Positions 1 to 64,000 of a stretch of DNA of 64,000 nt are shown here, one piece after another. The number at the start of each line of letters is the position of its first letter. Within the stretch, counting starts at the first letter, position 1. This DNA is from a virus. The position numbers and the translations under genes were made by a program. Below the pieces are notes generated by a model. The model was not told where the DNA came from and searched no databases. It worked only from the letters and a program-made list of their open reading frames with translations. The stretch covers positions 1 through 64,000 of IMG/VR virus record IMGVR_UViG_3300045975_000444. One strand, given 5' to 3'.

Positions 1-257
1 TCGTTGTCCACTTCCTTGACGGTCGCGGGGATAGTCTTCCAGCCGAGCCGCTGCGCCGCCTCAAGCCGTCGCTCGCCGCTCACTAGCTCGAACCCACCGT
101 TGCCGTCCGACCTCACCATGATCGGGTTGATCAACCCGTGATCCGCGATGGAGGCGAGGAATCGGCGGCCCACCTTCGTCTTCTGCCGCCGTCGCGGGCC
201 GACGGCGATTCGATCGACGGCGACCTCGACGACGGGTGCCGTGTCGAGCTGCGCCAC
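1..257 (-). CDS. ParB N-terminal domain protein, runs off the window edge; not in the ORF track
   Basis: Manual translation from GTG 257: MAQLDTAPVVEVAVDRIAVGPRRRQ...FLASIADHGLINPIMVR...FELVSGERRLEAAQRLGWKTIPA, with the ParB GxRR motif. Confidence 0.85.
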   Translation of the reverse strand, partial: MAQLDTAPVVEVAVDRIAVGPRRRQKTKVGRRFLASIADHGLINPIMVRSDGNGGFELVSGERRLEAAQRLGWKTIPATVKEVDN

Positions 258-260
258 TGC

Positions 261-572
261 TCAACCCTCCTTGGTTGCCCCGCCGCCGCCCGCGGCGGCC
301 GAGCTGCCCTCGACGTCGCCCGAAGGCAGAGCGGCCGCCGCCGTGGGCGCCGCCGCCGGAGCGGGCGCCTTCGTCGGCTCCAGGACGTCGCCCAAGGCCC
401 CGAGGATCTGGACCGTGCGCGCGAGCGCGGGCCGGTCGGCGAGAAGCCGCCGGCCCGCCGCCTTGGCCTCCTCGGCGAGCGCCCGCAAGCGCTCGCCGTC
501 GGGACGGAGGCCCTTCAGGATCTCGACCGCGCGCGCGTCGTGGTCGCCGCCGCCGTCGCCCGCGGCGCTCAC
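261..572 (-). CDS. hypothetical protein
   Basis: GTG start overlapping the stop of a short acidic Pro-rich ORF (569-738). Confidence 0.5.
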   Translation of the reverse strand: MSAAGDGGGDHDARAVEILKGLRPDGERLRALAEEAKAAGRRLLADRPALARTVQILGALGDVLEPTKAPAPAAAPTAAAALPSGDVEGSSAAAGGGGATKEG

Positions 573-768
573 TCGGGCGGCTCCTCGGTCGCGTCGTCGC
601 CCGCGGCGTCGTCGCCCTCGGCCGGCTCGGCCGGCGCGGGCGGCACCACCGTCTCGGGCTCGGGCGGGTCGATCTTGGGCGGGATGTCCTCGGGCCGCTC
701 GGGCGGGCCGCCGCCACCTTGCACTTGGGTCTCGCTCATGGACGGATCTCCTCTCTTCCCGTTTTCGG

Positions 769-1845
769 TCAGCTCGCTCGGCGCGCCGGCTCGCGGCGGA
801 CGGCACTGACGGTTGCGACCCAGCGGTCGCGTTGCTCGGCGAGGGTGGCCCGGAGCTGCGAGAGGTCGGCTCGCGCCTGACTCCGGGCGGCCGGGCTCGC
901 GATCAGCTTGGCCGCCTCGCCGAGGGTTTCGAGCCCGCGGCCAAAGAGCGTGAAGGCCTCGGCGACGAGCGCGTCGATGCCCTCGGCGGCCGGCATCTCA
1001 CGGGCAAGCGCGCGGGTAACCGCCAGCTCGCGGTCGGTTCGGCTCTCGGCCAGATAGAGGCGCGCGATCTCGCGTTGCTCGGCGACCGACTTCGACTTGA
1101 GCGAGCGGACGGCGTCGCCCAGGCGCTCGGGCTCCACGCGCTCGGCAAGCAGGCGCAGGAGCGCCTCGCGGGCCTCGGCGTCGATCTCGTGGTCGAGGTG
1201 TTTCGCCAGAGCGATCGCCTCGCGGTCGCTCACGCCGCCGAGGAACCCGTAGCGCCCGACCGCCGCCTCGTGCTGGCGGTCGGCGCGCACCGTCTCGCGC
1301 GGCACCCCGGTCGCACGGGCGACCTCGCGGTCGGAGGCCTCGGCCTTGGGCCGGCCGCGCTTCTTCTTGACGGGCGGCGGCTCCGCCGTGGCCTCGGGCT
1401 CGGCGTCGCCGTCGTCGCCCGCCGCAGGCGCGAACGGCTCGGGCTCGGGCGCCTCGGCGCCCGCCTGGCGCGCCTTGACGGCGGCGTACTCGCGCAGACA
1501 CCACTCGCGGCGGCGCTTGGAGCGCTCCAGGTCGGAGAGCGGCACCCGCTCGACGTTCTCGTCGAGTTCGAGATCGAGCTTGGCGTCGTCCGATGCGACG
1601 AACACGCGCGCCGGAATCTTCGTCCGGTTCAAGAGCCGCATCGCTTCCACGCGCCCGTGCCCGACGATCAGCTCGTAGCGCCCGGTCTCCTGGCCGGGCC
1701 GGACGACGATCGGATGGATCACGCCACGGTGGGCGATCGACTCAACGAACGAGGCGCGGAGGTTCACCTGGCGGCGAAGCCGCGGGCCGATGTCGATTGC
1801 GTCGAGCGCGACCTCGATCACCGGCGCACTGTCAAGCTCACTCAT
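769..1845 (-). CDS. ParB-like protein (ParB-N plus HTH)
   Basis: SIAHRGVIHPIVVR...YELIVGHGRVEA...LELDENVER; HTH-like ASDREVARATGVPRETV; GGAGG RBS before ATG 1845. Confidence 0.85.
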   Translation of the reverse strand: MSELDSAPVIEVALDAIDIGPRLRRQVNLRASFVESIAHRGVIHPIVVRPGQETGRYELIVGHGRVEAMRLLNRTKIPARVFVASDDAKLDLELDENVERVPLSDLERSKRRREWCLREYAAVKARQAGAEAPEPEPFAPAAGDDGDAEPEATAEPPPVKKKRGRPKAEASDREVARATGVPRETVRADRQHEAAVGRYGFLGGVSDREAIALAKHLDHEIDAEAREALLRLLAERVEPERLGDAVRSLKSKSVAEQREIARLYLAESRTDRELAVTRALAREMPAAEGIDALVAEAFTLFGRGLETLGEAAKLIASPAARSQARADLSQLRATLAEQRDRWVATVSAVRREPARRAS

Positions 1846-2044
1846 TGCCCGACCTCCCAGCCTCACCCGGCGAGTGATGTCGGACTCGGACTAGCACGAC
1901 CCGGCTATGTATGACAATGCCCGCGACCGAATTACCGAAGCATCGTCAAGACAGTATTCGCGGCGGTCTCCCCTCCCCGGCATTCTTTCGGGCGCAATGC
2001 GCCCGAAATTCCATGCCCGCGGATTCACTCGGGATCGGCCCCGC

Positions 2045-2084
2045 GGACATGTCCACCCTGGACATGTCCACCCTGGACATGTAC
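2045..2084. repeat. three tandem palindromes GGACATGTCC (15-bp period), probable operator
   Basis: GGACATGTCC 2045-2054 and 2060-2069, GGACATGTAC 2075-2084, just upstream of the RHH gene at 2095. Confidence 0.75.
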
Positions 2085-2094
2085 GGTCCGGGGC

Positions 2095-2277
2095 GTGAAC
2101 CTCTACCTCGGCCCCGAGCTGGAGGCCTACGCCCGCGAGAAGGCCCGCCGGGACGGCTATCAGTCGCTCGGCGAGGTCGTCCGCCAGGCGCTCCGCGAGA
2201 TGCGCGAGCGCGAGCGCGCGGACCTGGCCGAGCCCGCCCCCGCCCAGCCCGAGCCGCGAGGGAGCCGCGATGGATAG
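2095..2277 (+). CDS. ribbon-helix-helix protein, ParD antitoxin-like
   Basis: MNLYLGPELEAYAREKARRDGYQSLGEVVRQALREMRERE fits the ParD-type pattern. Confidence 0.7.
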   Translation: MNLYLGPELEAYAREKARRDGYQSLGEVVRQALREMRERERADLAEPAPAQPEPRGSRDG

Positions 2278-2560
2278 AGCCCCGAGGACCGGGCGCCTGA
2301 GCGCGCACGAGTCGGCCCAGATCCGGGCGCTTTCGGCCGCGGGCAAGACGCCGCGGGCGATCGCCCGGATCATGTACGACGAGACCGGCCGGCGCCTCGC
2401 TCCGGCCCGGATCGCCGCCGTCGTCGCCCAGCCGCCCCGCCGCAAGTACCCGCGCCGCCCGCGCCCGCCCGCCGACCCCGCGGCGATCGAGGCGCGCGTG
2501 CGCCAGAAGCTCGACTCGCTGATCGGCGAGCTGGCCGCGCTCCAGCGCCGCCGCCGCTAG
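2270..2560 (+). CDS. HTH DNA-binding protein
   Basis: LSAHESAQIRALSAAGKTPRAIAR. Confidence 0.55.
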   Translation: MDRAPRTGRLSAHESAQIRALSAAGKTPRAIARIMYDETGRRLAPARIAAVVAQPPRRKYPRRPRPPADPAAIEARVRQKLDSLIGELAALQRRRR

Positions 2561-2787
2561 TCGGCCCGGTCCTGGTCCCGGACGACGGCAAGCGCCCACT
2601 CGCGTAGCTCGGCCTCCTCGGCCCCCTCCTCCACCTCGCGGCCGACCTCCTCCAGCTCGGCCTGCCAGGTCGCCCAGGCCGCGAGCGCGGCCCGGTCGAG
2701 GCGCTCCGAGTAGACGGCCTCGCCGTCCACCTCGACCCGCTCGACCTCGCCCGCGGCGGAGACCCTGATCACGATCTCGACTTCCAT
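2557..2787 (-). CDS. hypothetical protein
   Basis: Compact ORF with RBS, co-oriented with terminase. Confidence 0.55.
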   Translation of the reverse strand: MEVEIVIRVSAAGEVERVEVDGEAVYSERLDRAALAAWATWQAELEEVGREVEEGAEEAELREWALAVVRDQDRAD

Positions 2788-2844
2788 TCTCGATCACCCC
2801 CTTTTCACGGGGGATGACTCCGCAGCTCGCCCGATCTGACACCC

Positions 2845-3072
2845 CTAGTCGTCGCCCTCGACTGGGAGCCCAGCGTCGGAGAGAAGCCGGTCGAGCCGGC
2901 GCCGCGCGAAGCCGAGCGCCTCGGCCGAGGAGACCGAGAGCGCGTCCTGCTCGCGGATGACGGCGCGCCGGTAGGCGCGCGCGGCCTCGGCAATCTCGCG
3001 GTAGCGGTCGCGGTCGACGACCACTGCGTTGAAGCGCCGGAGCCAGTCGGAGTCCTTCACCGTCGCGATCAT
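2845..3072 (-). CDS. hypothetical protein
   Basis: ATGA overlap with the terminase stop. Confidence 0.55.
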   Translation of the reverse strand: MIATVKDSDWLRRFNAVVVDRDRYREIAEAARAYRRAVIREQDALSVSSAEALGFARRRLDRLLSDAGLPVEGDD

Positions 3073-4586
3073 TCGCCGAGGTCCCGGCCCGTGAGCCAGC
3101 CGTCGGCCATGCTGTCGCGCTCAAGCGGCGCGAACGCGTAGCTCCCCCGGATCGAGCGCCCGCGCTCGCCCATCGCCAGGCAGAGCGCGTCGAAGAGGTC
3201 AGTCGATTCAAGGCCGCGGTCCGAGCGCTTGTCCTTCGACTCAAGCTCGATCTGGTCGCGGGTGTTCGGCCGGTAGAGGATCGACGCCATCTCGGCCAGG
3301 AGCGGCAGCTCGCGCGAGTCGGGGATGGAGCCGAGCGCGTTCTCTTTCAGCGCGTCGCGCACCCGCCAGGCGATCTCCGAGCGCCACATGCGAAAGCGCC
3401 GCGGGTCGTCGGCCTCGCCGCCGAAGTGCTGCTCGTGGACCCGGTAGCCGTGGTCGCGGATCACCTTGCAGAAGCCGAAGCCGATGCCCGTGGCATCGAC
3501 CGCGACCGCCGGGTCGCGATCGCGCCAGGGCCTGAGCCAATCGAGCACGATGCCGATCGAGTCGGGGTCGCGCGTGGCGCGAAGCTCGGCCACGTTCGAG
3601 CCGACCAGGACGCAGAACGCCGTGCGGGCTCGGCCCGCTCCGGCCGGGTCGATCCCGATCGTCACCCGCTCGGGCTCGAAGGCGAGCGGCGGCGCTGGCG
3701 CGCGGCGCTCTTCCAGAAGGGGGAGCGGGTACACGGCCCACTCCGACTGCCGCGGGAAGTCGCCCCGGACCCGCACGTCGAAGAGCGGCGACTCCTCGGT
3801 CCAGTCGATGAGCGAGTCGCGCGCGGCGCGCTTGGTCGCGAGGTTCGGGACGGGGTTCGAGTCCAGCTCGGCCTCGGAGAGGTCGAGCAGAGCCTTGAAC
3901 GACCCGACGCCCGCGAAGTTGGGCGACTTCAAGATGTCCAGATGGAGCGCCCGCCAGAGCTGGCGGCCGGCGTGGAAGCAGTCGTAGAAGATCCCCCCCG
4001 GCCAGAGCGGGTTCCCGACCAGGAGGACTTTGGAGTCGCCGCCCGCGAGCAAGCCCGCGAGCGTCTGCCAGAAGATCGACGTCAGCTTGGAGGCCTCGTC
4101 GACGATCACCAGGACCGCGCCCGCGTGATAGCCCGAGAGGCGCTCGGGCCGGTCGGTCGAGAGGCCGAGGAGATAGTTCCGCTCCGATAGCTCCCACTTG
4201 AGCGCGCCGACGGCGGTTGTCGGTAGCGGGACTCGGAGACCCATCCTGCGGAGCGTGTAGATGATCGTCCGGACATAGCCCCAGGCGGCCGCGGCGAGCT
4301 GTGTCGCCGACGGCCCGACCAGAATGCAGACGGCGTCGGGGCGATGGAGGCACCACCAGACGGCGACGAGCGCGGTCAAGAGCGACTTGCCAAGGGCGTG
4401 GCCCGAGCGGACGGCGATGCGGCGGTCGCGGACGACGGCGTCGGCCACTTCCATCTGCCCGGACCAGAGATGGACGGCAAGCGCCATCTCGGCGAAGTAG
4501 ATCGGGTGGGCAAGGGCGTTGCCGAGGAGCGCCCGCACCGAGTCGCCGTCGAAGGGCTCGGAGGGTTCCGCGGCAAGCCCGCTCAC
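3069..4586 (-). CDS. terL: terminase large subunit
   Basis: Walker A RSGHALGKS, Walker B VLVIVDEAS, motif GNP, nuclease IGIDPA...AVDATGIG...STDLFDAL; GTG start coupled to the upstream stop. Confidence 0.93.
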   Translation of the reverse strand: MSGLAAEPSEPFDGDSVRALLGNALAHPIYFAEMALAVHLWSGQMEVADAVVRDRRIAVRSGHALGKSLLTALVAVWWCLHRPDAVCILVGPSATQLAAAAWGYVRTIIYTLRRMGLRVPLPTTAVGALKWELSERNYLLGLSTDRPERLSGYHAGAVLVIVDEASKLTSIFWQTLAGLLAGGDSKVLLVGNPLWPGGIFYDCFHAGRQLWRALHLDILKSPNFAGVGSFKALLDLSEAELDSNPVPNLATKRAARDSLIDWTEESPLFDVRVRGDFPRQSEWAVYPLPLLEERRAPAPPLAFEPERVTIGIDPAGAGRARTAFCVLVGSNVAELRATRDPDSIGIVLDWLRPWRDRDPAVAVDATGIGFGFCKVIRDHGYRVHEQHFGGEADDPRRFRMWRSEIAWRVRDALKENALGSIPDSRELPLLAEMASILYRPNTRDQIELESKDKRSDRGLESTDLFDALCLAMGERGRSIRGSYAFAPLERDSMADGWLTGRDLGE

Positions 4587-4837
4587 CTCGGCTCCGCGCG
4601 GGCGGGCTTGCGCCGGTGCATTGCCGCGTGCGGGCACGTGACCCAATGCGGCGAGATGGCGTCGCCGTGGGCGGCGCGGATCGCCTCGAAGGTCGCCGCG
4701 GGGTTGGCGAAGAGAGCAAAGCGCAGCGCGGGCGAGTCGTCGAGCGGCATCAGACGCCCGCTCGCGGTCGCGACGAAGACGATCGGCGCACCGCAGCCCT
4801 TGGCGCGGGCGGTGTCCCTGCAACGGGCCTCGATCAT
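4583..4837 (-). CDS. small phage Zn-binding protein
   Basis: GCGAPIVF...SGRLMPLD...HWVTCP. Confidence 0.65.
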   Translation of the reverse strand: MIEARCRDTARAKGCGAPIVFVATASGRLMPLDDSPALRFALFANPAATFEAIRAAHGDAISPHWVTCPHAAMHRRKPARAEPR

Positions 4838-5439
4838 GGAGCGTCGTCTCCGGTGTCGTCGGTGTCGTCGCCGGCCGCGGTGCCGTTCGTTGGCGGCGGC
4901 GCAGCCGTCGGCGCGAAGGGAAGCTCGATCGTCAGGCCGGCGGCCTTGACGCGCTCGGCGGCTTCTCTCTGGCGCTCGGCGAGCATGGCCTGGAGGTCGG
5001 CGATGGCGATCGTGCGGTCGGCCGAGTCGAGCTGGAGGTAGAGGCCGAGGAGCTTGGCGCGCTCGGCGACCGCCTTGATGACGAGCGCACCGGCATGGAC
5101 GTCGGGTGCCTCGCCGTCGGCGCCGGTGGCGGCGTCGAAGTGGCCCTTGATGACGGCGTCGAGGCGGTTCAGTTCGAGGGCGCGGAAGCGCCGGGCGTTC
5201 TCCTCGGTCTCCTTGGCGCAGTTGTCGAGTGCGGCCTGGAGGTACTGGTAGGCGGTCGGGACCGAGAGGCGCATGGTCTCGGCGATCTGCGGGACGGTGT
5301 AGCCGGCGGTGCGGAGGCGAAGGGCTTCCGACTGGCGGGCGACCGACAGCTCGGTCGTCTGGCGGAGCATCACGCCCGTCCGGCCGAGGAGCCGGCGCGG
5401 GCGGCCCGTTCCAGAGCGTTTCTCGGGACCGCGCGCCAT
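4834..5439 (-). CDS. terminase small subunit-like HTH protein
   Basis: ALRLRTAGYTVPQIAETM...LELNRLD...RAKLLGL; position upstream of terL. Confidence 0.7.
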   Translation of the reverse strand: MARGPEKRSGTGRPRRLLGRTGVMLRQTTELSVARQSEALRLRTAGYTVPQIAETMRLSVPTAYQYLQAALDNCAKETEENARRFRALELNRLDAVIKGHFDAATGADGEAPDVHAGALVIKAVAERAKLLGLYLQLDSADRTIAIADLQAMLAERQREAAERVKAAGLTIELPFAPTAAPPPTNGTAAGDDTDDTGDDAP

Positions 5440-5533
5440 TTTCTTGAGCCCGGAAAACGCCCTGTCTTACAACGTTTTTCGGCTCCTGCCAAGTCCGACC
5501 CCGAAAACTTTGAGGGGAGCGTGTCTTTCGGAG

Positions 5534-5562
5534 TTGACTAACGCAACGCTATGTCTTACATT
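5534..5562 (+). promoter_or_regulatory. sigma70-type early promoter
   Basis: TTGACT-N17-TACATT with TGTCT abutting the -10. Confidence 0.8.
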
Positions 5563-5570
5563 GCATCTCA

Positions 5571-5895
5571 CTGACGGACACAACGAAACGTCAGACGGAG
5601 CCCGGTCGGGCGACGGTGCTTTGACAACTGAAGAGGTGAGATCGAACGAGCGAGCGGGCGAGAGCCTGCCGCAAGAGCGGGTGGGTCCGAGGGATGGCCG
5701 GGAAAGCCAGAGCCGTGTGGAACCTCGGATGAGCCAAGCGCGATCGAAGCCGGATGCCCCCGCCCCGAGGCCGCGACGACGCAACGCAGGGTCTGCACGC
5801 GGACGAACGGCCAGCATGGACGGGGGAAGCAACAGAACGTTCGAGGGCTCTCTTCGGAGAGCCCGGACGAAGCTCGGCGCGCGCGTCGGGCTTCG
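5571..5895 (+). ncRNA. structured leader RNA with boxA-like element (candidate)
   Basis: Nested helices, GAGA and UUCG tetraloop hairpins, TGCTTTGACAACTGAA at 5617-5632. Confidence 0.45.
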
Positions 5896-5926
5896 CCTCA
5901 TGGACGAGGAGAAAGCGAGATTCACG

Positions 5927-8900
5927 ATGACGATCCGCGAAGCCTTCGCCGCCTACCGCGCGAAGCCGACGAAGAAGCAATGGACGGCGGTCCTCGAAGC
6001 CGCCGGCCCCGACCCGGCCTACCGGGTCGACGGCACGAGCCTCTACTGGATCGTGTCGCGCCCCTACGAAGGCCGGGGGATCGGCTTTTGGGGAAAGCAG
6101 GTCGTTCGCGCTCGGCGGTTCAACCGCCTCCAGAAGCGCTTCAACAAGACCGAGACGACGCTCCTCGCCCACGAGTACGACCATGCCAACGCGGTCGGCG
6201 AGCTGCTCGCCTCGACCTTCTGAAAGGAGCCACCGATGAGCACGACGAAGGAGTCGCCGCGCTGCGCCATCTGCGGTCGACGGCTGCGAGGCTTCCGGGC
6301 CTTGCATGCGGTGGAGTTCGCCGACCCGGAAACCGGCGGGCACGAGCAAGCATGCTGGCAATGCGAGCGCGACGAAGAGCGTCGCGAGAGAGCGGCCGAA
6401 AGGAGCCACTGATGTCACGCTTCGAGTCGAAGCACGCTTGCTGCGGGATCTTCTCGGCCGCCGAGTTGATCGCCGGGCACCCTGCACCGCGCCCCGAGCT
6501 GGGCGCGGTCTTCTACTCAAACGGCCGCGCCGCGGTCGCCTGCGACGCTTGCGGGCGAGCGGTCGAGGCCAAGTCGGTCGCCCGCGCTTCTCGCGCGGAG
6601 TTCGACCGGCTCAACGCGGCGATCGCCGCAAGCTGAAGGAGAGAGAGCGATGAATACCCCGAGACGTTTCGACTACAACGGCAACTGCATCTACAGCGAA
6701 GAGCTGAAGATCGACGGCGCCTGGAAGTACACCGGCCGACGCGTGATCGTGCGCCCCGTCGAGCAGGACGAGGACGGCTGCGGCGAGGCGAGCTGGATCG
6801 TCCGCGGCGCCTCCGACAAGGAGAGCGCGCTCGAAGTCTGGGAGCATGCCGTCCTTGAGGACCGGCGCAGCTCGTCGAGCGGGCCGGGCGGCTACTTCGA
6901 GGATCGCGCCAGCATCGTCGAGATCGACGGCGACTTCGAGATCCTGCGGCGCTTCGGCCGCGACGTCTGATGGAGACGCGGCACGCCCGGTCGACTCACA
7001 CCTACCGCGACCCCGAGCTGCCACTGCGGAGGATCGAGGAGCGGTCGAACGGCAAGGAGCGGCTCGCGTGCGGCCACTGGATCGCCGCGCCGTCGAGCCT
7101 CGGAGCTTTCCGGGCGAAGTCGCGGCGCTGCTACCGCTGCGGCTGCCCGGACTGCGCACCGGAAGGAGAGAGAGCATGAACCTCGAAGACTTCCCCCACG
7201 CCTGCGGCTTCGTCCTTCGGGACGGTCGCAAGCTGGAGATCCGACAGCACCGAAACGAGTGGGCGTGGATCGTCTACGACCGCGCGACCGACACCGTCGT
7301 CGAGCGCTTCGGCGATTTCGGCGCCTGGTTCGAGATCAACTGCGGCGACTACGTCAGCCGCTGAAGGGGAGAGCATCGATGAACTGCGGACACTGCGGAA
7401 GCGGCGACGTCTCGGTCGCCTACCTCGACAAGCGGACGGCGCGAGTGACCTGCGTCGAGTGCGAGGCGGTGACGATCCGAGACCCGAAGACGAAGAAGGT
7501 CGTCGACCTCGCAACGCCGCGAGCGCGGTGCGCCTTCGAGGCCGCGGTCGCGGACGCCGACAAGGCGTTCGAGGCCGCCTGAACCGAAGAAACCAACGTG
7601 GAGGAGCGGACGATGAGGAGGAGCCAACCGATGGAGGAATCGAATGACCATGCTTCCGAAGAAAGAGGTCGTGATCGTCACCGCCACGTCGGCCGTCGCC
7701 GAGTACCTGCGCGGCCTCGGCTTCAAGGGCCTGCGCTGGGACTACGGCTGCGAGCGCTTCACCGTCCCCGCCGAGGTCGCGGCCAATGTCGACCGCATCC
7801 GCCAGGGGCTCGAACCCCTGGCTTCCTAAGAGGAGGAGCCCATGAAGCTCTACGCCCTAACCGACGGGAGCGCGGTCGTCGCCTGCGACGATCACGCCCG
7901 TTTCTTCTTGAACGGCGCGCGCGAGAGCGCTCGACCCGTCGACGACCCCGCGAGCGAGTGCGCCTTCTGCCGAAGCGCGCGCCTCTCGCGCCCACCCGAG
8001 AAGCCGCTCGTCCTCGGGCGGCCCAACTACATGGACTGACCCCCCGACGGGCTCGCTTCGGCGAGCCCGGACGTGAGCCGGCGCGCGCGTCGATTCACGC
8101 CCGATACGGGAGAAAGAGAGACACCGATGACGATCACCCTGAAGTTCCCCGACACGCCAGCGTTTCGCGAGGCGCTCGGAACGCTGGCCGTCCACTGCAT
8201 CGAGGACAACGCCGAGTCGGCGCGCGGCGAGTGTGCAGAGGACGCCCGAACCGAGGAAGAGCGCGCCAAGTGGATCGCGATCGGCGACGCCTACGAGGCG
8301 ATCGGCGAGACGATCACCGAAGCGCTCCACCCCGAATATCGACGCTGAAAGGAGCGCCCGATGAGACCCGTCAACCACCCGTTCTCGACCGGCCGGCGCG
8401 TCCACGTCGCCGGCTTCGGCGAGGGTAGCGTCGCCTACTGCGTCAACTCGCCGAGCGACCTCGCGACCGTGCTCCGCGTGAGCGTCATCCTGGACGCCAA
8501 GCGCGCCCGGCCCGGCTACGCCGGCTCGATCTTCCCCCGAGAGCAGGTCCGGCCGATCCTCTCGGCCGGGAGCGGCTACTCGGACTGCGCGTGCCGCGAT
8601 TGCTTCGACATCGCGATCACCTCCGACGGCTCGCCCGCCTTCTGCACCGAATGCGAGGAGGCCGGCTGCGAGCCCGACCAGGACTGCCAGCAACCCGGTG
8701 CCTACGGCGCCGAGGAGGAGTTATGAGCTTCGCTTTCCGCCAGATCGACCTCGCCACGGCGACGGGGCAATCGGTCGAAACCATCGTCGCCCGCGAGCTG
8801 GCCGCCCAGCTCGTCGGCAACGGCTACCGGGTCGGCACCCGATGGACGGTCGACTCCGACAACCCCAACCACCTGAGCGACGGCGTCCGAACCCTCGCCG

Positions 8901-9706
8901 TCTACGTCGACGTCGACCGCAAGCGCCCGGCGGGCTCGCGCGTCAACCTGATCGGCTCGCTCGACCGCTCGATCTTCGAGGGCGTCCGCGAAGCGAGCCT
9001 CTTCCGGCCGCCCGTCATCCGGGCCTCGGTCGCCTTGGAGCGCGGCCCGATCATCCTCGCCAACGAGGCGCGGCGCCGAGTGCTCGCCAAGCTCGACGAG
9101 ACCATCCCCGCCATCCGCGATCGGATCGCTCGCGAGCTTGAGCGGGTCTCGGCCAAGGCCGCGACCCAGGCGCGCCTCCGCCCGGCCTTTCGGACGGATG
9201 GACATTGCACCGTGCCCGGCATCTACGGGCACGCCATCTCCAACCACGACGGGACCGAAGTGACGGTCCACGTCACCGTCCCGGCGGAAGTCGCGGCCAA
9301 GGTCGCGGCGCTCCTCGCCGAAGAAAGGAGACCCCATTGACCCTCTACATCCTGCGCGACCTGCTCGGCGAATCGATCGTCGTGCCCGTCTGCGAAGCGC
9401 ACGCCTCCGAGATGCCCGCCGTCGGCGGCCGCGTCACGGCGGAGCCGTGCGACGACGACATCCCCTGCGATTTCTGCCGACAGGAGGCCCCCGATGACCC
9501 CTGACCCCGTCGCCCGCGTCAGCGCTGGCGACCGCTGCCAGCTCCACCCCGCAACCGACCGATGGATGATGGGCGATCGCTTCGGCGACGTCGTCTCCGT
9601 CGTGAAGGCCGACCGGCGAAAGCCGTTCGACCGCGTCCGAGTCAAGCTCGATCGGTCGGGCCGGACTCTCACCTTCCCCGCGTGGAACGTCCTCGCGGTC
9701 GACTGA
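5927..9706 (+). other. array of about 14 small early genes, many with CxxC motifs (5927-6223, 6236-6412, 6412-6636, 6650-6970, 6970-7179, 7176-7364, 7379-7582, 7644-7829, 7842-8039, 8127-8348, 8361-8726, 8723-9340, 9337-9504, 9494-9706)
   Basis: Tightly packed ORFs, most with a purine-rich AAGGAG-type RBS or overlapping start/stop codons. Confidence 0.75.
8048..8069 (+). terminator. UUCG hairpin (processing or terminator)
   Basis: CGGGCTCGC-TTCG-GCGAGCCCG, no U-tract. Confidence 0.4.
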
Positions 9707-9771
9707 CCCTTCAACCCACAAACGAGCACGGCCGGGAGCGGGGCGTACCCTCCCGGCCGTGCGATGGAGAA

Positions 9772-11340
9772 ATGCAGACGATGAAAACCCCGAGCGAAGA
9801 GTCCACCGTCGAGCCGTCCGTTAGCACGGCGCTCGACAAGTTCAAGCTTTCACGCGCGACCGGCGTCCCGCTGGTCGCCCTGGAGACAGCCGACGCGCCC
9901 GCGTTCCTGGCGGCCCTCGCCGAGCTGTGCAACGGAGCGACCCCGCTCGTCCGCTGGGACTGCGTCCGCGGCCTTGTCGGCGTGAACGACGCCGGCCGCG
10001 AAGCGGTCCGGGTCGCGCTCGACCCGCTTACCGGCGACAAGATCGTTCAGGCGCCCGATGCGCTGAAGGTCGCCGTCAAGTTCCCGGATCGGTCGATCCT
10101 CTATTTCACCGGACTCGACCGGCTCCTACAGACGAGCGACGCGCGCCTCGCCGCGCTCGTGATCCAGGGCATCGCGAACCTCCGCGACCCCTTCAAGGGC
10201 TCCGGCCGGACGCTCATCATCGCGACGCCCGGCTGGAACGCCCCGACCGAGCTGGGCGGCAACGTGCTCCTCATCCGCGACCCGCTGCCGACCTCGGCCG
10301 AGCTTCAAGCGGTCGTCGACGGCATCGCCAACTCGGCCGCAATCGAGCTGGACGACGCCGCGCGAAAGCGCGCCGTCGACGCGCTCGTCGGCCTGCCGAA
10401 GTTCGACGCCGAGCAAGCGGCGGCCCTCTCCGTCCACCCCGATGGAGACGGGTCGAGCGCACTCGTGCTCGACGAGGCGCTCCTCTGGGAGCGCAAGCGC
10501 GACGCGATCAACGCGTGCCCCGGCCTCTCCGTCTACGAGGGCGCCGAGGACTTCGCCGCGATCGCGGGCGTCGAGAACGCCAAGGGGTTCTTCCGGCGCG
10601 TGATTGACGCCGACCTCTACAACGCGTTCATTTTCGTGGACGAGATCGAGAAGGCCGTGCCCGCCTCGGGCGCGGGCGACACGTCCGGTAGCTCGCAGGA
10701 GATCCTCCGAGGACTCCTGACCGAGCTTCAGGACGCCCCGGCCTACTCCGGGTCGATCTTTCTCGGGCCTCCGGGCGCGGCGAAGAGCGCGCTCGCCAAG
10801 GCCCTCGGCGCCGAGTCCGGAAAGCCCGTGATCGCCTTCGATCTCAACGGCTGCAAGGGCTCGCTGGTCGGCGAGACGGGCCGGAATCTCCGGCGCGCGC
10901 TCGCAACCATCCGCTCGATCTCGGGCGGCAAAGCGTGCTGGATCGCGACCTGTAATGCGATCGACTCGCTCAAGCCCGAGCTACGGCGGCGCTTCAAGCT
11001 CCCCGTCTTCTACTTCGAGGCGCCTGCATTGGAGGAGCAGCAAGCCATCGCTGACCTCTACGAGAAGCGCTTCGGCGTCGACCTCTCGGGCCTGCCGCTC
11101 GGGAAGTTCACCGGCGCCGAGATCCGCGCCGCGGCTGAGCTGGTTCGAGACCTCAAGGTCCCGGCCGCCGAGGCAGCCGGCTACATCGTCCCCGTCGCCG
11201 TGTCGGCGCGGGAAGAACTCGAACGCCTGGAGGCTCAAGCCGACGGGCGCTTCGTCTCCGCCAACCGGCCCGGCGTCTACCGGCGCCCGGTCTACGAGGC
11301 GGCAATGGAAGGAGGAAGGAGATTCAATGCGGCTCTGTAG
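9772..11340 (+). CDS. Ycf46-like AAA+ ATPase with permuted Walker motifs
   Basis: N-domain like Ycf46 (VRWDCVRGL, NLRDPFK); FIFVDEIEK precedes GPPGAAKS; SLVGET pore loop, IATCN sensor-1, ELRRRF, FTGAEI. Confidence 0.85.
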   Translation: MQTMKTPSEESTVEPSVSTALDKFKLSRATGVPLVALETADAPAFLAALAELCNGATPLVRWDCVRGLVGVNDAGREAVRVALDPLTGDKIVQAPDALKVAVKFPDRSILYFTGLDRLLQTSDARLAALVIQGIANLRDPFKGSGRTLIIATPGWNAPTELGGNVLLIRDPLPTSAELQAVVDGIANSAAIELDDAARKRAVDALVGLPKFDAEQAAALSVHPDGDGSSALVLDEALLWERKRDAINACPGLSVYEGAEDFAAIAGVENAKGFFRRVIDADLYNAFIFVDEIEKAVPASGAGDTSGSSQEILRGLLTELQDAPAYSGSIFLGPPGAAKSALAKALGAESGKPVIAFDLNGCKGSLVGETGRNLRRALATIRSISGGKACWIATCNAIDSLKPELRRRFKLPVFYFEAPALEEQQAIADLYEKRFGVDLSGLPLGKFTGAEIRAAAELVRDLKVPAAEAAGYIVPVAVSAREELERLEAQADGRFVSANRPGVYRRPVYEAAMEGGRRFNAAL

Positions 11341-11869
11341 GCGATGCGATCGCCTACTCGCCGAGGCGGCCTTCACTCGCGGCCAGACATTGTGCCGCGA
11401 GTGTCGCGCCGCCTACACGCGAGCCTATCGGCTCCGCCCGGAAGTTCGCGCGCGGCGCAAGCTGGAGCGCGAACGGGCGAGCCCTGAATCAAAGGAGCGC
11501 AAGCGCCGATACGATGCTGCCTGGCGAAAGCGCTCGCCGAAGTACGAAGCGGCCGTCAAACGCTACTGGCAATCGGAGAAGGGGAAGGCGGCGCGCAAGC
11601 GCTTCTTCTCTTCGCCGAAGGGCAAGGCGGCGCGGTCTCGCGGGAACGCCCGCGAGCGCGCTGTCCACCCTGACCGCGCGCGCGCCCGGATCGCCGTCAT
11701 CAAGGCGGTCCAGCGCGGCAAGCTGACCCGGCCAGACGCCTGCGAACGATGCGGCGTCGCCTGTCAGCCCGAGGGTCACCATCACCATGGATACGCAGCG
11801 CGGCTGGACGTCGTCTGGCTCTGCAAGCGCTGCCACAACGAGGCAACTCAGAAGGAACGGAGGTCCTAA
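11327..11869 (+). CDS. HNH-like Zn-finger endonuclease
   Basis: CxxC pairs; AVQRGKLTRPDACERCG...EGHH..GY..LDVVWLCKRCH. Confidence 0.75.
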   Translation: MRLCRRCDRLLAEAAFTRGQTLCRECRAAYTRAYRLRPEVRARRKLERERASPESKERKRRYDAAWRKRSPKYEAAVKRYWQSEKGKAARKRFFSSPKGKAARSRGNARERAVHPDRARARIAVIKAVQRGKLTRPDACERCGVACQPEGHHHHGYAARLDVVWLCKRCHNEATQKERRS

Positions 11870-12223
11870 ATGCCCTGCTGGGAAATTCAGACGACCAGCG
11901 TTTCGCTGGAGGCGAGCGACCGCGCGCTTCTGCGCGACGCGCTCATGAAGCTCGCGGGCGAGGGCCGGCTCTCCGGGCTCGTCACGCAAGGCGAGACCAT
12001 CGCCGGCTACGTCGGGGCGTCGGGCGTGAAGATCGACCTCGCGAGCGGACAGCTCACGGTCAACGCCTGGCAGCAGACCGGCGGGCCGAGCGAGGCCGCG
12101 CGCGTCCGCAACGTGATCCAGAAGGCCTACGCGCACGAGGTCGTGCACGCGGCCGCCAACGAGTTCGGGCTCACCCTGGAGCCCGGCGAGACCGCCGACG
12201 AGTACGTGCTCGTCGGCCTTTGA
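11870..12223 (+). CDS. DUF1257/Ycf35-like protein
   Basis: DRALLRDAL...IQKAYAHEVVHAAANEFG; context next to a Ycf46-like ATPase. Confidence 0.6.
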   Translation: MPCWEIQTTSVSLEASDRALLRDALMKLAGEGRLSGLVTQGETIAGYVGASGVKIDLASGQLTVNAWQQTGGPSEAARVRNVIQKAYAHEVVHAAANEFGLTLEPGETADEYVLVGL

Positions 12224-12235
12224 TGGAGAAAGCAA

Positions 12236-12463
12236 GTGAAAGACGCCTTCAAGCTCCGCATCCGCGAGGATGGCTCCTCGGTCGTGACGTCCGAGGGCTT
12301 CTCCGGCGAAAAGCATCTCGACGCCGAACAGGTGCGAGCATGGCTCGCCAAGAAGCTCGGCGGCGAGTCGAGCACGGTCCGAAACACCGAAGCTCACAAC
12401 CATGCTCACGACGGAGAGCACGAGCACGACCATGACCATGATCACGAGGAGCACAGCCACTAG
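12236..12463 (+). CDS. DUF2997-like protein with His-rich tail
   Basis: LRIREDGSSVVTSEGFSG...LAKKLG; tail HNHAHDGEHEHDHDHDHEEHSH. Confidence 0.6.
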   Translation: MKDAFKLRIREDGSSVVTSEGFSGEKHLDAEQVRAWLAKKLGGESSTVRNTEAHNHAHDGEHEHDHDHDHEEHSH

Positions 12464-12482
12464 CTCCCAGAAAGGGAATTTC

Positions 12483-12650
12483 ATGAAGTACGCACTGGCG
12501 GCCGCGGCGATCGTGCTCGCGGCCGGAGAGGCCCACGCTCATCACGAGGAAATCGTTCGTCAAGCGGCGATCACGATCGACTTGGGCTGGCCCATCGTCG
12601 TGACCGTCGCGGGCGCGATGGTCGCTTACTTGAAGGCGGCGCTCAGATGA
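12483..12650 (+). CDS. small signal-peptide/membrane protein
   Basis: MKYALAAAAIVLAAGEAHA-H then a TM segment. Confidence 0.55.
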   Translation: MKYALAAAAIVLAAGEAHAHHEEIVRQAAITIDLGWPIVVTVAGAMVAYLKAALR

Positions 12651-12982
12651 GCAACGCCGACTTCAAGAACGAGCGGCTGGAGGCGTTCATCGTCGCCTCC
12701 GGCGAAGTCCCGAAGGAGGTCGGCGAGGCGTTCGTCCGCATGGCGACCGTCGTCGACCAGGAGATGATTCCGCTCTGCGAGCGGCAGCTCGGCCACGGGC
12801 ACCTGGCCTTGACGCTCCTCCTGACCGTGATCGGAGCGAGCGTCCGATCGTGGGAGCCCGAGCCCCGAAAGCAGCTCATGCTCTCCTTCGCCGAGGCCCT
12901 CGGCATCAAGCTCGCCGAGGCGCCGCGTCGCATCGGCTCGCAGCGCACCCGCCGACCGGGGCGCGGCTACCGGAGCAACTGA
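12647..12982 (+). CDS. hypothetical protein
   Basis: ATGA-coupled ORF. Confidence 0.55.
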   Translation: MSNADFKNERLEAFIVASGEVPKEVGEAFVRMATVVDQEMIPLCERQLGHGHLALTLLLTVIGASVRSWEPEPRKQLMLSFAEALGIKLAEAPRRIGSQRTRRPGRGYRSN

Positions 12983-13033
12983 CCACCCAACCAACCCCGA
13001 CCCGAGAGGGCGGATCAATGAAAGGAACTCACC

Positions 13034-13972
13034 ATGGAGAACCAGAACGGGCGACCCTCGCCCGAGCAGATCAGAAACGCCCTCGTCTTCGTACGCGTCT
13101 CGGCCCACGGTTGGGGATGCAATCGCAAGCTCGCGGAAGACGAGTACGAGACCGAGGGCTCGAAGGAGCTGACCGCGGCGTCCAAGAACTTGACCAAGGA
13201 CGACCGCTACAAGGCGATGCGCCAGCTCGTCCGCGCAACCGACCGCTGGCTCGAAGAGCGCGAGGTCGGGGTCGGCTTCACCGGGCCAGGCGTGCGCGCC
13301 ATCCCGGTCGGCTTGGTCGAGGAGGTCGTCGCCGAGCTGGAGGCGCGGCGAGTTGCCTACTTCGAGGCGGTCCGCGAGTTCATCCGTGCCCTCCCCGAGA
13401 TCAAGGCCAAGGCCGCGCTCCCCAAGGAGGACGGCGGCTTGGGTCCGCTCTACAGCGAGAGCGACTGGCCGGCCGCCGAGGAGATCCAGAAGCGCTACGA
13501 GTTCGACTGGTCGATCTTCGACCAGACCGTGCCCGCCCAGCGCTCGGGCCTCTCCTCGGCGGTGATCGACCGCGAGGCCCAAAAGGCGCGTCAGAAGTGG
13601 GTTGACGCCGCCGGCTCGATCGAGACCGGGCTCTACACCGAGCTTGGAAACTTGGTCGCGCGCCTGGCCGAGCGCCTGACCGACGACAAGGAGACCGGCA
13701 AGGCGCGGGTCTTCCACGAGTCGACGGTCGAGAAGCTCCGGAGCTTCCTGGAGCTTCTGCCCGACCGGAACGTGACCGGGTCGGGCCAGCTCGCCCAAGT
13801 CGCCAAGCGCTGCGAGGCGCTCCTCTCGGGGACCGACGCGCGAGCGATCCGCGACTCCGACTCGCTTCGCGGCAAGCTCCGCGAGGGCTTCCAGGCTGTC
13901 GCCAAGGAGCTGGACGAGACCTCGTCCACCCGGTCGCGACAGTTCAACTTCAACCAGGCCTCCGGCTTCTAG
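13034..13972 (+). CDS. DUF3150-like helical protein
   Basis: VSAHGWGCNRKL...ASKNL...GVRAIP...DWPAAEEIQKRYEF; strong RBS. Confidence 0.55.
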   Translation: MENQNGRPSPEQIRNALVFVRVSAHGWGCNRKLAEDEYETEGSKELTAASKNLTKDDRYKAMRQLVRATDRWLEEREVGVGFTGPGVRAIPVGLVEEVVAELEARRVAYFEAVREFIRALPEIKAKAALPKEDGGLGPLYSESDWPAAEEIQKRYEFDWSIFDQTVPAQRSGLSSAVIDREAQKARQKWVDAAGSIETGLYTELGNLVARLAERLTDDKETGKARVFHESTVEKLRSFLELLPDRNVTGSGQLAQVAKRCEALLSGTDARAIRDSDSLRGKLREGFQAVAKELDETSSTRSRQFNFNQASGF

Positions 13973-14071
13973 CCGGGCGCCGACAAACCGGGGCGAGCGC
14001 TGCTCTCCAGGCGGCGCTCGCCTCGAACCGGGAGCGCGTTCGCATGACCGCTGCCAGAAAGGACCCCTACC

Positions 14072-14470
14072 ATGGAGACCAGGAGCCGAACCGTCGCGCT
14101 CGCGCTCGTCGCGAGCCTACTCGCCTCGGGCTGCGTCGCCGCCCGCCACGTGCCGATCGTCGACCTCCAGGCGAGCCCCGCCGCCGCCGACGGCCGCGAC
14201 TTCAACCAGGACCTCTTCGAGTGCCAGAACTACGCCGAGTCGATCGACCCGGCCGGCCAGGCGCTGGCGGGCGCGGTCGCGGGCGCGCTCTTCAACGCGG
14301 CCCTCGGCGCGGCGCTCGGCGGCATCGTCGGCGACGCCGGCCTCGGCGCGGCCCTTGGAGCGACGTCGGGCGGCATGTACGGTGCCGCGGGCGGCGCCGC
14401 CCAGGCCGAGGCCCGGCGCACCCAGATCGTCAACAACTGCATGCACGGGAGGGGCTGGAATGTCCTCTAG
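14072..14470 (+). CDS. glycine-zipper lipoprotein
   Basis: Lipobox LASGC; GAVAGA..GAALGG..GAALGA; NCMHGRGW. Confidence 0.75.
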   Translation: METRSRTVALALVASLLASGCVAARHVPIVDLQASPAAADGRDFNQDLFECQNYAESIDPAGQALAGAVAGALFNAALGAALGGIVGDAGLGAALGATSGGMYGAAGGAAQAEARRTQIVNNCMHGRGWNVL

Positions 14471-14732
14471 GCTTCGCTGCGCCCGAGCCGAATACGCCCT
14501 CGAAGAGATCCGCAACGAGCACGTGCGCTGCTCGATGGGCGACCTCTCGACCTGCGACTTGATCAAGTGCGAGTGTGGCAACACGGCCGAGGACCAGGGT
14601 TTCTTCCCCTCGGACCTGGACGGCCGCGAGGTCCCCCCCGCGCTACCCAACGTCGATGAGCTGATACAGTGCGATCGCTGCAAGGCGATCTTCAACGCCC
14701 GGACGGGAGCATGCGTCCGAGAACGGAGGTAA
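14460..14732 (+). CDS. Zn-ribbon hypothetical protein
   Basis: CECGN...GFFPSD...CDRC. Confidence 0.55.
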   Translation: MSSRLRCARAEYALEEIRNEHVRCSMGDLSTCDLIKCECGNTAEDQGFFPSDLDGREVPPALPNVDELIQCDRCKAIFNARTGACVRERR

Positions 14733-14734
14733 CC

Positions 14735-15004
14735 ATGGAGACCCTTCCCCATTCCGAGGTCGTCGAGCGCACCGCCCGGCTCTGCGACTCAATCAACCGC
14801 GAGCTGGCCGGGCTCGGCGACGGCGCGGCGCTGGCCGTGCCGTTCCTGCTCGGCTGGTTCGTCGCGCAGCTCGCCAAGGCCCAGGCGAGCGACCCGGCCG
14901 GCGAGCAGGACCTGGCGCTCGAAGCGATCGTCGCGCACGTCAGACGGGCGTGGGCGGACGCCGTCCGCCGGGCGGACGCCGACAAGGCCGGCGACCTGCA
15001 CTGA
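14735..15004 (+). CDS. hypothetical protein
   Basis: GGAGGT RBS. Confidence 0.55.
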   Translation: METLPHSEVVERTARLCDSINRELAGLGDGAALAVPFLLGWFVAQLAKAQASDPAGEQDLALEAIVAHVRRAWADAVRRADADKAGDLH

Positions 15005-15121
15005 CCGGCAATGTCACTCTGGACAAGCCCCGCCCGGTTATGTCTTACATAGACAGCCGGGCGCGGGCGCGCCAGGGAAGTCGAGCCCCACCGCGCATCG
15101 GCCCGAAGGGAGGAAAAGCCG

Positions 15122-16597
15122 ATGCAGAGACTCACCATGATCGCAGCGTGCCTGATCGCATCAACGGCGCTCGCCCAGACGCCGGGGCCAACCCCCGACT
15201 CGACGCCGTCCCCCGAGCCCACCATGGAGCCGACCCCCGATCCGACCGCCACCCCGGCCGAGGGCTTCGGCTACGAGCAGCTCAGAGACGAGCAGCGCGA
15301 CCAGAGCGACTACCGAGGCGGGCCGCGCATCTGGTACGGGCAGGCGACCGACTGGCCCGCTGCCGCCGACCTCGTCTGGTACGACCCGATCGCCAACACG
15401 ACGAGCCTCATGTGCTCGGGGACAGTGATCGCGCCGCGCTGGTACTTGACCGCCGCCCACTGCGTCGCGCCCGAGATCATCGGGCTGGGTATCCTCAACC
15501 AGCGCGTCCGCGTCCGGACCCACATCGGTGGAGTGTCGTCACAGCACATCGTCCTCGGCCCGGTCTACCGGCACCCGGTCTACGACCCCAACTCCTGGCC
15601 GGGCGTGGAATACGACTACGCACTCCTCTACTTGATGACGCCGGTCGCCGCCGCACCGGCGACTCTATGGTCGAGGGCGCTGACCAGCGACCTGCAAGGA
15701 ATGCCGCCGCCGCCGGTCGGGGGCGTGCTGAAGACCCAGATCTTCGGCTATGGTGGCACCGAGTTTGGCCCGCCGCCACCTGGGCAAGTGCGCTCCACGA
15801 TCGTCGAGCGGTGCCACCCGACGGAGGTCGGCGCGATGGTCCTCGACATCCTCGGGTTCTACGGCGAGTTCGCGACCCTCGTCGCCGGCTGCGACCTCGG
15901 CGCCGTCGGCTACGGAGCGGGCGTTGACTACGGCGACTCGGGCGGCGGCTGGATCACGAGCGACCTCGACTCCGACGTGGAGGACGAGGAGTTGATCGGC
16001 GTGACGCAGGCGTTTTTGTTCCGAGGCCTCTCGTTCGCGGGCCCCGTGCCAAAGGCGACGCGCTGGATCATCGACACCATCAACGGCGCGAACGGGCGCG
16101 GCTGCCCTGCGACGCCCCTTCTGGGTGGAGTCTGCCAGCCGGGCAATGCGCGCGTGCTGGCGTCGGCCGCGAAGCTCGGCTTCCGCTGGTACGACTCCGA
16201 CACGGCGATGCCGAACGTCTCGATCGGCGCCGGCTGGATGCTCTGCGCGTACTCGGCCGGGACGCTCATCTTGGAGGTGGCGCCGCCGCCGGAGCTGCGC
16301 TGCCGCGGCGGTCGCCCGTGCTGGCGGGTCTCCACGAGCACGCGCTACGCTTCGGCCGCGACGTGGAGCGGCTATGGGTCGATGGACGGCGCCCGCAAGT
16401 TCCAGTTCGCGCAGGGGCTCCCGACACGCCCCGCCGGCCGCGTCACGGTGTCGGTCAGCCCAGCCGTGATGCCACCAGGGAACTCGCTCCGCGTGCAAGC
16501 CCACATGAGCGGCGGCTGCGTCGACGCCTACTTCGCAAACAACCTGGAGACGCGCCGCCCCGACACGCGCTTCCGCGGGTCGGTCAGCGCCAACTAG
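15122..16597 (+). CDS. secreted trypsin-like (S1) serine protease with Cys-containing C-terminal domain
   Basis: Signal peptide ending ALA; Pro/Thr linker; CSGTVIAPRWYLTAAHC, DYALL, GDSGG catalytic triad. Confidence 0.9.
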   Translation: MQRLTMIAACLIASTALAQTPGPTPDSTPSPEPTMEPTPDPTATPAEGFGYEQLRDEQRDQSDYRGGPRIWYGQATDWPAAADLVWYDPIANTTSLMCSGTVIAPRWYLTAAHCVAPEIIGLGILNQRVRVRTHIGGVSSQHIVLGPVYRHPVYDPNSWPGVEYDYALLYLMTPVAAAPATLWSRALTSDLQGMPPPPVGGVLKTQIFGYGGTEFGPPPPGQVRSTIVERCHPTEVGAMVLDILGFYGEFATLVAGCDLGAVGYGAGVDYGDSGGGWITSDLDSDVEDEELIGVTQAFLFRGLSFAGPVPKATRWIIDTINGANGRGCPATPLLGGVCQPGNARVLASAAKLGFRWYDSDTAMPNVSIGAGWMLCAYSAGTLILEVAPPPELRCRGGRPCWRVSTSTRYASAATWSGYGSMDGARKFQFAQGLPTRPAGRVTVSVSPAVMPPGNSLRVQAHMSGGCVDAYFANNLETRRPDTRFRGSVSAN

Positions 16598-16612
16598 GGG
16601 AGAGCCAAACCC

Positions 16613-17053
16613 GTGAAACCATTGAAGCCATTCCTCGTGATCGCCGGCCTCCTCCTCGCCGCCAACGCCCACGCCGTGAGCGCTCGGCTCACGAGCGCGG
16701 GCGGGCGGGTCGCCATCGCCAAGGGCGAGGTCTACGCCTGGACCTCCAGGCGGTTTCGCGGCGACCCGAGCGTCTGCATCTACCGGCGAGGTGAGATCGT
16801 CTTCGGCTGCCCGACCGAATGCGGCGGCGCCTATCCGCCACACCTTCAGACCAACGTGCCACTCGCCTCGGCCAGGGCGGCCGCCAGGGCGATCGCGGCT
16901 CACGGCGAGCCGCTGATCGAGGCCGCCGCCGAAGCTTTCGCGTTCCTGTCGACGGTCGAGTCGCGCCTCTGCCTCGCGAACATCTGCTACAGGCCAGACG
17001 GCGTGCCCTGGCGCTGCGGCTGCCCGGCGTTCGCCTGCCGGCCGCCGCCGTGA
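16613..17053 (+). CDS. secreted Cys-rich protein
   Basis: MKPLKPFLVIAGLLLAANAHA signal; several Cys. Confidence 0.65.
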   Translation: MKPLKPFLVIAGLLLAANAHAVSARLTSAGGRVAIAKGEVYAWTSRRFRGDPSVCIYRRGEIVFGCPTECGGAYPPHLQTNVPLASARAAARAIAAHGEPLIEAAAEAFAFLSTVESRLCLANICYRPDGVPWRCGCPAFACRPPP

Positions 17054-17086
17054 GCCCGGCCCCTGACCGCCCGTCCCGGCGATGTC

Positions 17087-17638
17087 TTACGGCGTCGGGC
17101 GGTCGCGCTTCCCCTCGAACGTGCCCTCTGGACGCCCGGAGACTGCCCTGGCGGCCCGCTTCCCCCCGACCAGGGTGATCGGCCGGACCGGCCGGTAGCG
17201 GCTCGCCATGGAAGCGGGCAGCGCGGCGAAGGCGATGACCGTCCGCGGGTCCGGGCCGACCTCGACGCCCGAGATCTGCCACTCGACCTGAGCGTCGTCC
17301 TCCCAGAGCACGCCGGTCCCGGAATCGATTGCGAGCTTTACGAGATTGTCGACGTCACAGTGCAGGCGATCGCGGCGGACGAAGTGGAAGGCGGCGGCGA
17401 CCGAGCCGCGGAGCATCTCGCCCCGGTAGGCGAGGCGCATGAGCCAGCGCAGCTCGCGCTCGTCGGCGTCGCTCGGCGTGAAGCGGCCCGAGTTCGAGCG
17501 CGGCACTCGCACACGTGCCTTCGGGACCGGGTTGCCGGGGAAGGCGAGCACGGTCATCGGCAAGCCATGGACGCCCGGCTCAAGGAGGACCCCGACGAGC
17601 GCCGCGAGCATCGCCTCGGCACGCTTCGATCGGTTCAT
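17087..17638 (-). CDS. rusA: RusA-family Holliday junction resolvase (start uncertain)
   Basis: GNPVPKARVR...CDVDNLVKLAIDSGTGVLWEDDAQV. Confidence 0.85.
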   Translation of the reverse strand: MNRSKRAEAMLAALVGVLLEPGVHGLPMTVLAFPGNPVPKARVRVPRSNSGRFTPSDADERELRWLMRLAYRGEMLRGSVAAAFHFVRRDRLHCDVDNLVKLAIDSGTGVLWEDDAQVEWQISGVEVGPDPRTVIAFAALPASMASRYRPVRPITLVGGKRAARAVSGRPEGTFEGKRDRPTP

Positions 17639-17641
17639 TGA

Positions 17642-17657
17642 CGTTTCACGTGAAACG
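17642..17657. promoter_or_regulatory. parS-like palindrome
   Basis: CGTTTCACGTGAAACG, perfect palindrome; inner 14 bp match the consensus TGTTTCACGTGAAACA. Confidence 0.65.
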
Positions 17658-17708
17658 GCCCGCCGACCGTCGAGCCCATCTCGACGGTCGCGGGCCGTTT
17701 TTCTTTTG
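17653..17708. terminator. intrinsic terminator-like hairpin
   Basis: AAACGGCCCG...CGGGCCGTTTTTCTTTT. Confidence 0.65.
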
Positions 17709-17751
17709 GCGCCCAATGGCGCCCCGCTTCACAAGGACCCGAGGCGCGAGT

Positions 17752-18942
17752 CTACTTGACCCGGCGCCGGCCGTCGAGCGCGGCACGGCGTGCCGCCTCG
17801 CCGACGATCGAGGCGAGCGCGAAGTTGGCCTCGTCGCCGGGCTGGAAGTAGACCCGCATCGTCAGGCTCGGGTCCTGATGGCCGATCGCCGTCGCCAGCT
17901 CGTGGACCGGGACGCCGGACTTCACGAGGATCGTCGCGTAGGTGTGGCGCAGGCCATGGAAGGTCACGCGCCCGAAGATCCGCGCGCGCTTGGCGACGCT
18001 CGGGATCGTCCGGTTGGTCACGTTGTGGGCGTCGATCGGCGTGCCCGTCCGGGTCGGGAAGAGGAGCGCCCGCGGATTGTTGCCGGCAAGCTGCGCCTCC
18101 TTGGCCGAGCGGACCTGCTCCGAGAGGCGCGAGACCATGTCGGGCGGGATCGCCTGCGTTCGCTTCGAGCGCTCGCTCTTGGGCGCGTCGAAGTCGAAGC
18201 CGCCGCCCCGCTCTCTCCGCTTGCGCACCCGGTGATCGATCCGGAAGGTCGCGGCCGCGAAGTCGAGCTGCTCGATCCGAAGCCCGACCGCCTCCGAGGG
18301 CCGAAGCCCGCTCTTCACCGCCAGCTCCAGCACGAGGCCCCGCGCGCCCTCCTCGGGTAACGCCCGCAGGAAGCGCTCGACCTCCTCGGGCGGGAGCGCC
18401 CGGTGCGGGCGGCGCTTGGGCTTCGGCAGCTCGATCCTGGCCTTGGTCGGGTCGTACTTGAGGCGCCACGGGTCGCCGATCGCCCAGCCGAAGGTCTGCC
18501 GCAGGATGCCGTGGAACTGCTGAACGAAGCGGGCGCCGCCGCCCGGCCGCTTGGCGGCGATCGCCCGGTAGACCTCGGCCAAGTCATGGACGTCGTCGGC
18601 CCGGCGGTCCCGGAAGCCCGGCACCAGCGCAAACGCGCGCCCGGCGATGTCGGCGTATTCGGCCTTGGTCATCGCCCGGAGCTTGCCGTTCTTCACGCGC
18701 TCGTCGGCGACGTGCTTGAACCAGTCGACGACGAGCTGGCCGACCGTCGGGACCAGGGGCTCGGGCGGCCCGCGCTCGGCGACCATCCGGGCCAGCTCGC
18801 GCTCGGCCGCCGGGCGCGGGCCATGGAAGACCCGGTCGTCGTAGCACGCCTTGAGCGAGAGCTTGTCGCGCCCCTGGTACACCCGCAGCCGGTAGCCGTC
18901 GCCCCCGAGCGCGCGAATCGAGCCCTTCAACCGTCGTCCCAT
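17752..18942 (-). CDS. int: tyrosine integrase
   Basis: SGLRPSE, PKS, HGLRHTYAT, IGHQDPSLTMRVY; N-terminal arm-binding GSIR..YRLRV; GGAGGG RBS before ATG 18942. Confidence 0.95.
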   Translation of the reverse strand: MGRRLKGSIRALGGDGYRLRVYQGRDKLSLKACYDDRVFHGPRPAAERELARMVAERGPPEPLVPTVGQLVVDWFKHVADERVKNGKLRAMTKAEYADIAGRAFALVPGFRDRRADDVHDLAEVYRAIAAKRPGGGARFVQQFHGILRQTFGWAIGDPWRLKYDPTKARIELPKPKRRPHRALPPEEVERFLRALPEEGARGLVLELAVKSGLRPSEAVGLRIEQLDFAAATFRIDHRVRKRRERGGGFDFDAPKSERSKRTQAIPPDMVSRLSEQVRSAKEAQLAGNNPRALLFPTRTGTPIDAHNVTNRTIPSVAKRARIFGRVTFHGLRHTYATILVKSGVPVHELATAIGHQDPSLTMRVYFQPGDEANFALASIVGEAARRAALDGRRRVK

Positions 18943-18961
18943 CGGAGCCCTCCTGGCGCCC

Positions 18962-19201
18962 GATATCTGTCCGATATATGTCAGCGAGGCAAGCCCGAGC
19001 GGGAAAACGTAACGCCCCCGGCGTGATTCGAACACGCGACCCCAGGATTAGGAAGCCATATTTCGCTTGACCGGCCGCTTCGCTAAGCGCGCGTTATCGC
19101 TCGCGAAGCGCGCGTCGCGCGTCGGGCTGCTCTCTCAGTATCCGGGCGGAGTTTCTCGCGCAAGGGCACCGCACGGCATGGATATGTGTCCGATATATGT
19201 C
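18962..19201. repeat. integrase arm-type direct repeats flanking the attP core
   Basis: GATATCTGTCCGATATATGTC (18962-18982) and GATATGTGTCCGATATATGTC (19181-19201), 20/21 identical. Confidence 0.8.
19013..19054 (-). other. attP core, equal to the 3' half of tRNA-Arg(CCT)
   Basis: TTCCTAA-TCCTG-GGGTC-GCGTG-TTCGAAT-CACGC-CGGGGGC-G: anticodon loop, T arm and acceptor 3' strand; no 5' half. Confidence 0.88.
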
Positions 19202-19282
19202 CGCGCAGAGCGGTCGAAATGAGCACTGGAATCGATATCCTGGGCTCACTTCCGGGGCGATCTTGACCCCGTCCCGCAATGT

Positions 19283-19672
19283 ATGGCACGGTCGGACATG
19301 CCTGCGTCACGCGTGGACCCGTCCGCGACCGTCGCACCGAAGCTGCTCACCATTCAGGAGCTGGCCGACATGCTCGGCCTGAGCTACCAGGCGGCGGCGA
19401 GTTTCATCGTCCGGCGCCTGGAGCCGACCGAGGACTCGCCGGTCGTCTACCTCGGCCCGCACACCAAGCGGGTCCGGCTCGACCGTTGGCTCGCCTGGAT
19501 CGAGGCCCGGACCGGGCAGCGTCCCGAGCCCGACGAGCGCCGCCGCACCTACTTGGCCGGCCTCTCTCGCCAGATGACCGCGACCAACCGAGCCCGCCGC
19601 CCGGACCCGCGGACCATCGACCCGCGGACAGTCGACCAAGCCCTGGCCGACATGGCGAGAGGGAAAGAATGA
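19283..19672 (+). CDS. excisionase-like HTH protein
   Basis: KLLTIQELADMLGLS...VYLGPHTKRVR..WLAWI; divergent from int across attP. Confidence 0.7.
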   Translation: MARSDMPASRVDPSATVAPKLLTIQELADMLGLSYQAAASFIVRRLEPTEDSPVVYLGPHTKRVRLDRWLAWIEARTGQRPEPDERRRTYLAGLSRQMTATNRARRPDPRTIDPRTVDQALADMARGKE

Positions 19673-20007
19673 GGGGAACGCTCCCCTGAAAGGATGCCGC
19701 TTGCAATGAAAATCTCGATCGACGTCGACCTGGCGACCGTCCCCGCCCAGACGCCCCCGCTCACCCTGGACGAGGTCACCTCGGCGCTCCGGGCCGGGAT
19801 CACCCACCTCGACCGGACGCTGCGCATCTCGTCCGAGGCGCGCTCGTTCGGGCTCCTGGTCGTCTCCTCCGAGCGACCGCCCGTCTCGATCGGCAAGGTC
19901 CGGGTCGAGCCCGCGGCGCCCGATCCAACCCCCGCGTGAGACCGGGGACTGACATTCGGGCGCCCGCTCGTAGATGATACCCTCCGAGCGAACGGGGGGA
20001 TCAGAAG

Positions 20008-20433
20008 ATGAGCAAACGGAGCGTCGGGCGAATCCTCGACTTCCTGAACGCCGAGATCGCGGCGAGCGACGACCCCGAGCGGGCCGCCGACGAGATCATG
20101 GACGGCGTCCTCGTCGGCGTCGCCGCCCAGCTCGGCCGCATGGCCGCCGCGCGCGGCGTCGACCCCGAGACTCGCGCGGCCGCACATGCGGCGCTGGTCG
20201 AGCGGATCGCGGTCGGCTGGGAGATGGGTACCTTCCTCGGCGAGAAGATCTTCCGCGAGCACGGCGGCCCGGTCTGGGTCTCGTTCGCGCCCGAGCCCGC
20301 GACCGCGGCGACGCGGCTCGTCTTCGAGTTTTCCGAGAGACCGCCCGAGCATGAGCTGATCGAGACGTATCGTCGCATCTTCGATAAGGTCCACAAGGCA
20401 CTCCTGCGCGCAGGCGTGGAGCCGCGCATCTGA
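20008..20433 (+). CDS. hypothetical protein
   Basis: Coherent ORF within the operon. Confidence 0.55.
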   Translation: MSKRSVGRILDFLNAEIAASDDPERAADEIMDGVLVGVAAQLGRMAAARGVDPETRAAAHAALVERIAVGWEMGTFLGEKIFREHGGPVWVSFAPEPATAATRLVFEFSERPPEHELIETYRRIFDKVHKALLRAGVEPRI

Positions 20434-20440
20434 GCGTCTG

Positions 20441-20968
20441 GTGACAACCTGCACCCAATGCGGGACTCCGGTAAGCCACCCGAGGGTCCGGCGATGTCGG
20501 ACATGCTATTACGCCCGCGGCGTCGACTTTTGGTCGCGCGTCAAGAAGACCGCCTCCTGTTGGCTTTGGTGCGGCGCCACGGTCCCGCTACGGGGAGGAT
20601 ATGGCGTCGTCGCCCCGAACCGTCGCCGGACCTACGCGCACCGCTTCGCCTACGAGATGCTCATCGGTCCGATCCCTTCCGGCCTCGTGATCGACCATCT
20701 CTGCCGCGAACCTCGATGCGTCAACCCCGCCCACATGCAAGCTGTGACGAGAGGCGAGAACGTGCTCCGTGGCGTCAGCTTCGCCGCACAAGCGGCACGG
20801 CAGATCGGGTGCTCGATCTGCGGCGAGCCGTTCTCCCACACGCGGAGCAATGGGATTCGGCAATGTCGCTCGTGCAACCGACGTCGCGGCCGTGCCTCGG
20901 AGGAGCGCCACAAGGCGCACCGTCTCGAACGCCAGAGAGCGCGGCGTGCCCATGTCGAAGGATCATAA
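20441..20968 (+). CDS. HNH endonuclease
   Basis: CWLWCG...YG...AHRFAYE..IGPIP..LVIDHLC..PRCVNPAH. Confidence 0.9.
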   Translation: MTTCTQCGTPVSHPRVRRCRTCYYARGVDFWSRVKKTASCWLWCGATVPLRGGYGVVAPNRRRTYAHRFAYEMLIGPIPSGLVIDHLCREPRCVNPAHMQAVTRGENVLRGVSFAAQAARQIGCSICGEPFSHTRSNGIRQCRSCNRRRGRASEERHKAHRLERQRARRAHVEGS

Positions 20969-21434
20969 TCACGAAGACATCACGAGGGCCTTCGCCGCGG
21001 CCGGCGCCTACGTCGTCGACCTCTCGAAGCTCGGCCGCGACAAGCCCGACCTCTTGGTCGGCTTCGCCGGCTGCGAGCGCCTGGTCGAAGTGAAGACGGA
21101 GCCAGACCCGAGGCCCAAACCCGAGCGCATGCGGGCCGGCTCGCACTGCGCCGTCTGCGGGAAGAGCTACCAAGCGCACCGGCGCGGCTTGGTCCGCATG
21201 CGCGACCTCCGGACCGGCGAGCGCTCCGAGTGCGAGCGGTTCGTGATCCAGCTCGTCGCGGCACCGCGTCATGGAGGCAAGCTATCCGTCGGACAGCGCG
21301 CGTTCGCCATCGACTGGCCGGGCTCGCCCGTCCACGTCGTCCGCACGACCGAGGACGTCGGCCGCGTGCTTGGCGAGATGGTTGCTTCGTCGCTCGCTCG
21401 CAAGCGCGGCGACGCTCGCGGCAGTCGCTCCTAA
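20952..21434 (+). CDS. VRR-NUC-like PD-(D/E)xK nuclease with Cys-containing insert
   Basis: KPDLLVG...LVEVKT...KLSVGQRAF..W...VHVVR. Confidence 0.75.
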   Translation: MSKDHNHEDITRAFAAAGAYVVDLSKLGRDKPDLLVGFAGCERLVEVKTEPDPRPKPERMRAGSHCAVCGKSYQAHRRGLVRMRDLRTGERSECERFVIQLVAAPRHGGKLSVGQRAFAIDWPGSPVHVVRTTEDVGRVLGEMVASSLARKRGDARGSRS

Positions 21435-21483
21435 GAAACGCGACGGCCACGTAGTAGCGAGCGACCGCGAGGGAGGGCCACTC

Positions 21484-21681
21484 GTGGAAGCGTATGCATG
21501 GATGATCGGACTCCTGGTCTTCATCCTGGTCGCCTGCATCGTGCTTTGGGGAGCGCGCAAGCTCATGGCGGCCTGGAACGTCGGCGAGCCGCTGGCGACG
21601 ACGGTCTACGTGATCCTCGTCGTGATCTTCGCGGTGATCTTCCTCGTCCGCCTCGGCGCCGGCCTCGGATTCTCGCCGTAA
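21484..21681 (+). CDS. two-TM small membrane protein (holin candidate)
   Basis: Two hydrophobic helices; GGAGGG RBS. Confidence 0.55.
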   Translation: MEAYAWMIGLLVFILVACIVLWGARKLMAAWNVGEPLATTVYVILVVIFAVIFLVRLGAGLGFSP

Positions 21682-21848
21682 GACTGCGCCCGACGGCGTC
21701 GGACGCCGTAAAACTTCGCGAGGTCTTGCTTTCCCTGTAGCACGGGCGTACAACGGCGCTCGCCCGATCGCGGGCCGGAAGGATCTCTTTCTTACCTTGA
21801 CGCCTCGCCCGCGGTCGGCTGGAGGCCCGCACCATGGAGTCGAAAGCA

Positions 21849-21880
21849 AAAGAGCCGCTGGTGGGTGCCAGCGGCTCTTT
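21849..21880. terminator. bidirectional hairpin
   Basis: AAAGAGCCGCTGG-N6-CCAGCGGCTCTTT. Confidence 0.6.
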
Positions 21881-21919
21881 CCATTCTCATCCCCGCGTGA
21901 CCAGAGAGGAGACGTCGCT

Positions 21920-22198
21920 ATGACCGACCGTGTAGTCGGTTCCGACGCGCACGTCAAGCCCCAAGCCATCGCGAAACTCGTCGCCTTGGAGCTGCTCCAC
22001 CACGGCGAAGCTCTGCTTGCACAGAGCGACGCCTTAAAGCGACGGGGCGATGCTCTCGTGAACCAGGGACGCGCGATTCTGATGGCGCTCGATGGATATG
22101 TGCCGCCGCCCGCAGAGTTCATCAAAGCGTTCACGCTCCTCCACGAGGCCGCCGTGGCCGCCGGCCTGGAGCCACGCGAAGAAAGCCGCGGGCCGTGA
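21920..22198 (+). CDS. hypothetical protein
   Basis: GAGGAG RBS; coupled to the next gene. Confidence 0.55.
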   Translation: MTDRVVGSDAHVKPQAIAKLVALELLHHGEALLAQSDALKRRGDALVNQGRAILMALDGYVPPPAEFIKAFTLLHEAAVAAGLEPREESRGP

Positions 22199-23256
22199 CG
22201 ACCGCCGACCGAGCGCTGATCGAACAACTCGCTCAGGCGATCCTGAAGCAAGGCGACGCGATCCTGAATCTCGGGCGTGCTCTCCTGAAAGCGCTCGAAG
22301 CCGGTCGCGTCGAGGCCCCGGCCGACCCTATCGCCGCCGAACAGACGAGCGATCGCCGCGAGCACGACCGTCGCTACCGTGAGCGCAACCGCACCGCCCG
22401 TGCCGAGAAAGAGCGCGCTCGCCGCTCCGCGCGTGGCGTGGTCGAATCACGCCACGATCACGCCACGCACCACGCCACGCCACGCCACGCGGACGGGGGG
22501 GTAGGGGGGGGTTCTTCTTCCGTTCCCCTCTTCTCTTCCGCTGCTGGGATTCCGGAAGAGGCAGGAAGTACGGAAAAGCACTTCGGAAATTCCGGATTGC
22601 AGGTAAGTCACTTCTCTCCTCTCCCGGATTCTCCGGCGGCGCGCGCGATTACCGTGGCGTGTACGCCACGCCACGCCACGCCATCACGCCACGCCACGCC
22701 ACGCGGTGCCACACCGCCGGTCGTCGACGACACCCGCGGTTTCATCCTGACTCCATCCGACGAGCCCAAACCGAAGGCACCGAGGCGCGGACACAAGTCG
22801 ACCGGCCCAGCACCGGGCTTCGAGTATCCTGCGCTCTTCGAGCAGTTCTGGAAGGCGTTCCCGCGGAAGAAGAAGAAATGGACCGCCTACGAGGCTTGGA
22901 CCGAGATCGGTGCCGCCGCGATCATGGACACGATCCTCGCGAAGATCGCCGAGCTATGCGCCAGCGACGACAACTGGCGCCGACGGACCAAATACGTACC
23001 CTACCCTGCGACCTGGCTCCGTGCCCACGGCTGGCTCGATGAGCCAGACGTCGCCACCCCCGAGCCCCCTCGCCTGACCGCCAAGGAGCGCCGCGACATC
23101 GCGCTCCGCGAGCAGCTCCGCGCCCAAGGTCTCGACCCCGATCAGATCATCCCCGACCCGCTGGAGCGGCGCCGCCGCATCGACGAGATCGTGCGCGAGT
23201 CCGAGCATGGAGAGATCGTCATCGACGTGACGCCGAGTCCGCACGGCGGCCACTGA
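22195..23256 (+). CDS. phage replication initiator/replisome organiser-like protein
   Basis: FEQFWKAFPRK...KYVPYPATWL...WLDE C-terminal domain; internal repeats. Confidence 0.75.
   Translation: MTTADRALIEQLAQAILKQGDAILNLGRALLKALEAGRVEAPADPIAAEQTSDRREHDRRYRERNRTARAEKERARRSARGVVESRHDHATHHATPRHADGGVGGGSSSVPLFSSAAGIPEEAGSTEKHFGNSGLQVSHFSPLPDSPAARAITVACTPRHATPSRHATPRGATPPVVDDTRGFILTPSDEPKPKAPRRGHKSTGPAPGFEYPALFEQFWKAFPRKKKKWTAYEAWTEIGAAAIMDTILAKIAELCASDDNWRRRTKYVPYPATWLRAHGWLDEPDVATPEPPRLTAKERRDIALREQLRAQGLDPDQIIPDPLERRRRIDEIVRESEHGEIVIDVTPSPHGGH
22448..22704. repeat. two CACGC tandem arrays, probable origin iterons
   Basis: (CACGC)n at about 22448-22490 and 22663-22704, flanking a lower-GC stretch inside the initiator gene. 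Confidence 0.65.
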
Positions 23257-23485
23257 GTCGCGCGCTGCACTACATCACCGCCGTAGGTCTTACATTTCTT
23301 CGCGACGTGCCGACGAAACTTCGGCGAGCAGGCGACGGCTCGGCCGATTTAGTCAGCTTTCCGCTTGCAAGACCTTGGAGCCCGTCGTAAGACTCCGGAC
23401 CGCAATCCCGAGAGAGAGAGGGGGAAGCCCGGTGAGGACGACGGTTCGCGCCATTGGCACTACTGTCCTTCGTAGTATCGGCCGC

Positions 23486-24004
23486 ATGAACTCGCCGCGG
23501 GAGATGATCGAGCGGGTCATCCGGAGCGGCGGGAGCCTCCGCGGCCAGTGCTTCGCGCGTGCCGACTTAACCGGCCTCGTCGTGCCGCCCTGCACCGACC
23601 TCCGCTTCGTGAACCTAAACGGCGCGATCTTAAACGGCGCCGTGCTCGACGGCTGCCTGCTCGACAACGCCAAGCTCGCGGGCGCGGAGGTCTGGAATCT
23701 CAAGGCCCGCGGCGTGAGCGCGGTCGGTGCCGATTTTTCGCGCACCAACGCCCAGGAGGCCGACTTCCGCGGCTCCAACCTCTCCCAGGCGCGCTTCGAT
23801 GGAGCCGAGCTGCCGCACGCCGACTTCCGGAGCGACGCCGGCTACGGGACGACCCGGCTCGCGGGCGCCTCGTTCGCTCGCGCCTGGCTCCTCGACGCCC
23901 AGTTCGACGACGGCGAGCCGAGCGACGACGAGGGCGCCGAGTATACCTGTATCGTCGCCACGACCTCGGCCTTCCTGCCCGTCCTCGCGCTGCTCTGCAT
24001 TTAA
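23486..24004 (+). CDS. pentapeptide-repeat protein
   Basis: ADLTG, VNLNG, AILNG, AVLDG, ADFRG, SNLSQ repeats. Confidence 0.85.
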   Translation: MNSPREMIERVIRSGGSLRGQCFARADLTGLVVPPCTDLRFVNLNGAILNGAVLDGCLLDNAKLAGAEVWNLKARGVSAVGADFSRTNAQEADFRGSNLSQARFDGAELPHADFRSDAGYGTTRLAGASFARAWLLDAQFDDGEPSDDEGAEYTCIVATTSAFLPVLALLCI

Positions 24005-24156
24005 GCACCGGGCTTTTCCCGAGCCGAGCCTTTCACGGGCGCGCCGCTCCCCGGCTTCGCCATTCGGCTCGAAAATTTAACATTGCGCTCCGCATCGACT
24101 TGGTATCCCGGTTGTGTCCTACATTGCTTCGTTCGCGAGCATGGAGTGAGACGAAG

Positions 24157-25104
24157 ATGGACAGAAACCAGGCTTGGAAGATCGCGCTCCGCATGTCCGA
24201 CACGCGCGGCGATGACACACTCGGTCTCGACGTATCGGAGATGGCCAACGTGCTCATGGCATCGGCCATAGCCGACATGCCGGCCGAGGTCGTGAGCGCG
24301 ACCCTCGACCTGCTCAAGAGCGAGTTCGACCGGGTTACTCCCCGAATCCTCGTCCGCGCCTGCCGCGAGCGCCCGGTGCTCTTAAGGCGCCCAGCGCTGC
24401 CACCGCCCGAGGACGAGAGCGGCCCGGCCTTTCGCCGGGTCTACTTTCCAGAGCGCCCAAACGGCCACGAGCCCTTCCCGGTGGCCGAGCCCAATGAGCG
24501 CGAGCGCGAGCGCATGCGGGTCTTCTACGCAGCGTCGGCGCTTCCGGCTACCGTAGTTTCACGCCCCGATCTAGGTATTCACCCCGAGCACATCGCCCAG
24601 GCCAATGCTCAGCGCGAGCGGGCGATCGAGATCCTCGAAGACGGCCTCAAGGCGATGGACGGCCGCACCGACGAGCTGGAGCCTCACGAGCGCGAGATCG
24701 CCCGCGACGCCCAGCGGCGACTCGACGGGCTCCGCTTCGCCCTCGGCGATCGCCAGGCAGAGGCGAGCAAGGCGCGGCGCCTCTTCGAGGCGACCCTCGT
24801 CCGGCTCGCCGTCCGCATGGCCTCGGAGGGCTCGCTTCGCTGCGCCGGCTGCGGCAAACGCGAGCTTTCGGAGCGCGGCCTGGCCGGCGCGGTTCGCGCC
24901 CTGATGGAGGCGGCGGCGCGCGGCGCCACGACGGGTCACGTCTACTGCGAGCACTGCCGAACCGGCACGCGGCCCGCCGCGGGTAGGCCCGACGCCTGGC
25001 TCGACCCGGAGGTCGGCCTTGCGCCGGAAGAGCTAGAGCGACTCATGCGCGAAGAGGCTAGCGACGCCGACCCGTCGGCGTGTCGCCCTCGATCTCGGGG
25101 TTGA
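24157..25104 (+). CDS. hypothetical replication-associated protein with C-terminal Zn finger
   Basis: CAGC...CEHC; follows the initiator region. Confidence 0.5.
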   Translation: MDRNQAWKIALRMSDTRGDDTLGLDVSEMANVLMASAIADMPAEVVSATLDLLKSEFDRVTPRILVRACRERPVLLRRPALPPPEDESGPAFRRVYFPERPNGHEPFPVAEPNERERERMRVFYAASALPATVVSRPDLGIHPEHIAQANAQRERAIEILEDGLKAMDGRTDELEPHEREIARDAQRRLDGLRFALGDRQAEASKARRLFEATLVRLAVRMASEGSLRCAGCGKRELSERGLAGAVRALMEAAARGATTGHVYCEHCRTGTRPAAGRPDAWLDPEVGLAPEELERLMREEASDADPSACRPRSRG

Positions 25105-25294
25105 GCGGCCAGCGGCTCTCAAAGCCGTGCCGTATCAACGTCTGTACCGTTTGACTCAAGTTCCACTGGTAGCGCTCGCAGAGCTTCTCAAGCATTGCGT
25201 GCTCTTCCTCGGTGAGCCGAACGGAGATCGAGTGAACCTTCTCAGTCTGATCGCCCCTTCTCGACCGAATCCTACCCCGGACTCTACTCGCCAT
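25058..25294 (-). CDS. ribbon-helix-helix regulator (repressor candidate)
   Basis: HSISVRLTEEEHAMLEKLC...NLSQTVQTLI. Confidence 0.7.
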   Translation of the reverse strand: MASRVRGRIRSRRGDQTEKVHSISVRLTEEEHAMLEKLCERYQWNLSQTVQTLIRHGFESRWPLNPEIEGDTPTGRRR

Positions 25295-25402
25295 GTTCGG
25301 TACCTTCTTCCCTTCCCCGCGGCAACCACCCCGCCGAGCCAATGTCTTACAGACAAACCATATCCCTTGACAATACGCGGGGCCAAAAAACAGGATCTTC
25401 GG

Positions 25403-25431
25403 TTGCCTTGTGCACCTACTTGTCTTACATT
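25403..25431 (+). promoter_or_regulatory. sigma70-type promoter
   Basis: TTGCCT-N17-TACATT with TGTCT abutting the -10. Confidence 0.7.
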
Positions 25432-25451
25432 ACCGGCTAAGGTGATCTACC

Positions 25452-25649
25452 GTGAAGCATAGTCCGACGCTAGGGGATACCGAGATACTCGATCAGGTCG
25501 TAACCATCCGCCTCGCAAGCGATCTGCGCCGCCGCCTCTCGTCGGCCGCGCGTACCAAGGGCGTCTCGATCTCCGAGGAAATTCGCCGCCGGCTGGCGGT
25601 TTCCTTCACCCGCCGGGTGGCCCCGGCGTTCGAGGAGGCCCGCGAATGA
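25452..25649 (+). CDS. Arc-like ribbon-helix-helix protein
   Basis: VTIRLASDLRRRLSSAARTKGVSISEEIRRRL. Confidence 0.8.
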   Translation: MKHSPTLGDTEILDQVVTIRLASDLRRRLSSAARTKGVSISEEIRRRLAVSFTRRVAPAFEEARE

Positions 25650-25820
25650 CCGACGACCTCTACCGGCCGGTCGGAGGCTACATGGTCCGGCTCGAAGGGC
25701 CGCCCAAACGGCGATCGCTCCAGGGCGTCGGACTCGTCGTGGCCCTCGCCTGGACCCTCGGATTCATCTCGGGCGTGCTGGTCGCGCTATTAGCTCACTA
25801 GCCCACAAAGGAGGCCCCCC

Positions 25821-26660
25821 ATGGCACAAGCCGCAAAGCTCGCACCCGCTCCGAAGGCCTCGGCCGAGGCCGATACACCCAACCCGGTTCCGCCCAAGAA
25901 TCTGGCGGCCGCGCTCCTCGAAGCCCAGCGCGCGATTGGCGCCGTCGCCAAGGGGTCGACCAACGAGTACGACCGCTATCAGTATACTTCGTCTGACACA
26001 ATGATTGCGGCTTGCCGCGATGCCCTCCACTCGGCCGACCTGCTCTTCGACCGCGAGGGCTGGCGGATCGACCGCACGGTCGAGCCCAACGAGCTGGTCT
26101 CGAAGTTCGCCCTCGAATACCCGGCCACGGGCGAGCGGCGCGAATACGAGGTCGAATGGCCGATCGTCCCGAACCAGAAGCGCCTGACCGCCGTCGACAA
26201 GGCTCGGGCGGGCGCGCTCACGACCTCGATCGGGTATTTCCTTCGCGACCTCCTCCAGGTGCCGCGGGCCGACCCGAACGAGATGGACCGGCGCGAGGAC
26301 CGCGACGAGGAGCCGCCCCAAGCGAAGCCGACCGACGCCTCGCGGACCCTCCAGGCGGAGGTCGCCGCCGCGGTCGGCCTCCTTCGCGACAAGCGCCACG
26401 TGCAGACGGCCGGGACCTACCTCGACCGGGCCGGGCACGACGTAAAGCTCCTTCGCCAGGTGAAGAACTGGATCGACCAGAAGGTCGCCGAGCAGTCGGC
26501 GCCAGCGGCGGGCGACGAGGTGGCCGCATCGGTGCCCGCCACAAGCGCGACGCCGTCCGCAGCGACGCCGTCCGCAGGACCCGAGCTGGTCGACCCGGAG
26601 ACGGGCGAGGCGCTCGACCCCGAGTCGCCGCTCTTCGGCAGAGGAGGCGACGGCCCCTGA
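25821..26660 (+). CDS. erf: ERF-family single-strand annealing protein
   Basis: LAAALLEAQ..IGAVAKGSTN...YQY...GALT...Y.LRDLL. Confidence 0.8.
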   Translation: MAQAAKLAPAPKASAEADTPNPVPPKNLAAALLEAQRAIGAVAKGSTNEYDRYQYTSSDTMIAACRDALHSADLLFDREGWRIDRTVEPNELVSKFALEYPATGERREYEVEWPIVPNQKRLTAVDKARAGALTTSIGYFLRDLLQVPRADPNEMDRREDRDEEPPQAKPTDASRTLQAEVAAAVGLLRDKRHVQTAGTYLDRAGHDVKLLRQVKNWIDQKVAEQSAPAAGDEVAASVPATSATPSAATPSAGPELVDPETGEALDPESPLFGRGGDGP

Positions 26661-27047
26661 GCTGGAAGAAGAAGCATCTCGCGATCCCCGAGGACCCGAG
26701 GATCGTCGCCGAGCGCGAGCGCTGGCTCGACATGGTCGACCGCGCCACGCTCACGGCCGCCCAGGCGATGATGGAGGCGCACATGCGCCGCGAGCTTCGG
26801 CTCCCGGTCGCACCACTGCCCGAGACCCAGACGGAGGCCCGCACGATGGACCAACGCCAGGAGCGCGAGGCGCTCCTCGAAGCGATCGCCCGGCTGGCGC
26901 AGCGCCGCCGCCAGCTCGAAGTCGACCTGGCCGACTTGGACCCCGACGGCGCCGAGCAGCTCACCGAGACCACCCGCGAACTCGAAGACCTGCTTGCCCG
27001 TGCCGGCCTCCCGGTCAGGGCCGCCCCAACCTGAGAGAGAAGGAACG

Positions 27048-28055
27048 ATGATCACCGAGACCGAGACCCTCAATCTGTTCCGCCCCGAGCCCGAGCTTGA
27101 CCTTCGCCTGACGACCGACACCCGCCCGGCCGTCAGAAAGAAGCCCGAGAAGACGAGCCGCGTCTACGTGAAGGACGGCCGCCGCTACACGCGGGTGACC
27201 AACGTGATCGGCATCCTGGATAAGTCGAACCAGTTGACCTCGTGGGCGGGCGGCGTCCAGCTCGAAGCCGACTTCGAGGCGGCCATGGTCGCCTTCGCGA
27301 CGACTCCAGCCGGCGCCACGATGGAGGAGTTCCGCGAGTGCATGCGCCGGAGCCTCGTCGACACGTGGGGAACCGCCACGCCCAAGCCCGGCGATGTCGA
27401 GGAGCGCCCGCGCCTGGCGCACCGGGTTCACAAGGAGACCGCCCAGGACCGCGGCACGCTCGCCCACGAGCTACTCGAATGGCACGTGAACGCGCTCGTC
27501 GGCATCGACCAAGGCCCCGAGCCCGAGGTCTCCGAGGAGGTCCGCCAGCTCGCGCGCTCCGGGTGGCGCTTTCTCAAGTCGCTGCACTTCGACCCGCTCG
27601 CGGTCGAGCAGACCATGTTCCTCGATACCGACGAGTTCGGGCAGAAGCTCGAAGTCGCCGGCACCGCGGATCTCATCTCCTACGTCTCGATCGACGAGCT
27701 GACCTCGCTCCGCTATGGCGTCCCGACCCTGCCCTTCGGCGTTGCGGTCTTGGATTGGAAGACCTCCAAGGGCTTGTACCTGGAGCACCGTATCCAGATC
27801 GCCGTCTATAGCCACATGGCGCGGCTCTGCGGTCTAACCGACCACCTCGCGCCGGGTCTGATCGTGCGCCTACCGCGCGAGCCTGACCAGGATGCGAAGA
27901 TCCACTGCGTTTCTCCCGAGGAATCCGAGTTGTTCTGGCAGATCTTCAAGGACCTCGCGCGCGTGCATCGCGCAACGAAGCCGCTGTACGACGCCGATCG
28001 TCGCGAGTATTACCGCGAGCGCAAGCGCGAAGAGGCGATGAATGCCAACCGCTGA
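27048..28055 (+). CDS. PD-(D/E)xK exonuclease
   Basis: RVTNVIG...RGTLAHE...AGTADL...VLDWKTS...QIAVY. Confidence 0.85.
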   Translation: MITETETLNLFRPEPELDLRLTTDTRPAVRKKPEKTSRVYVKDGRRYTRVTNVIGILDKSNQLTSWAGGVQLEADFEAAMVAFATTPAGATMEEFRECMRRSLVDTWGTATPKPGDVEERPRLAHRVHKETAQDRGTLAHELLEWHVNALVGIDQGPEPEVSEEVRQLARSGWRFLKSLHFDPLAVEQTMFLDTDEFGQKLEVAGTADLISYVSIDELTSLRYGVPTLPFGVAVLDWKTSKGLYLEHRIQIAVYSHMARLCGLTDHLAPGLIVRLPREPDQDAKIHCVSPEESELFWQIFKDLARVHRATKPLYDADRREYYRERKREEAMNANR

Positions 28056-28172
28056 CCGGACAGCCCGGAGCGGATCGAGAAGATCCGCGTGGGTGAGGAA
28101 GGAGTAAAGAATCGGGGCGATTGGGCTCGAACGGGAGAGCGGCCGGGCGGGCGGAAAGGGGTTGTTGAGGAG

Positions 28173-28718
28173 ATGAGCGAGGCAGAAGCGGCCGAGGAGC
28201 TGGAGAGCGAAGGCCCGCCCAGAGTGAAGCGCAAGCGCGCCATGCTCCAGCACCCGATGGACAGGTTCCTGTCGCTGATCGCCGCCGTCGAGCGCGCCAA
28301 GGGCACGCGCTGCGTTCAGCGGGTCATCCTGGAGGCGACCGAGCCCGAGGGCTGGACGATCACGATCGACCTGCTCGACGACGAGCACGGGCGAAAGCGC
28401 GAGTCGATGCACTACGACTCGCCCGACGAGCTGGCCGGGACGCTCTTTCGGAGCATCATGGCCGAGTTTGGCGCGATCCTCTCGGCGCGCGCCCGCGAGG
28501 CCGAGGAGGAGCTGATGCGCTGCCGCTCGGCGATCGTGCGGACGCTGCCGCCCTCCGAGCGCGTCCCGGTGACCACCCGGCGCCGCGCCCGCCGGGCGAG
28601 CGTCGCGGCCAAGCCCAGGCGCCGCCGCCACCCGGTCGCGCCCGAGCCCGAGACCAGCGAGGTCGACTCGCACCCGCTGCCCTTCGAGACGCCACCCGAG
28701 CCGAGCGACGGCCCGTGA
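28173..28718 (+). CDS. hypothetical protein
   Basis: GAGGAG RBS. Confidence 0.55.
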   Translation: MSEAEAAEELESEGPPRVKRKRAMLQHPMDRFLSLIAAVERAKGTRCVQRVILEATEPEGWTITIDLLDDEHGRKRESMHYDSPDELAGTLFRSIMAEFGAILSARAREAEEELMRCRSAIVRTLPPSERVPVTTRRRARRASVAAKPRRRRHPVAPEPETSEVDSHPLPFETPPEPSDGP

Positions 28719-29062
28719 TCGAGGCGGCCCGCGTCCGATCCGGCGTCGGACGCGGGCCGAGCTTCGCGCCCTGCCGATGAAGCGCCGCCGCTGGGCGATA
28801 ACCCGCGACTTCCTGGCCGGCCGCTCCATCGTCGGGATCGCGCGCAAGTACGCCATGCCCGCCGCCGCGGTCGAGCGGCTGATCCGAAAGCTTCTAGGGG
28901 AGCGCGCCCTGGAAAGGCGTCGCTAGCGCTTCGGCCGCTCGCGGTCCCTTCGGGTCGAAGACCGCGCCGTCGAAGATGGCGCCGCGCAGGTCGGCGCCGC
29001 GGAAGTCGGCGCGCACCGCACGACGTAAAGCTTCCTTTTCGACCCCGTAGCGCAGTTCGCGA

Positions 29063-29091
29063 TTGCACGTCAAGCCGCTGTGTCTTACATT
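29063..29091 (+). promoter_or_regulatory. sigma70-type promoter
   Basis: TTGCAC-N17-TACATT with TGTCT abutting the -10. Confidence 0.7.
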
Positions 29092-29140
29092 GCTTGCTCC
29101 GCGCCGCAGTGTCGCAGCGTCCGCCAGAAAGAGAGGACCG

Positions 29141-29560
29141 ATGCCGAGGAAGTATTCCAGTCGCCTGATCCAGGTACTCGCCGCGATCGCGATCGCGATC
29201 GTGATCAGCCGGTGCCTGCGGCGCACAATCGACCCCGAGCCGCCCGCGCCGCGTGCGACCGCGCAGCCGATGGCCGCCAAGCGCCTGGCCGATGCCCGCC
29301 CGGCCGAGCCCGCGCCGAGCGCGCCCGACCTGGACCCCGAAGTCGCGGCCACCCTCACCCTGGGCTCGCCCGACCCGGCCGAGGTCGCCGGAGACGGCCC
29401 GCGACGCTGGCAGCGCCGGCTCGTCGACCAGTTCCTTCGCGACATGGAGCGTCGCGGACCCCAAGCGATGCCCCGCACGGCGGAGCCCCCGAGCAAAGAG
29501 ACCGTGGCCCGATTCACCGCCGAGATGACGGCCGCCATGGAAGAAAGGACCGACCCTTGA
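29141..29560 (+). CDS. membrane-anchored hypothetical protein
   Basis: N-terminal TM, Pro-rich linker. Confidence 0.55.
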   Translation: MPRKYSSRLIQVLAAIAIAIVISRCLRRTIDPEPPAPRATAQPMAAKRLADARPAEPAPSAPDLDPEVAATLTLGSPDPAEVAGDGPRRWQRRLVDQFLRDMERRGPQAMPRTAEPPSKETVARFTAEMTAAMEERTDP

Positions 29561-29892
29561 AGAAGCTCGTGACCACCTTGACCCTCGCCGCCGCGCTCGC
29601 CGCGGCCGCGCCCGCCTCCGCCTACTTCCTGACCTGCAACGAGTACCGTCTTGCCGTGATCTCGGGCGACGAGCGCCTCGGGGCGATCGCCTTCGGGCAA
29701 GCATTCGGCGTCTCCGACATGCTCGCGACCCTGCTCTGCTTCGCCGGTGACCGGCGCTGCGGGTGCCTCCAGAACTTGACCGACCGCGCGGGCGACTACG
29801 GCGGCGCCGTCGGCCGCCTGATCGCCAGGTGCCCGGCCAACAGCCCGGCCGTCGGCCAGATCTTCAACGCCGCGCTCGAAGTCTGCCGCTGA
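29557..29892 (+). CDS. secreted Cys-rich small protein
   Basis: TTG start; MKKLVTTLTLAAALAAAAPASA signal; six Cys in the mature part. Confidence 0.7.
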   Translation: MKKLVTTLTLAAALAAAAPASAYFLTCNEYRLAVISGDERLGAIAFGQAFGVSDMLATLLCFAGDRRCGCLQNLTDRAGDYGGAVGRLIARCPANSPAVGQIFNAALEVCR

Positions 29893-29898
29893 TGCGGG

Positions 29899-29948
29899 AG
29901 GACGCGAGCGCGTGCGGCCTGAGAGGAGAGCGCACGCGCTCGCGTCCT
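29899..29948. terminator. long hairpin at a convergent junction
   Basis: AGGACGCGAGCGCGTGCG...CGCACGCGCTCGCGTCCT. Confidence 0.55.
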
Positions 29949-30004
29949 GGAGAAGCGGAGGCGCCACCCGTTCCGCTCCTCTTGTGCTTTGGTCCGCGCG
30001 GGCG

Positions 30005-30358
30005 CTAGCGCCGCCGTCGCCCGTGCGAGTGCTCGTCCTCCTCGTCCTCGGAGGCTCCCCTGGCGACCGATCCACCGCCGCTCGCCCGCTCTGGCTCCTT
30101 TTTCGCCCCTTCCGCCTTCGCGGCCGCCTTCCTCATCACCTCGGGCGCGGTGCCGTCGAACGTGAGCCCGAGATCGCCGTCGACGATGGAGGCCTCGGCC
30201 TTGCCGACCGCCTCGATCTCCTCTCCGGTCATGCCCGAGCGGACGGCGAAAAGCGCCCCGCCGAGCCCACTGTCGCCGTAGGCCGCGACGATCGCAGCCA
30301 TGGCCTCGGCCGCTGTCCCTGGGACCTCCATCCGAATGCCCATGTCGCCGTCTTGCAT
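30005..30358 (-). CDS. hypothetical protein
   Basis: GGAGAGG RBS; follows the second capsid gene. Confidence 0.55.
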   Translation of the reverse strand: MQDGDMGIRMEVPGTAAEAMAAIVAAYGDSGLGGALFAVRSGMTGEEIEAVGKAEASIVDGDLGLTFDGTAPEVMRKAAAKAEGAKKEPERASGGGSVARGASEDEEDEHSHGRRRR

Positions 30359-30376
30359 TGACGCGCCTCTCCCCCT

Positions 30377-31402
30377 TTACGTCAGCTTGCAGATCATGGT
30401 CGGCTGCACGACGCCGACTCCGAAGCGGGCCATCGCCCGGATCGCCACGCCCCCCGCCGTCCAGGCCTCGGGGAACTCGCCGGTCGCCTCGAAGGCGGGC
30501 GCCGTGCGAAGCCCGACGACCGTCGCCCGCTTGAACGCCCCGACGACCCCCTTGACGGTGCCGAGCCAGTCCTGGGCGACCACTACGGCCGGGCGGCCGC
30601 CGATCGAGCCGCCGATGGTCGGCAGCTCCGCCAACTGCGAGAGCGAGTCGAGCGCGCCGATCGTCGCCGGGATGATCGCCTGAGAGGTCTTCATGCTGTC
30701 GAAGGCCTCGACCGAGAGCACCCAGACGACCGTCGTGATGGCGGCCGGGTTGAGCGCTTCGAGCGCCGACTTGGGCGAGGTCGCCGCCGTCGCCGAAGCG
30801 CCGGCCTTCTTGATCACGCCGTCGATCTGATCGGTCCCGGCGGTGTCGCCTTCGAGGTAGACGCGATCGATCTCATCGAGCAGCGCATCCAGGAAGATCT
30901 GCCCGAGCTGGGCGACACCGTCGCCCGAGAGCGGCCCCGAGATATCCTCGACGAGTTCGCCCGAGGCGATCGACCACACGACCGCCGTCTTGGCCTGGAT
31001 CTCGACCGGGGTGGCTTCCCAGACCGGGTCGGAGATCGCCGCGGCGTCCCCCTCGGAGGTCTGCCAGCGCACCGTCGGGAGCCCGGTCGGCGTGAGCGAC
31101 GCGGCGACCACCTTCGGCCCGGCCATCGGCAGCACGCGGGCGACCTGGAAGGCGAGCGAGTGCCGCCTGGCATACGTCCAGGTCGCCGGGAAGACGTGCG
31201 TGCCCGCCGGGACCGCCGTCGTATCGGCGCGAAAGCGCTCGGTCTCGACCGACGGGGGATCGGCGTCGGCCGAGAGCCCGAGCGCCGCTCGCCGAAACGC
31301 CTGACCCGCCGCGTAGCAGGCGACCCGATCGAAGCGATCGCCCTCGAAGGGCTCCGCCGAGATGACCGCCGCCTCCAGCCGTTCGAGAAGGTCGTTCGTC
31401 AT
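30377..31402 (-). CDS. second HK97-fold major-capsid-like protein
   Basis: IQAKT...ASGELVED...LGQIFLDAL...RVYLEGD...IGGRP...VAIRAMARFG..VVQP aligns with the capsid at 60115-61488. Confidence 0.85.
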   Translation of the reverse strand: MTNDLLERLEAAVISAEPFEGDRFDRVACYAAGQAFRRAALGLSADADPPSVETERFRADTTAVPAGTHVFPATWTYARRHSLAFQVARVLPMAGPKVVAASLTPTGLPTVRWQTSEGDAAAISDPVWEATPVEIQAKTAVVWSIASGELVEDISGPLSGDGVAQLGQIFLDALLDEIDRVYLEGDTAGTDQIDGVIKKAGASATAATSPKSALEALNPAAITTVVWVLSVEAFDSMKTSQAIIPATIGALDSLSQLAELPTIGGSIGGRPAVVVAQDWLGTVKGVVGAFKRATVVGLRTAPAFEATGEFPEAWTAGGVAIRAMARFGVGVVQPTMICKLT

Positions 31403-31436
31403 GGCCCCGAAGCCTCCACCCGAGCGGGCCGGTTTC

Positions 31437-33075
31437 TTAGGACGCCCGGCGGGTCTTCTGCTCGCGGATCAGCGCCGCCATGGCCGACGCCGCAATCGAC
31501 AGGTCGTCGATGGTCGTATCGCTCCTAAATCCCTTGCCGATCGCCTTGGCGCCTTCGCCGAGGACCCGGAGAAGGTTCTCGACTGCGCCCGGCGGCACTT
31601 CGAGCCGATAGGGCAGGTCGGCCGTCGTGAGCGGACGCGCGCAGAGCTGGCACTGGTCGCCCTTGTCCGGGTCGGGCACGTGCCAGCCGGCCCGGCATGG
31701 AGGCAGCTCGCGGCGCTTTAGGTCGGCCGTGATCTCGGCCGGCATGACGACGCCGTCGTCCTCGGGCGGCCAGTAGGACTTGACCTCACGCATTGCCTCG
31801 CTCATCTCGCCTCCGTCACTGCGACGTCTCGACGTGGGCGTCGAGCGCGACGAACTCCTCGTCGCCGCCGCGCACCCAGACCCTGACCGTCTTCTTGTCG
31901 ATCTCCATCTCGACCCGAGTCGGGGTCGCCTTGGCGATGCCGAAGGTCATGGCGATACCGATCGCCTGGCCGGCAAGGAGCGTCAGCTCGGCGAGCGTCT
32001 GATGCCAGCGCGTCATGCGCCCGCGCGGTAGCTCGACCGTCCAGAGCGTCTTCGCCAGCTCCTCGGGCTTCGCCTCGGCCATCGCGGGCACCCCGCTCAC
32101 TGACCGCTGAACGGCGCGACCTCGTGCGGGTCGAGCGAGCGGTTGCAGTAGATGCAGTAGGCTCGGACGTCGAACGTCCCGTGACGCGAGTCGTCGGTCC
32201 TGACCAGCACGACGACGCCGATGTCGCAGACCCGGCACGTGCCAATTGCGTGCGGCCCAGGCGACGCCCGGCCGTTGGTGCGCTCGACCGGCTCGCGGCC
32301 CTCGACCGGCGGGCCGGGGTCGGGGCCGAGCAGCTCCTCCTCGCCCTGGATCATCGGGATCGACGAGCGCTCGCGCGTAACCGTCGGCCGCTCGCGCTCG
32401 CGACTCACGCTGCCTCCATGGAGCGACGCTCCGAGAGGCGCGCTCGCGCCTCGTCGAGGACGAGCAGCCCGGCTAAGTGGCAGCGCTTGCGACCGCGCGC
32501 CAGCGACGGCGCTTCGAGCGTGTCGCCGCGGGCGAGCGCGTCGTAGACCTTCTCGCGTATCCACTCGTGATCGATGTCGAAGAGTGAGGCGAGCCGAAGG
32601 AAGCTCGTCTCGGCTCGGGTCTCCTCCGAGTAGAGCCACTGGAAGTCTTCGAGCCATTCGGAGGAGCGGATCGTGCGGCGCGCCTCGAACAGGACACGCA
32701 TGATCGCTTCGCAGATCATCGCAAAGTAGAGATTCAGCTCAGGCGTCGAGAGCGGTCGCGTCTCCGCGACGTCCAACCCCATGCTCAACCGCGCTTCTCC
32801 TCCTCGCTCGGTTTGCCCCACTTCTCTTTTGCGAGCATGACGGCAACGACCAGGACCGTCGTCAAGACCGACGCGACCACCGCGCCGATGCCGATTGCGT
32901 AGTCGAGGAGCCAGACGGCGAAGACCGCGCCGATGCCCATATAGGCGCCCACCCGGATCGCGGTCGGGCCGACATCGGCGGGCAGCGGGCCGTGCCCGAG
33001 CTTGAGCCCACGGGACTCGCCGCCGTCGTCGCCATCGGCCGACGGCGGCCGCTCGCGTCGCCCCCCGATGCGCAT
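31437..33075 (-). other. five small hypothetical genes (31437-31805, 31816-32082, 32097-32354, 32405-32782, 32785-33075; some Zn-finger or TM)
   Basis: Packed co-oriented ORFs. Confidence 0.55.
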
Positions 33076-33163
33076 CTCCGTCCCCACGCGTCCGACCCCT
33101 ACAGGTAGTGTATGACGTTGCCCGTATACACTAGATCCGCGGGTCACGTCCAGAGCGCGCGGC

Positions 33164-33442
33164 TCAGGTCGGGTCGAGCTGGGCGCGCTGGCGGATCGCC
33201 GGGAGGCCGACGAAGCGAAGGCCCAGCTCCAGGTCGGCGAGCATCGGGAAGCCCTCGAAGAGGGATCGCGCGACGACCTCCTCGGTGCCGTCGGGGTTCC
33301 AGATGATCGCCTCGTCCGGGTTCACACCGGCAGTCACAAAGAAAGCGGTGTAGTCCAGCTCGGCCGCGTCCAGCTCGGCGCGCGCCTCCTGGCAAAGCTC
33401 GCAGCCGTGTTGCACGTAGAGGTAGCGCTCCATGGAGATCAT
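33164..33442 (-). CDS. glutaredoxin/NrdH-like protein
   Basis: LYVQHGCELCQEARAELD...GFPML; coupled to the tail-tip stop. Confidence 0.7.
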   Translation of the reverse strand: MISMERYLYVQHGCELCQEARAELDAAELDYTAFFVTAGVNPDEAIIWNPDGTEEVVARSLFEGFPMLADLELGLRFVGLPAIRQRAQLDPT

Positions 33443-36400
33443 GCCTTGACGCAAAATCTCAGCGCGTACACCGGCGGCATGTTCAGCTCGCCGCCCGACG
33501 GGCCGGTCGTCCCCGAGAACGCCGCGAGCGTGCCCGCGAAGGTCGAGACCCCCGACATGGTGAGGGCGTGGCGATGGACGTACTCGACCGGGTCCTGGCC
33601 GTACAGCGGGTAGGGCATGCCTCCGGCGACACCCGGCGTGTTGACGCCGCCGAGATAGGGCGGCCCGAGATGGGCCGAGGGCGCCGTCGTGTAGGTCGAC
33701 GGGACCGCCCCGCCGTGATTGTGCGAGGCCGAGTGCGCGTCGAACGTCGTCGCGTGGGCGTGCGTCGTCGCCATGACCGATAGCCCCTGGCCCGCGGCGG
33801 CGCCCTTGAGGAGTCGCTTGGAGGCCGCCCCGTACTCGACCCAGCCGGGCGGGCAGAGGGCGCCGTCGACGAAGCCACCGAGGCCCGTGGCGACCTGCTG
33901 TGTCCCGGCGCTCGCCTTGTGGAAGGCGAGCGAGATCGAGTCGGGCGATGGAGCCGAGGCCGCGCTGATCGTCCCCCCGGCCGCCGTCGCCGTCTGCGTC
34001 GAGGCGTTCGGGATCTGGACGTCGGCGGTGTGGATGTGGTCGTCGGTCGACATCGAGATGTCGTTAGTGCCGAGCGGGACGTCGCGATGGAGCGTCGTCC
34101 CGGCGGCCAGGCCGGTGATGTCCACCGAGGCGCCGATCGAGTGCGCGTGCGTCTCGTTGTGCTGGTGGCTCGGCACGGTGCCGCCGTGGCTGTGCGTCGC
34201 CGGCACGGTCTCGGTCGTCCCCGCCACCCCGGAGAATGCGGTCACCGTCGCGCCCGACGGGTATGACACCCCGGTGACGTCACCCTGGTAGTTCAGCACG
34301 TCGACAGTGACGGTCGAGCCGACCAGGCCTGTCAGGACCCCGTAGTAGCTCGACCCGCCGCTTGTGATCTTCAGGATCTGGTTGCCATGGAGGTTGGTCG
34401 TCGCGGCAACGGTAAAGCTCGCCGTGGCTGTCCCCGGCGTGTGCGCGCCAGTGGTCGTCGTCGCGACGGCGCCGATCCCGGTCTCGACCCGTGGCACCTG
34501 GCTATCAAGCGTGGTCGCGCGCGTGTAGCCCCCCGGTGCCGTCGCCGACTCCGAGAAGAAGGCCAGGTTCACCGGGACCTGCTCGACCGTGTGCGCGGTC
34601 TTCTTGCAGAGCCGGACCCGCAGGCTGGTCACCGCGTTGCCCGAGGCGATGGTCGAGATCGCCGAGTTCGGCTGGCTCGATACTCCCGAGCCGGTCATCG
34701 CTCCGGTCGCCCACGACCCGGACGGGTTGGTGTGGGTGTGGTCCTGGCGCGCGACTGGCGTGAAAGCCGGCCCGATGACCGCGTTGGTCGCAAGCTCGTC
34801 GCCCGCCGGCACCGCGCCGATCCCGATCGAGCTGATCGTGTGCGTGTGTGCCTGGACCGTGTGCGTGTGGGCGAGCGAGTGCGAGTGCCGCCACGCCCCG
34901 GCCGTCTGGCCCGGCACAAAGCCGCCGCCCGAGTAGGCCCCGGTCAGGTAGTAGTTCTGCGGCGCCGTGTAGGGTTGCCAGTCGGTCGGGCAGGTGCCGT
35001 CGGTCGAGATCAGGATGAGCCCGAGCGGGACCTTCTGCGGCGCGATCTCCAGGCTGTCGGAGATGAGCGGCGTCCGGGTCTCCGCCTCGATCTCGACCGT
35101 CCGCATGCTCTTCTGGACGGCGACCCGGCGGATCGAGTAGATCGGCATCTCGTCGGAGCCAATGACCTTGCGGAAGGCCGAGTCGTCGAGCAGGACGTCG
35201 CCGACCGCCGGACGCCGCCAGCCGATCAGCTCGGTCGTCCGGAGCCGGAAGCGCGGCTGCGAGAAGTAGCGCACGACCGCCGCGGCGATGCCCGCGGCCG
35301 AGTCGGAATCGGCCACGACCGTCTCGGTCCCGAAGTCGGCCCGCCCCGAGCCCGGCGAGGCGAACTTCGCGTAGCTCGTCGCCGCCCCGGCGAGGTCGCC
35401 GTCGGTCAAGAGCACGGCCGGGTTCAGGGCCGCCAGTGGGTTGACCGACACCTGGACGCGCGCCTGGAAGTAGGCCTCCTCGTCCTCCTCCGAGAGTGTC
35501 TCGGTCCGCCGGTTCCGCGACACGACCGCGACCGGCCAGATCTCGAAGTTGTCGACCAGAATGGAGAGCGAGGCCGTATCGTTGAAGGCCGGGAAGAGGC
35601 CGATCGTCGTCGTCCCGACCTCGTCCTCGTCTAGCTCCATCCAATGAACGAGCCGCTTCCATGCCGTGTTGGTAAGCTCGAAGGCGGGCGAGATCTTGGG
35701 GTCGTAGCCGTCGGAAGGCCGCACGACCGCGACCCGGACCTTCATGCCGATGCCGGTCTTGAGCGCGGCCAAGAGCGAGGCCGCGATCGCGAAGCCCGGC
35801 TTGCGCATGGATACCGTCTGGAAGAGCAGCGCGTAGGCGTTGCCGCCGTTGCTGATCTCTACGGCCCGCGTGCCCTCGTAGGTCGGCGAGGTCGTGACCG
35901 CCGAGGTCAAGGCGTTGTACCCTACCCAAGGCCAGATGTCGGTCCCCGACGACTCGAAGCCGGGGTTGGTCGCGAGCTGCTGCGCCGAGAAGTCGAGCAC
36001 GCCCGCGTTGACCCGCCCCGCCGGCAGCTCGCTCCGGATGCCGAAGGCCTGCGCGAGGGTCTGCGCGACCGCGTCGCCGATCGAGATCGTCTCGTTGAAG
36101 TAGACGCCGACCTTGGGCGGCGCCGGGATGGTCGCGCCACCCGAGAGGCGGCGGCGCCAGATACGGTCGTAGTCGATGAACGATTGCTCGTCGATCTCGC
36201 CGGCCGGGACGTTCCCCATGCGCATGATCGCGCGCGCAATCTCGCCAGGGAACCTGAGCCCACGCGACGCCGAATCGCCGGGGATGGAGCGGGTACCCCA
36301 GACCTCGGCGTAGACGACGTCGGGCGGGTTGTTCGGGTCGGCGAACCACGTGTTGACGATGCCGAGCCCGGCGTTGTTTGGGTCCTTGGTGATGCCCACC

Positions 36401-38748
36401 TGTGACGGCGCGTTGACCTGCTCGGCGGTGAGGAAGACGTTGCCGAAGACCTCGATGCCGAAAGCGATCGCCGTCACCCGGTAGATCGAGGTATTGGCGG
36501 CGCCGGGTGCCCAGTTGGTCAGGTAGGCGGCCACGCGCCCCCAGCCGAAGACGATCGGCACCAGCACGCCCGTTCGCGCGATCCCTGCCTGGTAGATCGT
36601 CCAGGTCTGCTCGGTGAGCGGCCGGCGGAGGTCGATCAAGGACGAGTAGAGCCGGATGGTCAGCTCCTCGTCGAGGACGTGGCCGCCGTTGGTCGCGACG
36701 AGCTGGACCTGATGCTGCGCTTCGCGAAGGTCCGAGCGCGGCCCGCGCCGGACGATCGTGCGGAGCCCGTCGACCCGGCGCTTGCGGATGTCGGGGTCGA
36801 AATGGCCGTCGACCGCCGCGAGCGCGATCTCGCCCATGGTCGCTGACGAGGTCGCCCCGGTGCCGTCGGCCGAGACCTCCTGCGAGTAGCTCGGTTCCGA
36901 GACGAGCCGGGCGCGATAGGGCTGCGGCGCATCCCACCCGTAGAAGTCCCGCTCGATGAGCGTCACCGGGTCGGTCGCGGCATGGAGCCAGAGGCAGACG
37001 AGCAGCACCTGATTGGCGTCCGAGGGCGACTGGCCGGCGCCGAGCCGGATGCGGACCGACGCGGCCTCCTCGTCGTGCGAATACTGACTCGACCCCGTGA
37101 GCATCCCGTAGTGCGAGACGCGCGTCATCTCGGTGCCGTTCCAGATGATGCGCGAGATGCGCGAGCCCATCGGCAGCGAGTGTGCGAAGCTGTCCGGGTC
37201 GACGTGCGCCGACCAGCGCCGGAACCAGTAGGCGGTCTCGACCTTGGCCGTCACGACCTGCTCGGCATCGGCCGGCGGCATCTCGTCGATCTGGAGCGCG
37301 ACGTAGAGCGGCAACTGTGCGGTGACCCCGATCGCAGTCGACCCGGCCCCCGCGATCGCGTTCCACGCGTCCAAGTAGATGGACGACGGGCCGGCCGCGC
37401 GCTTGGTGCGATGGAAGAAGCACGCGGTCGTGAATTGCCCCGTGACCGGCTCTCTATAGTGCCAGCCGCGGGGCGTGCCGTAGTAGCCCGGCGGATCGGC
37501 CTGGAAGCGCGGCCGGACGTTCACCCCTTGCGACCCGGTCGGCACGTTGTTCGCAACGAAGGAGACGAACTCCAGATAGCGCCCGGTAACCGGGAGCGTC
37601 AGCGTGCCCGAGGCGATCTGTGTCGCGCTGTCGCCGACGCTCGTCACCGTCTGGGTGAGCGCCGCCGAGACCGCGCGCATGCCCGGCGGCAGCAGGAACA
37701 TCGCGAGGAACCAGTTGTCGACTTTCGGGGTCGCACCGTAGCCGGTGAAGCGGATGCGAACCTTCCAGCCCGCCGTCAGGCTCAGGTAATGGACGGCGCC
37801 GACCGGCCGCCGATCGCCGTCGGCGCAGGCCTGGTATTGCCACGCCCAGAACGATTGCCGCGTGCCGCCGCTGTCGACGACTTCGAGAAAGGTCTGATTG
37901 TGCCCCGCACCGCCGTCGGCGCCCTCGAACCAGTTGGCGACGACCATCCAGTTGTCGGTCGACGGCACGGTCATCTCGGTGATCGTGTACTCGGTGCCGA
38001 GGGCCGCCGCAGTGAAGCCCGTTCCCGAGGCGTAGGCAAAGAAAAAAGACTGGTCGACCCGGATGGCGGCGATCCTGCCGTTGTTCGCGGTCGCTGCGTT
38101 CGCCGCCGCCGAGGCCCCCGGCATCCCCTGGCGGAGGAAGATCGAGCGCGTGTCGCCGCCCCGGATTATGAGTGAGGTCGCGCCGAAGTAGTTACTCGCT
38201 CGCTGGTTCGCGATCGCCACTCTTGCCTGCTGGAGAGGCGGGCGCGCGTCCAAGTGATGAGGACTCCCCGGTCGGCCGTTCACCTCAAGCACCTGCTCGA
38301 CCTGACCCGTCGCGCCGAAGGATACCATCGTCCCCTGAGCGAGGATCAGGTACCTGTAGTTTCCAGGTGGCGCTTCCGAGAGGTCGATCGGCAGTTCGAC
38401 CGTGTTGAAGCCGCGCAAGTAGAGTAGGCCCGCGCCGGCAGGGATGCTCCATCCGTCGGCGAGCTGCGGGTTCGAGTCGAAGTCGTTGAACGGCAGGAAG
38501 AAGGTCTGCTCGGCCGCGGGGTTGTTCGCGGTTATCCGACCGACAAGGGCTATTCCTCCGTAGCTGACGTAGACCTGATAGTCGGCGCCGCCGATGAAGT
38601 ATTGCGACTGCCCGACACCGAGCTGAAGCCACGCCCCCTGAGCGCCGATGACGACGGCATTGAGGATCGTGAACGGCCCCCCGCGCGTGCGGTAGGACTG
38701 CGCGAGCAAGTTGTCGCGGCAGGCGTAGAGGAGCGGCGGGACCGGCAT
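33439..38748 (-). CDS. tail tip/hub protein fused to collar and HxH fibre repeats
   Basis: Likely start MPVPPLLY coupled to the upstream TGA; VPIVFG hub motif, carbohydrate-binding-like NPGFE insert, C-terminal HxH tracts. Confidence 0.8.
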   Translation of the reverse strand: MPVPPLLYACRDNLLAQSYRTRGGPFTILNAVVIGAQGAWLQLGVGQSQYFIGGADYQVYVSYGGIALVGRITANNPAAEQTFFLPFNDFDSNPQLADGWSIPAGAGLLYLRGFNTVELPIDLSEAPPGNYRYLILAQGTMVSFGATGQVEQVLEVNGRPGSPHHLDARPPLQQARVAIANQRASNYFGATSLIIRGGDTRSIFLRQGMPGASAAANAATANNGRIAAIRVDQSFFFAYASGTGFTAAALGTEYTITEMTVPSTDNWMVVANWFEGADGGAGHNQTFLEVVDSGGTRQSFWAWQYQACADGDRRPVGAVHYLSLTAGWKVRIRFTGYGATPKVDNWFLAMFLLPPGMRAVSAALTQTVTSVGDSATQIASGTLTLPVTGRYLEFVSFVANNVPTGSQGVNVRPRFQADPPGYYGTPRGWHYREPVTGQFTTACFFHRTKRAAGPSSIYLDAWNAIAGAGSTAIGVTAQLPLYVALQIDEMPPADAEQVVTAKVETAYWFRRWSAHVDPDSFAHSLPMGSRISRIIWNGTEMTRVSHYGMLTGSSQYSHDEEAASVRIRLGAGQSPSDANQVLLVCLWLHAATDPVTLIERDFYGWDAPQPYRARLVSEPSYSQEVSADGTGATSSATMGEIALAAVDGHFDPDIRKRRVDGLRTIVRRGPRSDLREAQHQVQLVATNGGHVLDEELTIRLYSSLIDLRRPLTEQTWTIYQAGIARTGVLVPIVFGWGRVAAYLTNWAPGAANTSIYRVTAIAFGIEVFGNVFLTAEQVNAPSQVGITKDPNNAGLGIVNTWFADPNNPPDVVYAEVWGTRSIPGDSASRGLRFPGEIARAIMRMGNVPAGEIDEQSFIDYDRIWRRRLSGGATIPAPPKVGVYFNETISIGDAVAQTLAQAFGIRSELPAGRVNAGVLDFSAQQLATNPGFESSGTDIWPWVGYNALTSAVTTSPTYEGTRAVEISNGGNAYALLFQTVSMRKPGFAIAASLLAALKTGIGMKVRVAVVRPSDGYDPKISPAFELTNTAWKRLVHWMELDEDEVGTTTIGLFPAFNDTASLSILVDNFEIWPVAVVSRNRRTETLSEEDEEAYFQARVQVSVNPLAALNPAVLLTDGDLAGAATSYAKFASPGSGRADFGTETVVADSDSAAGIAAAVVRYFSQPRFRLRTTELIGWRRPAVGDVLLDDSAFRKVIGSDEMPIYSIRRVAVQKSMRTVEIEAETRTPLISDSLEIAPQKVPLGLILISTDGTCPTDWQPYTAPQNYYLTGAYSGGGFVPGQTAGAWRHSHSLAHTHTVQAHTHTISSIGIGAVPAGDELATNAVIGPAFTPVARQDHTHTNPSGSWATGAMTGSGVSSQPNSAISTIASGNAVTSLRVRLCKKTAHTVEQVPVNLAFFSESATAPGGYTRATTLDSQVPRVETGIGAVATTTTGAHTPGTATASFTVAATTNLHGNQILKITSGGSSYYGVLTGLVGSTVTVDVLNYQGDVTGVSYPSGATVTAFSGVAGTTETVPATHSHGGTVPSHQHNETHAHSIGASVDITGLAAGTTLHRDVPLGTNDISMSTDDHIHTADVQIPNASTQTATAAGGTISAASAPSPDSISLAFHKASAGTQQVATGLGGFVDGALCPPGWVEYGAASKRLLKGAAAGQGLSVMATTHAHATTFDAHSASHNHGGAVPSTYTTAPSAHLGPPYLGGVNTPGVAGGMPYPLYGQDPVEYVHRHALTMSGVSTFAGTLAAFSGTTGPSGGELNMPPVYALRFCVKA

Positions 38749-39683
38749 CAGGGCACCGCCTCGTCGATCGAGAAGCCATAGCGCCCCGTGAGCGTCGTCC
38801 TGTGGTCGAAAGTCGCGCGGTCGCCGAGGTAGCCGTAGATCGCGCCGGGGGTCTTGTAGTCGAGCGCGACCGAGCCGATCGCCGGGACGAACGCATAGGG
38901 ATCGACGATGATCGGCCGCCCGTCGGTCTGCTCGATCGCCGACCGGAACTGCTCCATGTCGTCGAGCGAGTCGAGTGTCACGACCTGATCGGTCGCATTG
39001 CGCGCCGCCACGCGTGATGACGTGAACTGGAGCTTCCGGATGCGCCGGTGCCTTACCCAGGCGCGCTCCCCGGAATCGAGCTGGACCGTGTCCGACACGC
39101 TCTCGGTCATGGTCCGCCAGCGCGCCTCGACGACCTGCTCGCGGCGCATGCCGAGCCAGAGCACGCCCAGCTCGACCCAGTCGCCCGCGTTCGCGAGGTA
39201 GAAGACAACCGCCCAGAAGCGCTTGAGCGGCATGCCCTGAACCACACCACCACCGCTCGGCGCCGTCCGATTCTGGAGGTGAGAGACGATCACCGAGCCG
39301 CGGTCCTTGTCGATCGCCGGGACGATGTAGTCGATCCGGTCGGTCGCCCAGTCGAGCGCGTTCATGCCGACGATGGTGGCGTTGACCGGCGACGACTCCA
39401 CGCCCGCGGCCGAGACGTGACGGCAGTCGATGAATGCGACCGTATCGAAGATCGGGAAGTACCCGGCCTCGACCGCGGCCAAGTCGAAGGCGACGTAGTA
39501 GTAGCCGGAGGCCGTCGCGACGGCGCGCCAACGCTCGCTCCGGTCGGGATTCAAGAGCTGCGTCGCCGGATAGCGCGGATGGAAATTCGAGCCCGCGACG
39601 ACCGCCATGCCCTTGAGGAGGAGGATGTTCTCAAGCGAGAACACCGTCGCGGCGGGCGAGTAGAACTGGACGTTGTCGGCCAC
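38748..39683 (-). CDS. distal-tail-like protein, paralogue 2
   Basis: After the tape measure gene; similar to 39693-40637. Confidence 0.65.
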   Translation of the reverse strand: MADNVQFYSPAATVFSLENILLLKGMAVVAGSNFHPRYPATQLLNPDRSERWRAVATASGYYYVAFDLAAVEAGYFPIFDTVAFIDCRHVSAAGVESSPVNATIVGMNALDWATDRIDYIVPAIDKDRGSVIVSHLQNRTAPSGGGVVQGMPLKRFWAVVFYLANAGDWVELGVLWLGMRREQVVEARWRTMTESVSDTVQLDSGERAWVRHRRIRKLQFTSSRVAARNATDQVVTLDSLDDMEQFRSAIEQTDGRPIIVDPYAFVPAIGSVALDYKTPGAIYGYLGDRATFDHRTTLTGRYGFSIDEAVP

Positions 39684-39692
39684 GCGCGTCCC

Positions 39693-40637
39693 CTACCCGA
39701 TCGCTTCCTCGACCGAGAAGGTGAGGCGCCCGTAGGCGCTCGCGGCCCGGTAGAGGCGCTCTTCCCACTGGATGCGGCCGTCGAGGTAGCCGTAGATCAC
39801 CGCCCCGCTTCGGTGTGGCACGCCCGACTCATGGCGTGCCTCGTTGTAGGCAAAGGCGTAGGGGTCGACGACGACCGCGCGGCCCTCGCACGCTTCGAGC
39901 TGGGCGCGCAGTGTCTGGACATCGGCCGACTTCACGATCGGGCTCGAAAACTGGTAGGCCCGCGCGCGGCGGCGCCGGTCGAAGAAGCGCCGCCCGGTGG
40001 TCAGCACCGCATCGTCCGACATGGTCTCGCTCGTCATCCGGAGCCTTGAGTCAAGCGCCAGCGGCGTCCGGGTGCCGAGGAAGATCGCCCCGACCTCGGC
40101 GTAGCTCCCCTCCGTCTGGAACTTGACGCGGGCGTAGCGCCGCGGCGGGAGCGGCGTCGAGTCGTCGAGGGCGACGGTGTTGATGTAGAGCACGTAGACC
40201 GCCGCCGCGGGCATCTGGCGCCGCCAAATCTCGACCAGCCCGGTGTCGACGAGCGGGTTGTAGACGTCGAAGTCGACCTCCCAGAAGTCGGTCGTGAAGG
40301 CCGCGTCGCTCGCCGCCTGGAGCCACGCCCGGAAGAGCAGGAACTCGAAGCCATTGGTAATCGGCTCGCCCTGCTCGGTGAGCGACCGATAGCCGACGAC
40401 GGCGAGCGTGTCGATCGGCATCGGTGTGCCGAAGTCGAAGCCGACCTGCGGATCGGGAACGCCCGTCACGACCTGGCCCCGCCATGGGCGGCTCCGCGCC
40501 TCGTCGAGGAGATTCTTGGCCGGGAAGTGCGGGTGATCGACCGAGCCCGGCAGGAGCCGGGTCGTCCCGTTGGTCACGAGGTTCTTGAGGAGGATCGTCG
40601 GGGTCGCAATCGAGTAGCTCTGTCCCCAGACCGCCAT
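39693..40637 (-). CDS. distal-tail-like protein, paralogue 1
   Basis: Immediately after the tape measure gene; FPAKNLL..RSRPWR, FSVEEA end. Confidence 0.65.
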   Translation of the reverse strand: MAVWGQSYSIATPTILLKNLVTNGTTRLLPGSVDHPHFPAKNLLDEARSRPWRGQVVTGVPDPQVGFDFGTPMPIDTLAVVGYRSLTEQGEPITNGFEFLLFRAWLQAASDAAFTTDFWEVDFDVYNPLVDTGLVEIWRRQMPAAAVYVLYINTVALDDSTPLPPRRYARVKFQTEGSYAEVGAIFLGTRTPLALDSRLRMTSETMSDDAVLTTGRRFFDRRRRARAYQFSSPIVKSADVQTLRAQLEACEGRAVVVDPYAFAYNEARHESGVPHRSGAVIYGYLDGRIQWEERLYRAASAYGRLTFSVEEAIG

Positions 40638-40646
40638 GGAGCCCTC

Positions 40647-43600
40647 TTAGGCCGCCGGTCCCGTGGTGACGGCGCCCGCTCGCTGCCGCCGTGTGTTCGA
40701 CTTCTCGACCTGGCGCGACACCTGGACGCCGTCGAGATAGGTCGTCGCGGTGACGCCGTCGTCGAGAAGGCGCGCCAGGAGGATGGTCATCTGGCGCATG
40801 ATCGCGTTCAACTCCGCCTGCTCCTCGGGCGAGATCTTCCGCGTGTCGGGTCCGGCCGGCACGAGCGACTCGAAGGCGAGCTGGGCCGTCGCGCCCAGGA
40901 TGTCGGCCTTGACCTTGCCCAGCTCGACCATCTCGGTTTCGAGCTGCGCGGTCGCGTCGGACACGTCCTCGGCCGCATCGGCCGCCCGCTCGGCTGCGTC
41001 GGCGGTCGTGTCGGCCGACTCGGCCACGTAGCCGAGGTCCGACGCGAAGCTCTTGGTCGTGCCGGCGAACTCGGCGAAGAGCGGCAAGAGCGCCTCGGTC
41101 TCGTCGTGGATGTAGCCGAGGATGATGCGCGTCTCCGCGATGCCCTGCTCGCGGGTCTTCTTGCCCTCGGCGACCTGCTTCCAGACGAGGTCCAGGTAGG
41201 CGAGAAATGGAGCGAGCGCGCCCTGGATCAGGGCGTCGGCGATGAATGCCTGGATCAGCGCGTCGAGCACGTGCTCGTAGATGCCCTTGCGGACGTTGTT
41301 CAGGAACTCCTCGGGCGTCTTGGAGTCGCGGAACGCCGCGGCGATGCCACCCTTGACGCCCTCGGGTAGTGCCTCCTTGGTCTCCTTGGCGATGTCGACA
41401 CCGAAGAGCTTGGCGAGCTTCTGGAAGCCGGGCTGCGCGTACTCGGCCAGGGTGACGAAGTCGTCGCCCATCCGGTCGGCGATCTTCGAGAGGGTCTTTC
41501 CCTCGGCGATCGAGATGGTGCCGTCCTCCATCGCCTTGGTGTAGGCCGCCTCCCACTCCTCCTGGTACTTCTTCATCACCGGCGAGAGGATCAGGGCATT
41601 GATCATGCCCTCGACCACACCCTTGAACGTCGCCTCGTTGAAGGCCTTCCTGAGATCCTCCTTGGTGCCGCCCCGCCAGAAGTCCTCGATTGCGCCGGAG
41701 AGGCCGCCGACGATTCCCTCGGAGGTCGCGTCGCCGAGGTCGACGCCGAAGTCCTTGGCAATGTCCTTGACGATCGGCTTTAGCTCCTTGGCGTCCTGCT
41801 TCATCTGGGCGCCGAACTTCTTGGCCTCGGTCGTGATCTCCTGCATCTCCTCGGGCGTGATGACCCCGTCGGCCTTGGCCTTCTTGAACAGCTCGGAGAT
41901 CTTCTCGACCATCTTCTCGACTTCGGGCGCGAAGATGGCGGCGATCAGCCCGTCGATCAGCCCCTGTCCGGTCGCTTCCGAGATCGCCTCGCTCAGCTCC
42001 TGCTCGGTCCCGCCCGCGAAGAAGTCGGCGATCGCCGCGTCGTAGTTGAACGAGACCTTGAACTCCTTCTCCTCGTCTCCCTCCTCGTCCTCCTCGGGCT
42101 TGGGCGCGTGCGGCGAGAGCGGCACGGTGTAGCCGTCGCGTGGCCCGCCGGGGGAGCTGGTCCGCGGCGGCGGGCTCGCGACGCCACGACCCGAGGCGCC
42201 TCCGCTGGTCCGGCCCGAGCGGCTCGACACGGTCTCAAGACCGAGCATCGATGCCGTCGACTCCAGGTCGCTCTCGCCCCCACCCGCCCTGCGAATGCTC
42301 GTCCGCCGCCGGACGATCCCGCCACCGCCACCGCCACCGCCAGTGCTGAAGTCGATGGAGGCGAGGCCGGCGGCGATGCCCTGGAGCGCCGCGGCCAGGG
42401 CGCCGCCCGCGTCGGCGATCGCTTGCGCGCCGGCCGCGCCGGCATCCTCGAAGCCCGGCCCGACGCTTTCGAGCCCGGCGGTCAGGGCCGCGGTGATCTG
42501 GGCGAGCGGGCTCATGCCCTGGCCGAGCTTCCCGACCGAGTCGGCGATCGACTTGGCCAGCTCCGGGCTGACCTTCAAGAGCTGCTCGAATGCCAGGACG
42601 AACGAGTCGGCGTCCTGCGGCGAGATGCCACCGACCCGCGTCAGAGTCTCGCGGAGCTTCTCGGCCGCGCCCGGCTCCATCTCCGCCATGTCGTCCATGG
42701 CGTCCTTGATCTTCGCAGCACCCGTCGGGTCGATGTCGCTGATGTCTTCGAGCGTCTCGCGGAAATTCTTTGCCGCGCCGGGGTCGATGCCGGCGAGCGC
42801 CTGCGTGATCTGCTCGCCGATGCCGGTCTTGAAGCCCTCGCGCAGCTCTTCGAGCGAGCGCCGGACGTTCTCGCCCGTGCCCGGCTCGATCTGCTCCAGG
42901 TCGCCCAAGCCTTCCTTCACGCGGCGGGCGAAGCGCGTCAAGCCCTCGCCGACCTGCTCGATCGTGCGGACGAGCGGCTCGCGCCGGGTCGGCTCCTCGC
43001 GCGCGACCGCGATGCCTTCGAGGCCAAGCTCCTCCTTCTCGCGCCGGGCGCGCTCGCGGCGGCGCTCCTCCAGGCGACGCTCCCGCTGGCGCTCCTCTCG
43101 GGTCGGGAGATCGCGCTGCTCGCGCTCGCGCTGCTCGTCGCGCTCCTTCCTGCGCTTCTCGGCCGGAGTGAGCGGCGGCCCGAGCCCGGCGTCCCTGCCG
43201 ATGCCGATCAGGTCCTCAAGGAAGGGCAGGACGAACTCGACCGCCTTGCCACCCTGCTCGACGATGATCGTCGCCAGCTCGCGCAAGCCCTCGCGCTCAG
43301 CCGGCGTGATCTCCTTGCCGCCCGGACCCTCCGGTGAGAGAGCGTCCTTCACGGCGATGTCCCAGAAGGCCAGGAATGGTGCCAGGAAGCCCTGCACGAC
43401 GACCGCGTTGATGAGCGCGTCGGCCATCCCGCCGATGATCGCCTCGGTTAGGCCCGCCTTGATGTCCTCGCCAAGCGTGACGCTGATCTCGCCTAACGGC
43501 TTCTTCCCGACGATCCCTTCGGTCAGCGCCTTCGAGATCGGGCCGGAGAGGATGGCGCGCTCTTGCGCCTTGGCGTTCTCGACCGCAGCCGTGATCTCCG

Positions 43601-46600
43601 CCTGACGCTTGGCCGCCGCGTTGTCGAAGATCTGGTTGATGATCTTGCCGGACTCCTCCGCGCCCTTGGCGAGCTGGAGCCCTTGCAGGTACATCTTCTC
43701 GCCGATCGCGGAGAGGTCGGCTGCCTCGGCGGCGTCGACGTAGCCGTCCTCCATCGCCGCCGCGAACGTGACCTCGTACTGGGTCGTCAGCTCGGCCAGG
43801 CGCTTGGCCGCCGGTGATTCGGCCAGCCCCTTGAGCGAGGCGTCGATGGCCGCCTGCTTCTGGGCCGCGAGGATCGACTCGGAGGTGAGTGCGCGGGTGA
43901 CCTCGCCCTCCCGGCCCGGCGCCGCCACTGCCGCTTCGAGGAGACGCGCGTTCATCTGCTCGATCGCTTGCAGATTCTGCTCGGTCTGCTCGGCCATGAG
44001 ACCGAAGAACTCCTCGACCTTGGTCGGGGCGAGCGCCTCGTCGATCGCCTTGTCGACCTCCTTCCAGGCCGCCACCTGGGCCTTGATCTGCGGGAGATAG
44101 GACTGAAGGTTGCCCTTCCCTTCGGCGATCGCGTTGGTGATCTCGGTCGTCCACTCCTGAAGTCCCTCGGGGGTCTTCAGGTCGAAGTCCTCGGCGCGGT
44201 CGAGCACGTCGAAGACCGGCTGGAAGGAGGTCGCGATCGCCGTCTTGTCGAAGAGCTGCTTGGTCGACTCTTCGAGGAACTTGGTCTTGATGGGCGCCTT
44301 GAGCTGCTCGGTGAGCGCCTGCACCCCGCCCTCGGGCGTCGCCGCCTCGAAGATCTTGGCCCAATTCTCACCGATGAACTGCGCCGAGGCCGCGGCCGAC
44401 TTGGTGAGCTTCTCGAAGGTCTCCTGATTGACGGTGTAGCCCTGCTTGGCGAGATCCTTCCAGAGTTCCGCGAAGTCGTTGAAGTCGGCCGCGCCCGAGA
44501 GGAGCCACTCCTTCTGCGCCTGGTTCAAGCCCTCGAAGGCGAGCTTGCCGTCCTTCTCCAGGGAGAGCAGTGCCTGGAGGCCGAGCTGCGTCCCTTGCGG
44601 GAAATCCTGCTCGAAAATCTCGACCAGCCCGGCGGCCGACTCGCCGAGCGCGTTGATGCCCTCGGCCTGCGCCTCGGTGTCGGTTGCCCCGGTAAACTCC
44701 TTGGCGGCAAGCGTGACCTGCTCTTGGGCATCGCCGAGCTTGCGGAACGCCTTGTAGACGTCGACGCCCGCCTCGCGGGCCAAGCCGCGGAAGCTCTCCC
44801 TCGCGAACTGGAGCGCCTCGTCGACGGTCATCCCCTCTTCGATGCCGCGCGAGAAATACTCCCCGAAAAGCTGGCCCATCTCCAAGCCGATGCGCCCGGC
44901 GTCCTCGGGATGCTCGGCGCCCTCGCCGAAGATGATCCCGAAGAGGGCTTGCCCCTGAGCGGAGATCTCGCGGAACGCTTGCTCGCTAAGGCCGCGCTCC
45001 AGAGCGACTTGGCGCGAGCGTGCCTTGACCGGGTCCTCGCGCGAGAACGGCCCGAGCACCGCTTGCACCGGACCCTCGGGACCGAAGATCTCCGAGCCGG
45101 CGAGGTATCGCTGCGCCTCTCTCCGATACGCCGTCCCGAGCGTCGGGATGCCGAGGAGGCCGAAGCCGATGTCGTTCAAGAAGTCGCGCACTGCGGGGAT
45201 GAATGCCGCCGGCCCGAGGAACGCCGTCGCCGTCATCGGCAAGAGATTCTCGGAAATGGTCCCCTGAAAGGTACGCTCGCGAAGCGCTTCGCGATTGACG
45301 CCCTGGAGCAGGAACTTCCCGAAGATCGACGAGACGGCGCCGACCAGAAGCCCGATGATCCCGCCAGCGCCGCCGCCGAGCCCACCGACGGCGGCGCCGA
45401 CGATGGTCGACATGATGGTGTTGACGAGCTGGGCGTTCTTCAGGATGGAGCGCTCGACGTTCGCCAGCCGGGCAGGGAGCCCGGTGTCGCTGATCAAGCC
45501 GCCGAAGAGCTGCGCGCCCTGGAAGCCGCCGAGCGCGCCCGCAAAGGCGCCGGCCCCCGAGAAGCCGCCGCCGGCAATCGCCTCTCCGGCCGGCGCCGTG
45601 CTTGAGCTGCCGCCGACGACGTTGGCGAATTGCCCGGTGCCCGACGTCGAGATGGCCGTCCCGCCCGCGCTGATCACGGTCGTGCCACCGCCGAAGAGAC
45701 TGCCAAGCCCGAGCTTGTTGGCGGCCCAGCCGAGAATCCCGGTATTGCTGTTCGAGCCGAGCAGCAGACTGAGGAGCCCGGTCTGACCAGAGCCGCCCGT
45801 GCTGATGTTGGCGGCGTTGAGGAGCCCGCCACCCCCGGTGACGAGGTTCCCGGTCGAGAGGTCGACGCTCACCCCCGGCAAGAGCACGCCGCCGCCCGGC
45901 GTGAGCGTGTTGCCGCCGATCCCGATCCCGCCCCCGCCGCCGCCACCCAAGCCAAAGAGGTTGCCGATCAGGCCGAGCCCCTGGCCGGCGATGTCGAAGA
46001 CACCCTGGAACGCGCCGCCGAGCGTGCCCTGCGTCGTCTTCCCGAGATCGAAGATGTTCGCCTTGAAGACCTGGTCGAAACCGAGCTTCTCGGTCAGGAC
46101 CGCCTTGAACATGTCGCGGCCGATCGACTTGCCGAGATTCTTGAACGCCTCGCCGAGGTCCTCGCCCTCGAAGACGACGTCGGCGAGCGTATCGGCGAAG
46201 CGCTCGCCGAACTCGATCACCGACTCGTTGACTTGGTCGAACTGCTCGCGGAGGCGCTCGGCCTCGTCGGCCGCGTCGACGATGTTGGTCGCGAGGTCGC
46301 GGTTGCCGACGTTGATGGTCTCCTGGTCGATCGCGATCTGCCGGTAGGCCTCCTCGATCGGGATGAGCCCCTGTTGGGCCTGGCGGAGGTAGTTGAGTTC
46401 GGCGTTGATCTGCTTGAGGCGCTCCTGACCCGCCTGCTGCTTTTGCAGCTCCCGGACCGCCTTGAGATCCTCCTCTCTCGCGCGGGTCGTCTCCTTGAGC
46501 AGCGCGATCTCTTTCTCGTTGGCGCCGAGCTGGACGGCTTGCTGCGCCGCCGCCTGGACCTTCAAGTCGATGAGCCGCTCCTCGACCTCGGCCGAGTCGA

Positions 46601-49163
46601 GCTTCTGCGCGACGATCTCCTCCCAGACCTGGCGCTCCTGGGCGGCCGCTTCGGCCGAGGTATTGGTCTCCTCGATCAGGCTCTTGATCGCCTCTTGCTG
46701 GCGCTCGTAGGCCTGCGTGACCTTCTTCGACTCGGCCTCCTGCTTGGAGAGTTCCTCCTGACTCTTGCCGACCGCGGTCACGAGCTTGCCGTGCTCGGCT
46801 GCCGTCTTGGCCGTCACCCCGAGGCTCTTCTGCTGGCTCTCGGCGAGCTTGCCGTCGGCCTCGGCCGCGTCGAGCGTGCCCTGCTTGCGCTTTTCAAGGA
46901 GGTCGAGTTGCTCTCGGAGCGCGACGTTCTGCTCGCGTGCCGCCTGCTCGGCATCGACACCGCCGGCCGCCTTCTTCGCCTCCAGCTCGGCCCGGTAGAA
47001 GTCGAGCTTGGCCTTCTTGTTGATGTCGGTGGCCTGCTGGGCAGCCTCGGCGGCATTCAACTCGGCCTCGCGCTGCTTGACGAGGACATCGATGTAGCCT
47101 TCGGCCGAGACCGGCAGGCTACCGGCCGCGGCGAGCGCCTCCTGCATCGCCGACGTGTAGGCGCGGATGCTGTTGACCGACTGCGCCAGTTCGAGCGCGC
47201 CCGCGGCCGCTTGCTGCTCCTGGAGCGAGAGGAACGCCATCCCCGAGCCAAGGCCGCGCACCGCATCCTCGGCGAGGCCAAGGGCGACCGCGAGGACCTT
47301 GAGGTTCTCCGATTGACGCAGGTATTCGTCGGTGAGCGCCTTCTCGCCCGCCGTGTCGTGCGCGCGGATGGCGATCTGACGCTTCTGCAAAAGGTCGTCG
47401 AGAGCCCTGTTGACCTCGTCGATCGCGGCCTGCGCACCCTTGAGGTCGCCCGCCAGGCCCGCCGCGACACCGCCCGAGATGGTCCGGTCGAGTCCTGCCG
47501 ACCTTGCGACCGACTCGGCCGCACGCCCGGAGATCTTCTGGCCGATGTCCGCGTCGGCAAGCCGCCGCTCGATGCCCTTGGCGATCTCCGAGCCGAGCGC
47601 CGCGCCGATCGCGAAGCCCCCGACCGCGACTGCCGCAACGACGGCCGGGCCGCCGAGCGTGGCCCCGATGGCCGCCCCGAGCGCACCGCCGACCGTGCCG
47701 AGTGCCGCCGGGACGCTCGTCAGGAGCGACGTGGCGATCCCGGTCGCGAGCGAGAGGGCGATCCCCGGCGCGGCGGCGGCGATGGCGAGCGTGATCTGAC
47801 CGACCATGTCGGTCACCGCATCGAGAACGACCGGGATGCCGCCCGAGATGGCGTCGGCGAAGATCTCGCCGAGCGACTCACCCTTGGCCGCGCTCGCAAG
47901 CGCATCGCCCAAGCGCTTGCCGATGTCGCCGAAGGCGTCGGCCAGACCCGACTCGGCAATCGCCTTGCGGATCGATTCGAGGAACTCGCTCAAGCCCGGC
48001 GCCAGCTCGGCCGCCAACTGCGTCGCGAGCCCCTCGGCCGCCGCCTGGATCGCCGAGAGATTCGTGGCGACGCTCGCGAGATTCTTGATCTGCTCGCCCG
48101 AGAGTGCCCGGCCGACCTTCTCGGCCTCGGCGGCGAGCCGGCCTAACCCCTCGCCACCCTCGGCCAAAAACGGCAAGAGCTGGAGCGCGTTGCGCCCGAA
48201 TAGCTCCATGGCGAGCGCCGTACGCTCGGCCGACGGTCCCATCGCCGCCATCTTGTCGGCGACGAGCTGGAGCAGCTCGGACGACGAGCGCGCCTGGTCG
48301 GTTGCGATGCCGAGCTTCTGGAAGACCTCCTGAAAGCGCTCGGAGCCGTCGCGCGCTGCCTCGTAGGCACGAACAAGCTGGCCGACGCCGCGCGAGACGC
48401 CCTCGAAGGAGGTCCCCGTGACCTCGGCCGCGAACTTGAGCTTCGACAGCTCCTCGGCGGCGATGCCGGTCGACTGCGCCAGGTCGGCGAGCTGGCGCCC
48501 CGACTGGATCTGCTGATTCACCTCGGCGATCGCGTCCTTGACCGCCTTGAAGGAGACGACGACTGCGGCGGCCTTGAGCACCACATTCGTCAGCTCCGAG
48601 ACGACGCTCTGACCGATGCCGGTCCCGAGCGCGCCGAGATTGCCCGTGGACCGGATGAACTGGAGCTGATCGTAGAGCGTGCTGAGATCGCGCTGGCTCG
48701 CGGCCGCCTGCCGGCCGACGCTGGTGATGCCCTCGGCGAGAGTCTCGGTCGCCCGCCCGCCCGCCTGAGCTGCCTCCCCGATCCGCGATGCCTGGTCGCC
48801 GAACAGCTCTAGCTGCTGGCCCGAGGCGGCCGCGGCCTGACCCGTTGCCACCAAGCCCTCGCGGGTCTCTTCGAGCTGCTCCGCGATCGCCCCGAAGCCG
48901 CCGGCCTGGGCCGCACTGGCGATACCCTGGACGATGCCCTCGAAGGCCCCCGCGAGCGCGGTCGCCGAGGCGGTCGCCTCGGTCAGCGAGGCGGCCAGCG
49001 TCCCGGCGCCCTGCTGCGCCTGAGCGAGCGACTCGGCGAGACCCTGGAAGCCCGAGGTCCCGGCAATCGAGTTGCCAACCTCCTGAGCTAGGCCCGCGAG
49101 ACGGCGGAGCCCGGCCTCCGCGTCCGCGATGTCGAGAGTGATCCTTACCGGGATGTCGGGCAC
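40647..49163 (-). CDS. tape measure protein (2838 aa)
   Basis: Ala/Gly-rich helical; DLAQSTGIAAEELSKL, AMELFGR motifs; C-terminal YLDGVQV; follows the chaperone. Confidence 0.92.
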   Translation of the reverse strand: MPDIPVRITLDIADAEAGLRRLAGLAQEVGNSIAGTSGFQGLAESLAQAQQGAGTLAASLTEATASATALAGAFEGIVQGIASAAQAGGFGAIAEQLEETREGLVATGQAAAASGQQLELFGDQASRIGEAAQAGGRATETLAEGITSVGRQAAASQRDLSTLYDQLQFIRSTGNLGALGTGIGQSVVSELTNVVLKAAAVVVSFKAVKDAIAEVNQQIQSGRQLADLAQSTGIAAEELSKLKFAAEVTGTSFEGVSRGVGQLVRAYEAARDGSERFQEVFQKLGIATDQARSSSELLQLVADKMAAMGPSAERTALAMELFGRNALQLLPFLAEGGEGLGRLAAEAEKVGRALSGEQIKNLASVATNLSAIQAAAEGLATQLAAELAPGLSEFLESIRKAIAESGLADAFGDIGKRLGDALASAAKGESLGEIFADAISGGIPVVLDAVTDMVGQITLAIAAAAPGIALSLATGIATSLLTSVPAALGTVGGALGAAIGATLGGPAVVAAVAVGGFAIGAALGSEIAKGIERRLADADIGQKISGRAAESVARSAGLDRTISGGVAAGLAGDLKGAQAAIDEVNRALDDLLQKRQIAIRAHDTAGEKALTDEYLRQSENLKVLAVALGLAEDAVRGLGSGMAFLSLQEQQAAAGALELAQSVNSIRAYTSAMQEALAAAGSLPVSAEGYIDVLVKQREAELNAAEAAQQATDINKKAKLDFYRAELEAKKAAGGVDAEQAAREQNVALREQLDLLEKRKQGTLDAAEADGKLAESQQKSLGVTAKTAAEHGKLVTAVGKSQEELSKQEAESKKVTQAYERQQEAIKSLIEETNTSAEAAAQERQVWEEIVAQKLDSAEVEERLIDLKVQAAAQQAVQLGANEKEIALLKETTRAREEDLKAVRELQKQQAGQERLKQINAELNYLRQAQQGLIPIEEAYRQIAIDQETINVGNRDLATNIVDAADEAERLREQFDQVNESVIEFGERFADTLADVVFEGEDLGEAFKNLGKSIGRDMFKAVLTEKLGFDQVFKANIFDLGKTTQGTLGGAFQGVFDIAGQGLGLIGNLFGLGGGGGGGIGIGGNTLTPGGGVLLPGVSVDLSTGNLVTGGGGLLNAANISTGGSGQTGLLSLLLGSNSNTGILGWAANKLGLGSLFGGGTTVISAGGTAISTSGTGQFANVVGGSSSTAPAGEAIAGGGFSGAGAFAGALGGFQGAQLFGGLISDTGLPARLANVERSILKNAQLVNTIMSTIVGAAVGGLGGGAGGIIGLLVGAVSSIFGKFLLQGVNREALRERTFQGTISENLLPMTATAFLGPAAFIPAVRDFLNDIGFGLLGIPTLGTAYRREAQRYLAGSEIFGPEGPVQAVLGPFSREDPVKARSRQVALERGLSEQAFREISAQGQALFGIIFGEGAEHPEDAGRIGLEMGQLFGEYFSRGIEEGMTVDEALQFARESFRGLAREAGVDVYKAFRKLGDAQEQVTLAAKEFTGATDTEAQAEGINALGESAAGLVEIFEQDFPQGTQLGLQALLSLEKDGKLAFEGLNQAQKEWLLSGAADFNDFAELWKDLAKQGYTVNQETFEKLTKSAAASAQFIGENWAKIFEAATPEGGVQALTEQLKAPIKTKFLEESTKQLFDKTAIATSFQPVFDVLDRAEDFDLKTPEGLQEWTTEITNAIAEGKGNLQSYLPQIKAQVAAWKEVDKAIDEALAPTKVEEFFGLMAEQTEQNLQAIEQMNARLLEAAVAAPGREGEVTRALTSESILAAQKQAAIDASLKGLAESPAAKRLAELTTQYEVTFAAAMEDGYVDAAEAADLSAIGEKMYLQGLQLAKGAEESGKIINQIFDNAAAKRQAEITAAVENAKAQERAILSGPISKALTEGIVGKKPLGEISVTLGEDIKAGLTEAIIGGMADALINAVVVQGFLAPFLAFWDIAVKDALSPEGPGGKEITPAEREGLRELATIIVEQGGKAVEFVLPFLEDLIGIGRDAGLGPPLTPAEKRRKERDEQREREQRDLPTREERQRERRLEERRRERARREKEELGLEGIAVAREEPTRREPLVRTIEQVGEGLTRFARRVKEGLGDLEQIEPGTGENVRRSLEELREGFKTGIGEQITQALAGIDPGAAKNFRETLEDISDIDPTGAAKIKDAMDDMAEMEPGAAEKLRETLTRVGGISPQDADSFVLAFEQLLKVSPELAKSIADSVGKLGQGMSPLAQITAALTAGLESVGPGFEDAGAAGAQAIADAGGALAAALQGIAAGLASIDFSTGGGGGGGGIVRRRTSIRRAGGGESDLESTASMLGLETVSSRSGRTSGGASGRGVASPPPRTSSPGGPRDGYTVPLSPHAPKPEEDEEGDEEKEFKVSFNYDAAIADFFAGGTEQELSEAISEATGQGLIDGLIAAIFAPEVEKMVEKISELFKKAKADGVITPEEMQEITTEAKKFGAQMKQDAKELKPIVKDIAKDFGVDLGDATSEGIVGGLSGAIEDFWRGGTKEDLRKAFNEATFKGVVEGMINALILSPVMKKYQEEWEAAYTKAMEDGTISIAEGKTLSKIADRMGDDFVTLAEYAQPGFQKLAKLFGVDIAKETKEALPEGVKGGIAAAFRDSKTPEEFLNNVRKGIYEHVLDALIQAFIADALIQGALAPFLAYLDLVWKQVAEGKKTREQGIAETRIILGYIHDETEALLPLFAEFAGTTKSFASDLGYVAESADTTADAAERAADAAEDVSDATAQLETEMVELGKVKADILGATAQLAFESLVPAGPDTRKISPEEQAELNAIMRQMTILLARLLDDGVTATTYLDGVQVSRQVEKSNTRRQRAGAVTTGPAA

Positions 49164-49186
49164 CTACACCTCCGACTCCCGATCGC

Positions 49187-49648
49187 TCACCAGCTCTTGA
49201 GCGCCTGGCGCTGGCGGATGGCCCGGAACATCTCGGCCTCGCTCGGCCCCTCGTCCTCGGCGTCGCGGTTGGCCTCGGCGGCGACCAGCGACACCCATCC
49301 CATCACGTCCAGCCAGAGCTTCTTCGGAATGCGGTACATCCGCAGCGCGTGCTTGTGCATTTTTAGATTGAAGTAAAACTTGGTGACGTCGACGGTCGGG
49401 CTTTTGGGGTCGTCGGGGAAGAGTCGCTTCTTGTCGTCCCGGCGGTTGAGCGAGCCGGAGTCGAACACCCAGCGGTAGATGCCGTAGGCCCGAGCGTCTT
49501 CGCGTGCGAGCGCCCGGAACGGGCACTTCCCGTAGAAGCACACGGCAGCCCCGCCTGCCGATTCCTCGCTCCATTGCTTGCACTCCTGACAGCTCCTCGG
49601 GTTGCCCTGCCGATGGACTAGGCGACAGAGCGACCTGATCCGTTTCCC
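49187..49648 (-). CDS. tail assembly chaperone -1 frameshift extension (gpT-like)
   Basis: -1 frame open from the slippery site (GKRIRSLCRL...CFYGKCPF) to the stop at 49187. Confidence 0.8.
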   Translation of the reverse strand, partial: GKRIRSLCRLVHRQGNPRSCQECKQWSEESAGGAAVCFYGKCPFRALAREDARAYGIYRWVFDSGSLNRRDDKKRLFPDDPKSPTVDVTKFYFNLKMHKHALRMYRIPKKLWLDVMGWVSLVAAEANRDAEDEGPSEAEMFRAIRQRQALKSW

Positions 49649-50136
49649 GATTCGGCCTTGCGCTCGTAGACCCGGTTCACCGATTTGCGCATCGCCGTCA
49701 TCACCGGCTCACGGAAGCGCGCCGGCCAGGCGTTGCGGTACATATGGACGAGCATGTTCGTGTTGAAGCGGATGGTGCGCTTGGGGTCGGCGAGCAGCTC
49801 GTCGATGATCCCGCCCGTGTAGTCCTGGTTGTCGTTGCAGGTCTCGTAGAAGTTGGAGAGGTTCAAGCCCTCCCAGTCGATCACGATCCGCTGGAGAAAC
49901 TCGGCGTCGGCCTCGGCCATCGCCTCGTCGCGGAGCGTGCCTTGGGGAAGCGCCTGCGCCTCGGTGATCTTCTCGATCAGGGAGTCATACGCTCGGACGC
50001 CGAGGCGGCGGATCATCAGCTTGAAGGTGATCCCCGTCTTGGAGTCGGTGTTGATCGGAAGCGGATAGAGCGGGTCGTCGGCCGGTGCCGACGTCACGCC
50101 CTCGCCGAATAGCTCGACTGCACTGAAGGTCTTCAT
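49618..50136 (-). CDS. tail assembly chaperone (gpG-like)
   Basis: IVIDWEGL motif; G GGA AAC slippery heptamer near the 3' end. Confidence 0.85.
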   Translation of the reverse strand: MKTFSAVELFGEGVTSAPADDPLYPLPINTDSKTGITFKLMIRRLGVRAYDSLIEKITEAQALPQGTLRDEAMAEADAEFLQRIVIDWEGLNLSNFYETCNDNQDYTGGIIDELLADPKRTIRFNTNMLVHMYRNAWPARFREPVMTAMRKSVNRVYERKAESGNGSGRSVA

Positions 50137-50306
50137 GCGATCTCACTCCTCCTGTTCTCTATCCCCTCTGTGTGAATGGACCACTTGAGACGCGAAGCGG
50201 CGCGCGGTTACGGGTACGCGCGCCGCCCCTCGCCTCCGAACGAGCGCGCGACGCAAGGCCTTGTCCTGCCGGGAGGGGCCTCGGGCCGCATGGCGCTCGG
50301 GAGTTT

Positions 50307-51347
50307 CTAGGCCTTGTCGAGCGCGTCGAAGTCCAAGAAGAACTCGTTCTGCGCCGTCGCGTTCTGGAGGTTGAACTGGAGCTGATAGAGGAGCCGGTCG
50401 CCGGCGACCGACTTGGTGATGGTCCGCATCTGCGGATGGGTCACCGTGAAGGTGATCAGGTCGTAGGCGTCGGGCGTCTCCAAGGACTTGACCGTGAACG
50501 AGATGGTCTCGGTGACGTCGCCCGCGATGAGGCGCTTGAACGGGTCGTAGTTGTCGAGATTCTTCTCGGCCTCGATGGTGACCGAGAAGGTCGGCGCCCG
50601 GACACCCATCTCGACGCCCGCCAAGCCGTTCTCGGAGGTGGTCTGGGCGAAGTCGGGCCGGTCGTCGATCGTCCAGCCGGAGTTTAGCTCGAAGGTCCGG
50701 GCGAAGAGGTTCGGCTCCAGGTAGTCGCCGTCGACATGGTCCTCGAACTTCATGCCGGTCTTCATCAACCGGACGGCGCGGTTGGCCGGGAGGGTCGGGG
50801 TCGGCGGTGTGGCGTCGGAGACGATCTCGCGCACCTGGCCGGTGATGTCGAAGGCGAGCCGGATCGACTTGCCGGCGTCGCCCGAGATCCGGCAGTTGGC
50901 AAGCGCGCCCGCCAGAATCTGGCGGACCTCCTCGTTGTAGACGCCGACCCGGCCCGACTCGTAGTCCTTGTCGCGGAACTTGTAGCGGTGCCGCGTCCGG
51001 GCGGGCGGCCCGACGATCGCCGACGGCGCCACCGCCTCCATGCCCGCCATGCGAAGGAGCGTGTCGAAGTAGGGCTTCAGCCCCGGCCCGGTCGCCGCCG
51101 GCTGGCCGCCGCCCTGGAGCAAGACCTCGACCGACGACCGCCCGCGCGTGATCCCCGGAACCTGGCGCTGCGGCGTCTTGGTCCCGGTCAGCGGCTGGAC
51201 GTCGTCGAACTCCTGCTCGACCGTGTAGGCCGCGGCCGGGTCGCCGTAGACCAGCATCGCCTCGGTCCCGACCGGGAACGTCCCCGGCGTCGCCTCGGCA
51301 TAGACGGTCTCCATCTCCGCATAGATCGAAGTTATACGAGCCGGCAT
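50307..51347 (-). CDS. major tail tube protein
   Basis: Beta-rich; METVY, LLRMAGM; position before the chaperone. Confidence 0.8.
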   Translation of the reverse strand: MPARITSIYAEMETVYAEATPGTFPVGTEAMLVYGDPAAAYTVEQEFDDVQPLTGTKTPQRQVPGITRGRSSVEVLLQGGGQPAATGPGLKPYFDTLLRMAGMEAVAPSAIVGPPARTRHRYKFRDKDYESGRVGVYNEEVRQILAGALANCRISGDAGKSIRLAFDITGQVREIVSDATPPTPTLPANRAVRLMKTGMKFEDHVDGDYLEPNLFARTFELNSGWTIDDRPDFAQTTSENGLAGVEMGVRAPTFSVTIEAEKNLDNYDPFKRLIAGDVTETISFTVKSLETPDAYDLITFTVTHPQMRTITKSVAGDRLLYQLQFNLQNATAQNEFFLDFDALDKA

Positions 51348-51485
51348 CGCGTCCTCCTCGCGGCGCCCGGAGGGATGTCCGGGCCGTGTGCGACGAGGCT
51401 CGCGCAGTGCGGCAGGGTTACTAAACCAGCGAGATGGAGGCGGTGAAGTAGGACACGATGGGCCGGCGTGATACGAGAGACGTGG

Positions 51486-52109
51486 ATGCCGACCCTACGG
51501 TGCGAGAACTGCGGAGCACCTTTCCGGGTGAAGCCATCCGCCGTCGCCGCGGCCCGATTCTGCTCGCGGCGATGCAGAGCGAAGGCGCGGGGGGTCGAGC
51601 ACCTCGCCGCGATGAAGCGCGGCCAGCCGGCGCTCAACGCCGCTGGGCTAACGAAGCGCTGTGCCCGGTGCGGCCGTGAGTTTCCGGTCCCGCCGAGCAA
51701 ATTCGAGGCGAGGCGGCATTGCAGCAAGGAGTGCTACGACATCGCCCAACGGGTTCGACCCTGGATGAAGGCGTGCCCCCAATGTGGCCGCGACTTCACG
51801 CCCGCACACGGCACCCAGCTCTACTGCGATCGGCGTTGCTACCACGACGCTGACCGGGCACCAGCTCGGCCACCCTACCTCCGGGTCGGAGTCGACGGGC
51901 GACTCGCGCTGGTACACCGCCACCTCATGGAGCAGCACCTCGGCCGGCGGCTAGCCCGGTCCGAGCACGTGCATCACATCAACGGCAACACGCGCGACAA
52001 CCGCCTGGAGAACCTGCGGGTCCTCTCGGCATCCGAGCACATGCGCCTGAGTAAGCAGGAGAACGCCCGGCGCCGCCGCGCCGCTATTTCCCTTGCTTCT
52101 CCTTCTTAG
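51486..52109 (+). CDS. HNH endonuclease with Zn fingers, antisense in the tail operon
   Basis: Three CxxCG..F repeats; [12 protein letters not shown]...[18 protein letters not shown]. Confidence 0.9.
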
Positions 52110-52227
52110 CCCTACGAGCGGTATCCAGGGCGGCCGCGACGGCCTGCTTGGTGGGGTAACCCTCCTTGCGCATCTTGCTGATGTTCTCGGACACGGTCTT
52201 CTGACTCGATCCCTTCTTGAGCGGCAT
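52084..52227 (-). CDS. small basic phage protein; not in the ORF track
   Basis: [47 protein letters not shown] with GGGGGAG RBS. Confidence 0.7.
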
Positions 52228-52236
52228 GTCTCCCCC

Positions 52237-52746
52237 TCAGATCCCCCTCGGATCGTCTACATCCCTGTCGATTTCGCATCTCAGCCCAAGATAACCGTCC
52301 ACGACCCCATCCGGCGCAAGCCCGAGGTTCACTGCCGACCCGGTCTCGAACGAGTCGATCACGACCTCCTCGTCGCCGTAGCCGTCGGCGCGCGGCGCCA
52401 GGAACGTGTAGCCCCGGCCAATCGCCCGCTGGAGGTCGCCGAGAATGTCGGTCGCGACCCGGACCTTGTCGTCGCCGCGCGCCTGGTAGGGCACGTTGAA
52501 GTTCAAGACGATGTGGATCTTGTCGCGGATACGGCTGCCCGAGTAGGCCGGCGTCTCGTCGGCCGAGAAGTAGATCTTCACGTTCGGCATCGGCAGGGTC
52601 TCGGGCGCGTCGACCGCGGCGACGATGCGCGCGCGCGGGACCGTCACGTGATAGCCGTCTACCCCCGAGACGAGCTTCTCGGCGAGCCGGTCCTTCATCG
52701 CCTCGATGGCGCGGTGGCGGATCGTGCCGTTGAAGTCGAGCGCCAT
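52237..52746 (-). CDS. tail terminator-like protein
   Basis: Position and size. Confidence 0.6.
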   Translation of the reverse strand: MALDFNGTIRHRAIEAMKDRLAEKLVSGVDGYHVTVPRARIVAAVDAPETLPMPNVKIYFSADETPAYSGSRIRDKIHIVLNFNVPYQARGDDKVRVATDILGDLQRAIGRGYTFLAPRADGYGDEEVVIDSFETGSAVNLGLAPDGVVDGYLGLRCEIDRDVDDPRGI

Positions 52747-52755
52747 CGCCCCACC

Positions 52756-53313
52756 TCACTCCGCCGCGTCGAAGGCGCCCTGCATCGCGCCCGAGAAGAC
52801 CGCGACGCCCTCGTCCATCTTCTGCTGGATGACCCAATTCAAGTACCCGTGGCCGGCGTGCGGCGGGTGATAGACCTGGCCCTTGAGCGCCGCGACCGGG
52901 CCGCCCAAGGTCTTCGAGCCGGGGTCGTAGGCGAGCGCCACGCCGCCGCCCGAGCGACCCATCAGCTTGACGGTCGGGCCGAAGCCGCCGCCGCCACCCT
53001 TGGCGAACGGAATCCACAGCAGCGGGCCGACCTGAGCGCGCGCCGAATGGACGTAGGGGAACCAGTTCTTGGCGCGAATCCAGCCGCCGAACTCGGCGAT
53101 CCGCCACCATGGAGGGAGCGGCTCGTGGACCGGGCCGATGATCACCGACAGCTCCTCCCTAAACCAGCCGATCGACGCTTTCAGGCGCTGGCCCGGCGCC
53201 TCGGCCTTGACCTCCTCGGCGAAGAAGGCGGCCATCGCTTCGAGGCCGGCGATCGCGCCCGAGCGAAGGATCGCGGCGAGCTGCTCGCCGACGTTGGGCG
53301 TCCCGTTCGCCAT
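52756..53313 (-). CDS. tail completion/neck protein (HK97 gp10-like)
   Basis: APGQRLKASI...AEFGG...VYHP. Confidence 0.65.
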   Translation of the reverse strand: MANGTPNVGEQLAAILRSGAIAGLEAMAAFFAEEVKAEAPGQRLKASIGWFREELSVIIGPVHEPLPPWWRIAEFGGWIRAKNWFPYVHSARAQVGPLLWIPFAKGGGGGFGPTVKLMGRSGGGVALAYDPGSKTLGGPVAALKGQVYHPPHAGHGYLNWVIQQKMDEGVAVFSGAMQGAFDAAE

Positions 53314-54341
53314 CAGGAGAGCCTGCGGTGGCGGTCGAAGCACTCCTGCACCTCGGGCAGGAGGAACGACTGGCGCATGACGAAGTTGGTCGACGCGCCG
53401 GGCTGCGCGCCCGAGGTGTACGAGGTCACGCCGAGCCGGTGCTCGTTTTGGAGGATGAAGCCGACCTGAAGCGCGGCCATCTGGCGGAGGTCGCGCGGCA
53501 GGCCGCCGGTCGCGACCGCCATGCCGCCGGTGTACTCGACGTAGACGTGGCAGCCCTGCCAGCCGGGGAACGAGAGCCGTCCGGTCTGGGCGTCGATGTC
53601 GGCGTCCGCCGGAAGGCCAGCGGGAAGCGCCTCCCAGTCGGGGTCGGTCGGGTCGCCCTCGGCCGCGGCGAAGCCGAAGGAGAGCACCTCGTCGATCGGG
53701 TAGCGCCTGAGCCTCACCGTCCGCCGGCCGCCCGAGCGGGCGCCGCCGGTCGAGAGCGGGATCACCTCGCGCTCGGGCGCCGAGGCATCGAGCTTCAGGA
53801 TCTTCCTGGACGCGTACTCCTCGAAGAACTCGGTCACCGCCGCGATCCAGACCGGCGCGCGCGAGTCGAAGGTCTCCGACCAGGCCGTGAAGATGGCCTT
53901 CACGTCGGAGGTCGTGCAGATCATCGGCCGGCGCCAGAGGAGGAGGCGGTGCTCGGCGATCGCCTCTTGCGGGACGGTCGTCCCCGCCATGGTGTGGCGC
54001 ACCCGGAAGATGGCCGAGAACTCGCCGATGTCGGCCCGCGGGTCGGCGACTGTCGTATCGGCCGACGAGAAGTCCCAGGCGATCGCGCCGTCGGGCGAGC
54101 CGATGGTCACGCCATGGTCGCCCGGAACGAACACCCCGGCCTCGGCGAACTTCCACATGTTGGCCGTCAGCGGGTCGGATGGGTCGCGGCCGTTGACGAT
54201 CTCGCCGGTCGACTCGTCGCGCAGCTCGATGGTCCCGAGGAGGATATTGGCAAGCGGCACGGGCGCCCGGTTTCGATCCTCGATCACCCCGGACCAGAAG
54301 CCCGACTGCCCCTCGCGATAGACGGCGAGCGTGTCCAGCAT
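53313..54341 (-). CDS. head-tail adaptor with N-terminal extra domain
   Basis: LRRYPI...VEYTGG...LPRDLRQ...LLPEVQECFDRHR. Confidence 0.75.
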   Translation of the reverse strand: MLDTLAVYREGQSGFWSGVIEDRNRAPVPLANILLGTIELRDESTGEIVNGRDPSDPLTANMWKFAEAGVFVPGDHGVTIGSPDGAIAWDFSSADTTVADPRADIGEFSAIFRVRHTMAGTTVPQEAIAEHRLLLWRRPMICTTSDVKAIFTAWSETFDSRAPVWIAAVTEFFEEYASRKILKLDASAPEREVIPLSTGGARSGGRRTVRLRRYPIDEVLSFGFAAAEGDPTDPDWEALPAGLPADADIDAQTGRLSFPGWQGCHVYVEYTGGMAVATGGLPRDLRQMAALQVGFILQNEHRLGVTSYTSGAQPGASTNFVMRQSFLLPEVQECFDRHRRLS

Positions 54342-54375
54342 TGCGGGCGAGCGTGCCCGCGCCCGCGAGGGTTTC

Positions 54376-54901
54376 TTAGCGCTGGAGCGCGGGCGCGGTC
54401 CGGAGCACCTCCAAGGCGTGATCCATCTTGGCTTCGAGTCGGCCGATCGCCCGCGCGTTGTCGTCGCCCCGCTCGTAGATCGTCGTGATGACCGCCTGGA
54501 AGTCACGGTCGCGCTGCTGGAGCCCGCCGGTCGCCCAGATGACCGCGCCGCCGAAGATGAACATCGCCGTGAACGCCGCGGCGTCGATCAGCCGGTGGAG
54601 CCGGTAGCTCCGCTCCAGCCGGTCGATCCGCTCCTCCAGGGTCTCGGGCATCTCACGGCGCCCTCTTCATCTGATCGACCTCGGAGCGGAGTGCGGCGAC
54701 GTCGGCCATCGCCTTGGAGAGGTTCCGACCCATCTCGATCGTCTCGTCCGAGCCCTCGCCCTGGCGAAGCCTGACCCCGAGGATCGCGAGCGCGAGCACG
54801 AAGATCGCCAGGATACCGACCACCCGCATCGCCCTGACCGTCGCTTCGAGGGCGCCGAGCCGATCGGTCCCGTTGCTGTCGCCGTTGCCGTTCTCGGCCA
54901 T
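54376..54901 (-). other. two small TM/coiled-coil proteins (54376-54651, 54653-54901), holin candidates
   Basis: Single TM each followed by a coiled coil. Confidence 0.5.
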
Positions 54902-54914
54902 CTTCGTCCCCCCT

Positions 54915-55880
54915 TCAAGGCGCGATCGTCGCCGGGTCGGCGGTGCAGTCGGCCGGGAGCGTGCAGCTCCCACAGTCGGTCGTCCGCCGCCCGGTGCCGG
55001 TGAAGGTCGTGCCGCTACAGGTGCAGGCGGAGTTGTCGACCCCGCACGAGCAGATCTTGCAGAGCGCGGTGTCGGCGAGGACCGCCGCCTCCCAGCCACA
55101 GTCGTCGAAGTTGCCGGCCGCGGTCGAGCCGTGGCCGCCGGTCCCGATCCCGAACTTGGTCGCCGAGGCGTCGCTCAGGGTTGCGCTGGTCGCCGCGGTG
55201 GCGACGTTGAGGGTCGACGACCCGGTCCACCTGTTCAGGCGCATGGTCGTCGCGCCCGAGGCACTCCGCCCGCGCCAGGCAATGAAACTCCAGCCGGTCG
55301 GCGTGGCCGACCAGATGTTCGCGATGGCCGGCGTCACCGCGTTCTCGCTCCCACCGAGGTCCTCGGCGCCGGTGTTGACCAGGAGATAGAGATCGTAGCC
55401 CGCTCCCGTCTGCCACTTGCCCACGAGGGTCGAGTTCGAGGCAACCGAGGACAGGTTGACCCAACACCAGACCGTCAGGTTGTCCGAGGCCGGGGAAGCC
55501 AGATCGGTCGTGGCCGGAGCTTGGAGAGCTTGCGTGCTCGTGAACTGAACCGACTGAGCACCCGCGATGAACGTCGACGTGGAGTAAGTCGGGCTCCCTA
55601 CGTTGACGAGGTCGACCGCCGTCGCGCCCGTGCAGGCATCGTTCGCATTGCCCTCCATGGGCCAGCAGTGGTCGATGAGCGTGGCCCAGTTCCCCGGAGG
55701 CGTCGGGGTCGGGGTCGGGGTTGGGCTGGGCGTCGGGGTTGGGGTCGGGCTAGGCGATGGAGTCGGCGTCGGCCCCTCGTCGGCGATCAGGACCGTCGAG
55801 TCGGAGCACTCGGCGCCGCGCGCGATGACCGCCAGCGCGAGCAGCGCGAGCAGCGCGAGCGAGATCGCGAGCCCCCTCAA
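54915..55880 (-). CDS. signal-peptide LamG/concanavalin-like protein, Cys-rich
   Basis: TTG start coupled to the upstream stop; MRGLAISLALLALLALAVIARGA; PT linker; WPMEGNAND, LTVWCWVN; eight Cys in the C-terminal tail. Confidence 0.8.
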   Translation of the reverse strand: MRGLAISLALLALLALAVIARGAECSDSTVLIADEGPTPTPSPSPTPTPTPSPTPTPTPTPPGNWATLIDHCWPMEGNANDACTGATAVDLVNVGSPTYSTSTFIAGAQSVQFTSTQALQAPATTDLASPASDNLTVWCWVNLSSVASNSTLVGKWQTGAGYDLYLLVNTGAEDLGGSENAVTPAIANIWSATPTGWSFIAWRGRSASGATTMRLNRWTGSSTLNVATAATSATLSDASATKFGIGTGGHGSTAAGNFDDCGWEAAVLADTALCKICSCGVDNSACTCSGTTFTGTGRRTTDCGSCTLPADCTADPATIAP

Positions 55881-56044
55881 TTCAGGTCCTCGGGTAGGCG
55901 GGCGATCCGGTTCGAGTAGCGGGCCAGCTCCTCGTCGGTCAGGTGCTCTTCGAGGCGCCGCCCGCAGATGAGGCACGCCGAGACGACGGTCCGGCCGTCC
56001 CTTTCGCCGAGCTTCTCGAACTCGCCTGGGCATTCCCTTCGCAT
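55877..56044 (-). CDS. small Zn-ribbon protein
   Basis: CPGEF...CLICG...H. Confidence 0.5.
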   Translation of the reverse strand: MRRECPGEFEKLGERDGRTVVSACLICGRRLEEHLTDEELARYSNRIARLPEDLN

Positions 56045-56082
56045 CGATCGACCTCGCGCGGCCGGCCTGACCGCCGAGTCGG

Positions 56083-58566
56083 TCAGCCGTCGTACTGAGC
56101 GCATACCAGCACGTCGCAGGTTGCGGTCGGTGAGTTCGTCACCTTCAGGTAGACGACCTCGCGGGCCTGGACCTGCCGTGCCGACGTGAACGCGAGCCAG
56201 GTGGCCGAGGTGCCGCTGTCGCAGACGAGCGAGCCGCCCGAGCCGATCTGGTTCGCGCTCTGATCCTCCAGGCGGACGTGCGGCACGGTCCCGCAAGTGT
56301 CGAAGTGGTTGCACTTGAGCGCCCATACCTCGGCCCCGGTGTCGGGCGCCGCCCAGAAGGGCCGGAGTGTGGAGCTGGAGACGTTGTCGACGGCGACGCA
56401 CATCATGCGCGGCAGGTCGTGCCAAACGCCCATCGCGGTGTCCCAGTTCTCGACGTAGGCGCCGGCCGTCCGAGTCCAGCCGTTCCCGCCAATGGTGATG
56501 TTGCCGTACTTCGACGGCAGCGCCGGGTCGAAGGTGATGAGGGTCTGGGTCGAGGCCGAGTCGGTGAACTGGTTGCCGCTGATCGTGACGCTGCCGATCG
56601 CCGCCGATTCCGACGTGAGCCCGGCGCCGTCCATGTCGATGAAGTCGCCGGTCGACGAGACGCAGTTGAAGAACGTGTTGCCGGTGATCGCGACATTGCC
56701 CGTGTAGCCGGAATCGGCAACGCAGCGGGTCGCGCCACCGCAGTCGGCCACCTCGGTCGCAACCGTGCAGAACTTGCGGACGTTGGCGCCCGACGAGGTG
56801 TCGCAGTGCATGCCCCGGTCGGCGAAGGCAAGGCAGCGCGGCGCCCCGGAGGTATGGAAGAAGTTGCCCGAGATGGTCCCGTGGTTTGCAATGGCACCGT
56901 AGGTCCGGTTGTCACCGTACCAGACGAGCGCGCTCATGGCGGCATTACCCCAGGCGATCCGGTTGCCCGTCAGAGTCCACCCGGTCCCCATCACGACCGC
57001 GGTTACGTACTGGGCGAACATCGTGTTGTCGTTGATCACGATATTGATCAGCGCATCGTATTCGGTGCCCGTCTGGGTCGGGGCGATCGCGTATTGTCCG
57101 CGCATGAAGACGCAGCTCGTGATCATCGAGGTGTTGTTCGCCCCGGCGCTGCCGACCTTGATGTGGTAGCGGTCGGTACCTTCGGTCGCGTTCGAGACGT
57201 CCCCGTAGCAGCCGGTGATGTTGTTGTGGTTGCCCGAGAGAGCGATCCCGGTCGCGCTCGCGCCGGTCAGGTCCCAGTAGTTGCCCGAGTGGGTGATGTT
57301 GCCCCGCCCGCGGAGATCGAAGCCGATCGCGCTGGCGCCACTGACCGCGACGTGGTTGGCGATGACCTGCACCGAGTCGGCCTCGACGTCGATGCCGATG
57401 CTCGTGGCGAGGCTCGCGCTGACGACGTTGGTCACGACGCGAGCGCCGTCAGCGTCGGCCTTGATGCCGATCGCGCTGCCGGAGACGGCGTTATCCTTGA
57501 CGACCCCGCCCGATTCGATGCCGACCGTGTCGCAGTTGATGACGCTATTGTCGCGGACGTAGATCGTGCCGATGATCACACTGACCGAGATCCCGGTCTC
57601 GGTCGGCGTCCCCGAGCCGGAGCACGCGATATCGTTGTCGTCGACGAGCTGGATACCGAGCGTGTCGGAGATGTCGACCAGTTTGAAGGTGCCCGCGGTC
57701 GCCGCCCCGGTGATCTTGTTGCCGCGGAAGTGGCTACTCTCGCCGCCCGAGGCGACCTTCATCGCCGAGGTCGCCTTGCCATTCATGTCGAAGGTGCAGC
57801 CGACGATGCGGACCAGGGTCTTGGAGGTGCCGACGAAGAGGCCCGCGGTGTAGGAGGCGCCGGTCGCCTTGAAGCCGCCACCGCGGGCGCAGACGACGCT
57901 GACCTTCGACTCCATCTGGACGTCCGAGGCGATCGCGCACGTCTTCCCGGCCGGGACGAGGATCGCGCCGCCCACCGCCGTCAGGTCGTCGAAGGCGGTG
58001 TTGAAAGCCGCCGAGTCGTCGGTCGCCCCGTCGCAGACCGCGCCCCACGTCCGGATGTCCCGGCCTGCTGGCATCGAGTAGGGCATGGCATTGCCCGATA
58101 GGTCCCCCTGGTAGATGTCGCCCGGCCCGACACCGTCGAACTCGGCCTGTGTCAGGACGTCGGCCGGCGTGTAGCTCGGCCCGAGCCAGACCTCGCCCGC
58201 GGCGAGGGCGCCCAGGCCGACCGCGCTCGGCAGGCAGGTCTGTCCCGACCCGCACCAGGTGTCGGCGTCGGCTGGGCAGTCGCTGCCGTCGGCCTTGCAG
58301 ATGGTCGCATCGACGTCGGCCGAGGAGAGCGAGCCGTCTTGGACCGAGGTGCCGTCGACCGTGTCGGCCGGGAGGGTCGCCTTGCAGCCGACGACCGTGT
58401 CGCCCACGTCCTGGGCCAGGACGGCGGGCGGCGTGCAGGCCAGCTCGATTGCCGAGCCGGGGTTTGGCGAGCGCTTGAAGAGCGGCCCGAACTCGGTCGC
58501 CCATGCGGGCGCGGCCAGCGTCAGAGCCAGCGCCGCGAGGAGCCGTCGCCGACCGCAGGTCCGCAT
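56083..58566 (-). CDS. signal-peptide beta-helix tailspike/depolymerase-like protein
   Basis: RRRLLAALALTLAAPAWA; WGAVCDGATDDSAAF; repeated ITGN/ISGN beta-helix rungs. Confidence 0.85.
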   Translation of the reverse strand: MRTCGRRRLLAALALTLAAPAWATEFGPLFKRSPNPGSAIELACTPPAVLAQDVGDTVVGCKATLPADTVDGTSVQDGSLSSADVDATICKADGSDCPADADTWCGSGQTCLPSAVGLGALAAGEVWLGPSYTPADVLTQAEFDGVGPGDIYQGDLSGNAMPYSMPAGRDIRTWGAVCDGATDDSAAFNTAFDDLTAVGGAILVPAGKTCAIASDVQMESKVSVVCARGGGFKATGASYTAGLFVGTSKTLVRIVGCTFDMNGKATSAMKVASGGESSHFRGNKITGAATAGTFKLVDISDTLGIQLVDDNDIACSGSGTPTETGISVSVIIGTIYVRDNSVINCDTVGIESGGVVKDNAVSGSAIGIKADADGARVVTNVVSASLATSIGIDVEADSVQVIANHVAVSGASAIGFDLRGRGNITHSGNYWDLTGASATGIALSGNHNNITGCYGDVSNATEGTDRYHIKVGSAGANNTSMITSCVFMRGQYAIAPTQTGTEYDALINIVINDNTMFAQYVTAVVMGTGWTLTGNRIAWGNAAMSALVWYGDNRTYGAIANHGTISGNFFHTSGAPRCLAFADRGMHCDTSSGANVRKFCTVATEVADCGGATRCVADSGYTGNVAITGNTFFNCVSSTGDFIDMDGAGLTSESAAIGSVTISGNQFTDSASTQTLITFDPALPSKYGNITIGGNGWTRTAGAYVENWDTAMGVWHDLPRMMCVAVDNVSSSTLRPFWAAPDTGAEVWALKCNHFDTCGTVPHVRLEDQSANQIGSGGSLVCDSGTSATWLAFTSARQVQAREVVYLKVTNSPTATCDVLVCAQYDG

Positions 58567-58570
58567 CGGC

Positions 58571-59377
58571 TCACCCGGTGATCTGCGCGGTGCAGTTGAG
58601 ATAGCCGTCGACCATGGCCGAGGCGCCGGCCGTCACCTCCATGGAGATGCAGTTGTTCGACCCGAGCGTCTTCGGGGCGTTGGTGCCTGCTCCAACAGAG
58701 AAGGCGGTCGTCGCGATCGCCGAGGTCGAGCCGTCACAGGTGAGCGCCCCCGAGCACGCCCCGGTGCAGACCTTGGCCGTCGACGTCGCCGTCTGGCCGA
58801 TGGTCATCAGGCAGTCGAGGTTATTGATCGTCCCCGAGCGGACCGGCGTCCGGCACTTCGCCTCGGTGTCGCAGATCCGCCCGCCAGGGGCGACGTAGAA
58901 CTTCCCACCCGCGGTGAGGTTGGTCGTGGATAAGTCGGCCGTGAACGAGACTACCGAGGGATAGGGCGACGGCGGCGCTACCCCGGCGGCGATCCAGTCG
59001 AGGTCGCAGCCGGCTTGCGCGCCCGTCGAGGAGAGCACCTCACCGGCGGCTCCCTTCGGGAGGCGGACGATGTTGGTCCCGTCGTAGCAGAAGAGATCGC
59101 CGTCGACGGCGGTCGCGGTGTCGAAGAGGGCATTCAAGCTCGCCTGCCTCGACGTCTGTCCGGTGCCGCCCAAGGTGAACGGAATGGGCGACGTGATCCC
59201 GATCGTGTCGACGTCGACCCGACCGAGCGGCGACTGGAGGTCTTGAGCGCGCGCCGGGGCGGGCGCGAGCAAGAGGACCGACGAGAAGGAGAGCGCGGCG
59301 ACAACCGCGCCCGATGGCCTGGTCGTCGCCCACACCCGAAGTCCCTGGAGGACCTGCGGTCGGCAATGCTCATTCAT
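58571..59377 (-). CDS. signal-peptide fibre-like protein, Cys-rich
   Basis: VVAALSFSSVLLLAPAPARA; fibre motifs PFTLGGTG and GDLFCYDG..RLPKGAAGEVL. Confidence 0.75.
   Translation of the reverse strand: MNEHCRPQVLQGLRVWATTRPSGAVVAALSFSSVLLLAPAPARAQDLQSPLGRVDVDTIGITSPIPFTLGGTGQTSRQASLNALFDTATAVDGDLFCYDGTNIVRLPKGAAGEVLSSTGAQAGCDLDWIAAGVAPPSPYPSVVSFTADLSTTNLTAGGKFYVAPGGRICDTEAKCRTPVRSGTINNLDCLMTIGQTATSTAKVCTGACSGALTCDGSTSAIATTAFSVGAGTNAPKTLGSNNCISMEVTAGASAMVDGYLNCTAQITG

Positions 59378-64000: not shown

Follow-up and report, generated by a model that had tools for sequence, protein, structure and literature searches.

The locus analysed here raises the question of whether the nucleotide-binding motifs of an AAA+ ATPase really occur in reversed order along the chain. 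The window, a stretch of 64,000 nucleotides, comes from an 83-kb viral contig and contains, at positions 9772..11340 of the plus strand, a stop-free coding sequence for a 522-residue protein that ends with the stop codon TAG (11338-11340). A second possible start is present at 9781, and use of the in-frame ATG at 9562 would mean overlap with a small ORF upstream; homologues align to the protein from about residue 20 to about residue 505. An earlier note on this DNA had claimed that Walker B precedes Walker A in this ORF, and had interpreted this as a maintained rewiring rather than decay. It had proposed alignment to Pfam AAA, a search for the swap in homologues, a structure prediction and a coverage check across the junctions, and had named mis-assembly, or a Walker B belonging to a separate degenerate first AAA domain, as findings that would overturn the claim.

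All the motifs were found in the ORF where they had been placed, and all the features given here are on the plus strand. The active AAA domain begins with an N-loop and helix alpha-0 (10522..10611, residues 251-280), which carry the motif F..I.G.EN.K and align to FtsH 148-169. These are followed by a segment displaced forward, named Block B (10612..10740, residues 281-323), consisting of strand beta-3 with Walker B (FIFVDEIEK, 10627-10653, residues 286-294) and helix alpha-3. Block A, displaced backward (10741..10926, residues 324-385), comes next and comprises beta-1, Walker A (GPPGAAKS, 10765-10788, residues 332-339), alpha-1, beta-2, the pore-loop-like SLVG (10861-10872) and alpha-2. Walker A had been given as FLGPPGAAKS from 10765, which is right for GPPGAAKS, while the FL starts 6 nt earlier, at 10759; the AK noted in place of GK is indeed present (A337-K338). 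The continuation has not moved (10927..11025, residues 386-418) and contains beta-4 with sensor 1 (ATCN, 10945-10956), the arginine fingers R406 and R407 (10987-10992) and beta-5. The remainder (11026..11337) is a helical lid with the motif WTGAEI and a conserved C-terminal extension (IVPVA...GRF.SA).

That the Walker B segment precedes Walker A in the active AAA domain was confirmed by alignment. In a piecewise scan against Pfam AAA (PF00004), residues 281-322 matched model positions 57-95, residues 329-382 matched 2-55 and residues 387-409 matched 101-124; the local matches are indeed in reversed order, with sensor 1 and the arginine fingers normally placed. In the gathering test against the same model, the protein scored 51.4 bits (cut-off 21.2), split over three stretches, and its canonical-order relatives scored 84-108 bits over a single stretch, 1-130. 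Reversed local alignments were also obtained with the D2 domain of VAT (5vc7), for which residues 284-333 align to 380-429 of the chain and residues 326-377 to 321-372. Because the same reversal is seen against this solved structure, the motif order is not a chance match. Against E. coli FtsH, where Block B corresponds to 240-268 and Block A to 186-238, a profile of the family in its native column order matched in four non-collinear pieces, and the same profile with the blocks exchanged back matched in one collinear stretch (6-205 of 217 to FtsH 150-368, 67.5 bits). The breakpoints of the exchange are sharp. The protein has Walker A (pattern GxxxxGK[ST], with Ala for the last Gly), a Walker B of the hhhhDE type, a polar sensor-1 residue and downstream arginine fingers, and fails to follow the canonical chain order beta1-alpha1-beta2-alpha2-beta3-alpha3-beta4.

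The swap is common to all 160 related loci fetched, of which 144 were assigned by motif scan and 16 by alignment. Likewise, all 150 database matches listed are single collinear matches, i.e. they have the swapped order. A phmmer search resulted in 914 clusters (50% identity) at E<1e-30, and the swapped members are well separated by score: those sampled reached at least 255 bits, against at most 68 bits for canonical relatives. Among cultured phages, Tunturi_3 was the sole match in a tblastn search of 50,697 phage records, also when the threshold was relaxed to E 0.05. The database entries of full-length members read "hypothetical protein", and fragments are named "SpoVK/Ycf46/Vps4 family".

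In 75 sequences with 34-75% identity, residues D290, E291, K294, G332, G335, K338, G367, T393, N395 and R407 are invariant and R406 is conserved in at least 90%; PELRRR is present in 110 of 144 loci. The residue preceding the Walker A lysine is less constrained, with Gly kept in 34 of the 144 loci and Ala, Ser or Cys present in the other 110 (76%). Hence, the Ala-for-Gly change is lineage-variable and is no part of the swap. The pore-loop position is occupied by Leu in place of the classical aromatic residue. Some homologues contain inteins, either within the P-loop or just past sensor 1; inteins favour such sites because they are indispensable, and we counted their presence as a sign of functional continuity.

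We then considered the closest relatives having the canonical order. The Ycf46-like family phrog_8638, judging from its profile matches, is homologous to the protein over the full length save for the exchanged blocks: along the query, the matching family positions run 16-288 (N-domain), 365-405 (Block B), 307-363 (Block A) and 406-547, the last piece reaching the end of the C-terminal extension. The total score of the query is 109 bits, versus 324-393 bits for three canonical members in bacterial genomes. Conversely, the HMM of the swapped family matched two canonical proteins, those of loci L168 and L169 (the latter belonging to the cluster of P0267/P0268), over their full length with 198 and 150 bits, with only Blocks A and B exchanged. 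The two families (phrog_8638 being assigned to COG0464, SpoVK/Ycf46/Vps4) share a length of about 500 residues, a degenerate N-domain, the lid, the C-terminal extension and the motifs DEIEK, T-W-x-Q-[DE], AT[AC]N, LPPEL and FFxDLP. They differ in block order, in the Ala that most swapped members have before the Walker A lysine, and in the residues following sensor 1, which are Arg-Arg-Arg-Phe in the swapped family and Arg-Lys-Gly-Arg-Phe-Asp in the canonical one. Likening the 522-residue protein to Ycf46 is reasonable, although the comparison is indirect, having been made through the Ycf46-like phrog_8638; orthology with the cyanobacterial or plastid protein would be putative. Among 80 viral loci of the canonical family, 78 had the canonical order and none the swapped one. 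In an unrooted tree of 37 swapped and 36 canonical rows, the two groups are separated by one branch (SH-aLRT 100), which points to a single origin of the swapped family. The event probably went from the canonical to the swapped order, because all other AAA+ proteins are canonical. In the simplest route, the A-B segment would have been duplicated in tandem, after which the first A and the last B were lost.

The structure prediction that had been proposed gave a confident AAA-like fold. The AF2 model of the 522-residue protein has a mean pLDDT of 92.4 and a pTM of 0.86, and predicts an alpha-beta-alpha nucleotide-binding fold with a helical lid. In chain order, its elements in the core are strand 285-289, helix 307-321, strand 326-331, helix 338-349, strand 353-356, helix 368-384 and strand 388-394. 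Residues 244-498 of the model superpose on Vps4, spastin, p97-D2 and fidgetin-like 1 with Z of 15-16.6 and an rmsd of 2.5-3.2 A over about 200-210 aligned residues. A signal independent of AF2 comes from covariation, analysed at a depth of about 270 effective sequences: the top-scoring pair, 285-384, connects the two sides of the ancestral alpha2-to-beta3 junction, and further pairs connect beta3 with beta4 (292-392) and alpha3 with alpha2 (310-370 and 318-381). The high-scoring pairs of 282/283 with 347-350 and of 298 with 349-352 were dropped because they form stripes of the kind that alignment or subfamily effects produce. The strand order, deduced from the superposition statistics, the covariation and topological reasoning rather than from the AF2 coordinates, would be that of an ordinary AAA sheet, 5-1-4-3-2, with no helix out of position. 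The rerouting would then be confined to three loops at the ATP-distal end of the sheet, each shifted by one or two strand positions. The new linkers are short in the AF2 model: about five residues from alpha-0 to beta-3, about four from alpha-3 to beta-1 and about three from alpha-2 to beta-4.

The active domain is preceded by a degenerate AAA-like domain (9820..10521, residues ~17-250), delimited by AF2 secondary structure, superposition and the phrog_8638 match. It resembles the D1 domain of tandem AAA proteins, without Walker motifs and without a Pfam AAA match, and has the canonical strand order in the AF2 model (strands 34-38, 59-63, 109-113, 147-152 and 166-169; lid 175-248). This domain is common to both families: it matches phrog_8638 positions 16-288 with 36.5 bits (genome-scan score, E 4e-11), and positions 5-253 of the swapped-family HMM match canonical relatives with 56-83 bits. 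Its structural likeness in the Atlas is to the N-domains of AAA proteins of 500 residues, including a cyanobacterial cluster of 509-residue AAA proteins. Residues 17-494 of the model superpose on D1+D2 of Cdc48/p97 with Z of 17-18.7, but with an rmsd of 5-6 A.

Could the reversed order result from a chimeric or mis-joined metagenome contig, or from annotation? The window is indeed part of a viral contig derived from a metagenome, and run X2, which has the whole stretch on a single contig, is possibly the sample it came from. In other runs, however, contigs from independent soil metagenomes cross all three junctions without mismatch: an 839-nt contig of run X8 covers 10384-11222 with zero mismatches, and contigs of run X7 cover 9756-10685 and 10656-11109. 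We looked for mis-assembly and found none, and the identical order in all 160 independent loci, located on viral contigs or in bacterial MAGs, as well as in cultured Tunturi_3 leaves an artefact with practically no chance of being the explanation. A separate degenerate first domain, the other finding that had been named as fatal to the claim, does exist, and the superposition of the whole protein on tandem D1-D2 ATPases would fit a protein in which nothing is permuted, the Walker B-like block being the tail of that first domain and the second domain having no Walker B. But the Walker B block lies outside the N-domain, which is self-complete with its own strands and lid, and sits after alpha-0 of the second domain, where there is no other Walker B; the spacing of about 52 residues between Walker A and sensor 1 is too short to hold one. 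In addition, canonical relatives consist of the same N-domain plus one ordinary AAA domain, onto which the query blocks map once each with no remainder, and residues 285 and 292 covary with residues 384 and 392 of the second domain. We therefore consider the absence of a permutation very improbable. We give slightly less credence still to a domain-swapped oligomer, in which the displaced beta3-alpha3 block would be exchanged between subunits and the ATP site built from two chains. The new connectivity sets this block beside the inter-domain linker and the fold model covers the monomer only; yet the monomer model is confident across the three new junctions (block pLDDT 81-97), and the short linkers favour intramolecular packing.

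More weight, while still unlikely, is due to a pseudo-enzyme with a real swap: the protein would serve as a scaffold, with or without bound nucleotide, and would neither hydrolyse ATP nor thread substrates. The non-Gly residue ahead of the Walker A lysine in 76% of the members and the Leu in place of the aromatic pore-loop residue would agree with this. An Ala ahead of the Walker A lysine does not, however, prevent activity in AAA+ ATPases of the MoxR/RavA type. The Walker A Lys, the Walker B Asp-Glu, the sensor-1 Asn and the trans-acting Arg, moreover, are invariant across the 34-75% identity range, which is hard to explain without catalysis, and residue 337 covaries with N-loop residue 267, suggesting a maintained nucleotide pocket. 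A maintained rewiring, as originally interpreted, and not decay is what is indicated by the kept order, the invariant catalytic residues, the confident fold, the canonical sister family and the spanned junctions.

The ATPase gene belongs to a conserved module with DUF1257-, DUF2997- and DUF3150-like genes, the whole of which is also carried by the cultured Tunturiibacter phage Tunturi_3, where the ATPase is gp103. In the window, the module includes a DUF1257-like small protein of 117 aa (11870..12223, plus strand; neighbour-family HMM, E 4e-12), a DUF2997-like small protein of 75 aa (12236..12463, plus strand; neighbour-family HMM, E 2e-6) and a DUF3150-like protein of 312 aa (13034..13972, plus strand; Pfam DUF3150 26.5 bits, cut-off 24.9; AF2 pLDDT 92). 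The first two ORFs gave no significant match to Pfam directly, and the calls are based on HMMs made from the neighbours of homologues together with Pfam matches of some relatives. Thus, relatives of the DUF1257-like protein reach Pfam DUF1257; members of the DUF2997-like ORF's own cluster (L009, L014) gave no match to Pfam, and those of the sister neighbour cluster L083_7 (e.g. L016, L021) match DUF2997 at E 5e-13. DUF3150 is the partner found most regularly beside the swapped ATPase: 77 of 81 viral swapped loci encode a homologue on the ATPase strand no further than 6 kb away, versus 4 of 80 canonical loci. DUF1257/DUF2997 neighbours are kept by phage copies of both lineages. A Foldseek search of the DUF3150-like model against the PDB gave no match at E<=0.001, and a wide VIA search yielded nothing beyond generic helical bundles, all with Z below 10. 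In the window, a gene for a trypsin-like protease follows 3.8 kb downstream of the ATPase gene; it is no conserved neighbour. Contigs of the RNA-library run X10 match parts of the ATPase gene; these were not accepted as expression, DNA carry-over being possible.

Taken together, we consider it probable that the protein is a phage two-domain ATPase of the classical AAA clade, with an inactive N-domain and an active C-terminal domain in which the two blocks are exchanged, that acts as a remodeller with its module partners. Where the canonical chain runs alpha0 - [beta1/Walker A - alpha1 - beta2 - pore loop - alpha2] - [beta3/Walker B - alpha3] - beta4/sensor 1, this one runs alpha0 - [beta3/Walker B - alpha3] - [beta1 ... 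alpha2] - beta4. The protein would be a hexameric, ring-shaped, ATP-driven protein remodeller or unfoldase, predicted to work with K338 in Walker A, E291 in Walker B, N395 in sensor 1 and an L-V-G pore loop, while R406/R407 are presumably supplied by the neighbouring subunit. The non-Gly Walker A residue and the Leu pore loop could alter this activity. Judging from gene neighbourhood alone, the DUF1257-, DUF2997- and DUF3150-like proteins of the module may be partners or targets of the putative ATPase, probably in a non-structural gene region of temperate soil phages.

The best sequence and structure matches are Cdc48/p97/VAT, Rix7/NVL, Vps4, spastin, katanin, fidgetin-like 1 and FtsH. With these classical-clade remodellers the phage protein shares the alpha-0 N-loop of the "DIGG" type, the pore-loop-like x-hydrophobic-Gly, sensor 1, the double arginine finger and the lid. 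The remodellers have the canonical chain order, whereas beta3-alpha3 lies ahead of beta1 in the phage protein, whose N-domain, also unlike them, retains no nucleotide motif. In its two-tier layout the phage protein is similar to tandem AAA proteins of the Cdc48/p97 type with an inactive D1, although by sequence it is not one of them. Reordered P-loop NTPase motifs have a precedent in the circularly permuted GTPases of the YlqF/YjeQ type, in which the motifs run G4-G5-G1-G2-G3 while fold and activity persist, and which probably arose via duplication and deletion. These GTPases, however, belong to another branch of the superfamily and have a whole-domain circular permutation, while the phage ATPase is permuted in an internal segment and keeps the two ends of the domain in position. 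The AAA ATPases of the IetA/SgiA/IteA type, which pair with a protease in plasmid or island stability or in an anti-phage pair (PMC10954446), belong to the same broad COG0464 group. The phage ATPase has a weak match to NCBIfam IteA, in the P-loop only (E 0.002), without full-length similarity, and we do not claim membership; a pairing with a protease was rejected, the nearby trypsin-like gene not being conserved.

The literature search, which did not extend to subscription-only papers, found no description of a permuted AAA+ core and nothing relevant to the function of DUF3150 or DUF1257/DUF2997. A block-exchanged AAA+ core has apparently not been described before. It is quite possible, although we hold this tentatively, that this family is the first natural case of an AAA+ catalytic core with permuted connectivity (internal, not circular), long fixed in a very large phage lineage and possibly with an allosteric wiring unlike that of every AAA+ motor studied. 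If so, alpha-3, whose end carries the inter-subunit signalling loop in classical AAA proteins, would lead into the P-loop strand, and the pore-loop helix alpha-2 into the sensor-1 strand. With these new connections, the grip on the substrate, the neighbouring subunit and the ATP site may be coupled differently. AAA+ motors are heavily studied, and their classification and mechanistic models presume a single chain topology of the core. The family would be a natural experiment that separates features set by three-dimensional arrangement from those set by chain connectivity, and a clean case of duplication-deletion permutation on an internal segment. It also exposes a blind spot, since profile methods detect only a domain fragment; such fragmentary matches and the "hypothetical protein" labels have left a common phage module unnoticed. 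This module ties the enigmatic Ycf46-like ATPases to DUF1257 (Ycf35-like), DUF2997 and DUF3150 proteins, and the cultured phage Tunturi_3 makes its function open to bench work.

The ORF at 9772-11340 (+) of the window encodes the swapped AAA ATPase, a protein of 522 residues. The motifs and coordinates that the earlier note had read in this ORF were right, with the sole exception of 'FLGPP', which was off by 6 nt. Scanning Pfam AAA (PF00004) against the protein in pieces placed Pfam positions 57-95 (Walker B strand and helix α3) on residues 281-322, positions 2-55 (β1, Walker A, α1, β2, pore loop and α2) on residues 329-382, and positions 101-124 (sensor 1 and arginine fingers) on residues 387-409. 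The reversal was also seen when phmmer was run against solved structures: within a single AAA domain of VAT, residues 380-429 paired with query residues 284-333, and residues 321-372 with 326-377. For an unswap test, profiles built from the family alignment (residues 255-470) were compared with E. coli FtsH, either with native columns or with blocks 281-323 and 324-385 exchanged. The native-order profile matched in four scattered pieces, whose profile order along FtsH was 4-25, 71-123, 26-54 and 129-205, whereas the exchanged-order profile gave a single collinear match (profile 6-205 of 217, FtsH 150-368, 67.5 bits). The query is clearly an AAA+ ATPase by its residues and fold, yet it does not have the canonical order that is a feature of the AAA+ family.

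The swapped order is no accident but a trait of the whole family. Word-indexed and exhaustive searches recovered hundreds of proteins of ~500 aa that are collinear with the query from residue ~20 to ~505 (35-47% identity), and 914 clusters at 50% identity matched it with E below 1e-30. Essentially all of these clusters are swapped, because with the same query canonical-order relatives scored at most 68 bits and sampled swapped members at least 255 bits. We retrieved 80 viral and 80 bacterial-genome loci, the latter for the most part MAGs (Acidobacteriota, Armatimonadota, Planctomycetota, Myxococcota and Nitrospirota); the swapped order was detected by motif scan in 144 of these 160 loci and by alignment in the other 16. 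The spacing is narrow: Walker B is followed by Walker A after 33-39 residues, and Walker A by sensor 1 after 52-58. The catalytic set is intact: D290, E291, K294, G332, G335, K338, G367, T393, N395 and R407 are invariant in 75 sequences. Moreover, all three new junctions are bridged without mismatch by soil-metagenome contigs of other sequencing runs (X8, covering 10384-11222; X7, covering 9756-10685 and 10656-11109).

The AAA+ fold has a parallel sheet with strand order 5-1-4-3-2. AlphaFold2, run on the family alignment (mean pLDDT 92.4, pTM 0.86), predicted α0 at residues 268-279, β3 at 285-289, α3 at 307-321, β1 at 326-331, α1 at 338-349, β2 at 353-356, α2 at 368-384 and β4 at 388-394. Model residues 244-498 superposed on Vps4, spastin, p97-D2, fidgetin-like 1 and katanin with Z 14.7-16.6 and rmsd 2.5-3.5 Å, and the whole model (17-494) on D1+D2 of Cdc48, p97 and Rix7 with Z about 15-18.7. 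The single-domain superpositions align ~190-212 residues; the shortfall of ~45 would be what a sequential aligner is expected to lose when a single block of 43 residues is displaced. Topology reasoning suggests that the three new connections (α3 to β1, α2 to β4 and α0 to β3) would each move by one or two strand positions, at the sheet end remote from the nucleotide, and that all crossovers would still be right-handed with all helices on their usual face. Independently of AlphaFold, mean-field covariation (422 sequences, about 270 effective) ranked 285-384 as the strongest pair; these residues flank the ancestral α2-to-β3 junction. Further pairs were 292-392 (β3 beside β4), 310-370 and 318-381 (α3 along α2), and N-loop residue 267 with residue 337, the Ala or Gly preceding the Walker A lysine.

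Residues from about 17 to 250 make up an AAA-like domain that is complete, having five strands and a lid of its own, but lacks nucleotide motifs; the query shares this domain with its canonical relatives. The earlier note had considered that Walker B might come from a degenerate first AAA domain; this fails, because the Walker B block lies C-terminal to α0 of the second domain.

A canonical sister family is represented by phrog_8638, a profile of 568 positions annotated as of unknown function. Aligned with the query, it has the N-domain at 16-288, the Walker A block at 307-363, the Walker B block at 365-405 and the remainder at 406-547; it is therefore canonical in order and related to the query over its full length. 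A search of five bacterial genomes with this profile yielded canonical proteins, those at loci L168 (519 aa) and L169 (486 aa, falling in the P0267/P0268 cluster named 'AAA family ATPase'). The swapped-family HMM covers both entirely in four pieces with only the two blocks exchanged (198 and 150 bits), and Pfam finds in them an unbroken AAA domain (1-130) plus AAA_lid_3. At L168 (1504-3063, -; a Nitrospira MAG), the genome scan showed one in-frame TAG within the match, yet the 519-aa ORF is open; the TAG probably sits upstream of the true start. Viral contigs scanned with the canonical proteins yielded 80 loci; 78 have the canonical order, and no swapped locus was among them. In an unrooted tree of 37 swapped rows (a random sample from 432, restored to canonical block order before alignment) and 36 canonical rows, one branch parted the two groups (SH-aLRT 100). 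To our knowledge, every AAA+ protein outside the swapped family has the canonical order, which we therefore took as ancestral.

The swapped ATPase has conserved partners. We counted same-strand neighbours within 6 kb at 81 viral swapped loci, the window included, and at 80 viral canonical loci. A DUF3150-like gene (about 310 aa; 13034-13972 in the window) is present at 77/81 swapped versus 4/80 canonical loci, a DUF2997-like gene (about 65 aa; 12236-12463) at 71/81 versus 36/80, a DUF1257-like gene (100-160 aa; 11870-12223) at 67/81 versus 27/80, and all three together at 66/81 versus 4/80. The AAA/DUF1257/DUF2997 association is therefore older than the swap; linkage to DUF3150 is mostly a feature of the swapped lineage. 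The entire module is found in a cultured podovirus, Tunturiibacter phage Tunturi_3, as gp103 (swapped ATPase), gp102 (DUF1257-like), gp101 (DUF2997-like) and gp96 (DUF3150-like; 15609-16643 of its locus). Gp96 was deposited as 'HNH endonuclease', probably a wrong name, since the DUF3150-like partner HMM scores 298 bits against it. The Tunturi_3 paper does not discuss these four genes (PMC11924767). For cyanobacterial Ycf46, the literature found describes only a stress-induced three-gene operon and an interaction with KaiC (PMC13683863); DUF2997 and DUF1257 (Ycf35) are paired cyanobacterial genes adjoining fed7 (PMC4284462).

Within the window, an ORF of ~180 aa (11327-11869, +) starts 14 nt ahead of the ATPase stop, with a GGAGGAAGGAG ribosome-binding site before its start. 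Its product is Cys-rich with a His-rich, HNH-like C-terminal motif, has no significant Pfam match and is not conserved among the neighbours. A GC-rich inverted repeat (ggccgggag ... ctcccggcc; 9730-9758) lies just ahead of the ATPase start and may be a terminator or a regulatory hairpin that separates the ATPase from a small ORF upstream (9494-9706). A glycine-zipper lipoprotein-like ORF (14072-14470) precedes a gene (15122-16597, +) whose 491-aa product has a trypsin domain (Pfam E 5e-12) and an N-terminus resembling a signal peptide; the two are unusual phage cargo, and a search of the other loci found no relative of either. The parent viral record in IMG/VR (83,295 bases, estimated completeness 93%) carries terminase, ParB, integrase, RusA, Erf, exonuclease, head and tail genes. 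Its structural region includes two giant ORFs: one of 2838 aa (40647-49163, -) without a Pfam match, and one of 2030 aa (33439-39531, -) whose sole Pfam match is a sub-threshold CBM_4_9 (carbohydrate-binding; 20.6 bits, cut-off 25.9). Two separate ORFs, 30377-31402 (-) and 60115-61488 (-), match the major-head-protein family phrog_10, each with E about 1e-10.

Full-length swapped members are named 'hypothetical protein' in NCBI records. A PDB sequence search found no member among solved structures, the best matches being generic AAA proteins (E 4.5e-8), and no open-access text that we searched described a permuted AAA+ core or a function for the three partners. In a published 490-aa phage protein, the SpoVK/Ycf46/Vps4 match is confined to residues 318-378, a footprint that a swapped member would also leave.

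Some swapped homologues contain inteins, located in the P-loop (the Walker A loop) in P0177 and just past sensor 1 in P0142 and P0178, positions consistent with the active site being indispensable. The Walker A loop intein carries an HNH endonuclease and one post-sensor-1 intein a LAGLIDADG endonuclease. The Atlas holds an intein-bearing cluster of 147 members, 72% of them viral. The swap may have arisen when the A-B segment was duplicated in tandem and the outer copies were lost. The fold would be that of an ordinary AAA protein in which loops take a new route. The protein would be a hexameric ATP-driven remodeller, for which the DUF3150 protein and the small proteins encoded alongside would serve as substrates or adaptors.
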